Shown here one piece after another: positions 1 through 64,000 of a DNA stretch of 64,000 bases. Source of the DNA: an uncultured Alphaproteobacteria bacterium. Lineage in GTDB: Bacteria > Pseudomonadota > Alphaproteobacteria > HIMB59 > GCA-002718135. The position numbers and the translations under genes were made by a program. The stretch is from NCBI GenBank assembly GCA_902595855.1, contig CACJRY010000002.1, positions 56,664-120,663 on the forward strand. Reading direction: 5' to 3'. The notes beneath the pieces were generated by a model that made no database searches, had not been told where the DNA came from, and saw only the letters and a program-made list of their open reading frames with translations. Every line of letters starts with the position of its first letter. Within the stretch, counting starts at the first letter, position 1.

Positions 1-2022
1 CAAATCTATTGCCTCTGTTGTGGTTCCAAGAATTTTTACACCCTCATTTTCAAGTTCATTTGCAATCTTAAGAGGTGTCTGTCCTCCAAACTGGACAAAT
101 ACTCCAAGGACTTCACCAACTTCATCTTCTTTTTTGTAAATTTCTAAAACACTCTCAGTTGTTAGTGGTTCAAAATATAATCTATCAGCTGTATCATAGT
201 CAGTTGATACTGTTTCTGGATTACAGTTAATCATTATTGTTTCAATGCCTTTTTCTCTAAGCGCATAAACGGCATGTACACAACAATAATCAAACTCAAT
301 GCCCTGACCAATTCTATTTGGACCCCCTCCTAAAATGATAACTTTTTTATTTTCAGTAGGATTGGACTCACAAAATGGCTTATTATGAAAACTCCAATCA
401 TAACTTGAATAAAGGTAAGGCGTTTTGGAGCCAAATTCACCGGCACAGGTATCTACAAGTCTAAATATCGGTCTAATATTATTTTGATGTCTAAATTTTC
501 TAATTTCATTTTCTGAAATATTTTTAATTTTTGCAATTTTTTTGTCAGTGAAGCCATTATGTTTGGCTAAAAGAATAATTTCATTTGATAATTCACTTTC
601 TTGAATTAACTTTTCAATTTCAATAATCTTTTTGATTTGATAAATAAACCAGTTATCATATTTTGTTATGTTATTTATTTCATCTTGATCAATTCCAAGA
701 CGAAGAGCATGTCCAATTGTTAATAATCTTTGTGAAGATTGAATTTTTAAATCGTTAAGAATTGTTTGTTTGCTTGTAGAATGATTTTGTGGGACATCTA
801 GACCATCCAAGCCATATTCAAGAGAGCTAAATCCTTTTTGTAAACTTTCATTGAATGACCTTCCTATACTCATTGTCTCACCAACTGATTTCATAGAAGT
901 TGTTAAATTGGAATCAGCTCCATTAAATTTTTCAAAAGTAAATCTTGGAATTTTTGTAACAATGTAATCAATGGTTGGCTCAAAACTTGCAGGGGTTGTT
1001 TTTGTAATATCATTCTTTAATTCATCTAGTGAATAACCAACTGCTAATTTTGCTGCAATTTTTGCAATTGGAAAACCGGTTGCTTTTGAAGCTAAAGCAG
1101 AGGATCTACTCACTCTAGGATTCATTTCAATAACATTTATTTCTCCATCTTCAGGATTGATGGCAAACTGAACATTTGATCCACCTGTATCTACTCCAAT
1201 CTTTTGTAATACTTTAATGCTAGCATTTCTTAAGATTTGATATTCTTTATCTGTCAAAGTTAGTGAAGGTGCTACCGTTATACTATCGCCAGTATGGACA
1301 CCCATTGGGTCAATATTTTCAATTGAACAAATTATTATACAATTATCTTTATGGTCTCTAACAACTTCCATCTCAAATTCTTTCCAGCCTGATACTGATT
1401 TTTCAATTAAAATTTGATTTGTTGGACTTGCATTCAGTCCTCTTTGACATAATTCAGAGAATTCCTCATCTGTATAGGCAACTCCACCCCCTGTTCCTCC
1501 TAAAGTAAAACTCGGTCTTATAACTAAAGGTAATTTTAATTTTTCTTTTACCTCTATTGCTTTTGTTAATTCCTCTACAATAACGCTCTCAGGACATTTT
1601 AATCCAATTGCTCTCATTGCATCTTTAAATTTTTGCCTATCTTCCGCAAGTTCTATTGCGTCAGGATTGGCCCCAATCATCTTGACATTGTTCTTCTTAA
1701 GTATTCCTGATTTTGCAAGTTCCATGGAGACATTTAAAGCAGTTTGACCACCCATCGTAGGTAATAAAGCATCAGGTTTCTCTAACTCTATAATTTGCTC
1801 TACAAACTCTTTTGTAATTGGCTCAATATAAGTTTTGTCAGATAAATCTGGATCAGTCATTATGGTTGCAGGATTGGAGTTTACAAGAACTACTTTGTAT
1901 CCTTCTTCTTTAAGAGATTTGCAAGCCTGCGCACCAGAATAGTCAAACTCACACGCCTGTCCAATGACAATTGGTCCAGCTCCAATTATTAATATTTTGT
2001 TTATATCTTGTCTTTTAGGCAT
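1..2022 (-). CDS. carB: Carbamoyl-phosphate synthase large subunit (5' part; runs off the left edge)
   Basis: Not in the ORF track. Reverse strand from ATG at 2022 reads [30 protein letters not shown]..., the canonical CarB N-terminus. Overlaps the carA stop by 8 nt. Confidence 0.97.
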
Positions 2023-3178
2023 ACTTTGTAATTAATTTGTAAAATTCTCTAAAAAGATAATTACTATCATGGGGTCCAGGACTTGCCTCTGGATGATATT
2101 GCACACTAAATACAGGTAGGGTTTTGTGCCTTATACCTTCATTTGATCCATCAAATAAAGATACATGAGTTTCTTCAACTTCATTTGGTAAACTTGCTCT
2201 ATCAACTTCAAAACCATGATTTTGCGAAGTTATTTCTACAGTATTATTAATTAAATTTTTTACTGGTTGATTTGCACCTCTATGACCCTGATACATTTTT
2301 TTTGTTTTTGCACCAAGGGCAAGATTTATTAATTGATGGCCAAGACAAATACCAAAAATGGGAATTTCAAGGTTGATAAGCTCTTTAATTGTGGGAAGTA
2401 TCAATTTTATAGTAGCATCAGGATCTCCAGGGCCGTTTGATAAAAAGATACCTTTTGGTTTATTACTTAGAATTTCTTTTATATTAGTTACAGCAGGCAA
2501 GATTGTAGGATTAAAATTTAAATTTTTTAAATTTCTTAAAATATTTTGTTTAATGCCAAAATCTAAACACACGATTGGAAAATTTTCAAAACTTTGTTTT
2601 TCAATATCTTTTTTCCATAAGCCATCATCCCACTCATAAACTTTTTTTGTAGAGACTAAAGTTGCAAGATCCAAATTTTCAAGACCACCCCATTGCTTTA
2701 ATTGTTTTTTTAAATCTTCTAAGCTTTTATTTTTTTCACCAAAATGAATTAATGCTGCTTTTTTTGCACCCTCTATAGATAATTTTCTAGTTAAGTATCG
2801 AGTATCAATACTTGTAATTGCTGGAATATTATTATTTTTTAAAAAAGAATTTAAACTATCTTGAGCTCTCCAATTTGAATAGTGTTCTAGAGTTTGATTG
2901 ATAACACAGCCTTCAGCATAAATTTTAGATGATTCTAAATCTTCATCATTTGTTCCTACAATACCTATATGAGGAAAAGTAAAAGTAATAATCTGTTTTG
3001 CATATGATGGGTCTGTCAAAGTTTCTTGATAGCCTGATTGAGATGTATTGAAACACAATTCAGCTACAACTGATTTAATGGCTCCTAAACCATCACCCCA
3101 CAATATTTCACCGTCATCGAAAATTAAAGCAGCTGAAGGAGGGCGTAGGTGTTGTTTTTTATAAATATCCCGCAGCAT
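2015..3178 (-). CDS. carA: Carbamoyl-phosphate synthase small subunit
   Basis: [27 protein letters not shown] and [14 protein letters not shown] motifs; adjacent to carB. Confidence 0.98.
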
Positions 3179-3304
3179 TATTTGATAAGAAATGATGGTT
3201 TACTAGGCATTTTGAAAACTTTAGTCAAGGATTAGTTGAAATTGTAAATAACAGTTATATTAGTGATAAAAATAAATTTAACCGATTCTAACAGGTAGAT
3301 AATT

Positions 3305-3766
3305 ATGAGTTTAAGAAACAATATTGATGAGGATTATAAAAAAGCAATAAAAAACAAAGAGCAAGATAGGACCAATACTCTTAGATTAATAAAAAGTGCT
3401 ATAAAAGATAAAGATATTTCATCTAGATCTAATGAAAGCAGAGAAGGCATTAGCGATCAAGAAATACTATCACTTTTGATCAGCTTGATTAAACAGAGAA
3501 AAGATTCGATAGAGCAATTTCAAAAAGCTGGAAGAGATGATTTAATTAAAACTGAGCAAAGTGAAATTGACATAATAAATCAATATTTACCTAAGCAAAA
3601 ATCTGAGGATGAAACCATAGAAATTATTGATGAATTAATTAAAACTCATAATTTAGAAAATTTAAAAGATATGGGCAAGCTTATGGGTTTTGTTAAAAAA
3701 AATTATCCTGGAGAGGTAGATATAGGATTGGTGGGTAAAATTGCAAAATCTAAACTTGGAAATTAA
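3305..3766 (+). CDS. GatB/YqeY domain protein
   Basis: TLRLIKSAIKD...IKQRKDSIEQFQKAGRDDL...EIDIINQYLP...DMGKLMG pattern; usual carA-yqeY-dnaG-rpoD order in alphaproteobacteria. Confidence 0.92.
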   Translation: MSLRNNIDEDYKKAIKNKEQDRTNTLRLIKSAIKDKDISSRSNESREGISDQEILSLLISLIKQRKDSIEQFQKAGRDDLIKTEQSEIDIINQYLPKQKSEDETIEIIDELIKTHNLENLKDMGKLMGFVKKNYPGEVDIGLVGKIAKSKLGN

Positions 3767-5511
3767 TGGCTTTCAATAAGATTGATTTAGAAAATATAAA
3801 ATCAAAAATTCTTATTTCAGAAGAGTTAGATAAAAAAACTAAAGTAATTAAAAAAGGAAAAGATTTTTGGTGTTGCTGTCCATTTCATAATGAAAAAACC
3901 CCATCATGTAAAATTAATGATGAACAGGGATCTTATTATTGTTTTGGCTGTGGAGCAAAAGGAGATATTTTTACAATCTACCAAGAATTATTTAATTATA
4001 CTTTCCTAGATGCAGTAAAGGAGTTAGCAAATAGAGCAGGTATTAAAATAAACTTTGAGCAAACTTCAAATTATAAAGATTATGATAAACATTTAAAAAT
4101 TTTAGAAATTTCAGCTAAGTGGTTTGAGGAAAATTTAAAAGCAGAAAATAATTTATGTATAAAATATTTACAAAATCGCAAATTATCAGATGATACAATT
4201 AAAACTTTTAGACTTGGGTATTCTTTTAATAAAGATCTTTCACTCCATGAGCATTTAAAAAATTTATCATTTGCTGATGAAGAGATTTTAAAAAGCAATG
4301 TTGCTAAACTTGATAAAAATAAAAATATAAAAGATTTTTTTTACAAGAGATTAATTTTCCCTATAACTAATATAAACGGAAAAGTAGTTGGATTTGGAGG
4401 GCGTGTTTTGGATGAGTCCAATCCTAAGTATATAAATTCTCCAGAAAGTCATCATTTTAAAAAGAGAAGCATGCTGTATAATCTTAATTTAGCAAAAAAC
4501 TCTGCAAGAGAGAAAAAAAACTTATTAATTTGTGAAGGATACATGGATGTGATTTCATTATACCAAAACAATATCAAAAGTGTTGTAGCTCCACTTGGTA
4601 CATCTTTTACACAAGAACAATTAGAACTAACCTGGAAATATACTAATAAACCTACTATAATGTTTGACGGCGATGATGCTGGTGTTAGAGCATCCTATAA
4701 AGCAGCACTAATGTCCCTTCCTTTTTTAGTTCCTAATAAATCTCTTCAATTTATAAGATTGCCCAAAAATAATGACCCAGACAGTTTTTTAGAAAAAAAT
4801 AAATTAGCTAATCTTGTTAAGATACTGAAAGCACCAACATCTTTATTAACCTACATTTTTGAACTATCTAGTGATGGAGTATCTCTTAGTGATGCCGACC
4901 AAAAAATTTCATATGACCAATATCTTGATGATATAGTAAGCACGATTAAAGATAAAAAAATTCAATATTTTTATAAAAGCGAATTTAAATCTTTATTTTT
5001 TAAAAAATTAAAAAATTCTAATAAAAATGACATAATAAATGTCATTCCAACAAAAGTTAGTTCCTTACAAAAAAAACAGATATATTCTTTTATTGCTAGT
5101 GCTATTAACCACTCAAAATTAAGAATTAAAATCATTGAGTGTATTTTTGAAAATATTGAATTAGAAGAAATGGAGAGCAAAATTTTAGAGATTCTAAAAA
5201 ATGACACCTTATTTAGTAATGATAATTCAAATGTTTTAAGTTTGTTTAATGAAGAAATCAGACAATTTTTGAAATCTAAGATATTGCATCCAAGTATTTA
5301 TAAACTTTTCCCGTATTCTAGCCATAAATATGATACAGAAGGAGCTTTAGGAGAAATACAAGAATCTTTGAAAAACTTGAATACAAGGCTTTCAAATTTG
5401 AAAAAAATAAATAAAAGCCTAAATACCTTTGAAAAAAATAGTACTTCTTTGAATTGGGATGAACTTCAGAAGATATCTATAGAGTTAGAGGAAACCTATA
5501 AAGATAGTTAA
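3766..5511 (+). CDS. dnaG: DNA primase
   Basis: [10 protein letters not shown]...YYCFGC zinc finger, [19 protein letters not shown] motifs EGYMDV and FDGDDAG. Confidence 0.97.
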
Positions 5512-5512
5512 T

Positions 5513-7720
5513 ATGGCAAAAAAAACAGTTAAAAAAAAGAAGACTACTCCAAAAAAAACCTTAATTAAAAAAAAGGCTGTAAAGAAAGTTGCAGCAAAAA
5601 AAACAGCAAAAAAAACAAAAAAAGCTATTTCAAAAAAAACATCCAAAACTAAAAAAACTATAAAAACAAAAAAGGTATCACAAAAAAAATCAACAAATTT
5701 AAAAAAGAAAACAGCAAAAATTAAAAAAAGTAAACTAAACAAAAACAAAATTAATAAGAAGGTTAAAGATAAAAAATTAAAAAAAGAAAAAAAAGTTATT
5801 TCATTTGATGATCATATAAAATCTATCATAGCTAAATTATTAGATAAACATAAAGTTGATGGAATATATACACAAAAAATAATTGAAAAATCTGTCCCAA
5901 AAAAGTTTAGAACAGAAGAAAATGTTTCTAAAGTTGAAGCATTTTTGAAAGAAAATAATATAACAATTGTTTCTGAAGAAGAAGCAGCCGCTTTGATAAA
6001 ATCAGCTAAAGAAGATCAATCTAAAAATGATGAAGAAAGTGGTGAGGACCAAAAAAAACAAACAGGTAAAACTGATGATCCTGTAAGATTATATTTAAGA
6101 GATATGGGAGCTGTTGAACTACTTAGCAGAGAGGGTGAAATAGCAATAGCCAAAAGAATTGAAGCTGGAAGAGAAAAAATGATTGGAGCAATATGTGAAA
6201 GTCCCATGACAATTCGATCAATAATAAATTGGAAAGACTCCATAAAAGATGGAACAATGTTGTTAAGAGATATTGTTGATTTAGAGGCAACTTATGACAT
6301 GTCTGATATTAATGACAATAAACTGGATGATACTCTAAAATTAATTGAAGAAGCTGGCGCTAGTGAAAAAAAAGATAAAGAAGAAAAGAATTCATCAAAT
6401 GAAACAGAGGGAGAAACTGACTCAGATAATCAAAGTGAAGAAGACGAACTAAATGTTTCATTAGCTGCAATGGAAGAAAAGCTTAAACCAAAAGTTTTAA
6501 GTGATTTTGATTTTATTACAAAGCTTTTCAAAAGATTACAAAAATATAGTTCAGAGCTAATAAGCTCAGACAGAAAAAATGAGACAAGTTTCATTGCTAC
6601 TGAAAAAAAATACAAAAAAATCCAGAAAGAAATGGTAGTTGCCATGAAAGCTGTTCATTTTAATTCATCTACAATTGAAGCTTTAATGGAGTCTCTTTAC
6701 GAACTTAACAAAAAATTACTTGTAAGAGAAGGTCGCATGTTAAGACTCGCTGTTAATGAGGGTGTTAAAAGAGAAAACTTTATTGAAGAATACTTAAATT
6801 TTAATTTTGAAAAAAACTGGATTCAAACTTTACTTAACCTGAAAGATAAACACTGGGAAAAATTTATAAATAAAAATCATTTAGAAATTAATAAATTAAT
6901 TGATGAAATAAAAGAAATTCAAGATGCATCTGAATTGCCTTTAACTGAATTTAGAAGAATAGTATCTACTGTACAACAGGGGGAAAGATCTGCAGGCAGA
7001 GCAAAGAAAGAGATGATTGAATCAAATTTACGTTTAGTTATTTCAATTGCAAAAAAATATACCAATCGTGGCTTACAGTTTTTAGATCTAATTCAGGAAG
7101 GTAACATTGGTTTAATGAAAGCGGTTGATAAATTTGAATACAGAAGAGGTTACAAATTTTCTACTTACGCTACTTGGTGGATAAGACAAGCAATTACAAG
7201 ATCAATAGCAGATCAAGCTAGAACAATAAGAATACCAGTACACATGATAGAGACAATAAATAAAATAGTAAGAACTACTCGACAAATCATGGCAGAAATT
7301 GGCAGAGAACCTACACCAAATGAGCTAGCAGAGAGGCTTCACATGCCTTTAGATAAAGTTAAAAAAGTTTTAAAAATTGCCAAGGAACCAATAAGTTTAG
7401 AGACACCTGTTGGGGATGAGGAAGATAGTTCTTTAGGTGATTTTATAGAAGATAAAAATGCGCTTATCCCAATTGATGCTGCAGTAAAAAGCTCTCTGAG
7501 AGATACAACAACAAGGATTTTATCATCATTAACTCCAAGAGAGGAAAGAGTGTTGAGGATGCGTTTTGGTATTGGTATGAATAGTGATCACACGCTTGAA
7601 GAAGTTGGTCAACAATTTAGCGTTACAAGAGAGAGGATACGTCAAATAGAAGCAAAAGCACTGCGTAAACTAAAACATCCTACCAGAGCAAGAAAACTAA
7701 AAACATTTTTAGACGAATAA
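5513..7720 (+). CDS. rpoD: RNA polymerase primary sigma factor (sigma-70) with a Lys-rich N-terminal extension
   Basis: [70 protein letters not shown], region 4 [27 protein letters not shown]. Confidence 0.99.
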
Positions 7721-8547
7721 TGAAATTGACACTTCTTGGGACAGGTTGTCCAAGTGTTGATCACAAACGATTTGGACCATCAAACCTAATAACAACAAAC
7801 AAAGCTAAAATTTTAGTTGATTGTGGCTCAGGCATAACTCAAAGACTTCATGAATTAAAAGTATCATCAGCAAACATTGATGCGTTATTATTTACTCATC
7901 TGCATTCTGACCATGCAGTTGACTTGTATCAATTGATCATTTCTTCATGGCATTCTTATAGAATAAAACCATGGAAAATTTATGGACCAAAAGGAACAAA
8001 AAAGTTTGTAAATAAAATTATGGATGCTTGGGCTGATGAAAGAAAGTTAAGAATTTCTTATGAAGCAAGAGCAACTGCAAAGGCATTTAAGATTGAGGTA
8101 ATTGAATTTAAATCTTTGGGTAATATCAAGATTAAAGATTTAAAGATTAAATACTTTGAAGTTGATCATAAGCCTGTGAAATATGCTTATGGCTTCGCTT
8201 TTACAAATAAAAATAAAAAACTAACAATAAGTGGTGACACAAAACCGTGTGAAAATTTAATGAAGTATGCACAAAAATCAGATATTCTTCTTCATGAGGT
8301 TTTTATTGAAGGAGAGATTTTAAAGACCAATAAGATGCGTACTAAAAAAACTTTGCATAATGTAAAAAGTTATCACACAACTTCATCGCAGGTAGGTAAA
8401 GTAGCCTTTATTACTCGAAGTAAAAAATTAGTTTTAACTCACTTTGTTCCAACTCAATTCAATAAAAATAGATTAAAAAAGATCATTAAAAAAGATTTTG
8501 GAAAAGATCCAATTATCGGTGAAGATTTAATGAGTATAACTATCTAA
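7720..8547 (+). CDS. Metallo-beta-lactamase-fold hydrolase (RNase Z/BN-arylsulfatase family)
   Basis: LLGTGCP, LVDCGSG, THLHSDH, ISGDT, LLHEV, SYHTT and LVLTHFVP motifs; start overlaps the rpoD stop (TAATG). Confidence 0.85.
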   Translation: MKLTLLGTGCPSVDHKRFGPSNLITTNKAKILVDCGSGITQRLHELKVSSANIDALLFTHLHSDHAVDLYQLIISSWHSYRIKPWKIYGPKGTKKFVNKIMDAWADERKLRISYEARATAKAFKIEVIEFKSLGNIKIKDLKIKYFEVDHKPVKYAYGFAFTNKNKKLTISGDTKPCENLMKYAQKSDILLHEVFIEGEILKTNKMRTKKTLHNVKSYHTTSSQVGKVAFITRSKKLVLTHFVPTQFNKNRLKKIIKKDFGKDPIIGEDLMSITI

Positions 8548-8558
8548 TTTAAATAACT

Positions 8559-9923
8559 TTATTTATATTCTGGTAAAAAATCACTATGCGCTTCAATCAT
8601 TTTATCTGTCATTGAATAGATTTCATCAATAGTAAGATTTGCTGCAGTAAGTGGATCAAGTAATGCTGCATGGTAAATAGTCTCTTTTTTTCTTGTTAAT
8701 GCTGCTTCAGCTGTAAGTATTTGAACATTAATATTAGTTCTCATCAAAGCAGCTAGGTGTTCTGGAAGTTTACCAAATTTTTGTGGAGAATATCCATTCG
8801 AATTTATAATACATGGTACCTCAACACAACAATTTGAAGGAAGGTTATCTATATAACCATTATTCATTACATTGGCATTAATTGTAATCTCATTATTATT
8901 TACTACTCCATCAATAATATAAGATGCATATTCATGACTTCTTTCTAAAGGTTGCTCATAAATTGGAGTCATATCTTCTTCTAGTTTGTTCCATAATTTT
9001 ACATTTATTTCACAACGATCAATATATTCTTCTATAGGAATTTTGTATTTTTCTAACTCATCTTTTCTATTTTGTTTTATGAACCATGGCACATATTCAG
9101 CAAAGTGTTCACTGGACTCTGTAACAAAATATCCAAATCTTCTAAGTATTTCATATCTGACTTTTTCATGAAGTACCTTATTAGAATATTCTGATTTTTT
9201 TCGACTTCTAGAAGACAGGATTTCATCATTAACTATCTTATTTGCTATATTTTTCAGTTTTGGATATAAATCTTCACTTTGATTATCTGTAATTTTTTTT
9301 TCAAATTTTTGATAAAAAGCCATGTGATTAATTCCGACACATAGGTAATCAATATCCTCGATATTTTCTCCTAAATCTTCTGCAAGCATTTCAGCAGTAC
9401 CTTGAACTGAATGGCATAATCCCAATGTTTTAATTTCAGGAAACGTTTTATTAATAGCAATCATATTGGCACACATTGGATTCACATATTGTAACCATAT
9501 TGCTTTGGGGCAAATTTCAATAATGTCTTTTGCAATATCTAGTAAAACAGGTATTGTTCTTAAACCTCTCATAATACCTCCAATACCTAAAGTATCTCCA
9601 ATAGTTTGCTGCAAGCCAAATTTTTTTGGAATTTCGAAATCTATTACAGTTGAAGGTTTGTAGCCACCAACTTGTATAGTTGTTTGAACAAAATCTGCAC
9701 CAACTAATGACTCTCTTCTATTTGTATACGATGTAATTTTAGGATTTGCATTAAGTTTTTGTGAGATAACAGTGAGCAAATCAAGTGATGCTTTTAATCT
9801 TTTTGCATCAATATCTTGAAGAGCAATTTCTATGTTTTTGAAAGAGTCTAATGAAAGAAGATCTGCCACTATATTTTTAGTAAATACAGCACTGCCAGCA
9901 CCAATAATGGTAAGTTTAGTCAT
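8559..9923 (-). CDS. melA: NAD+-dependent family 4 glycoside hydrolase (alpha-galactosidase/alpha-glucosidase)
   Basis: IIGAGSAVFT, QTIGDTLGIGGIMRGLRTIP, LQYVNPM, GLCHSVQGT, GINHMAF and VTESSEHFAEYVPWF match the MelA-type GH4 pattern. Confidence 0.9.
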   Translation of the reverse strand: MTKLTIIGAGSAVFTKNIVADLLSLDSFKNIEIALQDIDAKRLKASLDLLTVISQKLNANPKITSYTNRRESLVGADFVQTTIQVGGYKPSTVIDFEIPKKFGLQQTIGDTLGIGGIMRGLRTIPVLLDIAKDIIEICPKAIWLQYVNPMCANMIAINKTFPEIKTLGLCHSVQGTAEMLAEDLGENIEDIDYLCVGINHMAFYQKFEKKITDNQSEDLYPKLKNIANKIVNDEILSSRSRKKSEYSNKVLHEKVRYEILRRFGYFVTESSEHFAEYVPWFIKQNRKDELEKYKIPIEEYIDRCEINVKLWNKLEEDMTPIYEQPLERSHEYASYIIDGVVNNNEITINANVMNNGYIDNLPSNCCVEVPCIINSNGYSPQKFGKLPEHLAALMRTNINVQILTAEAALTRKKETIYHAALLDPLTAANLTIDEIYSMTDKMIEAHSDFLPEYK

Positions 9924-9990
9924 AAATTTAACTATATGCCAAAAAAATAATATTACTAAATCAATTTTTCTATATAAGGATTTTTTTAAA

Positions 9991-10067
9991 GGGCTCTTAG
10001 CTCAGTTGGTTAGAGCGCCCCGCTCATAACGGGGTGGTCCGGGGTTCAAGTCCCTGAGGGCCCACCA
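9991..10067 (+). tRNA. tRNA with CAT anticodon, most likely tRNA-Ile2 (lysidine); elongator tRNA-Met not excluded
   Basis: GGGCTCT...AGGGCCC acceptor stem plus ACCA; anticodon arm CCCCG-CTCATAA-CGGGG; T loop TTCAAGT. Paired G1-C72 argues against fMet; C4-G69 resembles Ile2 tRNAs. Confidence 0.93.
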
Positions 10068-10244
10068 TTTATTATAAATTTTTGTAACTTAATATTTTGG
10101 ATTTCTCTAAGAATAATTATTTTTTTTGAGTTTTAGAGATTTTTAATATTTTTCTTAACAAACTAAGAAAATTAAAGCTTTATATTATTATTTTTTAATA
10201 TTATCACATCCTCAGATATTATATTCTAAATAATAGGAGGAAGA

Positions 10245-11465
10245 ATGAAAAAACTAATAACTTTAATAGTTTTATTCGCCTCAACTGTTGTATCTGCAGG
10301 TACATTGGTTGTTAATTCAAACCAATCTGGAGAGTCTTCAAAAGCTGCTTTTGATGCATATGTAGATGCATTTAGAGCTGCTCATCCTGAAGTAACAGTT
10401 GTTGTAAATGAATTTGAGCACGAAGCTTACAAAACTGCAATCAGAAATTTCTTAACTGCTGAGGCACCTGATGTTGCAATTTGGTTTGCTGGTAACAGAA
10501 TGAAATTTTTTGTTGATCAAAATTTATTCCAAGATGTAAGTGATGTATGGGCAGATGCTGGTCTTAATGACTCAATGGCATCTACTAAAGGATCTCTTAC
10601 TGTTGATGGTAAACAGTATGGTGTTCCATGGGGTTACTATCAGTGGGGTGTTTACTATCGAAAAGATCTTTTTGATAATTTAGGTTTAAATGTGCCTAAA
10701 GATTGGGAAGAATTTAAATGGGTATGTGCTATGCTGAAAAAGAATGGTATTACTCCAATTACTATTGGAACAAAATATCTTTGGACTGCTGGCGGATGGT
10801 TTGATTACTTAAACTTAAGAATCAATGGTTATCAATTCCACATGGATTTAACTGCTGGTAAAGTAAGTTATGAAGATCCAAGATTAGATGCTACTTTTGC
10901 AGCTTGGAGAGAATTAATTGATCCAGGATATTTCCTTGAAGATCACGCTTCTTTCTCATGGCAAGATGCTCAAGCTCCACAAATTAACGGTGAAGCAGCG
11001 ATGTATTTAATTGGAAACTTCTATGTTCCGACTCTTGAAAGTGCTGGCGTTGTAGATAAAATGGATTTTTTCCAATTCCCTACAATTGTTGAAGGTATAG
11101 GTGTTGCAGAGGATGCTCCAACTGATACTATGCATATTCCTAGTGGTGCTAAAAATGTTGAAGATGCTAAAAAGTTTTTAGCATTTATGTCTAACAAAGA
11201 GGCTGCTACTAACTGGGCAACAATGGGTGGTATGTTAAGTCCAAATAAATATGCTGATAAACCAACAAATAGATTCTCAGTAATGGGAGCAGAAATGCTT
11301 GCAGCTGCAGATGACATTGCGCAATTCTGGGATAGAGATGCTAATCCAGATATGGCAGGTGCAGCTATGGAAGGTTTCCAAGAATTTATGGTTAAACCTG
11401 ACCGTGAAGCAAAAATTAGAGCTCGTCTTGAAAAAGAGAGAGAGCGAATTCACGGACCACTATAA
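10245..11465 (+). CDS. Carbohydrate ABC transporter substrate-binding protein
   Basis: Signal peptide, strong AGGAGG RBS, HEAYKTAIRNFL...APDV..WFAG and GKQYGVPWGYYQWGVYYRKDLF; upstream of two CUT1 permeases. Confidence 0.93.
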   Translation: MKKLITLIVLFASTVVSAGTLVVNSNQSGESSKAAFDAYVDAFRAAHPEVTVVVNEFEHEAYKTAIRNFLTAEAPDVAIWFAGNRMKFFVDQNLFQDVSDVWADAGLNDSMASTKGSLTVDGKQYGVPWGYYQWGVYYRKDLFDNLGLNVPKDWEEFKWVCAMLKKNGITPITIGTKYLWTAGGWFDYLNLRINGYQFHMDLTAGKVSYEDPRLDATFAAWRELIDPGYFLEDHASFSWQDAQAPQINGEAAMYLIGNFYVPTLESAGVVDKMDFFQFPTIVEGIGVAEDAPTDTMHIPSGAKNVEDAKKFLAFMSNKEAATNWATMGGMLSPNKYADKPTNRFSVMGAEMLAAADDIAQFWDRDANPDMAGAAMEGFQEFMVKPDREAKIRARLEKERERIHGPL

Positions 11466-11480
11466 GAAATTATTAACTTT

Positions 11481-11504
11481 TGAGGCGGAATTAATTCCGC
11501 CTCA
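11481..11504 (+). terminator. Perfect 24-bp palindrome between the binding-protein and permease genes (mRNA-stabilising or attenuating hairpin)
   Basis: TGAGGCGGAATTAATTCCGCCTCA is its own reverse complement; followed by TTT. Confidence 0.75.
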
Positions 11505-11527
11505 TTTAAAAAAATAGATAATTATTC

Positions 11528-12442
11528 ATGACTTTTTGGGAACGTAATCAACTAAGGCTTGCTCCATTTCTTTTCTTAGCGCCAGCAATCCTAATATTCT
11601 TTATTTATGTGATCTATCCAATTTTTGATTCAATTTGGGTTAGTTTCCATGAATGGAATGGAATGGACAAAGAAGGAACAAGAGGTAATGGAAATCCAAA
11701 TTGGAGGTGGGTTGGTTTAAATAACTATATTACTTTATTCACTGATGACGAGGAGTTTTATGTTTCTTTATTTAACAATGTTCGATGGTTAATTTTTAGT
11801 CTTTTAGCAATTCCAATCGGATTGATGTTAGCACTTTTTGTTAATCAAAAAATTTTAGGTATGAGATACATTAAATCACTTTTTTATTTTCCATTTGTAA
11901 TTAATGCTGTCGTTATAGGTGTAATTTTTACATGGTTTTATAATCCCAAATATGGAGCGCTAGCATATGTTTTAGGTTTTTTTGGATTAGATCCAGTACC
12001 TTTTTTGGCTGATGAAAATCTTGCAACTTATGGAATAATAATTGCATCTTTCTTTCCTGGTATTGCCTATACAATGATTCTTTATATTACTGGTTTAACA
12101 GGTGTTAGCAGAGAAATGATTGAAGCTGGAAGAATTGATGGAGCTTCAGGTTTTACGATGTTATGGAATGTTGTCCTTCCACAACTAAAACCTGCAACAT
12201 TAATAGCTATAGTTGTCACTATTGTTGGAGCTTTAAGAAGTTTTGATTTAATTGCGGTTATGACAGCTGGTGGGCCTTGGGGCAGTTCAGAAGTTTTAGC
12301 TTATAAAATGTATCAAGAGTCTCTTTTCAATTACAGAATGGGATATGGGGCTGCGATTGCAACCATATTGTTTTTAATTATGGATATTTATATTGCGTGG
12401 TTTTTATATAGACTTTTTAAAAATGAAAGGTCAGAAAAATAA
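11528..12442 (+). CDS. Carbohydrate ABC transporter permease (MalF-like)
   Basis: FLAPAIL, VGLNNY, EAA loop EMIEAGRIDGAS, ALRSFDLIAVMTAGGP. Confidence 0.94.
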   Translation: MTFWERNQLRLAPFLFLAPAILIFFIYVIYPIFDSIWVSFHEWNGMDKEGTRGNGNPNWRWVGLNNYITLFTDDEEFYVSLFNNVRWLIFSLLAIPIGLMLALFVNQKILGMRYIKSLFYFPFVINAVVIGVIFTWFYNPKYGALAYVLGFFGLDPVPFLADENLATYGIIIASFFPGIAYTMILYITGLTGVSREMIEAGRIDGASGFTMLWNVVLPQLKPATLIAIVVTIVGALRSFDLIAVMTAGGPWGSSEVLAYKMYQESLFNYRMGYGAAIATILFLIMDIYIAWFLYRLFKNERSEK

Positions 12443-13293
12443 TGTTTCCAACTCCTATTCAGAATTATTCTCTAAAAGTAAATATTGGTTACAGACTTTT
12501 GCTTTTATTTACCCTTATAATTTGGCTTCTGCCATTGGTAGCTGTTATGCTAACTTCTATGAGAACTTTTGATGATGTTCTAGCTGGAAATTACTGGACC
12601 TTCCCAGAAGAAACTGCAACTATTGCAAATTATACCGCTGTTTTTGAAGGTGGTAAAATGGGAAGGTTTTTTCTAAACAGTCTTATTATTACTCTACCTA
12701 CTGTTATTGGTACCTTGTTTTTAAGTTCCTTGGCTGGATATTCACTAGCAATGCATCGATTTAAATTAAATCTTTTAGTTTTTGCAATGTTTATCGCTGG
12801 AAATTTTGTTCCCTATCAAATTTTAATGATACCTGTTAGAAATATATCCATTGATATGGGGGTTTATAATACTCATATAGGTTTAATTATTTTCCATATT
12901 GCTTTTCAGACTGGTTTTTGTACTTTCTTTTTAAGAAATTTTATTAAAGAGCTACCTTTTGAATTAATTGAGGCAGCAAGAGCAGATGGTGCAACTGAAT
13001 GGACGATATATAGAAAAATTATTTTACCATTAATTGTTCCTGCTCTGGCAGCTTTGGGAGTGTTAGAATTCACATTTATTTGGAATGATTATTTTTGGGC
13101 TTTAGTTCTTACTCAAGGAGATACAGTTAAACCAATTACAGTTGGATTGGATGTTCTAAGAGGACAGTGGACTACTAGTTGGAATTTAGTATCTGCTGGT
13201 TCAGTTGTTGCTGCTTTACCTCCAGTTATTATGTTTTTTATTCTTCAAAAGCAATTTATACAAGGCCTTACTTTTGGTGCTGTAAAAGGTTAG
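12442..13293 (+). CDS. Carbohydrate ABC transporter permease (MalG-like)
   Basis: FLNSLIIT, ELIEAARADGA, FIWNDYFWAL, QKQFIQGLTFGAVKG C-terminus. Confidence 0.94.
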   Translation: MFPTPIQNYSLKVNIGYRLLLLFTLIIWLLPLVAVMLTSMRTFDDVLAGNYWTFPEETATIANYTAVFEGGKMGRFFLNSLIITLPTVIGTLFLSSLAGYSLAMHRFKLNLLVFAMFIAGNFVPYQILMIPVRNISIDMGVYNTHIGLIIFHIAFQTGFCTFFLRNFIKELPFELIEAARADGATEWTIYRKIILPLIVPALAALGVLEFTFIWNDYFWALVLTQGDTVKPITVGLDVLRGQWTTSWNLVSAGSVVAALPPVIMFFILQKQFIQGLTFGAVKG

Positions 13294-13334
13294 GGTGCTT
13301 GCAATAATTTAATTTATCTTTAAAGAGAAACAAC

Positions 13335-14399
13335 ATGGCTATAATCTCTCTTCGACAACTTTTAGATCACGCAGCTGAAAATAATTATGGCGTCCCAGCT
13401 TTTAACGTAAATAATTTAGAGCAAATTAGAGCAATTATGGAAGGCGCAAAAGAAGTTAATAGTCCTGTAATTGTTCAAGCGTCCGCTGGAGCAAGAAAAT
13501 ATGCAGGCCCAAGATTTATTAAAAGTATGATGGAGGCTGCAGTTGAGGAGTTTCCTGAAATCCCTATTGTAATGCATCAAGATCATGGAGGATCACCTAA
13601 AGATTGTAAAGTATGTATAGATCTTGGTTTTAGTTCAGTCATGATGGATGGATCATTATTAGAAGACCAAAAGACGCCTTCTGACTTTGAATATAACGTT
13701 AAAGTTACAAAAGAAACTGTTGATATGGCTCATGGTTTAGGTGTTTCTGTCGAGGGTGAGTTAGGTTGTTTAGGTTCTCTTGAAACTGGTATGGGTGAAA
13801 AAGAAGATGGTGTTGGAGCTGAAGGTGTTTTATCGCATGAGCAATTATTAACAGATCCGGATGAAGCAGCTGAATTTGTAAAATCTACAAACGTAGATGC
13901 TCTTGCAATTGCAATTGGAACAAGTCATGGTGCGTATAAATTTTCAAGACCTCCATCAGGCGATATATTAGCAATTGAGAGAATAAGAGAAATAAATAGT
14001 AAGTTGCCTAACACACATTTAGTTATGCATGGCTCCTCATCAGTACCTCAGGATTTAATTAAAGTGATCAACGAAAACGGTGGCAAAATTAAAGAAACGT
14101 ATGGTGTTCCAGTATCAGAAATACAAGAAGGCATTATGCATGGTGTTAGAAAAATAAATATTGATACAGATTTAAGGCTCGCTTCTACTGCTGCTATAAG
14201 AAAACATTTTAGCAATGACCCCTCTCAATTTGATCCAAGAAAATATCTCATTGATTCAAAAGAGTGGATGAAAAAAATTGTAACTACACGTTTAACTGAG
14301 TTTGGGTGTGCTGAAAATGCTTCTAAGATTAAACCAATACCACTAGCAAATATTGCTTCTAAATATAGTTCTGGTGAACTGTCACCATCAATAAAATAA
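13335..14399 (+). CDS. fba: Class II fructose-bisphosphate aldolase (CbbA-like subtype)
   Basis: [69 protein letters not shown]. Confidence 0.96.
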
Positions 14400-15439
14400 T
14401 GAATAAAATACGTTGGGGTATTATTGGTCCTGGTGCAATTGCCCACAACTTTGCTGACGCATTAAAGCAGTCCTATTCTGGCGAATTGCTAGCAATTGCC
14501 AGTAGAACCAGTGCCAGATTGGCAGAATTTGGAAATAAATACAATATAAATAAAGAATTTAGATTTAACGATTATGATCAGTTACTTGAAAATGAAAATA
14601 TAGATGCAGTATACATTTCAACACCGCATGTTTTTCATGCTGATTTAACTATTAAAGCTGCTGGTAAAGGAAAGCATATACTTTGTGAAAAACCTGGAGC
14701 TGTGAATTTTAAACAAACTTATGAAGTTATTGAAAAAGTAAAAGAGGCTGGCGTATTTTATAAAGAAGGTTTTATGTACCGATGTCATCCACAAATACCC
14801 GCTTTAATAAATTTGATTAAAAATAAAACCATAGGGAATGTTAATTTAATTACATCTTCGTTTGGGTTTGATATGCAAAAGATTATTCCAGATCATAGGC
14901 TCTTCGATAAGAGTTTGGCAGGAGGGTCTATCCTTGATGTTGGATTATATCCTGTATCTTTATCAAGAATGATAGCGGGGGTTGCTCTAGGAAAAAAATT
15001 TGTTAACCCCATTTCAATTTCTGCAGATGCAAAAATAGGGGAGACTGGTGTTGATGAAGTAGCTTCAGCTAAACTTTTTTTTGAAAATAATATAACCGCA
15101 GTCATATCAACATCAATAATGCAAAATATGGATAATAATGCAGTCATTGAAGGTGAAAATGGTAAAATCATAGTTGATGATCCATGGATGCCAGGAAGAG
15201 ATGGCGGTCCTTATGATACAAAAATTAGAGTTATCACTAATAATGATGAGAGTATCGAGGCGTTTAAAGGGCCAGAGCATCTTTTTTTCTTTGAGGCTGA
15301 GCTTGCTTCTCAAACTATTTTAAAACAACGTACAGAAGTTCCATATCCAGGCATGACATGGGATGACAGCCTTGGTAATATTAAAGTTCTTGATATGTGG
15401 AGAGAAGAAATCGGTTATTATATAGAGGAGGATAATTAA
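14399..15439 (+). CDS. Gfo/Idh/MocA family NAD(P)-dependent oxidoreductase
   Basis: IRWGIIGPGAIA, DAVYISTPHVFH, HILCEKP, FMYRCHPQ, GGSILDVGLYP. Confidence 0.9.
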   Translation: MNKIRWGIIGPGAIAHNFADALKQSYSGELLAIASRTSARLAEFGNKYNINKEFRFNDYDQLLENENIDAVYISTPHVFHADLTIKAAGKGKHILCEKPGAVNFKQTYEVIEKVKEAGVFYKEGFMYRCHPQIPALINLIKNKTIGNVNLITSSFGFDMQKIIPDHRLFDKSLAGGSILDVGLYPVSLSRMIAGVALGKKFVNPISISADAKIGETGVDEVASAKLFFENNITAVISTSIMQNMDNNAVIEGENGKIIVDDPWMPGRDGGPYDTKIRVITNNDESIEAFKGPEHLFFFEAELASQTILKQRTEVPYPGMTWDDSLGNIKVLDMWREEIGYYIEEDN

Positions 15440-15440
15440 T

Positions 15441-16403
15441 ATGCAGTACGACTCAATTGATGGTCTTGATAAAAAAATATCAAAATTAATAATGGGCAAT
15501 GACAATCAAATATACTTTGATGAAGCTGCTAAATTGTGGGATCATTGGATTGAGGTGGGAGGAAATGCTTTTGATAATGCACATATTTATGGCCAAGGAT
15601 CTATGGAAAAACTTTTGGGAGACTGGCATAGAAAAAGAAAAAATTTAAAAGATCTTGTTATTATTGCAAAAGGCGCTCATACACCTAATTGTGATCCAAA
15701 AAGTATTACATCTCAACTAACAGAGTCTTTGGATAGATTGCAAACTGAAACTGCTGATATTTACATTATGCATCGAGATAATACTGAAATTCCAGTTGAT
15801 GAATTTATTGATGTTTTAAATGAAGAAAAAAATAAAGGTAGAATAAAAATTTTTGGTGGTTCAAATTGGACATTAAGTCGTTTTAAAGAAGCTAATAAAT
15901 GGGCAGAAGAAAATAATAAAGTTAAATTAAGTATACTAAATAACAATTTGGCCTTATGTAAAATGATCAAACCTTTGTGGGATGGGTGCATATCATCTAA
16001 CAAAGAAGAAATTCTTGAGTATTTAGAAAGTACAAAAACGGCACATTTATCATGGTCAAGTCAAGGCAGGGGATACTTTCTGCCAGATGAAATTACACAA
16101 CAGATAGAAGAAAAAATAACAAAAGATGAGTCATCTTGGCGTCAACTAGGAGAGCATTCAAGTGGCCCAATTAGCTGTTTTGATAGTGAAGATAATAGAG
16201 AGAGAAAATCAAGAGTAATTGATCTTGCTAAAAAACAAAACACTGACTCCCAGAATATTGCTGGTGCTTGGCCACTTAACCTTGATTTTCCATCTTTTGC
16301 ACTAATAGGTCCAAGAATTATTTCTGAGATTGACTCAAGTTTGAAAAATCTTGATGTTAGTTTAACTAAAGAGCAAGTGGATTGGTTAAATTTAAAATCT
16401 TAA
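15441..16403 (+). CDS. Aldo/keto reductase
   Basis: FDNAHIYG, IIAKG, LTESLDRL...DIYIMHRD, GRIKIFGGSNW, WSSQGRG. Confidence 0.88.
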   Translation: MQYDSIDGLDKKISKLIMGNDNQIYFDEAAKLWDHWIEVGGNAFDNAHIYGQGSMEKLLGDWHRKRKNLKDLVIIAKGAHTPNCDPKSITSQLTESLDRLQTETADIYIMHRDNTEIPVDEFIDVLNEEKNKGRIKIFGGSNWTLSRFKEANKWAEENNKVKLSILNNNLALCKMIKPLWDGCISSNKEEILEYLESTKTAHLSWSSQGRGYFLPDEITQQIEEKITKDESSWRQLGEHSSGPISCFDSEDNRERKSRVIDLAKKQNTDSQNIAGAWPLNLDFPSFALIGPRIISEIDSSLKNLDVSLTKEQVDWLNLKS

Positions 16404-17425
16404 GATACTTTTCCATCACTTTTTCCTTTATTTAATATTGGTTTAATTAATTTATACAGATTTTCAGGTTTTACTCCCTGATCTAATTGTTCTAACATTT
16501 TTATTGCCATTTTACCCATTTCAGCCAATGGATGACTGATGTATGTTACATTTTGTGAACTTAGATAATTATCATGATCATTATATCCTACGACTGATAT
16601 GTCCTTGGCTATGACAAGCCCTCTTCTTTGACACTCTTGAAGACATCCAATAAAATATTTATCCAATGAACAAATGATTGCTGTTGGTGAATCTTTTAAA
16701 TCAAGCAATTTTTTTGATAAACTTATTCCAGTAACGGTGGCGTGATCAAGAGACTCTAGATAATATTTTGTATTAAGTTTAATATTTTTATTTTTGTGAA
16801 ATTCTTCGTAGGCTTTTTTTCTTTGATAGCCATAATTAAAGCTTTGGTGAACATTAATAAAACCAATTTTTCGATGACCAAAATCGTATAATCTTTGCAT
16901 TAAAATTTCTATACTTTTTTCATTATCTAGATCAATCCAGGAGTAATTGTCTTTTGTAGAAGATCTACCCCAAGTAACGAAATTGATTTTATTTTTTTTA
17001 AGAAAATCTATTCTTTTGTCATTTTTTTTAATACGATAAAATACAAATTTATCGACAAGATCTGCATCTATCAATTTTTGATAGTAATTAAATTCATCTT
17101 TTTCATTTGTAAAAAACTTAAAAATTAATTCTGTTGGTTTGTCTTTTACACCAATTGTTAATCCAGCAAGAAATTCCATCAAAACATAATCTTGTGCTTT
17201 TCGATCTATTGTAGTTATAAAAGCAATTGTATCTGGTTTCTGTGATGCTAATCTTCGTGCATTTAAATTTGGATAATAATTATATTTCTGAGCCGCTTTA
17301 AAAATTTTTTCTTTGGTTTTGACTGAAATATTTGAATGACCATTTAATGCTCTAGAGATAGAAGTTACGGATACACCAATTTTTTTGGACAAATCAGTAA
17401 TTTTTATTCTTTTTACAGTCTTCAT
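16400..17425 (-). CDS. LacI-family transcriptional regulator
   Basis: N-terminal HTH KITDLSKKIGVSVTSISRALNG...YYPNLNARRL; sugar-binding domain GHRKIGFI, PTAIIC, DISVVGYND. Confidence 0.93.
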   Translation of the reverse strand: MKTVKRIKITDLSKKIGVSVTSISRALNGHSNISVKTKEKIFKAAQKYNYYPNLNARRLASQKPDTIAFITTIDRKAQDYVLMEFLAGLTIGVKDKPTELIFKFFTNEKDEFNYYQKLIDADLVDKFVFYRIKKNDKRIDFLKKNKINFVTWGRSSTKDNYSWIDLDNEKSIEILMQRLYDFGHRKIGFINVHQSFNYGYQRKKAYEEFHKNKNIKLNTKYYLESLDHATVTGISLSKKLLDLKDSPTAIICSLDKYFIGCLQECQRRGLVIAKDISVVGYNDHDNYLSSQNVTYISHPLAEMGKMAIKMLEQLDQGVKPENLYKLIKPILNKGKSDGKVS

Positions 17426-17470
17426 TTTAATATTTTTATAGACATAATTTTAAATAATCAACAAATTCAA

Positions 17471-17492
17471 TTGACAAGTAAAACGTTTCACT
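17471..17492 (+). promoter_or_regulatory. -35 hexamer TTGACA followed directly by a LacI-type operator
   Basis: TTGACA at 17471-17476, then AGTAAAACGTTTCACT at 17477-17492 (14/16 palindromic, central CG typical of LacI-family operators), in the divergent gap next to the LacI gene. Confidence 0.75.
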
Positions 17493-17547
17493 AAAAAGTA
17501 CAATTTCTAATTTTCAAATTAGAAAAAATTTTTTATATAGGAGGGGT

Positions 17548-18321
17548 ATGGATAAGAAGAATATTTCAATTCAATTATATACTGCAAGGCATTTTAAGCC
17601 TTTTGAGCCAGTATTAGATTTTTTTTTTGAGACAGGAATTAGAAATATTGAATTATTTGGACTCGAATCAATTGATATAGATCATTTCCAAAAAATGATG
17701 AGTTCGTCAAATATTTCTGCAAAATCAACTCATGTGAGTTTTGAGGCACTAAAGGAGTCACAAAATATAATTGAGAAGGCAAAAAAATTAAATATTAAAC
17801 ATGTAATAGTACCTGCCCCACCAGCTATAAAAAATGTAGAGTTTAAAAATACTTTTGATATGAATGAACAGGAATGGACGACATTTGGAAAAGATTTATC
17901 AAAACATGTAAAGGAATTTGAAGACGCAGGATTAACTCTTGGTTACCATAATCATTCCTATGAGTTTGTTGCACTCCCAAGTGGAAAATTACCAATTGAA
18001 TGTATGATGGAACATGATGAAAATTTAAAATTTGAAATTGATCTTGGTTGGGCAGTTGCAGGTGGTGCAGATCCAAAAATATGGATTGAGAAATATTCGG
18101 ATAAAATAGTTGCTTGTCATTTAAAAGATTTTTTTGATAAAGAAAAAGATATGTTAGATCATGGTAATCAATCTGCAGTCGGAGATGGTTTTATTGATTG
18201 GGTAGAGCTATTAGATAATATTAGTAAAACAAAATGTGAGTTATTTATTCTAGAGCATGATGATCCAAAAGATTATAAAGATTATACCAAAAGATCTTTA
18301 GATAATTTAGGAAAATTATAA
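17548..18321 (+). CDS. Sugar phosphate isomerase/epimerase (xylose-isomerase-like TIM barrel)
   Basis: ISIQLYTAR, LGYHNHSYEF, FEIDLGW, CHLKD, VGDGFIDW, ILEHD metal-binding pattern; AGGAGG RBS. Confidence 0.88.
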   Translation: MDKKNISIQLYTARHFKPFEPVLDFFFETGIRNIELFGLESIDIDHFQKMMSSSNISAKSTHVSFEALKESQNIIEKAKKLNIKHVIVPAPPAIKNVEFKNTFDMNEQEWTTFGKDLSKHVKEFEDAGLTLGYHNHSYEFVALPSGKLPIECMMEHDENLKFEIDLGWAVAGGADPKIWIEKYSDKIVACHLKDFFDKEKDMLDHGNQSAVGDGFIDWVELLDNISKTKCELFILEHDDPKDYKDYTKRSLDNLGKL

Positions 18322-18322
18322 A

Positions 18323-19453
18323 ATGAAAGTTGGAATAATTGGATGTGGAAACATTTCAGAGACATATTTTAATTGTCAAAAAATATTTAATAACTTTGAA
18401 ATAACTGCTTGTGCGGACATAAATACAGAATATGCAAGTAAAAGCGCTGAACATTTTAATGTGAAGGCTCAAAGTGTTAATGATATTTTATCAAACAAAG
18501 ATATTGATTTAATTATTAATCTTACAATTCCATCTGCTCATAAGGAAATAATTATTAAATCTTTAAATGCTGGAAAACATTGTTTTAGTGAAAAACCTCT
18601 AGCAATGAATATGGAAGAGGGGCTAGAAATTCAAAAACTAACTAGTGAAAAAAATCTTTATGTTGGGTGTGCTCCTGATACTTTTCTAGGTGCGGCTGGG
18701 CAAAATGCAAGAAAATTGATTGAAAACAATAAAATAGGAAAAGTAGTATTAGGTACTTTTAATCTAATGTCACATGGAATGGAACATTGGCACCCAAATC
18801 CAGATTTCTTTTTTAAACCTGGCGCTGGACCTGTATTTGATCTTGGTGTTTATTATATAACTCAATTAATTAATTTAATTGGGCCTGTGAAATCTATTAG
18901 TTCATTAAGTGGTACAGCAACGAAAGAAAGAATAATTACGAGCAAACCAAGAAATGGAGAAAAAATAATAGTTGAAACACCCACTACTTTATTAGGATCT
19001 CTTGAGTTTCACAATAATGCAAAAATTCAATTCTTTTGTTCTTGGGATGTTTGGAAACATAATCATTCAACAATTGAACTTTATGGACTAGAAGGATCAA
19101 TGATTGTACCAGATCCAAATTTCTTTAGTGGCGATATTTTAATATCAAAAAAAGATGAAGATTGGGAAACAATTAATAATGATAGTATGCTCTTAGGTAT
19201 TCCAAATAAAAAGGACAATGATGGTTCCAAGATTGCTAATTATAGAGGGATAGGTTTATCAGATATGATTGATGCTATTAATAATCAAAGAAAAGCCAGA
19301 TGTTCTCTTGATTTAGCATTGCATGTGTTAGAAGTAATGGAAGGAATAATTAAATCATCAGAACTAAAAGAAGTGTATTATTTGAATTCAAAACCTGAGC
19401 AGCCAAAATTTTTGGATGAAACTAAAATAGAAAAATTAAAGGTTGAGCTTTAA
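18323..19453 (+). CDS. Gfo/Idh/MocA family oxidoreductase
   Basis: VGIIGCGNIS, NLTIPSAH, HCFSEKPLA, GCAPDTFLG, HWHPNPDFFFKPGAGPVFDLGVYY. Confidence 0.9.
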   Translation: MKVGIIGCGNISETYFNCQKIFNNFEITACADINTEYASKSAEHFNVKAQSVNDILSNKDIDLIINLTIPSAHKEIIIKSLNAGKHCFSEKPLAMNMEEGLEIQKLTSEKNLYVGCAPDTFLGAAGQNARKLIENNKIGKVVLGTFNLMSHGMEHWHPNPDFFFKPGAGPVFDLGVYYITQLINLIGPVKSISSLSGTATKERIITSKPRNGEKIIVETPTTLLGSLEFHNNAKIQFFCSWDVWKHNHSTIELYGLEGSMIVPDPNFFSGDILISKKDEDWETINNDSMLLGIPNKKDNDGSKIANYRGIGLSDMIDAINNQRKARCSLDLALHVLEVMEGIIKSSELKEVYYLNSKPEQPKFLDETKIEKLKVEL

Positions 19454-20055
19454 TTTATTATTTTAGAATAACTTAAATCATTTTGAGCAATTAATTTTGC
19501 ATTAAATTTTTCTAAATTATAATCTACTGTTTTTAACATCGAATTAAATTCAGATCTTTTGGTCACAACTAGAGAAATATCGGCTACTAAAAGATCAATC
19601 ACAAAGTACCGATTTTTTGATTTTTTCACTCTCCATGTAACTAGTATTGATCCAGTATCTGAGTAAATTTCCATATCAATCATTGATACATTATTTTTTT
19701 CATCATAATCAGAATTTTTTAATTCATAATTTTGATTTGAATATCCTTGCATCATAGAGGCAATATTTAGTGCTAAATGCCTTTTAAATAATTTAATATA
19801 TTCCAATTTTGTATCTTTTGATGCTCCATTCCAACTTTTTCCAGCTACAAACTTTGCTATTCCTGATCCTGCAAAATTATTATTTATGGTTTGTTCTATC
19901 ATTAAAAATCTGTTTTCATTGGGAAGATCATTGTTTTGATATGCATAAATTATTTTATCTATCTCTGTTTTAAGCCAATTTTTTGCTTCATCAGAATAAG
20001 CATTAAAGGGTAGCAACAATATTATAGCAAATGATATAGTTCTCAAAATTTGCAT
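19450..20055 (-). CDS. mlaC: MlaC/Ttg2D-family phospholipid-binding protein
   Basis: Signal peptide; C-terminal VTWRV...VIDLLVADISLVVTKRSEFNSML; coupled to mlaA. Confidence 0.8.
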   Translation of the reverse strand: MQILRTISFAIILLLPFNAYSDEAKNWLKTEIDKIIYAYQNNDLPNENRFLMIEQTINNNFAGSGIAKFVAGKSWNGASKDTKLEYIKLFKRHLALNIASMMQGYSNQNYELKNSDYDEKNNVSMIDMEIYSDTGSILVTWRVKKSKNRYFVIDLLVADISLVVTKRSEFNSMLKTVDYNLEKFNAKLIAQNDLSYSKIIN

Positions 20056-20840
20056 TATTCAAATTCAATACTTATGAGCGGCAAAGGAGTTAATATATCA
20101 TCATCTGTATTCATTATCGCAGCTTTTCTATTTTGATAGTAAGAACTTCTTACCGCAGCATAATAATCTACAGAATTATCTCTAAGAGCGTTAACTTGAT
20201 CTATAATTTTAGACCTTTGATCAACTGCATTTGCTGCAGTTCTAAGAGGTATAGCCCAACCCTCTCCTTGTCTTGACGCATAGGAATTTACGGGATCTGT
20301 CATCATGGTCAACATCATTCCTGTTGTATCTCTTACATTTGAAGGGCCAAATAGAGGTAAGACAATATAAAAACCATCACCCACTCCCCAGGTTGCAAGA
20401 GTTTGGCCAAAATCTTCCTCTTTTTGTTCTAGACCAAAATCATCAGCAACGTCAATTAATCCAAATATTCCAACAGTAGAGTTTACAAAAAATCTCCCAG
20501 TCGATTCTGCTGCATTTTTTCCTTGTCCTTGAAGTAATTGATTTAATGCAACTAGAGGTAATTTAAGATTATTGATAAAGTTACCAATTCCACTCTGTAT
20601 TGGAGATGGTAATTTTTTATAACCTTTTGCTGCAGGCTCTAAAATTACTTTATCAGCCACATTATTAAATCCAAATACTGCTCTATTAATTCCTTCTAGA
20701 GGATCATAAATTTCATCCTCAAATGTTGAAGTTTCAAAATCATCTGAACTTGTATTTACATCATCAGAAGCACCCGCATAAAGATTAAAACTAATAAAAA
20801 TAATAACTAAAGTAGCTAAAAACTGTTTAAATTTATTCAT
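20055..20840 (-). CDS. mlaA: MlaA/VacJ lipid-asymmetry maintenance protein
   Basis: DPLEGINRAVFGFN, RFFVNSTVGIFGLID, EDFGQTLATWG, YIVLPLFGPSNVRD. Confidence 0.93.
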   Translation of the reverse strand: MNKFKQFLATLVIIFISFNLYAGASDDVNTSSDDFETSTFEDEIYDPLEGINRAVFGFNNVADKVILEPAAKGYKKLPSPIQSGIGNFINNLKLPLVALNQLLQGQGKNAAESTGRFFVNSTVGIFGLIDVADDFGLEQKEEDFGQTLATWGVGDGFYIVLPLFGPSNVRDTTGMMLTMMTDPVNSYASRQGEGWAIPLRTAANAVDQRSKIIDQVNALRDNSVDYYAAVRSSYYQNRKAAIMNTDDDILTPLPLISIEFE

Positions 20841-20913
20841 TATTAATTAAGTATTTTGTATTCTAATTATATAGTTTAATTTTTTAATATTATATAACTT
20901 TTATAGCATAAAT

Positions 20914-25949
<5,036 letters not shown>

Positions 25950-25984
25950 AAATACTGATATATATTGAATAGTAGTAAATTTGA

Positions 25985-26749
25985 ATGAAATTAATTCATA
26001 AATTTAAATCCTTAAATTATGATAAAAGAGAAAATAAACAAATTACTCATTTAATATTACATTATACTGCATTACCTTCAATTGAAGACTCAATAAAGTA
26101 TTTATGTGAAAGCAAGAATAAGGTTAGTTGTCATTATATTATAAGTCAAAATGGTAAAATTTATAATTTAGTTAATGATAAATATAGAGCTTGGCATGCT
26201 GGTCATTCAGAGTGGTTATTTGAAAAGGATATTAATAGTGCGTCAATTGGAATAGAATTAGATTTTAGTCCAAATCATAACAATAATCAATTCTCAAAAT
26301 TATTAATTTTTTCACTAATTTCATTAATAAAGTATCTTAAAAAAAAATATAATATTGATAAAAAAAATATTTTAGGTCATTCAGATATTGCACCTTATAG
26401 AAAAATTGACCCTGGTAAAAAATTTCCTTGGAAAAAATTATATAATTTAAATTTATCTTATAGTCCTGTAAAAATAAAAAATTCAGAAATAAAAAAATTA
26501 AAAATTTGGTTTAAAAAAAATTTAATTTATACAGATAAGAAAAAAATACTTATAATGTTAAGCATCATTGGTTATGATATTTCTAAATCAATTAACGATA
26601 AAAAATTTTATAGAATTCTGCTAAAAAATTACAGAAATCATTTTATTCAGAAAAGTCATTATAAAAATTCAACGATAAAATTAATCAATTTTGCTGAACA
26701 GCATTTATGCAGTTTATTATTGACCAAAAACAAAAAATTAAATAATTAG
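25985..26749 (+). CDS. N-acetylmuramoyl-L-alanine amidase (Amidase_2, AmiD/AmpD-like)
   Basis: LILHYT, VSCHYII, RAWHAG, NSASIGIEL, ILGHSDIAPYRKIDPG; lies upstream of rnpB-mraZ. Confidence 0.92.
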   Translation: MKLIHKFKSLNYDKRENKQITHLILHYTALPSIEDSIKYLCESKNKVSCHYIISQNGKIYNLVNDKYRAWHAGHSEWLFEKDINSASIGIELDFSPNHNNNQFSKLLIFSLISLIKYLKKKYNIDKKNILGHSDIAPYRKIDPGKKFPWKKLYNLNLSYSPVKIKNSEIKKLKIWFKKNLIYTDKKKILIMLSIIGYDISKSINDKKFYRILLKNYRNHFIQKSHYKNSTIKLINFAEQHLCSLLLTKNKKLNN

Positions 26750-26753
26750 TAAT

Positions 26754-27090
26754 TGATGATGCGATGATCGCTTGATTATTCAAGAGGAAAGTCCGGGCTC
26801 CACTGGAAAAAAAACCAGGTAACACCTGGCAGGCGTAAGCTTAGGGAAAGTGCAACAGAAAATATACCGCCTTAATGGCAAGGTTGAAATGGTGGGGTAA
26901 GAGCCTACCGCTTTTTTGGTAACAAAAAAGGCATGGCAAACCCTTTTTGGAGCAAGGTCAAATAGGAATGGCAATCAGTTCCAGCTGAGCTGTTCGGGTA
27001 GACTGCTTGAGGTAAATGGCAACATTTATCCTAGATTAATGATCATCATTTTACATAGTAATTTACAGAACCCGGCTTATGCATCATCAT
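26754..27090 (+). ncRNA. rnpB: RNase P RNA (type A)
   Basis: P1 helix TGATGATGC...GCATCATCA; universal GAGGAAAGTCCGGGCTC, AGTGCAACAGAAAA, GGTAAGAG, GGCAAACCC...GAGCAAG and ACAGAACCCGGCTTA motifs. Confidence 0.97.
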
Positions 27091-27138
27091 TAAAAATAAT
27101 AGAACAAAACAGAAACATACTTATATTTTACAAGTTAT

Positions 27139-27172
27139 CCCATTGACGCCCATAATCTCCCATGATAACCCA
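27139..27172 (-). promoter_or_regulatory. Putative MraZ operator: four CCCA (TGGG on the minus strand) boxes with an exact 10-nt period
   Basis: CCCA starts at 27139, 27149, 27159 and 27169, just before the mraZ ATG; matches the known TGGG-repeat MraZ binding architecture. Confidence 0.8.
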
Positions 27173-27179
27173 ATAAAAT

Positions 27180-27647
27180 ATGAATTTGTTTGTTTCTACA
27201 TTTGTTAACAAAATTGATAAAAAGGGGAGAGTTTCATTACCTTCTATTTTTAGAGCTGCCTTGCCTAAAGATCACAAAAATGAAATCATATTATCAAAAT
27301 CCATAAGAAACAACTTTATAGATGGTCTAAGCGTTAATAGAGTAAACGAAATTGCAAAAAGAATAAATAATTTAGATTTTTTCTCAGAGGAGCACGAAGA
27401 TTTTACAACCTCTATATTTTCTGAGATGATACCAACTAACTTAGATAAAGAAGGTAGATTTCTGATACCTGAAAAGTTTAAAAAATTTGCAAACATAAAA
27501 GATGAAGTTTCATTTATCGGTCAAGGTTACTATTTTCAAATTGTTAACCCTGCTGCTGCTAAAGATCTTCAAAAAAAATCAAGAACGCGCCTAAATTTAA
27601 ATAAAAAATCTCTTGGAAAAATTTTATCAGGAGATGTTAATGATTAA
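27180..27647 (+). CDS. mraZ: Division/cell-wall cluster transcriptional repressor MraZ
   Basis: Two AbrB-like repeats, KIDKKGRVSLP and LDKEGRFLIP; first gene of the dcw cluster. Confidence 0.93.
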   Translation: MNLFVSTFVNKIDKKGRVSLPSIFRAALPKDHKNEIILSKSIRNNFIDGLSVNRVNEIAKRINNLDFFSEEHEDFTTSIFSEMIPTNLDKEGRFLIPEKFKKFANIKDEVSFIGQGYYFQIVNPAAAKDLQKKSRTRLNLNKKSLGKILSGDVND

Positions 27648-28575
27648 TAGCCATATCCCTGTAATGATTGATGAAGTAAAATCTTTTATTCCTGTAAGTA
27701 AAGATTTAAATCTAATTGATGCTACCTTTGGTGGAGGAGGGTATTCTAAAGCAATACTAGAAGAATTTAATATAAAGAATTTGTTAGCCATAGACAGAGA
27801 TCCAATTGCAAAATTTTTTTTTAATGATTTGAATAAAAAATTCAAAAATATTGAACTCTTTAATGAAAAATTTAGTAAAATTGATGAATTAATAAAAAAT
27901 TCAAAATTTTCAAAAGAGAGTTTTGATGTAATTATTTTTGATTTAGGCGTAAGCTCAAATCAAATTGATAATCCTGAAAGAGGATTTTCATTTCAAAATG
28001 AAGGCCCACTAGACATGAAAATGGGATCATCTACTTTGAATGCATATGAGATTATAAATTCATTTGAAGAAAAAAAATTAGCAGACATTTTTTTTCAATT
28101 TGGTGAAGAGAGATATTCAAAAAAAATTGCAAAAAATATTGTTAAAAATAGAAACATAAAACCAATAAAAAATACTAAAGTATTATCAGATATAATTAAA
28201 AATTCTGTACCTCCCAGTAATTCAAAAAATAAAATTCATCCAGCTACTAAAACTTTTCAAGCGCTTAGAATTTATATTAATGATGAGTTAAATGAACTAA
28301 AGCTAGCTCTTCATAAATCAGAAGATTTGCTTGCTCCTAATGGTGTATTAATAATAGTTTCTTTCCAAAGTCTAGAGGATAGAATTGTGAAAGATTTTTT
28401 TAACCACAAAAGTGGTAAACGATGGCGTTCCTCCCGCCACCACCCGGACTTAGGTGATCTTGGTCCTATAACCTTAAAGATAATCACCAAAAAACCTTTA
28501 AGACCAAATGATTTTGAGATTAATAGTAATCCAAGATCTAGATCAGCTAAGCTTCGGGTGGCTCAAAAAATTTAA
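27640..28575 (+). CDS. rsmH: 16S rRNA m4C1402 methyltransferase
   Basis: HIPVM, DATFGGGG, FDLGVSS, GPLDMKM, HPATKTFQALRI, NPRSRSAKLR. Start moved from 27613 to the ATG at 27640 (AGGAG upstream). Confidence 0.96.
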   Translation: MINSHIPVMIDEVKSFIPVSKDLNLIDATFGGGGYSKAILEEFNIKNLLAIDRDPIAKFFFNDLNKKFKNIELFNEKFSKIDELIKNSKFSKESFDVIIFDLGVSSNQIDNPERGFSFQNEGPLDMKMGSSTLNAYEIINSFEEKKLADIFFQFGEERYSKKIAKNIVKNRNIKPIKNTKVLSDIIKNSVPPSNSKNKIHPATKTFQALRIYINDELNELKLALHKSEDLLAPNGVLIIVSFQSLEDRIVKDFFNHKSGKRWRSSRHHPDLGDLGPITLKIITKKPLRPNDFEINSNPRSRSAKLRVAQKI

Positions 28576-28577
28576 AT

Positions 28578-28898
28578 ATGAAATATGCTAAACATATTGT
28601 TTTTTTTCTTTTAATAAATTTGATTATAGTATTTTTAACCATATTTTTGGGGAATTTGACTAGAAAACTAGAACTAAGTAATAATTCAAAGAATGAGAAG
28701 ATCGAACAACTTGAAGAGCAGTTGAAAATTAATAAAATAGAATATTCATATTATAATAATGCTCATTATTTAAAAAAACTCCATGACATTTATTTTTCAT
28801 ATGAAGAAACAGCATTAGAAAATAAAATAGTAGATATTAAAAACATATCAAATTTCAAAAATAATGAAATTGTTTTGATAAATTTGATTTCTAAATAA
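28578..28898 (+). CDS. ftsL: Cell division protein FtsL-like
   Basis: Single TM segment plus coiled coil, located between rsmH and ftsI; call rests mainly on position. Confidence 0.65.
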   Translation: MKYAKHIVFFLLINLIIVFLTIFLGNLTRKLELSNNSKNEKIEQLEEQLKINKIEYSYYNNAHYLKKLHDIYFSYEETALENKIVDIKNISNFKNNEIVLINLISK

Positions 28899-30557
28899 AT
28901 GAAAAAAAATAGAAAATTTTTATTTGATTCTGACTCTTTAACTAATTTTCATAAAAGAATTTTTTTTTCCATTTTGGTTTTTTTATTTTTCTTTTTTTCT
29001 GTTTTTTATCGTATTAGCTTCATCACTATATCAAGCTATTTAGAAATTCCCTCACCAGTGAAATTAGAAAAAAAAGAGAACAGAGGTATTATTTATGATA
29101 GAAATGGAGTAGTCCTAGCAGCATCAGTAGAATCAAAATCTTTGTCAGCTAGGCCAAAATTTTTAAATAATATTGATAATTTAGCAATAGAGTTAGCGGA
29201 GATTATAGATATTGATCAACAAATAATTAAAAATAAACTATCAAGCAAAAAAAAATTTGTTTGGCTTAAAAGAAATATTACACCAGCTGAACATCAAAAA
29301 ATAATTGATCTAGGAGAAATTAATTTAGAATTTCATAATGAAAGTAAAAGAATTTATCCTTTTAAAAATAGCGCTTCTCATCTTGTAGGATTTGTAAATA
29401 TTGATCAAGTTGGTCAAAAAGGCATTGAAAGAAGTTTTAATCAAAGTTTATCAAATGCTAGAGATATCACTCTTTCTATAGATATTAACCTGCAACAATC
29501 GATTAGATATAATTTAGTAGAAACTATAAGTCATTACAAAGCAGAATCAGGTTTAGCAATAGTAATGGATATTTCAAATGGAGAAATTTTATCATCGGTA
29601 AGTTATCCAGACTTCAATCCAAATGATAATGATAGCTTAAATAAAGATAATTTAATGAATAGAGTTATACAAGCGAATTATGAAATGGGATCAACTTTTA
29701 AGCCTTTAACGGTTGTTAATGGTTTTGATTATGGAATTATTGATCCAAAAATGGTTTTTGATGTTAAAAAAAGTATAAAAGGAGTAACAGATCATGACTC
29801 TTATAAAGACGATGGTTTGTATAATGTAGAAAAAATTGTTGTTGAGTCATCAAATATAGGAACCGCACAAATTGCACTAAAAATTGGAAAAAAAAATCAA
29901 AAAGAATTTCTTAAGAAATTAGGTTTTTTCGAAAAAATAAATACTGAACTTTTAGAGGTTGAAAAACCACTTGGAAATCCAAACAATTGGAGAGAACATG
30001 AGACAACAAGAATTGGTTTTGGTCATGGCTTTTCAATAACACCACTTCATTTAGTCAAAGCTTATGCCTCACTATCTAATAATGGTTACATCGTAAATCC
30101 TACTTTTGTGTTAAATTCCAAAAAAAAATTATCTCACAATATACTTTTAAAAGAAGACTCCTCTGAATATTTTTTAAATTTGTTGAATGCAGTTATTACT
30201 AAAACTAAATTCACAGGCCCAAGGGTTAAAATTGATGGGTACAACATAGGAGGGAAAACTGGTACATCTGAACTAATAGACTCAAGTGGGCGTTATTATA
30301 AAGACAGAAACATGACTTCTTTTATTGGTGTATTTCCAATAAACAAACCTAAATATGTAGTTTATACAGCAATAAGTTATCCCAAAAAACCAATTGATTC
30401 TAAACAAAGGATGACAGGAGCTGTGGTAAATGCGCCTCTTGTGAAAAAAATAATTTATGAAATGATTAAAATTTTGAATTTGCCATCAGTTAGACATGAT
30501 AACTTCATAAAAGCAGATGTACAACAAATTTATAAATCTGGTTATGCTTTTCTCTGA
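28899..30557 (+). CDS. ftsI: Penicillin-binding protein 3 (transpeptidase)
   Basis: RGIIYDRNG, SxxK (GSTFK), SxN (SSNIG), KTG (GGKTGT). Confidence 0.94.
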   Translation: MKKNRKFLFDSDSLTNFHKRIFFSILVFLFFFFSVFYRISFITISSYLEIPSPVKLEKKENRGIIYDRNGVVLAASVESKSLSARPKFLNNIDNLAIELAEIIDIDQQIIKNKLSSKKKFVWLKRNITPAEHQKIIDLGEINLEFHNESKRIYPFKNSASHLVGFVNIDQVGQKGIERSFNQSLSNARDITLSIDINLQQSIRYNLVETISHYKAESGLAIVMDISNGEILSSVSYPDFNPNDNDSLNKDNLMNRVIQANYEMGSTFKPLTVVNGFDYGIIDPKMVFDVKKSIKGVTDHDSYKDDGLYNVEKIVVESSNIGTAQIALKIGKKNQKEFLKKLGFFEKINTELLEVEKPLGNPNNWREHETTRIGFGHGFSITPLHLVKAYASLSNNGYIVNPTFVLNSKKKLSHNILLKEDSSEYFLNLLNAVITKTKFTGPRVKIDGYNIGGKTGTSELIDSSGRYYKDRNMTSFIGVFPINKPKYVVYTAISYPKKPIDSKQRMTGAVVNAPLVKKIIYEMIKILNLPSVRHDNFIKADVQQIYKSGYAFL

Positions 30558-31965
30558 TCTCAATAAAATATTAATTAATGGAGAGATTATAGGAAAATTA
30601 CCTAAAAAAAAAATAAAATTTATAAGTGATCATTCTAAGAACATAAATGCAAATACCCTGTTTGTTATAAATCAGAATAAAAATCTTAAATTATCATATT
30701 TTAAAGAAGCTATCTCAAAAAATTTAAATACTGTTTTAACCAATCGTTACATTGAAAATTCTCCAGTTAGTCAAATTATTGTAAAAGACCTTGATAAAGA
30801 AATTTTAAAGTTATTAAAGCTTACAAAGCCATTCCCACCTAAATTTTCAGTAGCTATTACTGGCACGAATGGAAAAACAAGCACAAGTTGGTATCTTTCT
30901 CAAATTTGTAAAATAAACAAGATACCTTTTAAATTAACTGGAACTATTGGTTATTTTATTAATTTAAAAAAAATAAAAGAATCAACTCTTACGACTCCAA
31001 GTAATTTAGATCTGTATCAATTTGCTTATTCAAGCAACAAAAACAACTATAATTATATATCAGAAGCTTCAAGTCATGGACTTCATCAGGGGCGCTATAA
31101 AAATATAAAAATAGATATAGCTGCAATTACTAATATCTCTCATGATCATCTTGATTATCATAAAAATTTTAATTCTTACGTTAATACTAAGCTTTCATTA
31201 TTTACTAAAAATTTAGACTCAAAAGGAGTAGCTGTAATTAATTCAAATCTTAAAAATTATAAAATTATAAAAAAAAAATTAAGAAATAGAAAAATTAAAA
31301 TGATTACCTATGGGTCTGCTGACGTATTCTTTTTTAGAGATAATAATTTATATTTAAATATTTTCAGTAAAAAATTTAAGTTAGAAAAATTTAAATTAGA
31401 AAATAATATTCAAAAAGAAAATTTAGAATGTGCAATAGCTTGTGCAATTGCTATGAAGATAAGTGCAAAAAAAATTATTAATTGTTTAAATATGCTAAAA
31501 TCAGCTCCAGGTAGATTTGAAGCTATCAATTATAAGAAAAAAAAATCAAAAATAATTATAGATTATGCGCACACACCAGATGCTTTAGAAAATATTTTGA
31601 AAAATTTTTCAAATGATAATTTTAAACCTTCGTTAGTTTTTGGTTGTGGCGGGGATAGAGATAAACTTAAAAGAAGAAAAATGGGACTGGTAGCAGCAAA
31701 ATATGCTAATAAAATTTATATTACTGACGATAATCCTAGATATGAAAATCCTAAAAATATTAGAAAGATTATTAAAAATTACTGTCCAAATGGAATTGAA
31801 GTTCCCAACAGAAAAAAAGCAATACTTTTAGCTATTTCAAAGTTAGATTTTAATGATATTCTAATAATTGCAGGAAAAGGACATGAGAATTATCAATTAA
31901 TAAAGAATAAAAAAATTGATCTTAATGACTTTCAAATAGTAAAAAATTTTGTTTCAAAAATATGA
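30544..31965 (+). CDS. murE: UDP-MurNAc-tripeptide synthetase
   Basis: ITGTNGKTS, EASSHGL, TNISHDHLDYH, IDYAHTPDAL, GCGGDRD, DDNPR, AGKGHE. Start placed at ATG 30544 (track gives 30517). Confidence 0.94.
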   Translation: MLFSDLNKILINGEIIGKLPKKKIKFISDHSKNINANTLFVINQNKNLKLSYFKEAISKNLNTVLTNRYIENSPVSQIIVKDLDKEILKLLKLTKPFPPKFSVAITGTNGKTSTSWYLSQICKINKIPFKLTGTIGYFINLKKIKESTLTTPSNLDLYQFAYSSNKNNYNYISEASSHGLHQGRYKNIKIDIAAITNISHDHLDYHKNFNSYVNTKLSLFTKNLDSKGVAVINSNLKNYKIIKKKLRNRKIKMITYGSADVFFFRDNNLYLNIFSKKFKLEKFKLENNIQKENLECAIACAIAMKISAKKIINCLNMLKSAPGRFEAINYKKKKSKIIIDYAHTPDALENILKNFSNDNFKPSLVFGCGGDRDKLKRRKMGLVAAKYANKIYITDDNPRYENPKNIRKIIKNYCPNGIEVPNRKKAILLAISKLDFNDILIIAGKGHENYQLIKNKKIDLNDFQIVKNFVSKI

Positions 31966-33335
31966 TACTTTTAGAGAGAATTCAAAATTACATAATTAAT
32001 TCATCAAACAAATTAAAAATAAGCAGTAAGGAGATAAAAAAAAATGATGTTTTTATAGCTTTAGAGGGATCACATAATCATGGTAATGAATATATGCATG
32101 ACGCCATTAAAGCTGGCGCCAAATATTGTATAACTGATAAAAAATTAGAAAATTTCAATTCCGATACAAAAGTACTTTTGGTTGAAAATGTTCAAAAATT
32201 TCTTTTAGATTTATCTGAAATTAAAAGATCGTTGTTTAAAGGTCAGGTTATTGGAATCACAGGAAGTGCAGGAAAAACTTCTCTTAAAGAGTATTTGAAA
32301 TATTTTTTATCAAAAAAATTTAAAGTTTCAGCATCTATTAAAAGTTATAATAATAATTTAGGAGTGATGCTTTCAATCTTAAATATAAATTTAAAATCTA
32401 ATTATGCAATATTTGAAATTGGAACAAATAATTTTTTTGAAATAAGAGAGTTAACAAAATTAGCTAAACCATCTCAAATATTTATTACCAATATTTTATC
32501 AACACACCTTGAAAACTTTATTAGTAAAAAAAATATTGCAAAAGAAAAAGCTGATATATTTAAAAAAAAATTTAACCCATTATCTGAAATTCTGTATTTA
32601 CAAACAAAATCTAAAGAAGAAGAATTAATATATCTAATTGCAAAAAAAGAAAAATTAAAAAAAATAATCAGAATAGGCAATAAAGGTTGTGAGAGTTATA
32701 TAAAAAAAATAAAAAAAATAAATTCTAATTATGAAATAATTATAAAAACTTTAGGCAAAAGTTATAAAATACTCTTATCAAATTGTGAGCAAAAGATAAT
32801 TTCAAATTTAATATTCATCTTAAATTTTTATGAGTTTAATAAGCTTGATACAAAAATAATATTGAAAAATAATTTTAAAATTCCAAAGATAGAAGGAAGA
32901 GGAAGTATACACAATCTTCTTTTTAATAATTTTAAAATAAAACTAATCGATCAGTCATATAATGCAAATCCTGAAACAATGATTGAAAGTATAGAAAATT
33001 TTTCAGATATTAAAAATAACAACAGAGATAAATTTCTAATTCTAGGCAATATGAATGAATTGGGTTTAAGTTCACTTGATCATCACATTAAAGTCATAAA
33101 ATTTATTGAAAAAAATTATTTTGACCAAGTTATTTTATCTGGCGACTCTTTTAAAAAAGCACTAAGTATATTCCCAAAATTAAAAAATAAATATGTTTAT
33201 AAAAATCAAAGCAATAATATTATGAGTTATTTAGAAAAAAATATTCATAAAAATGCCATTATAATGGCTAAGTGTTCTAATAAGACCGAAGTTAATAATT
33301 TTGTAAAAAAACTAAAATTATTTAAGAAAGGATAG
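31962..33335 (+). CDS. murF: UDP-MurNAc-pentapeptide synthetase
   Basis: ITGSAGKTS, SYNNNLG, FEIG, DQSYNANP, LGNMNELG. Confidence 0.92.
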   Translation: MILLERIQNYIINSSNKLKISSKEIKKNDVFIALEGSHNHGNEYMHDAIKAGAKYCITDKKLENFNSDTKVLLVENVQKFLLDLSEIKRSLFKGQVIGITGSAGKTSLKEYLKYFLSKKFKVSASIKSYNNNLGVMLSILNINLKSNYAIFEIGTNNFFEIRELTKLAKPSQIFITNILSTHLENFISKKNIAKEKADIFKKKFNPLSEILYLQTKSKEEELIYLIAKKEKLKKIIRIGNKGCESYIKKIKKINSNYEIIIKTLGKSYKILLSNCEQKIISNLIFILNFYEFNKLDTKIILKNNFKIPKIEGRGSIHNLLFNNFKIKLIDQSYNANPETMIESIENFSDIKNNNRDKFLILGNMNELGLSSLDHHIKVIKFIEKNYFDQVILSGDSFKKALSIFPKLKNKYVYKNQSNNIMSYLEKNIHKNAIIMAKCSNKTEVNNFVKKLKLFKKG

Positions 33336-33337
33336 TT

Positions 33338-34426
33338 TTGTTTAAAATTATAGCCCAGTATTTTGTTGAACAATATAGTTTTTTAAACTTATTTAATTTT
33401 ATTACTTTTAGAGTTGGTGCTTCAATATTAACCGCACTTTTTTTTTCTTTGATATTTGGACAGTACATAATTAATAAAATTTCCAAAATTCAACCAATCG
33501 GCCAACCTATAAGAAATGATGGTCCAGAAAATCATATAATTCAAAAAGCAGGAACGCCCACAATGGGTGGCCTTCTGATTATTTTAAGCGTTATTATTTC
33601 TTTAGTTTTGTGGGCAGATTTAAAAAATACTTTTATATGGATTGGATTTTTAACTTTATTAGTTTTTGGTTTTATTGGTTTTATTGATGATTATAATAAA
33701 ATTAAATCAAATTCAAGTAATGGATTAAAAGCAAGAACAAGAATAATATTACAAATTTTTTTTGCTTTAATAATATCTATAATAGTTATTAATAACCTAA
33801 ATGATCAAATTGATACCACAATATCTTTTCCTTTTTTTAAAAATGTAATTATCAACTTTGGATATTTTTATTTAATTATTTCATTATTTATTATTGTTGG
33901 GTCAGCTAATGCTGTCAATTTAACAGATGGACTTGATGGTCTAGCTATAGTTCCAGTAATGATAGTTGCAATGACTTTTGCTTTTATAGCTTACGTTTCA
34001 GGAAATATTGTTTTTTCTGACTATCTTCTTATTAATTATATTCCAGGAACTGGTGAATTATCAGTGCTATGTGGAGCATTAATTGGTGCGGCTTTAGGCT
34101 TTCTGTGGTTCAATGCCCCACCGGCAAAGGTTTTTATGGGCGATACAGGGTCTTTAGCTTTAGGAGCCACAATAGGCTCGATTGCAATAATGGTTAAACA
34201 TGAAATAGTTTTGGCAATTGCAGGTGGTTTATTCGTTTTAGAAACCTTTTCAGTTATTATCCAAGTAATTAGTTTTAAACTTACTGGTAAAAGAGTTTTT
34301 ATGATGGCTCCTTTACACCACCACTTTGAAAAAAAGGGATGGGCAGAGTCAACAATTGTAATTAGATTTTGGATTATAACAATCGTTCTTGCTTTGTTAA
34401 GTTTAGCCACATTAAAAATTCGATAA
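33338..34426 (+). CDS. mraY: Phospho-MurNAc-pentapeptide translocase
   Basis: KAGTPTMGG, DDY, NAVNLTDGLDGLA, FMGDTGSLALG, MAPLHHHFE; TTG start. Confidence 0.97.
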   Translation: MFKIIAQYFVEQYSFLNLFNFITFRVGASILTALFFSLIFGQYIINKISKIQPIGQPIRNDGPENHIIQKAGTPTMGGLLIILSVIISLVLWADLKNTFIWIGFLTLLVFGFIGFIDDYNKIKSNSSNGLKARTRIILQIFFALIISIIVINNLNDQIDTTISFPFFKNVIINFGYFYLIISLFIIVGSANAVNLTDGLDGLAIVPVMIVAMTFAFIAYVSGNIVFSDYLLINYIPGTGELSVLCGALIGAALGFLWFNAPPAKVFMGDTGSLALGATIGSIAIMVKHEIVLAIAGGLFVLETFSVIIQVISFKLTGKRVFMMAPLHHHFEKKGWAESTIVIRFWIITIVLALLSLATLKIR

Positions 34427-35755
34427 ATGAAAGATTATGTATACGGTATAAATAAAAGTGGACTGTCAGTAATTAAATTATTAAAAATACAAAATAAAGA
34501 CTTTGATTGCTGGGATGATAATAAAGAAACTAGATATTTATTAAAAAAAAAATTTTCAAAATTAAAATTAATTTCAATAAAAGAAACAAACCTGGAAAAA
34601 TATAACAATATTTATTTAACTCCAGGCATCTCTATTAATGACAAAAAATTTTCCAAAGTTTTGAAATCAAAAATAAAAAGAGATTTAAATTTGTATTATG
34701 AAAATATAAAAAATGAAAAAATAATTGCAATTACCGGCACAAATGGAAAATCAACTACTACAAAACTTATAGGGGATATCTTACTAAATAGCTCTAAACA
34801 GACATTTATAGGTGGCAATATTGGTGACCCACTTTGTAATTCGATAGTACAAAAAAAAATATTTTCTTATCATGTTGTTGAATTAAGTTCGTACCAATTA
34901 GAAACTATTAAAAATTTTGAGCCAAAAATTTCTATTATACTCAATCTTTCAAAGGATCACTTAGATAGATATAAAAATTTTGGACAATATGTTAAAGCAA
35001 AAAAAAATATACTAAATTTTAATTCTAAAAATATCAATTTGATTTCTATTGATGATATTTTTTCAAAAAAAATTTTTAATAATGTTAACATTAAGAATAA
35101 AATATCATTTTCTATAAATAATAGTAGTGCAGATATCTATTTTGAAAATGGTTTTATAATTGATAAATATTTTAGTAAATATAGTAAAATTAAATTATTT
35201 GATATTGCTTTAGACCTTTCACACAAATACAATATTCAAAATATATTAGCTGCTTATGCAGTATGTAAATATTTAAAAATTCCTATAAAATTTTTTAACA
35301 AAAGTATCAAAAATTTTCAGGGCTTGCCTTTTAGATCTACAATTACTTTAAATACAAAATCTAAAATAATAATTAATAACAGTAAAGCTACTAATGTAAC
35401 TTCAGCATTATTGACTTTAGAAGACAAAAAAAATATTTTTTTAATATTGGGTGGAATTGCAAAAAAGGGAGATAACTTTAGAGATTTTCATAGCTTTAAA
35501 GGTGATATCCAGAAAATATATATATATGGCAAATCAAGATTTTTTATAAAAAAACAAATAAGATTGCCACAAATTTCAGAAGTATATTTAAATCTAGAAA
35601 AAGCATTTGATAAAGTTTGGAAACATGTTGCCAAGTTTGATGGAAAAGCCACAATTATATTTGCACCAGCCTGTGCATCCTTTGATCAGTTTGAAAACTT
35701 TGAAAAAAGAGGAAACTATTTTAATAAATTAGTTTTAAAAAAGGTTAAGAGATGA
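34427..35755 (+). CDS. murD: UDP-MurNAc-L-Ala-D-Glu ligase
   Basis: ITGTNGKSTT, GGNIG, ELSSYQL, DHLDRY, NSKATN, PACASFDQF. Confidence 0.94.
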   Translation: MKDYVYGINKSGLSVIKLLKIQNKDFDCWDDNKETRYLLKKKFSKLKLISIKETNLEKYNNIYLTPGISINDKKFSKVLKSKIKRDLNLYYENIKNEKIIAITGTNGKSTTTKLIGDILLNSSKQTFIGGNIGDPLCNSIVQKKIFSYHVVELSSYQLETIKNFEPKISIILNLSKDHLDRYKNFGQYVKAKKNILNFNSKNINLISIDDIFSKKIFNNVNIKNKISFSINNSSADIYFENGFIIDKYFSKYSKIKLFDIALDLSHKYNIQNILAAYAVCKYLKIPIKFFNKSIKNFQGLPFRSTITLNTKSKIIINNSKATNVTSALLTLEDKKNIFLILGGIAKKGDNFRDFHSFKGDIQKIYIYGKSRFFIKKQIRLPQISEVYLNLEKAFDKVWKHVAKFDGKATIIFAPACASFDQFENFEKRGNYFNKLVLKKVKR

Positions 35756-36801
35756 ATTTGAGAGATTTTTGGACCTCAATTGACAAAGTTAACTTTATTC
35801 TTATTTTAATATTAGGTTTATTAGGAGTATTATTATCTTATTCAGTAAATCAAAATTTTTTGGTTATAAATAAGCATAGTGTTTTTTATATTTTTAGTTT
35901 GTTAATCATTATTTTTTTGTCACAACAATCAGATAAAAATATTAGAAGATTTTCTTTATTTGGTTTTATTATATTAATAATTTTACTATTATTATTGTTG
36001 TTTTTTGATTATGAGGTCAAAGGTGCGAAAAGATGGTTAAAAGTTGATAATTTTTCTTTTCAACCCTCAGAAGTGATTAAGCCATTCTTTATTATATTAT
36101 CTTCTTGGGGGATTGCTAAATCTATTCAAGGAAGAAAATATTATTTAGTTACGACATTTATATTTTTTATAATATTAATTTCTTTAGTGCTAATGCAACC
36201 TGATTTAGGTATGACAATTTTAATCTCAGCAACTTTTTTTTGTCAACTCTTTATAGCAGGCTTACCAATTCTCTTAGTGATATATGGTGTGATATTTATT
36301 TTTTTAGTATCTATTTTTGCATATTATTTTCTTGATCACGTAAAAAATAGAATTGACTCCTTTTTAGGAAATGCAGACTCATATCAAATAGATTTGAGTT
36401 TATTGGCATTTAAATCTGGAGGTATTTTGGGCAAAGGCCCCGGTCAAGGAGATCTAAAAGAAAAAATACCTGATGCCAATACTGATTTTATATTTGCTGT
36501 AGCTGGAGAAGAGTTAGGTTTAATTTTTTGTTTGATTATTTTAATTATTATCCTTTCGATAGTCATCAAAACACTATTAAAAGTTCTTAAGGTTAGTAAT
36601 CCATATAAAATAATAGCTACATCAGGTTTAATTTGTTCATTTGGCCTTCAAAGTTTAATTAATATTTTAAGTGCATTAGGAATGATACCAACCAAAGGCA
36701 TGACACTTCCTTTTGTCAGTTATGGTGGTTCTTCAATGTTAGCAACAAGTGTATTATTTGGTTTTTTATTATCACTTACAAATCTAAAAAATAATGAGTG
36801 A
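35752..36801 (+). CDS. ftsW: SEDS peptidoglycan polymerase FtsW
   Basis: GAKRW, QPSEVIK, QPDLG, PDANTDFIF, PTKGMTLPFVSYGGSS. Confidence 0.94.
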   Translation: MNLRDFWTSIDKVNFILILILGLLGVLLSYSVNQNFLVINKHSVFYIFSLLIIIFLSQQSDKNIRRFSLFGFIILIILLLLLLFFDYEVKGAKRWLKVDNFSFQPSEVIKPFFIILSSWGIAKSIQGRKYYLVTTFIFFIILISLVLMQPDLGMTILISATFFCQLFIAGLPILLVIYGVIFIFLVSIFAYYFLDHVKNRIDSFLGNADSYQIDLSLLAFKSGGILGKGPGQGDLKEKIPDANTDFIFAVAGEELGLIFCLIILIIILSIVIKTLLKVLKVSNPYKIIATSGLICSFGLQSLINILSALGMIPTKGMTLPFVSYGGSSMLATSVLFGFLLSLTNLKNNE

Positions 36802-37885
36802 TAATATTTTAATAATTACAGGAGGTACTGGCGGTCATGTGTTACCTGCAATTAATTTTTTTAAATACTTAAAAAAACAAAACAAAAAAGTATTTATATT
36901 AACTGACATAAGAGGAAGTAAATATATTAATCATATAAATCAAAATAAAATATTTAAAATTTATTCTTCACATTATTCTGGTAATTTATTCTTTAAACTA
37001 ATAGCTACAATCAAGTTGCTATTTGGTTTTATTCAATCAATAATAATATTTGTTAAACTCAAACCAAAAAATATTATCTCATTTGGAAGTTATGCATCTT
37101 TTACTCCACTATTATGTTTTTTAATGTTTAAATATTTTTTTAGAACTTCTCTATATCTTCATGAACAAAATTCTGTTGTAGGTAAAGTAAATAAAATATT
37201 CCTAATATTTTCAACAAAAATTTTTATGCATTTTGATAAAGAGTATTTAAATATTAAAAAGTATCAAAATAAAATAGCAGTTGTAGGTTTACCAAAAAAT
37301 ATAGAAGTTAACAATTTTATAAATATAAAAAACAAAAACTCTTCTATAATTAATTTTTTGGTATTTGCTGGTAGCCAGGGCTCATTAGATTTGTTAAATA
37401 TTTTTGAAAAAATAATTAAAAATTTAGACAAACTATCAATTTCAAAACAAATTTTTTTTACAATACAGGCACCATTATCAAAACATCTAGAAATTGAAAA
37501 TTTATTAGAAGAACATAACTACAAATTTAAGATAAAAAATTTTTATAATAATTTTGAAGATATATTGGTGCAAACTGACATTGCTTTATGTAGATCAGGT
37601 GCAGGTACTATCAATGATTTAATTACGTATAAAATTCCTGCAGTAATCTGTCCACTACCTAGTGCAAAAGATAATCATCAATATGTAAACGCTGAAATAC
37701 TTACCAATATTAAATGTGCTATTATAGTAGATAAAAATAAAATTAATGATGATGAAATCATGTTATTCATTGACAAATCATTAAATGATAAAAATTTTAA
37801 TAAAAAATTGAAACTAAGTTTTGATACAATTGAAATTAAAAATACAAATAAGTTAATGTGGAATTATATTAAAAATGAAAAATAA
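36794..37885 (+). CDS. murG: Lipid II GlcNAc transferase
   Basis: GGTGGH, HEQN, AGSQG, RSGAGT, HQYVNA. Confidence 0.93.
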   Translation: MSDNILIITGGTGGHVLPAINFFKYLKKQNKKVFILTDIRGSKYINHINQNKIFKIYSSHYSGNLFFKLIATIKLLFGFIQSIIIFVKLKPKNIISFGSYASFTPLLCFLMFKYFFRTSLYLHEQNSVVGKVNKIFLIFSTKIFMHFDKEYLNIKKYQNKIAVVGLPKNIEVNNFINIKNKNSSIINFLVFAGSQGSLDLLNIFEKIIKNLDKLSISKQIFFTIQAPLSKHLEIENLLEEHNYKFKIKNFYNNFEDILVQTDIALCRSGAGTINDLITYKIPAVICPLPSAKDNHQYVNAEILTNIKCAIIVDKNKINDDEIMLFIDKSLNDKNFNKKLKLSFDTIEIKNTNKLMWNYIKNEK

Positions 37886-39260
37886 AAATAAAAAAATAAG
37901 AGTTCATTTTGTTGGAATAGGAGGCATTGGTATGTCAGGTATTGCAGAACTAATGAAAAAAATTGGCTATACAGTATCTGGTAGTGATATAAATGAAAAT
38001 GAAAATGTAAAAAGATTAAGAGAGATTGGCGTTACTGTAAATATAGGACATCATAAAAAAAATATATCAAAAGTGAATGCGGTTGTTTATTCTTCTGCTG
38101 TAAAACAAAATAACCCTGAATTAAAAGAAGCGAAAAAAAATAAAATCCCAATTGTTAGCAGAGCAGACATGCTTGCTGAACTAATGAAAAATAAAAAATG
38201 TATTGCTGTTGCTGGTTCTCATGGAAAAACAACAACAACAAGTTTAGTTGGAAATATTTTAGAAACAGGAAAACTTGATCCAACAATTGTTAATGGCGGC
38301 ATAATAAATTCTATATCTAAAAACAATAAATTTGGTAAGGGTGATTGGATGGTTGTAGAAGCTGATGAAAGTGATGGCTCTTTTTTAAAATTGCCATATC
38401 AAATATCTATAATAACAAATTTAGATATTGAGCATCTTGATTATTATAATTCTTCCAAAAATTTAATTTCAGCATTTGAAAAATTTTTAATTAATCTTCC
38501 ATTTTATGGTGTTGCTATTGTAAATGCAGATGATAAGAATCTTAAAAAAATAATTGCAAGAAATAATACAAGGAAAATAATTTCTTATTCAAGTAAAAAT
38601 AAAACTGCAGATGTTTTTATAAAAAAAGTTATCTTTAAAAAACAATATAGTAAATTTGAATTAAAATTTAACATCTCTATAAATAATTTTTCTGGTTTGC
38701 AGCCTTACACAGTAAAAGCAATAGGATTGCATAATATATATAATTCAACAGCTAGTATTGTTGCAAGTTTGTTAGCAGGTGTAAAAAATAATTATATAAG
38801 GTCTGCATTAACTAATTATATTGGGGTAAAAAGAAGATTTACGCATTTAGGAAAAGTAAACTTATCAAATATTTATGATGATTATGCTCATCATCCAACT
38901 GAAATTTTAGCAACCTTAAAAGGCGCAAAACAGATTAATAAAAATATTGTAGTAGTTTTTCAACCTCATAGATATTCAAGAACCAAAATTTTGTTTGATG
39001 AATTTATAAAAGTTTTATCAAAAATCAAGAAATTATATTTACTTGAAACCTATTCTGCAGGTGAAAAAAAAATTAGAGGTTTTGAAACTATAGATATTTA
39101 TAATAAATTAATAGAAACAAAAAAAAATATATTTTATATAAACGAAAAAGATTTGAATAAAATTATCTATAAAGAAACAAATAAAAAAAATATTATTATA
39201 TTTATGGGTGCGGGTTCTATAAGTAAAATTGCATATAATTTTTTGAAAATAAATGAATGA
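37875..39260 (+). CDS. murC: UDP-MurNAc-L-Ala ligase
   Basis: HFVGIGGIGMSG, AGSHGKTTT, VEADESDGSF, DDYAHHPTEI, FQPHRYSR. Confidence 0.96.
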   Translation: MKNKNKKIRVHFVGIGGIGMSGIAELMKKIGYTVSGSDINENENVKRLREIGVTVNIGHHKKNISKVNAVVYSSAVKQNNPELKEAKKNKIPIVSRADMLAELMKNKKCIAVAGSHGKTTTTSLVGNILETGKLDPTIVNGGIINSISKNNKFGKGDWMVVEADESDGSFLKLPYQISIITNLDIEHLDYYNSSKNLISAFEKFLINLPFYGVAIVNADDKNLKKIIARNNTRKIISYSSKNKTADVFIKKVIFKKQYSKFELKFNISINNFSGLQPYTVKAIGLHNIYNSTASIVASLLAGVKNNYIRSALTNYIGVKRRFTHLGKVNLSNIYDDYAHHPTEILATLKGAKQINKNIVVVFQPHRYSRTKILFDEFIKVLSKIKKLYLLETYSAGEKKIRGFETIDIYNKLIETKKNIFYINEKDLNKIIYKETNKKNIIIFMGAGSISKIAYNFLKINE

Positions 39261-40146
39261 TATTTTGTACGAAATTCAATCAAAAATCAAAGATAAAATT
39301 CTCTATGATTATAATATGGCAAATTCTACTTGGTTTAGAACTGGGGGTAAAGCAAAAGGTTTTATAATTATAAATAAATTGGAGGATCTGAAAACTATAG
39401 CTGGTTATGCAAATAAAATAAAATACTCAATTATTGGAGTAGGCTCTAATCTTTTAGTTAGAGACTCAGGTTACGATGGCTTAATAATTAAATTAGGAAA
39501 AAATTTTAATAAAATTAAAATTAAAAATAATTTTCTAAGTGTTGGCGCAGGTGTTTTAGATTTAAACCTAGCAAAATTTGCTCTAAAAAATTCAATAAAG
39601 GATTTTGAATTTTTTACTGGTATACCCGGCACAATTGGTGGGGCAGTTAAGATGAATGCTGGTTGTTATGGTGGTCAGACATCAGACAATTTAAAAAGAA
39701 TTTTACTCATGAATTCTAAAGGAGAGCTAAAATATGTATATTTGGAAGACTTAAAATTAAATTATAGATCTTCAAATATAGAAAAGAACTCAATAATCTT
39801 GCAAGCAGATTTTAATTTTGAATATTCTTCTTACGAGGAAATTTTAAAAAAAAATATTTATATCAAATCCAAAAGAAAACAAACACAGCCAATAAAGGAA
39901 AAAACTTCAGGAAGTTCATTTAAAAATCCTCCGGATAAATATGCGGCAGAGCTTATTGAAAAAGCTGGATGCAAGGGAATGAAAGTTGGAGGTGCATCTG
40001 TAAGTGATATGCATTCAAACTTCATAATAAATAATGGAAATGCTACTGCAAGTGATATTGAAAGTTTAGGTAAAAAAATCATAAATAGAGTAAAAGATGT
40101 ACATGGGATTGTGCTTGAGTGGGAAATAAAAATAATAGGTGAGTGA
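39253..40146 (+). CDS. murB: UDP-N-acetylenolpyruvoylglucosamine reductase
   Basis: GSNLLV, GIPGTIGGAVKMNAG, TSGSSFKNP, HSNFIIN, LEWEI. Confidence 0.95.
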   Translation: MNDILYEIQSKIKDKILYDYNMANSTWFRTGGKAKGFIIINKLEDLKTIAGYANKIKYSIIGVGSNLLVRDSGYDGLIIKLGKNFNKIKIKNNFLSVGAGVLDLNLAKFALKNSIKDFEFFTGIPGTIGGAVKMNAGCYGGQTSDNLKRILLMNSKGELKYVYLEDLKLNYRSSNIEKNSIILQADFNFEYSSYEEILKKNIYIKSKRKQTQPIKEKTSGSSFKNPPDKYAAELIEKAGCKGMKVGGASVSDMHSNFIINNGNATASDIESLGKKIINRVKDVHGIVLEWEIKIIGE

Positions 40147-41092
40147 ATTGATGAGAGTGTTAATATTACAGGGTGGTTATAATGAGGAGCATAAAGTTTC
40201 AATTAACACTTCCAAACAAATTGCTAGAGCTTTAAAAAAACTTAAGATAGATTTTAAAAAATTTACTGTAAATCCCAATACATTTGAAAAAGATATTTTA
40301 AAATATTCTAAAAACTACATTTGCTTTAACGCTTTACATGGACCATTTGGTGAAGATGGAACTATTCAAAAAATATTAAAAAAAAATAAATTTCGTTTCA
40401 CTCACTCAAATCAAATTTCTTCAGCAAATTGTTTTGATAAGGTAAAATCAAAAAAAATTGTTAAAAAATTTAAAGTTAAGACCCCAATTTTCGAAATTAT
40501 TAATTGTAAAGAAATAACGTCTAAATTTTTGTTAAAAATAAAAAAAAAATACTCAAAATTTGTTATAAAACCAGCTTCAAGTGGCTCCAGTTATGGTTTA
40601 AAAATAATAAAATCTAAAAAAGATTTAAGTATTTTTTTGAATGAACTCACAAATTATAAAAAAAGATTTTCTTCTAATGAAAAAATTTTAATTGAAAAAT
40701 TTATTAATGGAATTGAATTAACAGTATCAGTGCTACAACAGAACTCTACATTAAAACCTTTGGCTGTAACTGAGATAGTTTCTTTGAATTCAACTTATGA
40801 CTATCAGGCAAAATATTCAAAAGGTTTCTCAAAACATTTTATACCAGCCATGATAAATCAAAAAAATTATAAGAAATGTTTGAATCTAGCTTTAAAAATT
40901 CATAAAATATTTAAATGTAATACTCTTTCAAGAATTGATTTTATTTATAATAATAAGCAAGATAAAATTTATTTTTTGGAAATTAATTCTCAACCTGGGA
41001 TGACAAAACTCTCATTATTGCCAGAGCAAGCAGAGTATAAAAAAATAAAATTTGAAAGTATTATTCTAAGTTTAATAAATAATGCAAAATGA
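40139..41092 (+). CDS. ddl: D-alanine-D-alanine ligase
   Basis: GGYNEEHKVS, ALHGPFGEDG, GSS, YDYQAKY, LEINSQPGMT. True start may be the ATG at 40151. Confidence 0.94.
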   Translation: MSELMRVLILQGGYNEEHKVSINTSKQIARALKKLKIDFKKFTVNPNTFEKDILKYSKNYICFNALHGPFGEDGTIQKILKKNKFRFTHSNQISSANCFDKVKSKKIVKKFKVKTPIFEIINCKEITSKFLLKIKKKYSKFVIKPASSGSSYGLKIIKSKKDLSIFLNELTNYKKRFSSNEKILIEKFINGIELTVSVLQQNSTLKPLAVTEIVSLNSTYDYQAKYSKGFSKHFIPAMINQKNYKKCLNLALKIHKIFKCNTLSRIDFIYNNKQDKIYFLEINSQPGMTKLSLLPEQAEYKKIKFESIILSLINNAK

Positions 41093-41859
41093 GATCTAAT
41101 TTTAATAAAAAAAAAATTAATTTTTCTATATTTAGACTAATTAAGTATTCAATTATAATTTTTACTTTATCAATAATATCATTTTTTGTTTATTATAATT
41201 TTTTAGAAAAAAAAATATATAAAGAAATTATTCAAGAGTTTTCTGAAAAAAATAATTATTTGCTTACTTCTTATGAAATTAATGATTTAATGAGAGTAGA
41301 TCAATCAAAAGTAGTTCAAATCATTAGTAGATATTTTGGTCAATCAATTTTCTTAATTTCTCTTAAAAATATTTCTAATGAAATAAATAATCTCAATTGG
41401 GTAAAAAGTGTGAACTTATCTAATAACTTTAAAAGTAAAATTACAGTTGAAATTTTAGAATATGAGCCTTTAGGGCTATATTTCTTCAATAATAAAATTT
41501 ATTATTTCTCTAAAGAGGGAAACATTATTGATGAAACCAAAAAAGATTATGAAAAGTTAATAACTTTTTCAGGAAAAAATGTATTAAATCATGCTGTTAA
41601 GTTACTGGACATTATTGAGGGCATAGAAAATTCTAAATTAAACAACATTGAAGATGCTTACTACATAAATGATAGAAGGTGGAATTTAAAATTTAGTAAT
41701 AAATTATTAGTATTATTATCTGAAAAAAATATTAAAACCTCCCTTGAAAATTATATAAAATTAATAGACCAATTAGATGAAAGTGATATTTTGTTAATTA
41801 AAAGTATCGATTTAAGAGACAATGATAAAGCAATAATAGATTTTAAGAAAAATGATTAA
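41089..41859 (+). CDS. ftsQ: Cell division protein FtsQ
   Basis: N-terminal TM, POTRA-like LNWVKSV...VEILEYEP, RRWNL, C-terminal IDLR; lies between ddl and ftsA. Confidence 0.85.
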   Translation: MRSNFNKKKINFSIFRLIKYSIIIFTLSIISFFVYYNFLEKKIYKEIIQEFSEKNNYLLTSYEINDLMRVDQSKVVQIISRYFGQSIFLISLKNISNEINNLNWVKSVNLSNNFKSKITVEILEYEPLGLYFFNNKIYYFSKEGNIIDETKKDYEKLITFSGKNVLNHAVKLLDIIEGIENSKLNNIEDAYYINDRRWNLKFSNKLLVLLSEKNIKTSLENYIKLIDQLDESDILLIKSIDLRDNDKAIIDFKKND

Positions 41860-43072
41860 AGTTGGTGTAAATATTGGTAATTCTAAAATATCATGTGCAG
41901 TATTCGAAATTAAAGAAAACAAAAAATTTAAAATGTTATCATGTGAAAGTTATCCATCTAAAATTTTAAAAAAAAATTTAATTACTAATTTTGATGAATT
42001 ATTAATTGAAATTAAATCTTTAATTTTCGAATCTGAAAAAAAATCTCAAACAAAAATTAATTCTATTAATTTAAATATCCCAACTTTTGATAGTATCTCA
42101 AAATACTATGACTCAGAAATTGAAATTTTAAAAAATGAAATATCAGAATTAGATATTAAAAAAGCTATAAATAAATCTGATTATCTTCTAGTTAACGAAG
42201 ATTACTACGAATTATATAATAATATCTATGCGTATATCTTAGACAATAATTTACTATCTAGCTCTCCAATAGGTAATTATGGTCAGTTTTTAAAAATATT
42301 ATTTTATAAAATAATAATACCTAATCAAATTTTTAATGGCTATAAAAATATTATAGATAAATTAAACATTAAAGTTGATAATTTTGTACCTTCGCCTTTA
42401 TCTTCTGCTCTAGCTGTTTTAAGTGAAGATGAAAAAACAATTGGATCAATTTGTATAGATCTAGGACATTCAAATACTTCTATATCTATTTTTGAAAATA
42501 ATAATTTTATATATGGAGATAGCATATTAGTAGGTAGTAATAATATCACTAATGATATCGCAAGAGGAGTTTCTACGACAATAGATAGCGCTGAAAGATT
42601 GAAGACATTGTATAGCTCATTAATAAGTGCACCAAGTGATGAATATGAAATTATAGAAGTACCAATAATTTCTGGTGAAAATGACAAATTTGTCCAAATC
42701 AATAGATTAAAAATTAATTCTATTGTCAAGCCACGTGTTGAGGAAACTCTTGAAATGATATGGCAAAAAATTAAGCAAAATAATCTCCATAAAAAACAAA
42801 TTAAAAATGTTGTGTTAACAGGAGGAGGATCTCAACTAGAAGGTATAATTCAATATGCAGAATTGATATTTTCAAGTAATGTAAGAATTGGTTACCCAAA
42901 GAAAGATTTAATTTTTCAAGAAAGTATGAAAAACGCAGCTTTTGCTGATGTAATTGGATGCAGTTTATTTGATCCTGAAATTTATTTGGATAAAATTATT
43001 GAAAAACAAGGAAAAAAACAAAAAAAACAGGGTTTTATTGGTTTTTTTAATTGGCTAGATCAGTATATTTGA
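41852..43072 (+). CDS. ftsA: Cell division protein FtsA
   Basis: NIGNSKI, IDLG, ITNDIA, AERLK, VLTGGGSQL, C-terminal amphipathic FFNWL. Confidence 0.92.
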   Translation: MIKVGVNIGNSKISCAVFEIKENKKFKMLSCESYPSKILKKNLITNFDELLIEIKSLIFESEKKSQTKINSINLNIPTFDSISKYYDSEIEILKNEISELDIKKAINKSDYLLVNEDYYELYNNIYAYILDNNLLSSSPIGNYGQFLKILFYKIIIPNQIFNGYKNIIDKLNIKVDNFVPSPLSSALAVLSEDEKTIGSICIDLGHSNTSISIFENNNFIYGDSILVGSNNITNDIARGVSTTIDSAERLKTLYSSLISAPSDEYEIIEVPIISGENDKFVQINRLKINSIVKPRVEETLEMIWQKIKQNNLHKKQIKNVVLTGGGSQLEGIIQYAELIFSSNVRIGYPKKDLIFQESMKNAAFADVIGCSLFDPEIYLDKIIEKQGKKQKKQGFIGFFNWLDQYI

Positions 43073-43151
43073 TATACTATATGTAGATATTTATAATTGA
43101 CGATTTCGACAACGATTCGTTAAAAAACAAATAAACGGCGGAGATTTATAA

Positions 43152-44828
43152 ATGACAATTAATATTTCATTACAAGATGTAGGCGAAAATCTGCATCCAA
43201 AAATAACAGTTTTAGGTGTTGGCGGATCAGGTGGAAATGCCGTTAATAATATGATGAATTCAAATCTTGAAGGTGTTGATTTTTTAATAGCTAATACTGA
43301 TGCACAAGCATTACAAATATCTTCATGTAAAAATAAAATACAATTAGGACTAAACAGCACTAGAGGTTTAGGTGCTGGCATGAGGCCAGATATTGGCAAG
43401 CAAGCTGCAGAAGAGGCTATTCATGAAATTTCAGAAAAATTAGAAGGAAGCCACATGTTATTTGTTGCGGCAGGTATGGGAGGTGGTACTGGTACTGGAG
43501 CTGCACCCGTTATAGCAAAGCTTGCAAGAGAAAGAGGAATTCTAACTGTTGGTGTGGTCACAAAACCATTTCATTTTGAGGGTTCTCAAAGAATGAAATT
43601 GGCAGAAAAAGGAATTGATGAACTTCAACAATTTGTTGATACTTTATTAACAATTCCAAACCAAAATTTATTTAGAATAGCAAATGAAAAAACTACTTTT
43701 GCAGATGCATTCAAAATGGCAGATGATGTTTTATATGCAGGTGTTAGAGGTGTTACTGATTTAATGGTCCAGCCTGGAATGATAAATCTAGATTTTTCAG
43801 ATATTAAAACTGTAATGTCTGAAATGGGCAAAGCTATGATGGGCACTGGAGAAGCATCAGGAGAAGGCAGGGCAGTAGCTGCAGCTGAAGCAGCAATAGC
43901 AAATCCTCTTATTGATGACGTATCTCTAAAAGGTGCCAAAGGTTTAATAATAAATATTACTGGTGGCAAAGATATTACTTTATACGAAGTAGATGAAGCT
44001 GCTAATAGAATAAAACAAGAAGTAGATGAGGAGGCTAACATTATATATGGAACTACTTGCGATGATAGATTAGATGGTATTGTGAGAGTTAGTATAGTGG
44101 CTACTGGCATTGACTCAAATGTTGGCATAAGCGCAAAGCCATTAGATAGTTTTGCGGCTATAAATATAAATAATGATGTTTATAAATCACAATCAAGTCT
44201 TGATCAAAATATTGAAACTTCAACTCTAAGTAATACTTTAGATAATAATCAGGAAAATACTCATTTTGAAATTAAAAATAGTCAAGATAATGAATTTTCA
44301 AAAGAACATCATAAATTAGAGAGCATTGAAGAAGATTATAATTTAGAAAATTTGCAAGAGAACAAAGATAATACAGATCAAGATGGTGTTTTGAGTCACT
44401 CAAATATTGAGGAGACTTATGATATTGAAGAAAATCTTAAGAATGAAAGTGTTAACCAATACGAAAATGATGAAATTGAAACCACTAATGTAAGTCTATT
44501 ATCAGATAAAATTGACAATATTGATGAAGATCAAATAGAGGAAGAAAATTTAAATGAGACTTCAGTAAGAAGATTAAGCTTATTTGATAACATCTCTACT
44601 GAAACTCCATCTGGCACAGTTGATCAAGCTGAAAAATCAGAACCCGTGATTTCAGAAAATATAATTGTAAAGCAAGATGATGAGAATGCACATGAATCAA
44701 CAGAAATTGAAGAGAGATTAGAGCCTGAATTTAGTGTAACAAGTGATGACTCTGATGAAGATTTTAATCAGGAAACTGAAGAAGAATTATTAGATATTCC
44801 AACGTTCTTAAGAAGACAGGCTAATTAA
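43152..44828 (+). CDS. ftsZ: Cell division protein FtsZ with a long acidic linker
   Basis: [20 protein letters not shown] tubulin signature, C-terminal [13 protein letters not shown]. Confidence 0.99.
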
Positions 44829-44884
44829 AATCTTGTAATATTTTGTAATATTCAGTTAGTTGAGGAATCTTAAAAAAAATATAG

Positions 44885-44910
44885 AAAAGTGCTGTAAACA
44901 GCACTTTTTT
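44885..44910 (+). terminator. Intrinsic-terminator-like hairpin between ftsZ and lpxC
   Basis: AAAAGTGCTGT-AA-ACAGCACTTTT followed by TT; ends 2 nt before the lpxC ATG. Confidence 0.7.
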
Positions 44911-44912
44911 GC

Positions 44913-45788
44913 ATGATAGCTACAAATCATAAAAATAACAATCAACAAACTATAGCAAGTTCTATCTTTGTCAAAGGCATTGGACTTCACACTGGAAGCC
45001 AAGTTGAATTAAATTTAGAACCTGCATCAGTTGATAATGGTATAAAGTTTATTCGGCTAGATAAAAAAAATGATAACGTGATTGAGGCACTTTGGTCTAA
45101 CGTTTCAGAGACTCTACTAAGTACAACAATATCAAATTCATATGGTTTAAAAATATCAACTATTGAACATTTAATGAGTGCTTTATCAGGCTTGCATATA
45201 GATAATTTAAACATTTATATAAATGCTAATGAGGTTCCTATTATGGATGGGAGTTCAAGACCTTTTGTAGAGATGATTGAAAAAGTTGGGATTAAAAAAC
45301 AAAATAAAAAAAGAAAAATGTTAAATATTAAAAAAACAATTGAAGTTTCTGAAAATAGTAGTTCAGTAAAAATTGTTCCTAATAATCAATTCTCAATAGA
45401 TTTTGAAATTGATTTCCCAAGCCAATTAGTCTCAAAACAATCATGTCAACTTCAATTAATTAATGGCAATTACAAAACTGACATAGCGGCAGCAAGAACT
45501 TTTGGTTTTGAAAAAGATGTTGAGCGTCTAAGATCTAATGGTCTGGCTCTTGGAGGATCTCTTGATAACGCTGTAGTTGTTGGAGAAAATAAAATTTTAA
45601 ATAAAGGTGGTTTAAGGTATGATGATGAGTTTGTCAGGCATAAAATCTTAGACTCAATTGGGGATCTTTACTTGGCCGGTTCACCAATAATAGGGTATTT
45701 TTATGGAAACAAATCTGGACATTATCTTAATAATCAACTTCTAAGAAAACTGTTTTCCGACGAAACAAATTACGAATATATTAATTAG
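44913..45788 (+). CDS. lpxC: UDP-3-O-acyl-GlcNAc deacetylase
   Basis: GIGLHTG, TIEHLMSAL, EVPIMDGS, ARTFGF, RHKILDSIGD, SGHYLN. Confidence 0.97.
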   Translation: MIATNHKNNNQQTIASSIFVKGIGLHTGSQVELNLEPASVDNGIKFIRLDKKNDNVIEALWSNVSETLLSTTISNSYGLKISTIEHLMSALSGLHIDNLNIYINANEVPIMDGSSRPFVEMIEKVGIKKQNKKRKMLNIKKTIEVSENSSSVKIVPNNQFSIDFEIDFPSQLVSKQSCQLQLINGNYKTDIAAARTFGFEKDVERLRSNGLALGGSLDNAVVVGENKILNKGGLRYDDEFVRHKILDSIGDLYLAGSPIIGYFYGNKSGHYLNNQLLRKLFSDETNYEYIN

Positions 45789-47170
45789 ATCATTTTTTTT
45801 GGATCAACAATCCTATCGAATTCTTTCTCAGTTACTAGTTTCAGTTTTATTGCAGCTTGTTTTAATGTTATGTTTTCTTTGAAAGCCTTTTTGGCAATTA
45901 TTGCTGCATTGTCATATCCAATATGTTTATTAAGAGCAGTGACTAACATTAGAGAATTATTTAAATGTTTTTTTATATTTTCTTTATTGATTGAAATATC
46001 TTTTAAGCAATTTTTATTAAAACTATTAATGCCGTCAGAGAGTAGATTGATTGAATTTATTACGTTAAAAATAATTAGAGGTTTAAAGGCATTTAATTCA
46101 AAGTGTCCTTGTGCGCCTCCTTGATTAACTGCTAAATTATTTCCCATTATCTGACAACATACCATACTAAGAGCTTCAATTTGCGTTGGGTTGACCTTTC
46201 CTGGCATAATAGATGAACCAGGTTCATTTGCAGGTATATTTATTTCTCCAAGACCAGATCTAGGACCTGATGAGAGGAATCTTAAGTCGTTCAAAATTTT
46301 AAATAATGAAATAGCTAGAGTATTTATAGATTGAGAAAAATTTACTAAAGAGTCATGATTGGCTATTGCTTCAAATTTATTAATAGCTGGTTTGTATGTA
46401 TTTTTTGTCATTTTATTTAGATGTTTACAGAAAATTTTATCAAAATTTTTGGGAGCATTAATACCAGATCCAACCGCAGTACCTCCTTGCGCTAAATAAC
46501 TTAGCTCTTTTTTAGCTATAACTATTCTTTCATAATTATTTTGAATTTGATAAAGGTAGCCAGAAAACTCATCTCCCATTGTTAATGGTGTGGCATCTTG
46601 AGTATGTGTACGTCCAATTTTAATTATTTTTGAATATGATTTTGTTTTAATGCTTAACTCTTTGATTAAATCTTTTATAGCTGGGATGAGTTTTTTATCA
46701 GTTAATTCATTAGCCGCTATGTGCATTACTGTTGGAAAAGTATCATTAGAAGATTGAGATAAATTTACATGATCATTTGGGTGAATAGGTGATTTTGATC
46801 CAATTTTTCCTTTTAAAAGTTTGATTGCATAATTGCTTATAACTTCATTAGCATTCATGTTTGTTTGTGTACCAGAACCTGTTTGCCATACAGACAAAGG
46901 AAACTCATCGATTAGATTTAAATTAATTACTTGATCACAACCTTTAACAATCGCATTTGATAGACTTTTACTTATCAAACCAAGGCTTTGATTAGCTAAG
47001 GCAGATGCCTTTTTTTGCATACCTAAAGCTATGATTATTTCTTTAGGCATTTTATCATTGGAAATTTTAAAATTCTCTAATGAACGCTGAGTTTGAGCAC
47101 CCCACAACTTTTTTGCGTCTATTTTTTTATTTCCTAAGCTATCAGATTCTGTTCTTTTTTTATTTGTCAT
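45785..47170 (-). CDS. fumC: Class II fumarate hydratase
   Basis: WGAQTQRS, QTGSGTQTNMN, SSNDTFPT, GRTHTQDATP, GSSIMPGKVNPTQ. Confidence 0.98.
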   Translation of the reverse strand: MTNKKRTESDSLGNKKIDAKKLWGAQTQRSLENFKISNDKMPKEIIIALGMQKKASALANQSLGLISKSLSNAIVKGCDQVINLNLIDEFPLSVWQTGSGTQTNMNANEVISNYAIKLLKGKIGSKSPIHPNDHVNLSQSSNDTFPTVMHIAANELTDKKLIPAIKDLIKELSIKTKSYSKIIKIGRTHTQDATPLTMGDEFSGYLYQIQNNYERIVIAKKELSYLAQGGTAVGSGINAPKNFDKIFCKHLNKMTKNTYKPAINKFEAIANHDSLVNFSQSINTLAISLFKILNDLRFLSSGPRSGLGEINIPANEPGSSIMPGKVNPTQIEALSMVCCQIMGNNLAVNQGGAQGHFELNAFKPLIIFNVINSINLLSDGINSFNKNCLKDISINKENIKKHLNNSLMLVTALNKHIGYDNAAIIAKKAFKENITLKQAAIKLKLVTEKEFDRIVDPKKMI

Positions 47171-47225
47171 AGTTTGTTAATAGACAATTTATATAACATA
47201 AACATACTATTAGAATAAATATAAT

Positions 47226-47855
47226 ATGAACAAACTTATTTTGCTCAGACACGGACAAAGTCAATGGAACTTAGAAAATAAATTTACAGGCTGGAAAAAC
47301 GTTCCTTTAACTGAAAAAGGGGAAATGGAAGCCAAAAAAGCAGGGGAATTAATTAAAAAAAACAAAATTCACATCGATTTTATCTTTAGTAGCGTTTTAG
47401 AGAGAGCTAATAAAACAGCTGAAATAGCTATAAAAGAAGCTAATCTTCAAAACCTAATAAATAATAATAAATTAATTATGAACAAACATGAGGATCTAAA
47501 TGAGAGAGATTATGGTGATTTAGTGGGTTTGAATAAAGAAGAGACTGCAAATAAATTTGGTAAAGAACAAGTACACATTTGGAGGCGATCTTATGATACT
47601 CCTCCACCAAATGGTGAAAGCTTAAAGGATGTGGTTGAAAGAGTATCTCCGTATTTTAAAAAAAACATAAAACCACTGCTTGATCAAAATAACAACATTT
47701 TGATAGCAGCCCATGGAAATTCTTTAAGAGCAATGATGATCGAGCTAGGAATGTATAAACCTGAAGAAATTTCTTCTATTGAACTTCCTACAGGCTCACC
47801 TCTATGTATTAATTTAGAAGACTCACAATTAGTTAATTTTTTTTATTTGAGCTAA
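47226..47855 (+). CDS. gpmA: 2,3-bisphosphoglycerate-dependent phosphoglycerate mutase
   Basis: LLRHGQSQWN, FTGW, LNERDYG, WRRSYD, AAHGNSLR. Confidence 0.95.
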   Translation: MNKLILLRHGQSQWNLENKFTGWKNVPLTEKGEMEAKKAGELIKKNKIHIDFIFSSVLERANKTAEIAIKEANLQNLINNNKLIMNKHEDLNERDYGDLVGLNKEETANKFGKEQVHIWRRSYDTPPPNGESLKDVVERVSPYFKKNIKPLLDQNNNILIAAHGNSLRAMMIELGMYKPEEISSIELPTGSPLCINLEDSQLVNFFYLS

Positions 47856-48301
47856 TTTTTTTTAAAACTAGAAAATTTTATTACATTTGAATTATTATCC
47901 TGATTTGTATTTTTTTTCGCAACTTTCTTTTTCTTTTTTTCTATCTTTTTATTTGTGCTATTAAATTGATAATTTAATCCGAAATCAGATGAAGGATCAG
48001 CAAAAGAAATAACAGAGTTGAAAGAAACTTTTAAATCAGCTTTCTTATTGTTAAAAGAAAGTCCAATATTAAAAAAACTTTTGTGAACCGATAAATGATA
48101 ATATTCATGCTGAACAACAATGGTCATTTCATCAGGGTATTTTACTAAAAGCCAGTCTGGGACTATAGTATTAAAGCTATCTGTTTTAAAAGTTACGTAT
48201 AAATGATTACTTCCATTCAATCCATTTTTTTCAATGTTTTTTAAAACTTCTATAAAAACATTTAATAAATTTTTGTTTAAAATTTTTTGATAGTCAATCA
48301 T
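47852..48301 (-). CDS. sspB: ClpXP adaptor SspB (alphaproteobacterial type)
   Basis: HLYVTFKT, YPDEMTIVVQH, FADPS, C-terminal ClpX-binding-like VIKFSSFKKN. Confidence 0.88.
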   Translation of the reverse strand: MIDYQKILNKNLLNVFIEVLKNIEKNGLNGSNHLYVTFKTDSFNTIVPDWLLVKYPDEMTIVVQHEYYHLSVHKSFFNIGLSFNNKKADLKVSFNSVISFADPSSDFGLNYQFNSTNKKIEKKKKKVAKKNTNQDNNSNVIKFSSFKKN

Positions 48302-48407
48302 TTTAACAACTTATTATTCTAAAATATATCAATTATCATTAAATATTTATTCAATATATATATTTATAGTTTAAAGATATTAACTTTAATAAACAAAATT
48401 ATTTCTA

Positions 48408-50852
48408 ATGACAAATAACTTACCAAGTTCTTGTAAAGTTGTAGTGATAGGTGGAGGTGTTGCAGGTTGTTCAACTGCATACCATTTGGCAAAATTTGGA
48501 TGGAAAGATACGGTTTTACTTGAAAGAGATGTTCTTACCTCAGGAACAACTTGGCATGCAGCTGGATTGATAGGTCAACTAGGTTCAAGTGCAACAATTA
48601 CAAAACTTAGAAACTATTCATTAAACTTATACAAACAATTAGAAAAAGAGACGGAATTATCAACCGGTTTAAAACAAAATGGATCATTAACAGTTGCAAC
48701 AACATCAGATAGACTTGAAGAACTAAAAAGACAGGTAACATTTGCTCAAAGATTTGAAATTGAAGCAAAAGAAGTCAGCAAAGATGAAATTAAAGAAATT
48801 TATCCTTTAATTAATATTGATGATCTTGTTGGAGGGGTCTTTATACCAAAAGATGGTCAAGCTGACCCTATAGGAGTAGCAAATGTTCTAGCAAAGGCTG
48901 CTAAACAAAATGGAGCAAAAATAATTGAAAAGTGCCCTGTTAAAAAGATTTTAGTAAAAAATAATAAAATTTATGGTGTTGAAACTTCTTTTGGAAAAAT
49001 TGAATGTGAGTACGTTGTTCTAGCAACAGGCATGTGGTCAAGACAAATTGCAGAAGAAATCAATGTTAGCATCCCATTGTACCCAGATGAACATTTTTAT
49101 GTTTTAAGTGAGCCTATAGAAGAAATAGACAGATCTCTCCCAGTACTTAGAGATTATAATAATTGTTTGTATTTAAAAGAGGATGCTGGAAAATTGTTAG
49201 TAGGAGTTTTTGAACCAAATGCAAAACCTGCATTTACAAATAATCATAGAGTGCCTGAAGATTTTTCATTTGGTGAGTTACCTGAAGACTTTGATCACTT
49301 TGAGCCTTATTTAATCAATGCAATGAAACGTATACCTAGCCTTGAAAAATCAGGTATAAGAAAGTTTTTTAATGGCCCAGAATCATTTACACCGGATACT
49401 AATTATTTATTAGGGGAAACTCCTGAAGTTAAGAATTTGTATATGTGTGGAGGTTTTAATAGTATTGGAATTGTAAGTTCAGGAGGTGCAGGTAAAGTCA
49501 CCGCTGAATGGATGATGAATGGTGAAATTTATGAAGATATTTTTTCATTAGATATTTCTAGATTTGAAAAGTTTCACTCAGAAATAAATTTTATTACTGA
49601 GAGAGTAACTGAGTCTCTTGGAAATTTGTATGCAATGCACTGGCCATTCAAACAACATACAACTTCAAGAAACCAAAAACTAATGCCATATCATAATAAT
49701 TTGTTAGAAAGAGGGGCTTGCTTTGGTCAGGCTGCAGCATATGAAAGACCAATGTGGTATGCAACAAATGGTAATGAAGCTAAATATGAATACAGTTACG
49801 GGCATCAAAATTGGTATAAATCTGCTGAATATGAAACTCATAATGCTAGAAAAAATGTAGCTCTTTTTGAACTTTCACCATTCGCAAAGTTCGAAATTTT
49901 AGGTGAAAATGCTCATAACTCTCTTCAAATTCTTTGTGCTAACAATATTAAAAACAAACCTGGTTCAATTACTTACACCCAAATGCTGAATTCAAAGGGA
50001 GGTATCGTTTCTGATTTGACTATTACTTGTGTTGAAAAAAATAAGTTTAGAATTGTTACAGGCTCAAGTTCTCGTACGCACGATAAAAAACATATCTTAA
50101 AATATTTAGATTCATCAGTAAATTTAAAAGATATAACAGATGATTATGCATGTTTTGGTATTTTTGGTCCAAAAAGCAGAGAATTTTTAACTGAAATTTT
50201 TGGTGAGTATTTTTCTAAGGATGATTTTAAATTTAGCACAGGTAAAATTATTAAACTAGATAACATCATTCTTTGGTTTCAGAGAATTTCATATGTTGGT
50301 GAACTTGGTTGGGAAATTTATATTCCAATTGAAAAATCAAAACAGATCTACGAAGCAATAATTAATAAAGAAAAAAAATTTAATCTAGTTCATGCTGGTG
50401 CTCATGCCATGGATATTATGAGAATGGAAAAAGGTTATTTACATTGGGGACATGATATCTCACCAGCAGAAAATCCTTTCGAAGCAGGTTTAGATTTTGC
50501 TATTAAATTAAATAAACAAGAAAATTTTATTGGAAAGAATTTTTTAGTTAAAAATAATAATATAAAAAAAAAGAAATTTATAATGCTTGTCTTAGATAAT
50601 TCTTCTCCAGGCAATCCATTACTATTACATGATGAACCAATTTATTATGAGGGAAATATAGTTGGTGAAACAACATCTGGTAATTATTCATTTGTATATA
50701 ATAAAAATATATCATTCGGGTACATTGATAATGATATTGATTTTAATTATAACAGTTCAGTTTTTCAAATAGAAGTTGCCAAAAAGAAGTATGATGCATA
50801 TGCTATACAAAATTCGCTACACGATCCTTTAAATAATTTTATGAATATTTAA
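48408..50852 (+). CDS. GcvT-family FAD-dependent dehydrogenase (sarcosine/dimethylglycine dehydrogenase-like)
   Basis: VVIGGGVAG, SGTTWHAAG (covalent-FAD His motif), GPESFTPD, C-terminal aminomethyltransferase domain SYVGELGWE and RMEKGY; substrate not determinable. Confidence 0.9.
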   Translation: MTNNLPSSCKVVVIGGGVAGCSTAYHLAKFGWKDTVLLERDVLTSGTTWHAAGLIGQLGSSATITKLRNYSLNLYKQLEKETELSTGLKQNGSLTVATTSDRLEELKRQVTFAQRFEIEAKEVSKDEIKEIYPLINIDDLVGGVFIPKDGQADPIGVANVLAKAAKQNGAKIIEKCPVKKILVKNNKIYGVETSFGKIECEYVVLATGMWSRQIAEEINVSIPLYPDEHFYVLSEPIEEIDRSLPVLRDYNNCLYLKEDAGKLLVGVFEPNAKPAFTNNHRVPEDFSFGELPEDFDHFEPYLINAMKRIPSLEKSGIRKFFNGPESFTPDTNYLLGETPEVKNLYMCGGFNSIGIVSSGGAGKVTAEWMMNGEIYEDIFSLDISRFEKFHSEINFITERVTESLGNLYAMHWPFKQHTTSRNQKLMPYHNNLLERGACFGQAAAYERPMWYATNGNEAKYEYSYGHQNWYKSAEYETHNARKNVALFELSPFAKFEILGENAHNSLQILCANNIKNKPGSITYTQMLNSKGGIVSDLTITCVEKNKFRIVTGSSSRTHDKKHILKYLDSSVNLKDITDDYACFGIFGPKSREFLTEIFGEYFSKDDFKFSTGKIIKLDNIILWFQRISYVGELGWEIYIPIEKSKQIYEAIINKEKKFNLVHAGAHAMDIMRMEKGYLHWGHDISPAENPFEAGLDFAIKLNKQENFIGKNFLVKNNNIKKKKFIMLVLDNSSPGNPLLLHDEPIYYEGNIVGETTSGNYSFVYNKNISFGYIDNDIDFNYNSSVFQIEVAKKKYDAYAIQNSLHDPLNNFMNI

Positions 50853-50871
50853 TTAAATAAAAGAACTTCAT

Positions 50872-51306
50872 TTATTTTAAATCATTAACGTAATCAGTGC
50901 ATACACCATAACAAAAGGGCATTTCGTCTTTAGAAATTCTATTTTCAATTACTAAAATAGATTTATCAAAAACTTGCTTATTAGGATATGTCCAAATAAA
51001 ACCTCTTGATGTAAGAGTTACATCATCATTTTGGTGAAAAAAACAATGAATATCATTTTGTTTAATTAAAAAGTTCAAAGTTTCAATATTTTTAGCATGA
51101 CACCAGATTCTCTTATTTTTTAACCATTCGATATCATTGATTTTATATTGAGGCAAATCATGACCAAGCCATAAATATTCATCATATAAAAAAAGATCAA
51201 TTTCAATATCAAAGTTTTCATTTAAAGCTTCATTTAGGTAATCAGGATGGTTTTCATATTTTTTTTTGCGACCATTTAAATTACCTCTATGTGAAATAAG
51301 TATCAT
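50872..51306 (-). CDS. Short glycerophosphodiester-phosphodiesterase-like protein
   Basis: ISHRG...EN...DIEID...LGHD...WCHAKN...GVCTDY GDPD-type motifs in only 144 aa. Confidence 0.65.
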   Translation of the reverse strand: MILISHRGNLNGRKKKYENHPDYLNEALNENFDIEIDLFLYDEYLWLGHDLPQYKINDIEWLKNKRIWCHAKNIETLNFLIKQNDIHCFFHQNDDVTLTSRGFIWTYPNKQVFDKSILVIENRISKDEMPFCYGVCTDYVNDLK

Positions 51307-51309
51307 ATT

Positions 51310-52104
51310 CTATTTAATTAAATTTATGTAAATATCTTTATATTTATATTTGGAAAAAATTTTGTTTTCTTTAAATATAGTTTTTTTAAAAAAAATATAT
51401 TTATAGATAATTTTAAATAGTTCTAATGTTTGATTAAAAAGTCTAACATTTGAAATTTGATCAAATTCATACCAATTTATTGCAAAAAATTTTATTTTTA
51501 TTTTTTTGTAACCAGCATATAATATCATATAATAATCAAATGTTAATCTGTCTGGGAAGTTATAATAATTAATTTTTTTAATAAAATTTACTGAATATAA
51601 ATCAAGTCCTGACCCAATATCTGTTATCTTTTTTTTTGTTAAAACTGAAAAAATAATATTGAAAAAAATATTTCCAAAAGTTTTTATTTTTGAATAGCCA
51701 TGAAGTTTAGATGACTTTTCAAATCTTGAACCTCTCACCCATTCAAATTTTTTATATTCTGAATATTTCAAAATATTATTTAAATCATTAATATCAGCTT
51801 GATCATCCCCATGAATAATAATTATGTAATCAAAGTTATTTTGTATAGCATAATCAAATATTACTTTGTGTGTTCCTCCAAGATTAACATTTTCAATGTT
51901 TTGCATAATTTTAGAATTAATTTTAATTTCCTTTAAGTATGTTTTACTGACCTTTAAGGTATTATCTTTACTTATGTTATCTATGATTATAGCTTCATTA
52001 ATCATTTCAATATATTTAAATTTCTTTATTTTTTCTAAAACTCTTTTAATTTGTTTTTCACAATTATATACTGGGATGGCTAATAAAAGTTTATTTTGAT
52101 TCAT
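51310..52104 (-). CDS. Family 2 glycosyltransferase (DPM1/GtrB-like)
   Basis: IPVYNCE, IIDNISKD, HGDDQAD, RGSRF and ITDIGSG resemble polyprenol-phosphate sugar synthases. Confidence 0.85.
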   Translation of the reverse strand: MNQNKLLLAIPVYNCEKQIKRVLEKIKKFKYIEMINEAIIIDNISKDNTLKVSKTYLKEIKINSKIMQNIENVNLGGTHKVIFDYAIQNNFDYIIIIHGDDQADINDLNNILKYSEYKKFEWVRGSRFEKSSKLHGYSKIKTFGNIFFNIIFSVLTKKKITDIGSGLDLYSVNFIKKINYYNFPDRLTFDYYMILYAGYKKIKIKFFAINWYEFDQISNVRLFNQTLELFKIIYKYIFFKKTIFKENKIFSKYKYKDIYINLIK

Positions 52105-52148
52105 TTTTAATTATAAGTAAAAATTGTATAAAGGTATATTTGTAAATC

Positions 52149-53246
52149 ATGTTTAAAGAAAGAGCTAATTTTTTAAAAGGTTACTTCTATCATATTAACT
52201 ATTTTTTTTTCTTTATTTTTATATCTTTTTTTATAATTGAAATACTAGTAATAAAAAATTCATTAAATTCAGAAATTGTATATCATGAGAATTTTGCAAA
52301 AAATTTATTAATTTTACACGACCATGAATTTAGCGAAGACTCTAAAAAAACTAATAGAGATAAAAAATATATGACATCAGCATTAGGTAAAGGCATTGAA
52401 AAAGGCAGCCTTGAAGTAAGAAAATTGAACCGATGGGTAGGTCTTTATATAGATTATAATTTATTTAAATTTGTTTATGATAAATTTAACTCTAAGTTAT
52501 TATTAATTTTTTATTCTCTATACTTTTCTATATTTGTTACGATGACTCTATATTTTGTTAATCAAACGCATATTTTAATTAATAAGAAAAATATCACTCA
52601 ATCTAACCTTGAGTATACTAATTTTTATTTAATAATGATAATTTTTGCATTAATATTTTTTTTGAGCATCTATCAATTTTATTCACCTGAAATAAGTTTT
52701 TCTATCAAAGAAACCTTTTTTATTTCAGCAGGTTTGTTTTTCACTTTAAAAAAAAATAAGTTATTTTTTATTTTAATTATATTGGTTGCGCCTTTAATAA
52801 GGGAAAGTGGTCTGATTATTTCATTATTTTGGTTTATATTTTATAGAAAAGATAAGATTTCATATTTCTTTCCAATTTTATCGCTGATACCTTTTATTGC
52901 TTTTAACTATGATATAATCAATTATTTCTTCAAGTACGGATATTTAATTTCTTTTGAACCTCAGGCCGGTCAAATAACATGGTGGGATAATAAAACAATT
53001 AACTTAAATTTAATAAGAATTATATTCATAAATTATGGTATTTACTTATTTGCTTTAATTATATTAATAAATTTAATAAAAGAGACAAAAAGATTAAAAT
53101 TAATTTTATTAAGTTTCTTTTATTTGATAATATTGTTGATGTTTACAACTACTAGCCACTATTCTTCCAAATTTTTAATAGCTCCTTTTATGACTTTACT
53201 CATAGTGGATGTTTTAAGATCAAAAAATTACTTAAAAAATGATTAA
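52149..53246 (+). CDS. Multi-pass membrane protein, possibly a GT-C-type transferase or polymerase
   Basis: Roughly 9-10 hydrophobic segments, a soluble loop after TM1, an internal IRES motif; sits within the glycan-related cluster. Confidence 0.55.
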   Translation: MFKERANFLKGYFYHINYFFFFIFISFFIIEILVIKNSLNSEIVYHENFAKNLLILHDHEFSEDSKKTNRDKKYMTSALGKGIEKGSLEVRKLNRWVGLYIDYNLFKFVYDKFNSKLLLIFYSLYFSIFVTMTLYFVNQTHILINKKNITQSNLEYTNFYLIMIIFALIFFLSIYQFYSPEISFSIKETFFISAGLFFTLKKNKLFFILIILVAPLIRESGLIISLFWFIFYRKDKISYFFPILSLIPFIAFNYDIINYFFKYGYLISFEPQAGQITWWDNKTINLNLIRIIFINYGIYLFALIILINLIKETKRLKLILLSFFYLIILLMFTTTSHYSSKFLIAPFMTLLIVDVLRSKNYLKND

Positions 53247-54627
53247 AGCAATAATATTTGATTTAGATGGGGTATTAATTGACTCAAAAGAAGTTCATTA
53301 TATAGCGTTAAATCAAGCATTAAAGTTAGTAGATAATAAATATAAAATTTCTATGGAAGATCATTTAAATATCTTTGATGGCTTGCCAACCCTTGCAAAA
53401 ATAAACTACTTAATTGATAAAAGAAATTTCCCAAAATCAAAAAAAAATTTTGTTTATAATGAAAAACAAAAAATTACTAACAAACTATTAGTTAAAGATG
53501 TAAGTGTAGAGGCTGAATTAAAAAAAATTTTAAATAAACTTTCTAAAAAATTTAAATTAGCTTTAGCTACGAATTGTATAAGAAAAACTATGATTCAAGT
53601 TTTAAAAAAAAATGACATCAAGAAATATTTTCAATTTACAATTTGCAATGAAGATGTAAATAATCCAAAACCTCACTCTGAAATTTATTTAAAATGTATA
53701 CTAAATTTAGGTTATAATCCTGATGAAGTTTTAATTCTTGAAGACTCAAATATTGGAAGGACTTCGGCAATTAAATCTGGTGCCAATGTTTTACCAATAG
53801 AAGATTTTAGAAAAGATGTAAATTACAAAAATATAATTAACAAAATATCCTCAATTAACGAAGTTACAAAAAAAATTAAGTGGAAATCTGAAAAGTTAAA
53901 TATTCTAATACCTATGTCTGGAAAAGGATCAAGATTTATGGATAAAGGTTATATATTTCCAAAACCGTTAATTGAAGTAAATAAAAAACCAATGATTGAA
54001 GTTGTAATTGAAAATCTACAAATTGAAGCTAATTTTATTTTTATAGTTCTTAAAGAGCATATTGCGAAATACAAAATTGATTATTTTCTTAAAAGACTTA
54101 ATCCAAATTGTAAAATTGTTGTTTGTGATAACATAACTGAGGGTGCAGCATGCACGTCATTATTAGCTGAAAAATTGATTAATAATAGTAATCCTCTTAT
54201 AATAGCGAATTCAGATCAATATATTGAATGGGACTCTTCTAAAACTATGTATTCAATAGTTTCATCAAAAGTAGATGGGGCAATTTTAACATTTAAGTCT
54301 AATCATCCAAAATGGTCTTATGCATTAACTGATAAAGAAAATAATGTCGTTGAGGTTGCAGAAAAAAAACCTATTTCAGATAATGCAACAGTTGGAATAT
54401 ACTATTGGTCTAAAGGTTCTGATTACGTCAAATATGCAAAAAAAATGATAAAAAAAAATATTAGGGTAAATGGTGAATTTTATATATGTCCAGTTTATAA
54501 CCAAGCAATCATAGATAAGAAAAAAATAATTACTAAGGAAGTAAAAGAAATGTGGGGTATTGGAACTCCTGAAGATTTGGAATATTTTTTAATGAAAAAA
54601 GAACCAAAAATAAATAAAACATCTTAA
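53239..54627 (+). CDS. Fusion of a HAD phosphatase/mutase (N-term) and a sugar-phosphate nucleotidyltransferase (C-term)
   Basis: HAD motifs FDLDGVLID, PKP, ILEDS; nucleotidyltransferase motifs IPMSGKGSRF, PKPLI, NSDQ, NGEFY, GTPEDL. Confidence 0.85.
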   Translation: MIKAIIFDLDGVLIDSKEVHYIALNQALKLVDNKYKISMEDHLNIFDGLPTLAKINYLIDKRNFPKSKKNFVYNEKQKITNKLLVKDVSVEAELKKILNKLSKKFKLALATNCIRKTMIQVLKKNDIKKYFQFTICNEDVNNPKPHSEIYLKCILNLGYNPDEVLILEDSNIGRTSAIKSGANVLPIEDFRKDVNYKNIINKISSINEVTKKIKWKSEKLNILIPMSGKGSRFMDKGYIFPKPLIEVNKKPMIEVVIENLQIEANFIFIVLKEHIAKYKIDYFLKRLNPNCKIVVCDNITEGAACTSLLAEKLINNSNPLIIANSDQYIEWDSSKTMYSIVSSKVDGAILTFKSNHPKWSYALTDKENNVVEVAEKKPISDNATVGIYYWSKGSDYVKYAKKMIKKNIRVNGEFYICPVYNQAIIDKKKIITKEVKEMWGIGTPEDLEYFLMKKEPKINKTS

Positions 54628-54879
54628 GTGGAATTCATTCATCTTTGTATAGATTAATATGTATGAGTTATAATCAATTTAAAATGACTTTAAAATATTT
54701 TTAATTAACACATAATTTTCTCACTGTATTTTTTCACAACATTTTTTGTAAAACTTAAATTTTGATCAGTAATTTTGTAAAATACTAAATTTTAATTATG
54801 AAACGGCATATAAACAGCACTTCTAAAGGGCAATTTTTAAATATTCTTTTTAAAGCTTAAAAAAAACAAGAAGGTACTA

Positions 54880-54899
54880 GGGCGTTCTCTTGTCTGGTG
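54880..54899 (-). repeat. Degenerate copy of the tmRNA 3'-terminal segment (copy C)
   Basis: GGGCGTTCTCTTGTCTGGTG versus GGGCGTTCTGTTGCCCGGTG at 56848-56867: 17/20 identical, same orientation. Confidence 0.7.
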
Positions 54900-55020
54900 T
54901 GCCAACTTTGCTACTTGAGATATGAGGTTACAATCTTGAATAGCGTATCGAGAACTGAGATAAATTAAGTTAAATTTAATCTTAGAAACAAATTACTTGA
55001 TATTTAATAAAATTTTTATT

Positions 55021-55863
55021 TTATTTAGAATTATTTTCTAAATATAACCATGGTGTTTTTGAAATTCTTAGAGATCCACTTAAATATAACTTATCTATGT
55101 GATTAAAAGTTTCTTTATTTTTAATTTCATTTGGTAATTTGTAATTAATTGTTGCTGAATTAAAAATTGTTTCTATTGTATGGCTTGAATTAAAGTCTCT
55201 TTTTATTTTTTGCATTATTTCATCATTATGGACTTCGACCAATAAGTCATTATTGGATAACCATGGATTTTTTTTAATATCTATTATATTTTTTTCATCG
55301 CCTTCTATATCACAAACCAAAAGACTGTTTTTAATATTTTCAGTATATATCTCTAATTTACTAAAATTATCAAAAAAAATTACTTCTGAATTTATATTAT
55401 TGCTAATGATCAATTCTTTTATTTTTCTAAAATGTTTTGTATCAATATCTATTGCATAACCCTTAGAAAAATTACCAAATTTTAATAGCCCTAGAAGATA
55501 ATAACCATTAGCCACACCAAGATTTATTAAATTTTCATATTTTTTTTTTAAAAGTTTATTTTTTAATAAGAAGTGTAGTTCATTTTCAAACATACCTAGT
55601 ATTTGGCTAGGAACAAAATTTTCACTTTCTACTTTTAGTCCTTTAAAAGGTCCTGATAGAACACAATCTTTAAAATTTTGATTTGTGTTAATCAATAATT
55701 TTTTTTTTATTATTTTTAATAGAACAAGATTTGATAAATCATAAAACCAACTATAATCATATTTTTTTAAACCGATAAAACTAAGTATTTTTTGTTTTAT
55801 TAGATAATAAAACATTACCAAGAAAGTATATTTCATTATAATTCTAGATTTACTACCGAACAT
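55021..55863 (-). CDS. Putative SAM-dependent methyltransferase (FkbM-like)
   Basis: GPFKGL, GMFENEL, INLGVANGYY (motif I-like), YAIDID, VCDIEGDE, LLVEVH. Confidence 0.65.
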   Translation of the reverse strand: MFGSKSRIIMKYTFLVMFYYLIKQKILSFIGLKKYDYSWFYDLSNLVLLKIIKKKLLINTNQNFKDCVLSGPFKGLKVESENFVPSQILGMFENELHFLLKNKLLKKKYENLINLGVANGYYLLGLLKFGNFSKGYAIDIDTKHFRKIKELIISNNINSEVIFFDNFSKLEIYTENIKNSLLVCDIEGDEKNIIDIKKNPWLSNNDLLVEVHNDEIMQKIKRDFNSSHTIETIFNSATINYKLPNEIKNKETFNHIDKLYLSGSLRISKTPWLYLENNSK

Positions 55864-55958
55864 TTTTAAATTAAATCAATCATTTAAATTTGACTAATTC
55901 TTATAGATTATTTAGTAAATAAAAAGTTTATTTAAAAAATTTATTGTATGGTTTAATT

Positions 55959-56315
55959 ATGTTTTTAAAAATTATAATAAAAATCTCAGTCTTTTTATTT
56001 TTTATTAATCCTGCTGTAGCTTTTCATGATGTAGAAGTCTCTAATGAGGATATAGCGACTCTAGGAGGATTATGGGTTCAAATATTTGTTTATGAAGAAA
56101 ACTGTATAGATAATCAATATTACACTTTAATAAAAGAAAGATTACAAGAAAGTCCTAGATTTGAAAGATACTCATCAGAGTTAGATCATTTAACTGAAAG
56201 CCAAGAGTTGGCTTTGGAAAATGGTGCAGAAGGCGCGGCTTTAGTAATTGAATCAGGTGGAACTAGCTGTGATATTATTGCTGATGTCATTTGGGAATGG
56301 TTTGGTGAAAATTAG
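55959..56315 (+). CDS. Hypothetical secreted acidic protein
   Basis: Open frame with a signal-peptide-like N-terminus ending in AVA; two Cys. Start placed at ATG 55959 (track gives TTG at 55944). Confidence 0.65.
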   Translation: MFLKIIIKISVFLFFINPAVAFHDVEVSNEDIATLGGLWVQIFVYEENCIDNQYYTLIKERLQESPRFERYSSELDHLTESQELALENGAEGAALVIESGGTSCDIIADVIWEWFGEN

Positions 56316-56404
56316 AAAATCTTAATTTAATTAAGCATATTACGCACAAATTTAGAGCAAATTAAAAAAAACAAAAGAAATGAATCAAAATTTAACAGTT
56401 TAGT

Positions 56405-56426
56405 GGGGCGTTGTGTTGCCTTGTGC
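56405..56426 (-). repeat. Degenerate copy of the tmRNA 3'-terminal segment (copy B)
   Basis: GGGGCGTTGTGTTGCCTTGTGC versus GGGGCGTTCTGTTGCCCGGTGC at 56847-56868: 19/22 identical, same orientation. Confidence 0.8.
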
Positions 56427-56434
56427 TTTGACAT

Positions 56435-56839
56435 TTATTTTAGACTATCTATGTAAGATAAAAAATTATTAATTTTTACAAACTCACAATTTCCTATTGG
56501 AAACATTTCTCTAGTTGTAAATCCTCCCCCAGTCATCGTCCAGACATCAACTCTTAAAGAATTAAGTTCAATAGAATAAACTCTATCTCTAATGTTATTT
56601 TCACTTGAGAATATATTAATATAGGAGAGTTCTAAATCTACATCATAATAATATTCATTAATTGAAGTTATTTTGTTAAGATCTGTATTAATCACTTTTA
56701 CTTTATTAGATGAAATAAATTCAAATCCCGATAGTAAAGCAGGGCACAATAATTGATTATTTGAAAAGTCTTTTTTGGTAAAAGCTATAGACGGAAGTAA
56801 GCAAAAAAATAAAAATACTAAAATAAATAATTTTTTCAT
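56435..56839 (-). CDS. Hypothetical secreted protein
   Basis: MKKLFILVFLFFCLLPSIAF signal peptide; small mature domain with two Cys; starts directly after the tmRNA 3' end. Confidence 0.7.
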   Translation of the reverse strand: MKKLFILVFLFFCLLPSIAFTKKDFSNNQLLCPALLSGFEFISSNKVKVINTDLNKITSINEYYYDVDLELSYINIFSSENNIRDRVYSIELNSLRVDVWTMTGGGFTTREMFPIGNCEFVKINNFLSYIDSLK

Positions 56840-56842
56840 ATT

Positions 56843-57100
56843 AAAAGGGGCGTTCTGTTGCCCGGTGCCCCGAACCGCGCTAACCTAGAACCTAGGCAGC
56901 GATAGCTAATCTATTATCGTTAGCGTTTATAAAAATAGCCCGATAACGGCGGTACAATGCCGAGTAAAGTCTTTATCTTTTAGTCAACGTCTAACCTATT
57001 TCGCCCCCATAATATTATGGTGGAGGCGCCGGGTACCGCCCCCGGGTCCGCACAACCTATTACATAAAGCATTTATCACCATAGTTGATAAATCAACACT
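56843..57100 (-). ncRNA. ssrA: Two-piece (circularly permuted) tmRNA encoding the tag ANDNRLAIAA
   Basis: Minus strand: acceptor piece ending GACCCGGGGGCGGTACCCGGCGCCTCCACCA (CCA ends at 57018), 9-nt intervening segment TAATATTAT, coding piece starting GGGGGCGAAATAGG at 57008. Tag ORF GCT AAC GAT AAT AGA TTA GCT ATC GCT GCC TAG at 56924-56892. The 5' boundary is approximate. Confidence 0.95.
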
Positions 57101-57208
57101 TTCTTTATAAACCAAAGTGGCTAATCAAGATAGTTTTGAATTTAAAGACAGCATTTTCGCCAAAAATTAGTTGTTATCATTTGTTTTTAGTGAAATAAGA
57201 TTTTTCAA

Positions 57209-57697
57209 ATGATTAAAGCAATAATGGCAGTTGATGATAAAGGAGGTATTAGTAAGGGGAGTAGCATGCCTTGGCCTAAAAATTCCAATGACCTAAGATG
57301 GTTTAAAAAAAATACTGTAAATCAAGTTGTAGTAATGGGAAGCAAGACTTGGGAGGACCCATTTATGCCTACACCACTTAAAAATAGAATAAATATCCTA
57401 ATCACAAGTAAGGATAATTCTCTATATCCTGGAGCTGATAGATATATAAAAGGAAATGTATCTGATGAAATTCTGAGTCTGCAAAAAAAATATTTTGAAA
57501 AGGATATATTTATAATCGGTGGTCCTGAAATTATTAGACAAACATTTGTTTTATTTAAAGAGTTTTATTTAACGAGAATCTACGGTAATTTTAATTGTGA
57601 TAAATTTATAGATATAAAAAAAATTATGACATCTATGGAATTAATAAAAAAAATCAGTTGCGATGATAGTTGTCACTTTGAAATTTGGAGAAAATGA
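57209..57697 (+). CDS. folA: Dihydrofolate reductase
   Basis: AVDDKGGI, MPWP...DLRWFK, VVMGSKTW, PLKNRINI, FIIGG, FYLTRI. Confidence 0.93.
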   Translation: MIKAIMAVDDKGGISKGSSMPWPKNSNDLRWFKKNTVNQVVVMGSKTWEDPFMPTPLKNRINILITSKDNSLYPGADRYIKGNVSDEILSLQKKYFEKDIFIIGGPEIIRQTFVLFKEFYLTRIYGNFNCDKFIDIKKIMTSMELIKKISCDDSCHFEIWRK

Positions 57698-58524
57698 AAA
57701 ATTATTTAGATGCTCTTAAATATTGTTACGAAAATGGAGATTTTGTAAAAAGTAGAGCTGGTAATGTAAAAAAAGCTTTTGGTTATCAAATGCGTTTCAG
57801 TCTTGAGGATGGTTTTCCAGCCATCACATCTAAAAAACTTGCTTGGAAAGCAGTAGTTTCAGAACTATTATGGTTTCTAGAGGGTTCAAACGATGAAAGA
57901 AGATTAGCTGAAATTCTTTACGATGACAAAAGAGAAAATCTAAAGGATAAAAAAACTATTTGGACTCAAAATGCAGAGGCAGATTACTGGAGGGATAAAT
58001 CAAAATTTATTGGTGATGTAGGTAAAATTTATGGAGTTCAATGGAGAAATTTTAATGGAGTTGATCAAATAGATGAATTAATTAAAGGATTAAAAAAAAA
58101 TCCAAATAGTAGAAGGCATATTCTTACTGCATGGAATCCATCGGATATAAATCAAATGTCACTGCCTCCTTGTCATGCATTTTCACAATTTTTTGTTTCT
58201 AACAAAAAATTAAGCTGTCAATTGTATCAGCGCTCTTGTGATATGTTTTTAGGTGTCCCCTTCAACATAGCAAGTTATAGTCTTTTAATACATATTATAG
58301 CTGAAGAATGTAAATTAGGAGTAGGAGATTTTGTTCACTCTCTTGGAGATTTTCATATTTATGAAGAGCATTTTGAGCAAGTTAAGATACAATTAACAAG
58401 AGAACCAAAGCAGTTACCAACATTAAAGTTTTTAACAAAAAAGATGAGTGAGTATAAAACTGCTGATTTTGAATTGCATAATTATGATCCACATCCTAAA
58501 ATAGTAGCCCCAATGAATGTTTAA
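57694..58524 (+). CDS. thyA: Thymidylate synthase (ThyA type)
   Basis: ELLWFL, YGVQWR, SRRHILTAWNP, LPPCH, YQRSCDMFLGVPFNIASY, HIYEEH. Start placed at ATG 57694 (ATGA overlap with folA, GGAG upstream). Confidence 0.96.
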   Translation: MKNYLDALKYCYENGDFVKSRAGNVKKAFGYQMRFSLEDGFPAITSKKLAWKAVVSELLWFLEGSNDERRLAEILYDDKRENLKDKKTIWTQNAEADYWRDKSKFIGDVGKIYGVQWRNFNGVDQIDELIKGLKKNPNSRRHILTAWNPSDINQMSLPPCHAFSQFFVSNKKLSCQLYQRSCDMFLGVPFNIASYSLLIHIIAEECKLGVGDFVHSLGDFHIYEEHFEQVKIQLTREPKQLPTLKFLTKKMSEYKTADFELHNYDPHPKIVAPMNV

Positions 58525-58526
58525 AT

Positions 58527-59552
58527 TTATAATGATTTAGCAATTTCTAAATATTTTTTAGCTATTTCTCCATTTGGATCATCTATGCAGGAAGGTCTTC
58601 CTTCGTCAGATTGAATTCTTAAATCTTTACTGATTGGAAGAGAACCAAGAAATGGTATCTGAAATTTTTCTGCTTCTTTTTTTGCTCCGTCATTAGAAAA
58701 AATAAAATGCTTTTCACTGCATTTATCACAAATAAAATAACTCATATTTTCAACTAATCCTAATATTGGAACGTTAACTCTTTTGAACATATTGATTCCT
58801 TTTCGAGCATCAGCAAGAGCTACATCTTGAGGAGTGGAAACAATGATAGAGCCAGATAATTTAGAGCTTTGAGCAAGAGTAAGTTGAGCATCACCAGTTC
58901 CCGGAGGTAAATCTATAATTAAATAATCTAACCTTCCCCACTCAACACCATTAAACATTTGTTCTAATGCTTTCATTACCATTGGCCCTCTCCAAATTGT
59001 AGGTGTATCTACACTTACCAAAAAACCGATTGACATACATTTAATTCCATAACTTTCTAGAGGGATTAATTTTTTATTTTTGCTCGCTTCAGGTCTACCA
59101 GAAATTCCCATCATTCTTGGAACACTTGGACCATAAATATCTGCGTCTAAAATACCTACTTTTTTTCCTAATTGGTTAAGTGCAACAGCTAAGTTAACGG
59201 CAAAAGTTGATTTTCCAACACCTCCTTTACCGCTAGCTATTGCAATTATATTTGATGCATTAATTTTAAATCTACTCTCGTTATTTTCGGAATTATTTAA
59301 TTTACTATCCGCAGTAAGAGCAACGTTAACTGATAGTATTCCCTCAAGGTTATTCAAACCTTCCTTAAATAAATCTGCAATTTTATTGTATTGTTCTAAA
59401 TATTTATCATTAATTGTTAGGCTAATATTAACGTTTCCATTTTTTTCTACTATTTGTATTTTAGAATTATTTTGATCGAAAGGTGAATTATTCTCAGGAT
59501 CCTTATAATTTTTAGTGAAATTTATAATAGATTGTAAAATTTTGTTAGACAT
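58527..59552 (-). CDS. mrp: Mrp/NBP35 Fe-S cluster carrier ATPase
   Basis: ASGKGGVGKST, DADIYGPS, WRGPM, DLPPGTGD, TPQ, ENMS.FIC..C. Confidence 0.95.
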   Translation of the reverse strand: MSNKILQSIINFTKNYKDPENNSPFDQNNSKIQIVEKNGNVNISLTINDKYLEQYNKIADLFKEGLNNLEGILSVNVALTADSKLNNSENNESRFKINASNIIAIASGKGGVGKSTFAVNLAVALNQLGKKVGILDADIYGPSVPRMMGISGRPEASKNKKLIPLESYGIKCMSIGFLVSVDTPTIWRGPMVMKALEQMFNGVEWGRLDYLIIDLPPGTGDAQLTLAQSSKLSGSIIVSTPQDVALADARKGINMFKRVNVPILGLVENMSYFICDKCSEKHFIFSNDGAKKEAEKFQIPFLGSLPISKDLRIQSDEGRPSCIDDPNGEIAKKYLEIAKSL

Positions 59553-59639
59553 ACTTGATTTTTTTAAATTTACTCAAATATAAGTTAGTAATTAATATAA
59601 TTAATGATAGTAGCTTAACTCAATTTTACCAAAAAAAAC

Positions 59640-60737
59640 ATGAATTGGAACAAAAATAATAATGATAATAATCCCTGGGGCTCCGGTGGGAACAGTAATA
59701 ATCCTTGGGGAAGTGGCGGATCCAATAATAATATGGACTTTGAAGATTCAATTAAAAAGGCTAGAGATAAATTTGGTAAGTTCAAAATTGGTGGTCCAAG
59801 AAATTTATCAATATTAGTTTTAATAGGTTTTTTATTATGGCTTGCTACAGGCTTTTATAGAGTTGAGCCTGACGAGCAAGGTGTTGAGTTACTTTTTGGA
59901 AAATGGAATAACAAAACTACAGAACCAGGTCTTCATTATTTTTTCCCAACTCCTATAGGTCAAACCATTACTCCAAAAGTTGAGGTAATAAGAAAAATAA
60001 ACGTTGGTTTTAGAAGTGCATCTGATTTAGGCTTTTCATCTAATACGAATGCTGAAAGAAAGGTTATTGAAGAAAGTTTAATGTTAACAGGTGATCAAAA
60101 TATTGCCGATGTTGCGTTTACCGTTCTTTATAGAATTAAAGATGCAGGAAATTTTTTATTTAAACTAAGAAATCCTGAACTTACTGTAAAAGATATGGCT
60201 GAAAGTGTGGTGAGAGAAGTTGTAGGTCAAAGAGATTTGCAGTTTTTATTAACTGAAGGAAGGCAAGAAGTTGAGCAAGTAGTAAGAAATGGACTTCAAG
60301 AGGTTCTTGATGGTTATGAAAGTGGTGTATTAATACAATCTGTTCAATTGCAGAGTGTTGATCCACCATCTCAAGTCATTGATGCTTTTGATGAAGTTCA
60401 AAGGGCTCGTCAAGATAAAGAAAGATTAGTCAATGAAGCTAACACTTACTTGAACAGAATTGTTCCAAATGCACGAGGTGAAGCTGCAAAGTTAATTGAA
60501 AGCGCAAGAGCTTATAAGGAACAAGTAGTTAAACAAGCAGAGGGTGTGGCTCAAAACTTTATAGACGTATACAACAGTTATAAAGATGCAAAAGAAGTAA
60601 CCAGAAGAAGAATTTATCTAGAAACTCTTAGAGAGGTGCTAGAAGGAAAAAATAAAATTATTTTAGATGATGCAGGTGGTCAAGGAGTAGTGCCTTACTT
60701 GCCTCTTAATGAAATAAAGAAAGGTAGTAATAATTAA
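59640..60737 (+). CDS. hflK: FtsH modulator HflK
   Basis: N-terminal NPWG repeats, TM segment, SPFH domain MLTGDQNI, AFDEVQRA, RIYLETL, VVPYLPL. Confidence 0.95.
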   Translation: MNWNKNNNDNNPWGSGGNSNNPWGSGGSNNNMDFEDSIKKARDKFGKFKIGGPRNLSILVLIGFLLWLATGFYRVEPDEQGVELLFGKWNNKTTEPGLHYFFPTPIGQTITPKVEVIRKINVGFRSASDLGFSSNTNAERKVIEESLMLTGDQNIADVAFTVLYRIKDAGNFLFKLRNPELTVKDMAESVVREVVGQRDLQFLLTEGRQEVEQVVRNGLQEVLDGYESGVLIQSVQLQSVDPPSQVIDAFDEVQRARQDKERLVNEANTYLNRIVPNARGEAAKLIESARAYKEQVVKQAEGVAQNFIDVYNSYKDAKEVTRRRIYLETLREVLEGKNKIILDDAGGQGVVPYLPLNEIKKGSNN

Positions 60738-61612
60738 TGAAATTTACACCTAAAAATATCATTATTGTCCTTCTTTTATTTATAGGGTTTCTAACATTTA
60801 CTGGTGCATTTTTTATTGTAAATGAAACAAAGCAAGCAATTGTGTTGCAATTTGGTGATCCAAGAAAAGTTATTACTAAACCTGGTTTGCAGTTTAAAAT
60901 ACCTTTTATTCAAGATGCTGTTTTCTTAGACTCAAGATTATTAAACTTAGATCCTCAACCTGAAGAAATGATTCTATCTGATCAAAAAAGAATAATAGTT
61001 GACTCATTTGCTAGATATAGAATTGTTAATCCTCTGAAATTTTTTCAAACAGTTAGGAATGAAGCAACCTTTTCTGATAGGTTTGGAAGAATTATTAATG
61101 CATCAGTTAGAGGTGTAATTGCGCAATATTCTCTTACTTCATTACTCAGTGATGAAAGAGTTGGCATAATGCAGGAAATTCAGAAACAAATTTTAACAAA
61201 TCAAGAGTCATTTGGAGTAGAAATAATTGATATACGAATTGGTAGAACAGATCTTACTGAACAAGTCTCCAATAACGTTTATCAACGTATGCGCTCTGAA
61301 AGAGAAAAAGAAGCAAATCTTTTAAGAGCGGAAGGTGAAGAATTATCTAAAGAAATTGTTGCTTCAGCGGATAGACAACAAACCGTGATAATCGCCGAAG
61401 CTGAAAGAACTTCATCAATCCTAAGGGGTGAAGGTGATGCACAAAAAAATAAAATTCTTGCAGATGCATATAGTTTAGATGAAGAATTTTTTGATTTTTT
61501 AAGAACTATGCAAGCTTGTAGAGATACTTTTGGAGACACTGAAATGTCTATGGTGATTGCACCTGGCCAAGTTTGTGAAAAGTTTTTTGGGGAGATTGAG
61601 ATAGAAAATTAA
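60737..61612 (+). CDS. hflC: FtsH modulator HflC
   Basis: QAIVLQFG, PGLQFKIPF, RMRSERE..A..LRAEG, RGEGDA. Confidence 0.95.
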   Translation: MKFTPKNIIIVLLLFIGFLTFTGAFFIVNETKQAIVLQFGDPRKVITKPGLQFKIPFIQDAVFLDSRLLNLDPQPEEMILSDQKRIIVDSFARYRIVNPLKFFQTVRNEATFSDRFGRIINASVRGVIAQYSLTSLLSDERVGIMQEIQKQILTNQESFGVEIIDIRIGRTDLTEQVSNNVYQRMRSEREKEANLLRAEGEELSKEIVASADRQQTVIIAEAERTSSILRGEGDAQKNKILADAYSLDEEFFDFLRTMQACRDTFGDTEMSMVIAPGQVCEKFFGEIEIEN

Positions 61613-61815
61613 TGTTTGAGCTATTCCTATTAGGTATCGGCTTATTACTTTTCTTCGAAGGCTTATTATATTTTTTATTAGCTAGAAATTTAAAAATATT
61701 ACTAGATCAACTAGCTACTGTTGATCCACAAAAAATAAAGACTATATCACTAATAATGATAGCAATTGGAGCATGCCTTATTTATTTCACTTTCAATAGT
61801 TATGGAGAATTATAA
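61612..61815 (+). CDS. DUF2065 family small membrane protein
   Basis: GLLLFFEGLLY motif, two TM segments, usual position after hflC. Confidence 0.8.
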   Translation: MFELFLLGIGLLLFFEGLLYFLLARNLKILLDQLATVDPQKIKTISLIMIAIGACLIYFTFNSYGEL

Positions 61816-63209
61816 TGATTAGAGCCCTATCAGGTTTTTTTATTTTATTTTCACTTACTTATTCTAACACATTAAAAGCGTATACTGATAGTTTTGCTGA
61901 TTTAGTTGAAAATTTATCACCAGCAGTAGTAAGCATTGCTTCCACAACAATTGTTACAAATAATAATTCACAAAATCAAATGCCTCAATTTCCTGAAGGA
62001 TCGCCTTTTGATGAGTTCTTTAAAGATTATTTTGATAATGAGAGAAGAAATTCTCCTTCTCAAAGACCTATGACAGGTCTTGGGTCTGGTTTCATTATTA
62101 ATAAAGAGGGTATTATTGTAACTAATAATCATGTTATTGAAGGTGCTGATGAGATTACAGTTATAATGTCTGATCAAACAGAATTTACTGCTGAATTATT
62201 AGGAAGAGATCCTAAAGCAGATTTGGCAGTTTTAAAAATAGAACCAGATCAAACTGAGCTTACAGCAGTTGAGTGGGGTGACTCAGACTTAATGAGAGTA
62301 GGGGATTGGTCAATAGCAATAGGTAATCCTCTTGGACTTGGAGGTACGGTTACTGCTGGTATCATCTCTGCAATTTCAAGAGACTTAAGAGGTAGTAGCC
62401 CTTATGTAAAATTTTTACAGACCGATGCTTCAATTAATAGAGGTAATTCCGGTGGACCACTCTTTAATATCGAGGGTAAAGTAATTGGAATTAATACTGC
62501 AATAATCTCACAGACTGGTGGAAGCATTGGTCTTGGTTTTGCAATTCCATCAAATAGTGCTAAAAAAATAGTTCAACAACTTAAAGATTTTGGACGAACT
62601 AAAAGAGGCTGGTTGGGAGTTCAAATTCAACCAGTTTCAAAAGATTTCGCAGAGAGCTTAGGTCTTGAAAATGAAATGGGTGCTTTCGTATCTAATGTAA
62701 ATCCTAAAGGCCCATCTAAAAAAGCAGGCATTGAAGATGGTGATGTTATATTAAAGTTTAATGATATTGAAATTGTTAAAATGACTGATTTACCAAGAGT
62801 AGTAGCAGAAGCTGATGTGGGCTCTATTGCTAAGGTAGAGATTTGGCGAAAAAATAAAAAAATTGTCATTGAGGTTGAGCTAGGTGAATTACCTGAACAA
62901 ACATATGTAAATAAAAAACCTCAAATTAATGAAAATAAAACAAAAGAAACAATGGTTAAATCACTAGGTATAGTGATTGAGGATAATAAAGACACAGTTG
63001 GTGTTGTTGTAACCAAGATAAATGTTGATGAAATAAGTTTGTTAAAAGGTGACATAATAATGGAAATAAATAGAGAGTCAGTTGATTCATCAGCTTCTTT
63101 TATATCACTTGTTGAAAAATATGAAAAAACTGGCAGATCATCCTTGTTACTCAAAATTAAAAGAGATGAAGAAACAAGTTGGGTGACAATCAAGTTCATT
63201 TCTAATTGA
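61815..63209 (+). CDS. degP: DegP/HtrA periplasmic serine protease
   Basis: GSGFII, TNNHV, DLAVLK, QTDASINRGNSGGPL, two PDZ domains. Confidence 0.95.
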   Translation: MIRALSGFFILFSLTYSNTLKAYTDSFADLVENLSPAVVSIASTTIVTNNNSQNQMPQFPEGSPFDEFFKDYFDNERRNSPSQRPMTGLGSGFIINKEGIIVTNNHVIEGADEITVIMSDQTEFTAELLGRDPKADLAVLKIEPDQTELTAVEWGDSDLMRVGDWSIAIGNPLGLGGTVTAGIISAISRDLRGSSPYVKFLQTDASINRGNSGGPLFNIEGKVIGINTAIISQTGGSIGLGFAIPSNSAKKIVQQLKDFGRTKRGWLGVQIQPVSKDFAESLGLENEMGAFVSNVNPKGPSKKAGIEDGDVILKFNDIEIVKMTDLPRVVAEADVGSIAKVEIWRKNKKIVIEVELGELPEQTYVNKKPQINENKTKETMVKSLGIVIEDNKDTVGVVVTKINVDEISLLKGDIIMEINRESVDSSASFISLVEKYEKTGRSSLLLKIKRDEETSWVTIKFISN

Positions 63210-64000
63210 AAAAAACTATCTATGTAATTGCAGGTCCTACTGCGATAGGAAAATCAAATTTTTCGATAACATTAGCAAAAAAATTAAACGGCGTCATTAT
63301 CAATTCTGATAGTATGCAAGTTTATAAAAATTTAAAAGTTCTAACAGCTCGTCCTTCATCTTCAGAAACAAAAAACATCCCTCATTATCTTTATGGATAC
63401 ATTGATGGCAAAGAACGTTACAATGTTGAAAAGTGGTGTAATGATGCCGTAGACATTATTCATCAGACCTATAGAAATAATTTAACACCAATACTAGTTG
63501 GTGGAACTGGTTTATATATTGATACATTGATTAATGGTCTCATAGATATTCCAAACGTTTCAGAAAATATAAAAAATGAATCTGAAAAAATAATAAAAGA
63601 ATTTGGAAAAGATTTTTTAATTAGTCAAATTAAAAATTTTGACCCTGTCTCACTTAACGAAATAAATATTAATGATACTGTAAGAATTAGAAGAATCTGG
63701 GAAATATATGAGTCAACTGGCAAAAAACTAAGTGACTGGAGATTAAGTGATAATAAAAAATTTTTAGAAAATTTTAATTACAAAATTTTTCTATTTTTAC
63801 CAAATAGAAAAAAGAATTATGAAATTGTAAATTCTAGATTTGTTAAAATGATTAACAAAGGAGCTTTGGAAGAAGTAAAAAAATTATTAACTTTACATTT
63901 AAATAATTCACTTCCAATAATGAGAGCGCACGGCGTTCCTGAAATAGCAAAATATTTAGCTAATGAAATTAGTTTAGAAGAATGTATTAATAAAGGACAG
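63206..64000 (+). CDS. miaA: tRNA dimethylallyltransferase (runs off the right edge)
   Basis: Not in the ORF track. TTG at 63206 opens MKKTIYVIAGPTAIGKS...INSDSMQVY...LTARP...VGGTGLY; the frame stays open to the window end. Confidence 0.95.
   Translation, partial: MKKTIYVIAGPTAIGKSNFSITLAKKLNGVIINSDSMQVYKNLKVLTARPSSSETKNIPHYLYGYIDGKERYNVEKWCNDAVDIIHQTYRNNLTPILVGGTGLYIDTLINGLIDIPNVSENIKNESEKIIKEFGKDFLISQIKNFDPVSLNEININDTVRIRRIWEIYESTGKKLSDWRLSDNKKFLENFNYKIFLFLPNRKKNYEIVNSRFVKMINKGALEEVKKLLTLHLNNSLPIMRAHGVPEIAKYLANEISLEECINKGQ

Follow-up and report, generated by a model that had tools for sequence, protein, structure and literature searches.

Displaced copies of the ssrA 3' end as probable records of serial cassette integration in streamlined marine bacteria of the order HIMB59

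The window, a stretch of 64,000 nucleotides from contig CACJRY010000002.1 of an uncultured alphaproteobacterium of the order HIMB59 (assembly GCA_902595855.1), carries on its minus strand, at 56844–57136, an ssrA gene for a permuted (two-piece) tmRNA of the alpha type. The gene was recognized by ARAGORN and by the Rfam models RF01849 (229 bits) and RF04321 (151 bits), and encodes the tag peptide ANDNRLAIAA. RF01849 is matched in full (positions 1–355), indicating that ssrA, the putative integration target, has been regenerated intact. The last 22 nt of the gene, in plus-strand spelling, constitute core A (56847–56868), which is conserved throughout the order and forms the gene-side junction. 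Scanning with this 22-mer located two displaced copies of the gene end: core B at 56405–56426, with 19/22 identical positions (3 mismatches), and core C at 54879–54900, with 17/22 (5 mismatches; 17/20 if counted from 54880). Both are intergenic, in the gaps 56316–56434 and 54628–55020. They differ from the gene copy at eight positions in all, six of which show a GC-to-AT change by manual count. The cores delimit units of 442 and 1526 bp. A preliminary description of this DNA had reported three co-oriented copies of the ssrA end, the intergenic position of two of them and the prevalence of GC-to-AT differences, all of which was confirmed.

Across the 1,470,819-bp assembly, searched on both strands, the 22-mer has exactly three matches with up to five mismatches, all co-oriented and less than 2 kb downstream of ssrA; with up to six mismatches two unrelated ones are added on other contigs, one of them in 23S rRNA. 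The genome-wide search that the preliminary description had proposed thus returned no scattered copies. One hundred dinucleotide shuffles of the window produced no match with up to three mismatches, and 12-nt parts of the core revealed no additional copy near ssrA in the same genome, the other near matches being in 23S rRNA only. A 19-nt core was found in 146 of 187 genomes of the order, 49 of which hold two to four copies (counted manually from the table), and its reversed pattern, used as a control, in none of the 187. A promoter scan found sites no commoner than in shuffles. Within ssrA the core belongs to an inverted repeat, GGGGC...GCCCC, with a run of T residues behind it, and might act as a terminator. 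This arrangement, together with the terminator-like hairpins flagged in ACGCGT-type repeats of the arms that flank related cores (see below), could suggest that the copies represent a generic repeat or terminator family, or chance matches, and have nothing to do with integration. Such an origin is contradicted by the genome-wide scans and is extremely improbable: the genome has no further copy with up to five mismatches, the reversed pattern is absent from the order, the displaced copies do not include the 5' half of the hairpin, and most types of arm repeat are not palindromes.

The unit adjacent to ssrA, cassette 1 (56427–56846, minus strand, 442 bp core to core), encodes a protein of 134 aa whose N-terminus is hydrophobic (ORF 56435–56839), and for which a family search gave no match. 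Because this ORF spares just 8 bp at each end, cassette 1 has no room for arms. It is 94% identical over its full length to the ssrA-proximal cassette of locus L056, and 90% identical to part of cassette L032_c1, the folA-thyA regions of the respective genome pairs being 90 and 79% identical. Overall, the window cassettes are 89–94% identical to those of relatives, and the flank 73–90%. Each of the two units delimited by the cores had been described as a single cassette, which holds for the 442-bp unit but not for the 1.5-kb one. The latter (cassette 2, WIN_c2) is, as read from alignments, a deletion fusion of a truncated cassette with a segment bearing a 280-aa gene. The truncated cassette (55919–56334, plus strand; ORF 55944–56315, 123 aa, signal-like N-terminus) was recognized by homology: positions 1041–1493 of WIN_c2 are 89% identical to 180–641 of L037_c1, and positions 1060–1526 are 90% identical to 1043–1510 of L055_c1. 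The match to the complete L037 cassette begins at about position 180, inside the left arm; the first ca. 180 bp of such a cassette, comprising the core and most of the left arm, are absent from the window, and the 280-aa gene occupies their place. The segment with this gene (54901–55918, minus strand; ORF 55021–55863) matches TIGR04543 with an E-value of 0.0045, far below the cut-off, a weak hint that its product may be a methyltransferase.

A right (P') arm of the cassette with the 123-aa gene lies at 56335–56404, next to core B, and contains one clear ACGCAC motif and a partial second one, followed by a conserved spacer. With a profile built from relatives only, nhmmer detected arm plus core with an E-value of 2.1e-14, and the arm with the core excluded with 1.9e-6, as the sole significant match in the genome. 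Next to core C, a probable decayed right arm of a third unit occupies 54793–54878, with ACGGCA/ACAGCAC motifs 11 bp apart. Here arm plus core gave a marginal E-value of 3.1e-4 (profile positions 6–111) and the arm-only profile gave no match; the alignment to the arm of L057_c2 scored 39, and 300 shuffles had a mean of 20.8, a standard deviation of 3.5 and a maximum of 34. The independently significant arm of the window is therefore the one at core B only. On the other side of cores B and C, their right, a search with the left-arm profile gave no significant match, and the flank right of core C has no match to known left-arm families.

The probable third unit (50872–54627) comprises four genes, encoding proteins of 144 aa, 264 aa (a GT2 glycosyltransferase), 365 aa and 462 aa, the last a fusion of a HAD phosphatase and a sugar-1-phosphate nucleotidyltransferase. 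In a comparison of 19 loci, each of the four was a singleton. Among 104 other genomes of the genus the 462-aa protein was found in 2, in neither case beside ssrA, and so gave no help in delimiting the unit: in G023 its match and ssrA are on different contigs, and in G002 some 80 kb of a single contig separate it from a fragment of ssrA. This glycan cluster had been proposed to form a unit beyond core C. It probably belongs to the ssrA array, because the left flank of core C resembles the right arm of a further unit; of its left boundary, sought by core scans and arm profiles, nothing survives. Lost as well are the outermost boundary of the array and the ancestral rhodanese-like neighbour seen in relatives. 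The array of the window is old and decayed.

Better preserved loci were compared across the order. Extra co-oriented core copies lie downstream of ssrA at 9 of 18 relatives' loci, and 36 loci yielded 49 core-to-core cassettes of 170–9586 bp (median 1294 bp). Twenty loci had been chosen for their several copies, so that array sizes there do not measure prevalence. Order-wide, most cassettes measure 0.2–2 kb and contain one to three cargo genes, on either strand, with no encoded integrase; arrays reach five or more such mini-cassettes. The small size of the window's units, which had been regarded as atypical, is hence usual for the family. As anticipated from the preliminary description, gene content switches at the repeats when ssrA-downstream regions are compared. 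The outermost core abuts the ancestral neighbour, a rhodanese-like gene, in L032, L034, L037 and L039 and is about 150 bp away from it in L068, and L042 presents an empty site in which the end of the rhodanese-like gene is 23 bp from ssrA. Beyond the repeats, too, gene content is variable, in the stretch from a cytochrome b561-like gene to the rhodanese-like gene. Co-oriented direct repeats of the target-gene 3' end inside the island, gene content between them that differs among relatives, and an empty site are the traits of an additive island at a tRNA or tmRNA gene.

Many cassettes of relatives are bordered by conserved attP-like arms bearing direct repeats in 11-bp phase. Left arms come in two classes, A of ca. 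190 bp and B of ca. 105 bp, and right arms measure ca. 75–90 bp. Ten or more repeat types occur, most of them non-palindromic, and the type agrees between both ends of one cassette. A GC-rich 7-mer is common to the cassette's own two ends in 19 of 44 cassettes, versus 6.7% of cross pairs, and 19 was reached in none of 5000 permutations. In relatives, a core with repeat-bearing arms on both sides would correspond to a lambda-type attP, of which the window retains one clear part, the right arm at core B. The putative arm repeats are of the kind recognized by the arm-binding domains of integrases, and may have that role here.

Combined, these results make it likely that each of the two extra copies in the window is an attachment-site core that was displaced when elements integrated site-specifically, one after another, at the ssrA 3' end. 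The recombination would take place at the core. A small circular element would carry an attP in which a right and a left arm enclose a 22-bp core with the same sequence as the ssrA end; a tyrosine integrase would recombine it with the end of the gene, so that the core of the element rebuilds ssrA and the old core is displaced outward. Repetition would generate an array in the order neighbour, core, cassette n, core, and so on to cassette 1 and the core of ssrA itself. In the window, a deletion would have removed the left core and most of the left arm of the second cassette and so joined this cassette to the segment with the 280-aa gene. A stack with the oldest junction outermost had already been proposed, and agrees with the 3 and 5 mismatches of cores B and C and with 14 arrays of relatives: in 12 the outermost core has more mismatches than the innermost, in two the same number and in none fewer. 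Age may not account for all mismatches of displaced cores, some of which may have been brought in with the attP. Such serial site-specific accretion is of a known kind, the additive island at a tRNA or tmRNA gene.

The enzymes were sought in the window, the assembly and beyond. A PF00589 search found no tyrosine recombinase in the window, as had been noted before. Its sole match in the assembly is a 378-aa recombinase on contig C6, far below the cut-offs for Xer and integron integrases; the conserved recombinase of the genus (365–378 aa), considered as a candidate for the enzyme acting in trans, is weakly Xer-like and is present in most genomes, with or without arrays. Large ORFs in cassettes of relatives that were suspected to encode integrases turned out to encode trypsin-like proteases, a permease, an autotransporter, a sulfatase and others, or had no family match. 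A cognate tyrosine integrase adjoins ssrA in 2 of the 187 genomes and in three metagenome contigs. In G065, where the 11-bp-phased repeats are of the CTTCGGC type, it is intact, a 340-aa PF00589 protein starting 44 bp past ssrA, and the metagenome contigs show the same arrangement; in G092 a frameshifted homologue lies next to a 12-nt partial core, with ACGGCAC repeats on both arms. Homologues of this ssrA integrase were not detected by tblastn in the source genome, whose assembly is 84% complete. As far as the contigs reach, integrase-bearing elements carry cargo alone beside the integrase, and this cargo is ordinary (ArsR/ArsP, EamA and, in L081, possibly a LysR regulator); a Pfam scan of 20 cargo ORFs found no replication or packaging genes. 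A search of phages and satellites for this attP had been proposed; IMG/VR contained no stretch with the 19-nt core and no relative of the integrase, and no free or excised form was encountered. Of the 24 sequencing-run entries listed, 20 cover small shares of the window, at most 0.16; the contigs of four runs are short pieces with joints that have 21–29 letters on the shorter side, some inside the repeated core, a length at which neither empty sites nor circles could be recognized.

The cognate integrases are rare but do exist, which makes mobilization of cassettes by an integrase acting in trans plausible. The cassettes might instead be dead remnants that arrived with an integrase, since deleted under streamlining, and have been immobile ever after, the array being a graveyard. 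The deletion scars of the window (the fusion in cassette 2 and the loss of the outer boundary and ancestral neighbour) fit such a history, as do the frameshifted integrase of G092, a sign of ongoing decay, and the similarity between the cargo of integrase-bearing elements and that of the cassettes. We nevertheless consider it rather unlikely, because many integrase-less cassettes retain both arms, matched repeats and perfect cores, and because the same cassette is found in different slots. L054_c3, L066_c2 and L067_c2 are one cassette, 91–97% identical and with different neighbours, in genomes whose folA-thyA core genes are 74–81% identical. Near-identical cassettes that shift slots imply either recent transfer of the integrase-less form or a parent that lost its integrase cleanly several times. 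In the former case, integrase-less cassettes may move as units by means of the integrase of a rare helper.

Two of these copies, L054_c3 and L067_c2, share their cargo and differ in left-arm type, which suggests exchange inside cassettes and introduces another possibility: that the array was founded by site-specific integration and is now turned over by homologous recombination on cores and arms, with no integrase required. Cores and arms do provide 100–300 bp of conserved sequence around each cassette, gene content varies also in the interval between the cytochrome b561-like and rhodanese-like genes, and papers on SAR11 and HIMB59 lean towards homologous recombination, mobile elements being reported as few (PMC10734472; 10.64898/2026.10.07.757358). 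This scenario leaves unexplained the covariation of arm repeats between cassette ends, the outward decay of the cores and the presence of cognate integrases exactly at the core, and we regard it as improbable. A more far-reaching possibility, which we rate at clearly less than even odds, is that the ssrA 3' end serves throughout the order as a standing capture platform for numerous, diversified, integrase-less mini-cassettes of 0.2–2 kb, each a complete attP around one to three cargo genes that would be transferred between species as a unit through helper integrases. Under such a capture platform, the ten or more types of arm repeat would imply many integrase specificities sharing one core.

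The array had been called integron-like, and resembles integrons in its small, mostly single-gene cassettes, its single chromosomal platform and the presence of one recombination site per cassette. Unlike integrons, there is no IntI-type integrase beside the array and no attI, the boundaries inspected consist of direct ssrA-end copies and lambda-type direct-repeat arms rather than folded attC hairpins, and cassette genes lie on either strand; the array of the window is not an integron, and the term is an analogy only. Cis-mobilizable elements, known from work on Streptococcus thermophilus, are att-flanked derivatives of ICEs that lack an integrase and accrete in tandem with a helper. The ssrA cassettes are similar in being att-bounded, integrase-less, arranged in tandem at a gene 3' end and possibly helper-dependent, whereas cis-mobilizable elements are few and large per genome and the arrays described here reach five or more mini-cassettes and occur order-wide. 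In the islands mapped by Islander, a tyrosine integrase splits a tRNA or tmRNA gene, the island restores the gene, and its far end is recognizable by a displaced fragment (PMC4383910). The restored target and the displaced fragment recur here, but those islands have their own integrase and usually span many kb, whereas the present units are mostly without one, none being found in the window or elsewhere in its assembly, and measure 0.2–2 kb.

Prochlorococcus tycheposons are described as having constant integration targets, namely certain tRNA genes and the tmRNA gene, with newcomers displacing older elements outward, as forming islands with scattered partial tRNAs and broken integrases, and as having for hallmarks a deep-branching tyrosine recombinase and replication or packaging genes (bioRxiv 10.1101/2020.12.28.424599). 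The tmRNA-gene target and the outward displacement of older units are shared, but the cassettes of this order appear to lack the hallmark genes. The closest likeness is to additive flexible islands, as described for the tRNA-Lys island of Ca. Methylopumilus, with recurring copies of the last ca. 20 nt of the tRNA gene (PMC10872708), and for the gMED islands of SAR11, which have partial tRNA repeats and of which one is bounded by a tmRNA gene (PMC11796062). Common to all are direct repeats of a gene 3' end, variable small cassettes between them, streamlined aquatic hosts and few or no mobility genes; the present case differs from those accounts in its host, which belongs to another order, in its target, the 3' terminus of a two-piece tmRNA gene, and, as far as the descriptions consulted go, in its conserved attP-type arms, matched arm repeats and cognate integrase.

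In SAR11-type bacteria, small variable cassettes are described as ubiquitous and canonical mobility genes as almost absent, how variants become established being an open question (PMC11796062; 10.64898/2026.10.07.757358). The locus and its relatives offer a concrete, testable mechanism for one such hotspot, with a 22-bp target, attP arms, a candidate integrase family and cassettes far more alike between species than the adjacent core genes. The ssrA-end core also provides a simple marker of cassette boundaries for fragmented single-cell and metagenome assemblies. In relatives, the ssrA site is a busy docking point for cassettes in streamlined marine bacteria, and the capture platform, if real, would constitute a site-specific route for single-gene exchange in streamlined bacterioplankton said to be without canonical mobile elements.

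The ssrA gene of the window (56844-57136, minus strand; Rfam RF01849, 229 bits over the full model) encodes a two-piece, alpha-type tmRNA with the tag ANDNRLAIAA according to ARAGORN, and has folA and thyA on its other side. Its last 22 nt, hereafter the core (copy A, 56847-56868 as written on the plus strand), recur with 3 mismatches at 56405-56426 (copy B) and with 5 mismatches at 54879-54900 (copy C). When both strands of the whole 1.47-Mb assembly were scanned allowing up to 5 mismatches, only these three places were found, and in shuffles of the window nothing matched with 3 or fewer mismatches, thus confirming that the displaced copies are real. A genome-wide scatter of similar matches, which the preliminary description had named as evidence against its own reading, was not observed: allowing 6 mismatches added only two unrelated places, one of them in 23S rRNA, and 12-nt sub-scans revealed nothing further near ssrA. 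The window also contains an RNase P RNA gene of class A (26752-27095, 304 bits).

The window genome is that of a streamlined, AT-rich alphaproteobacterium (~29% GC), and its order is probably the SAR11-related HIMB59/AEGEAN-169 group. A survey of 187 species genomes of this order with a 19-nt core, at up to 2 mismatches, identified it in 146, of which 49 carried two to four copies by hand count of the table; the reversed pattern, used as a control, matched in none of the 187. Among the matches listed, copies on the same contig always lay on one strand. At 18 ssrA loci of relatives, one or two additional co-oriented copies were observed 244-4879 bp downstream in nine, an inverted copy in one and no extra copy in the remaining eight. 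Arrays reached six cores in 20 additional loci that had been preselected for having several copies. Combined, 36 loci contained 49 core-to-core units, or cassettes, of 170-9586 bp (median 1294), a figure that is an undercount, as alignment exposed one more degenerate core with 7 mismatches. One genome has a further tmRNA gene, which is divergent (70% identity to that of the window) and lies on a short contig (G062 contig C33, locus L060, 481-915). It shows the same habit, an additional core copy following 177 bp downstream, and may stem from a contaminant or a second organism.

Alignments showed that many cassettes with unrelated cargo have conserved ends in common. At the left end, GTGAA(C) and an arm of ~190 bp (class A) or ~105 bp (class B) follow the core; at the right end, an arm of ~75-90 bp precedes the core. 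Both arms contain short direct repeats at 11-bp spacing. Class A left arms have one repeat close to the core and a tandem pair at a greater distance, and right arms have two. The repeat type varies by cassette (ACGCGT, ACGCAC, ACGGCAC, AGTCGCC, TGTGCAC, TACGACGA, CGGCGA, TGCGACTA, GTGTGACTA or GTGTGAAT) and, where both arms are recognisable, is usually identical at the two ends. In a blind k-mer test of cassettes of at least 400 bp, a GC-rich 7-mer was common to a cassette's own two ends in 19 of 44, versus 6.7% of 1892 cross pairs, and none of 5000 permutations reached 19 (mean 3.3, maximum 10). Cassettes with unmatched ends include the long L031_c1 and L054_c1, which look composite, and both cassettes of the window. 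Judged from sequence, the ends correspond to a lambda-type attP layout that would have been split by integration, with the 11-bp-spaced repeats as putative integrase arm sites. Types ACGCGT and TGTGCACA are palindromic and hairpin-capable, the others not; at locus L068 the tandem ACGCGT repeats at 3612-3628, 5460-5476 and 6559-6575 were marked as terminator-like minus-strand hairpins (three, versus a shuffle mean of 0.8).

Five class A cassettes (loci L039, L044, L068 and L069) have their cargo start codon exactly 216 bp past the core start; in L034_c1 the distance is 213 bp. This placement, just past a TG-N-TA-type motif, suggests that the left arm contains a promoter and that leaders are very short; a consensus promoter scan gave this no support.

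The conserved frame of the locus in the genus comprises a cytochrome b561-like gene, a 121-aa rhodanese-like gene, ssrA, folA and thyA. At L042 only 23 bp separate the end of the rhodanese-like gene from ssrA, making this an empty site. The outermost core directly adjoins the rhodanese-like gene in L032, L034, L037 and L039, and lies ~150 bp from it in L068, about where the displaced original gene end would lie. At L043 (~14214-14630) the rhodanese-like gene and a displaced core are turned round together relative to ssrA, apparently by local inversion within the island. In many genomes (L053, ~8106-8909; also L036, L037, L038, L040, L043, L069 and L070) a conserved 173-182-aa gene separates ssrA from the remainder of the island; given the 12-nt partial core beyond it in L053, this gene may be a long-established, fixed cassette that offers a second point of entry.

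A cassette with a 194-195-aa ORF, 91-97% identical among L054_c3, L066_c2 and L067_c2, occupies slots 3, 2 and 2 of the respective arrays beside unrelated neighbours, in genomes whose folA-thyA identity is 74-81%. Identity of the first cassette of the window is 94% to L056_c1, where the flank reaches 90%, and 90% to L032_c1, where the flank reaches 79%; the window segment carrying the 123-aa gene shows 89-90% identity to L037 and L055, compared with 73-76% for the flank. Core copies are more decayed the further out they lie: 12 arrays had more mismatches in the outermost displaced core than in the innermost one, two had equal numbers and none had fewer. Mismatches also correlated with distance (Spearman rank correlation 0.38, p 0.008); for three second-genus loci the reference was the core of the first genus, and at two loci the gene copy was absent.

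A right-arm-plus-core profile built without window sequence matched the window genome in only three places: 56335-56426 (E 2e-14), 54793-54899 (E 3e-4) and, by the core only, the gene copy. The arm-only profile was significant at copy B (E 1.9e-6) and not at copy C, whose flank scored above all 300 shuffles in pairwise comparison with an ACGGCAC-type arm. No recognisable left arm was found right of either copy. Cassette 1 is an ORF filling the space between cores. The 1526-bp unit is a fusion: the 123-aa gene and right arm match a cassette complete in L037, into which homology begins only after ~180 bp, and a 280-aa gene segment stands in place of the missing core and arm. Further left, the glycan genes are probably a third unit, and its left end would have been deleted together with the rhodanese-like gene, which is lost from the window locus. 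Between frame and island lies a gene for a dimethylglycine-oxidase-like protein of 814 aa (48408-50852), in which an FAD oxidoreductase and an aminomethyltransferase domain are fused; as it is common to only the two closest relatives, variation reaches past the att-bounded part.

Tyrosine recombinases (PF00589) were detected in 162 of the 187 genomes. Most genomes of the window's genus have a single match, where visible a weakly Xer-like recombinase of 355-378 aa, which may constitute a one-recombinase chromosome dimer resolution system; the only one of the window genome has 378 aa (L051, contig C6, 994-2130). The sister genus mostly has two strong matches (329 and 286 aa where listed). An intact 340-aa integrase is found at ssrA in G065, starting 44 bp past the gene end, with tandem CTTCGGC repeats in between. 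Its frameshifted homologue in G092 (50-62% identical) adjoins a 12-nt partial core in a 3.4-kb element both of whose arms bear ACGGCAC repeats. Of the other genomes among the 187, none showed a homologue more than 50% identical in the hits listed (E up to 1e-30), and the window genome (assembly 84% complete) has no homologue. Metagenome contigs provided four relatives, 82-91% identical, of which three immediately follow ssrA and the fourth adjoins a degenerate core. Adjoining cargo consists of ordinary genes (ArsR/ArsP and EamA); at L081 a LysR regulator, a cytochrome b561 and a glutamate-synthase-like protein follow the integrase, and no second core marks the element's end. No replication or capsid genes were seen next to ssrA integrases, on contigs that often end there. 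The inspected 31-39% relatives lie at tRNA genes or with no tRNA nearby; those at L073, L074, L076 and L077 adjoin tRNA-Arg, tRNA-Ser, tRNA-Leu and tRNA-Gly, and given nearby ORFs of 701 and 730 aa at two of them, these may be satellite- or phage-like elements.

Additive islands marked by recurring tRNA-gene 3'-end copies are described, in the parts of these sources available, for Ca. Methylopumilus (PMC10872708), for SAR11, including one tmRNA-bounded island (PMC11796062), and for Prochlorococcus tycheposons (10.1101/2020.12.28.424599), and the general rule by Islander (PMC4383910); with these four descriptions, the kind is already known. The available text of the HIMB59 paper (PMC10734472) does not contain the word tmRNA. 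Within the portions of the literature searched, no description was found of integrase-less mini-cassettes keeping full attP arms with matched repeats, of an ssrA hotspot in this order or of a cognate ssrA integrase.

The preliminary description had proposed a stack of successive integrations at the ssrA 3' end, acting as an integron-like array. The arrays of relatives, the empty site at L042 and the outward decay of cores bear out the stack, and serial site-specific accretion at ssrA is very probably the explanation of this real feature. The integron analogy captured the array-of-cassettes behaviour, which ssrA arrays share, but did not hold as membership of that class. Mobilisation of cassettes by an integrase acting in trans, which the preliminary description had also proposed, is plausible. 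The array in the window exemplifies, in decayed form, a system that is probably active across the order.
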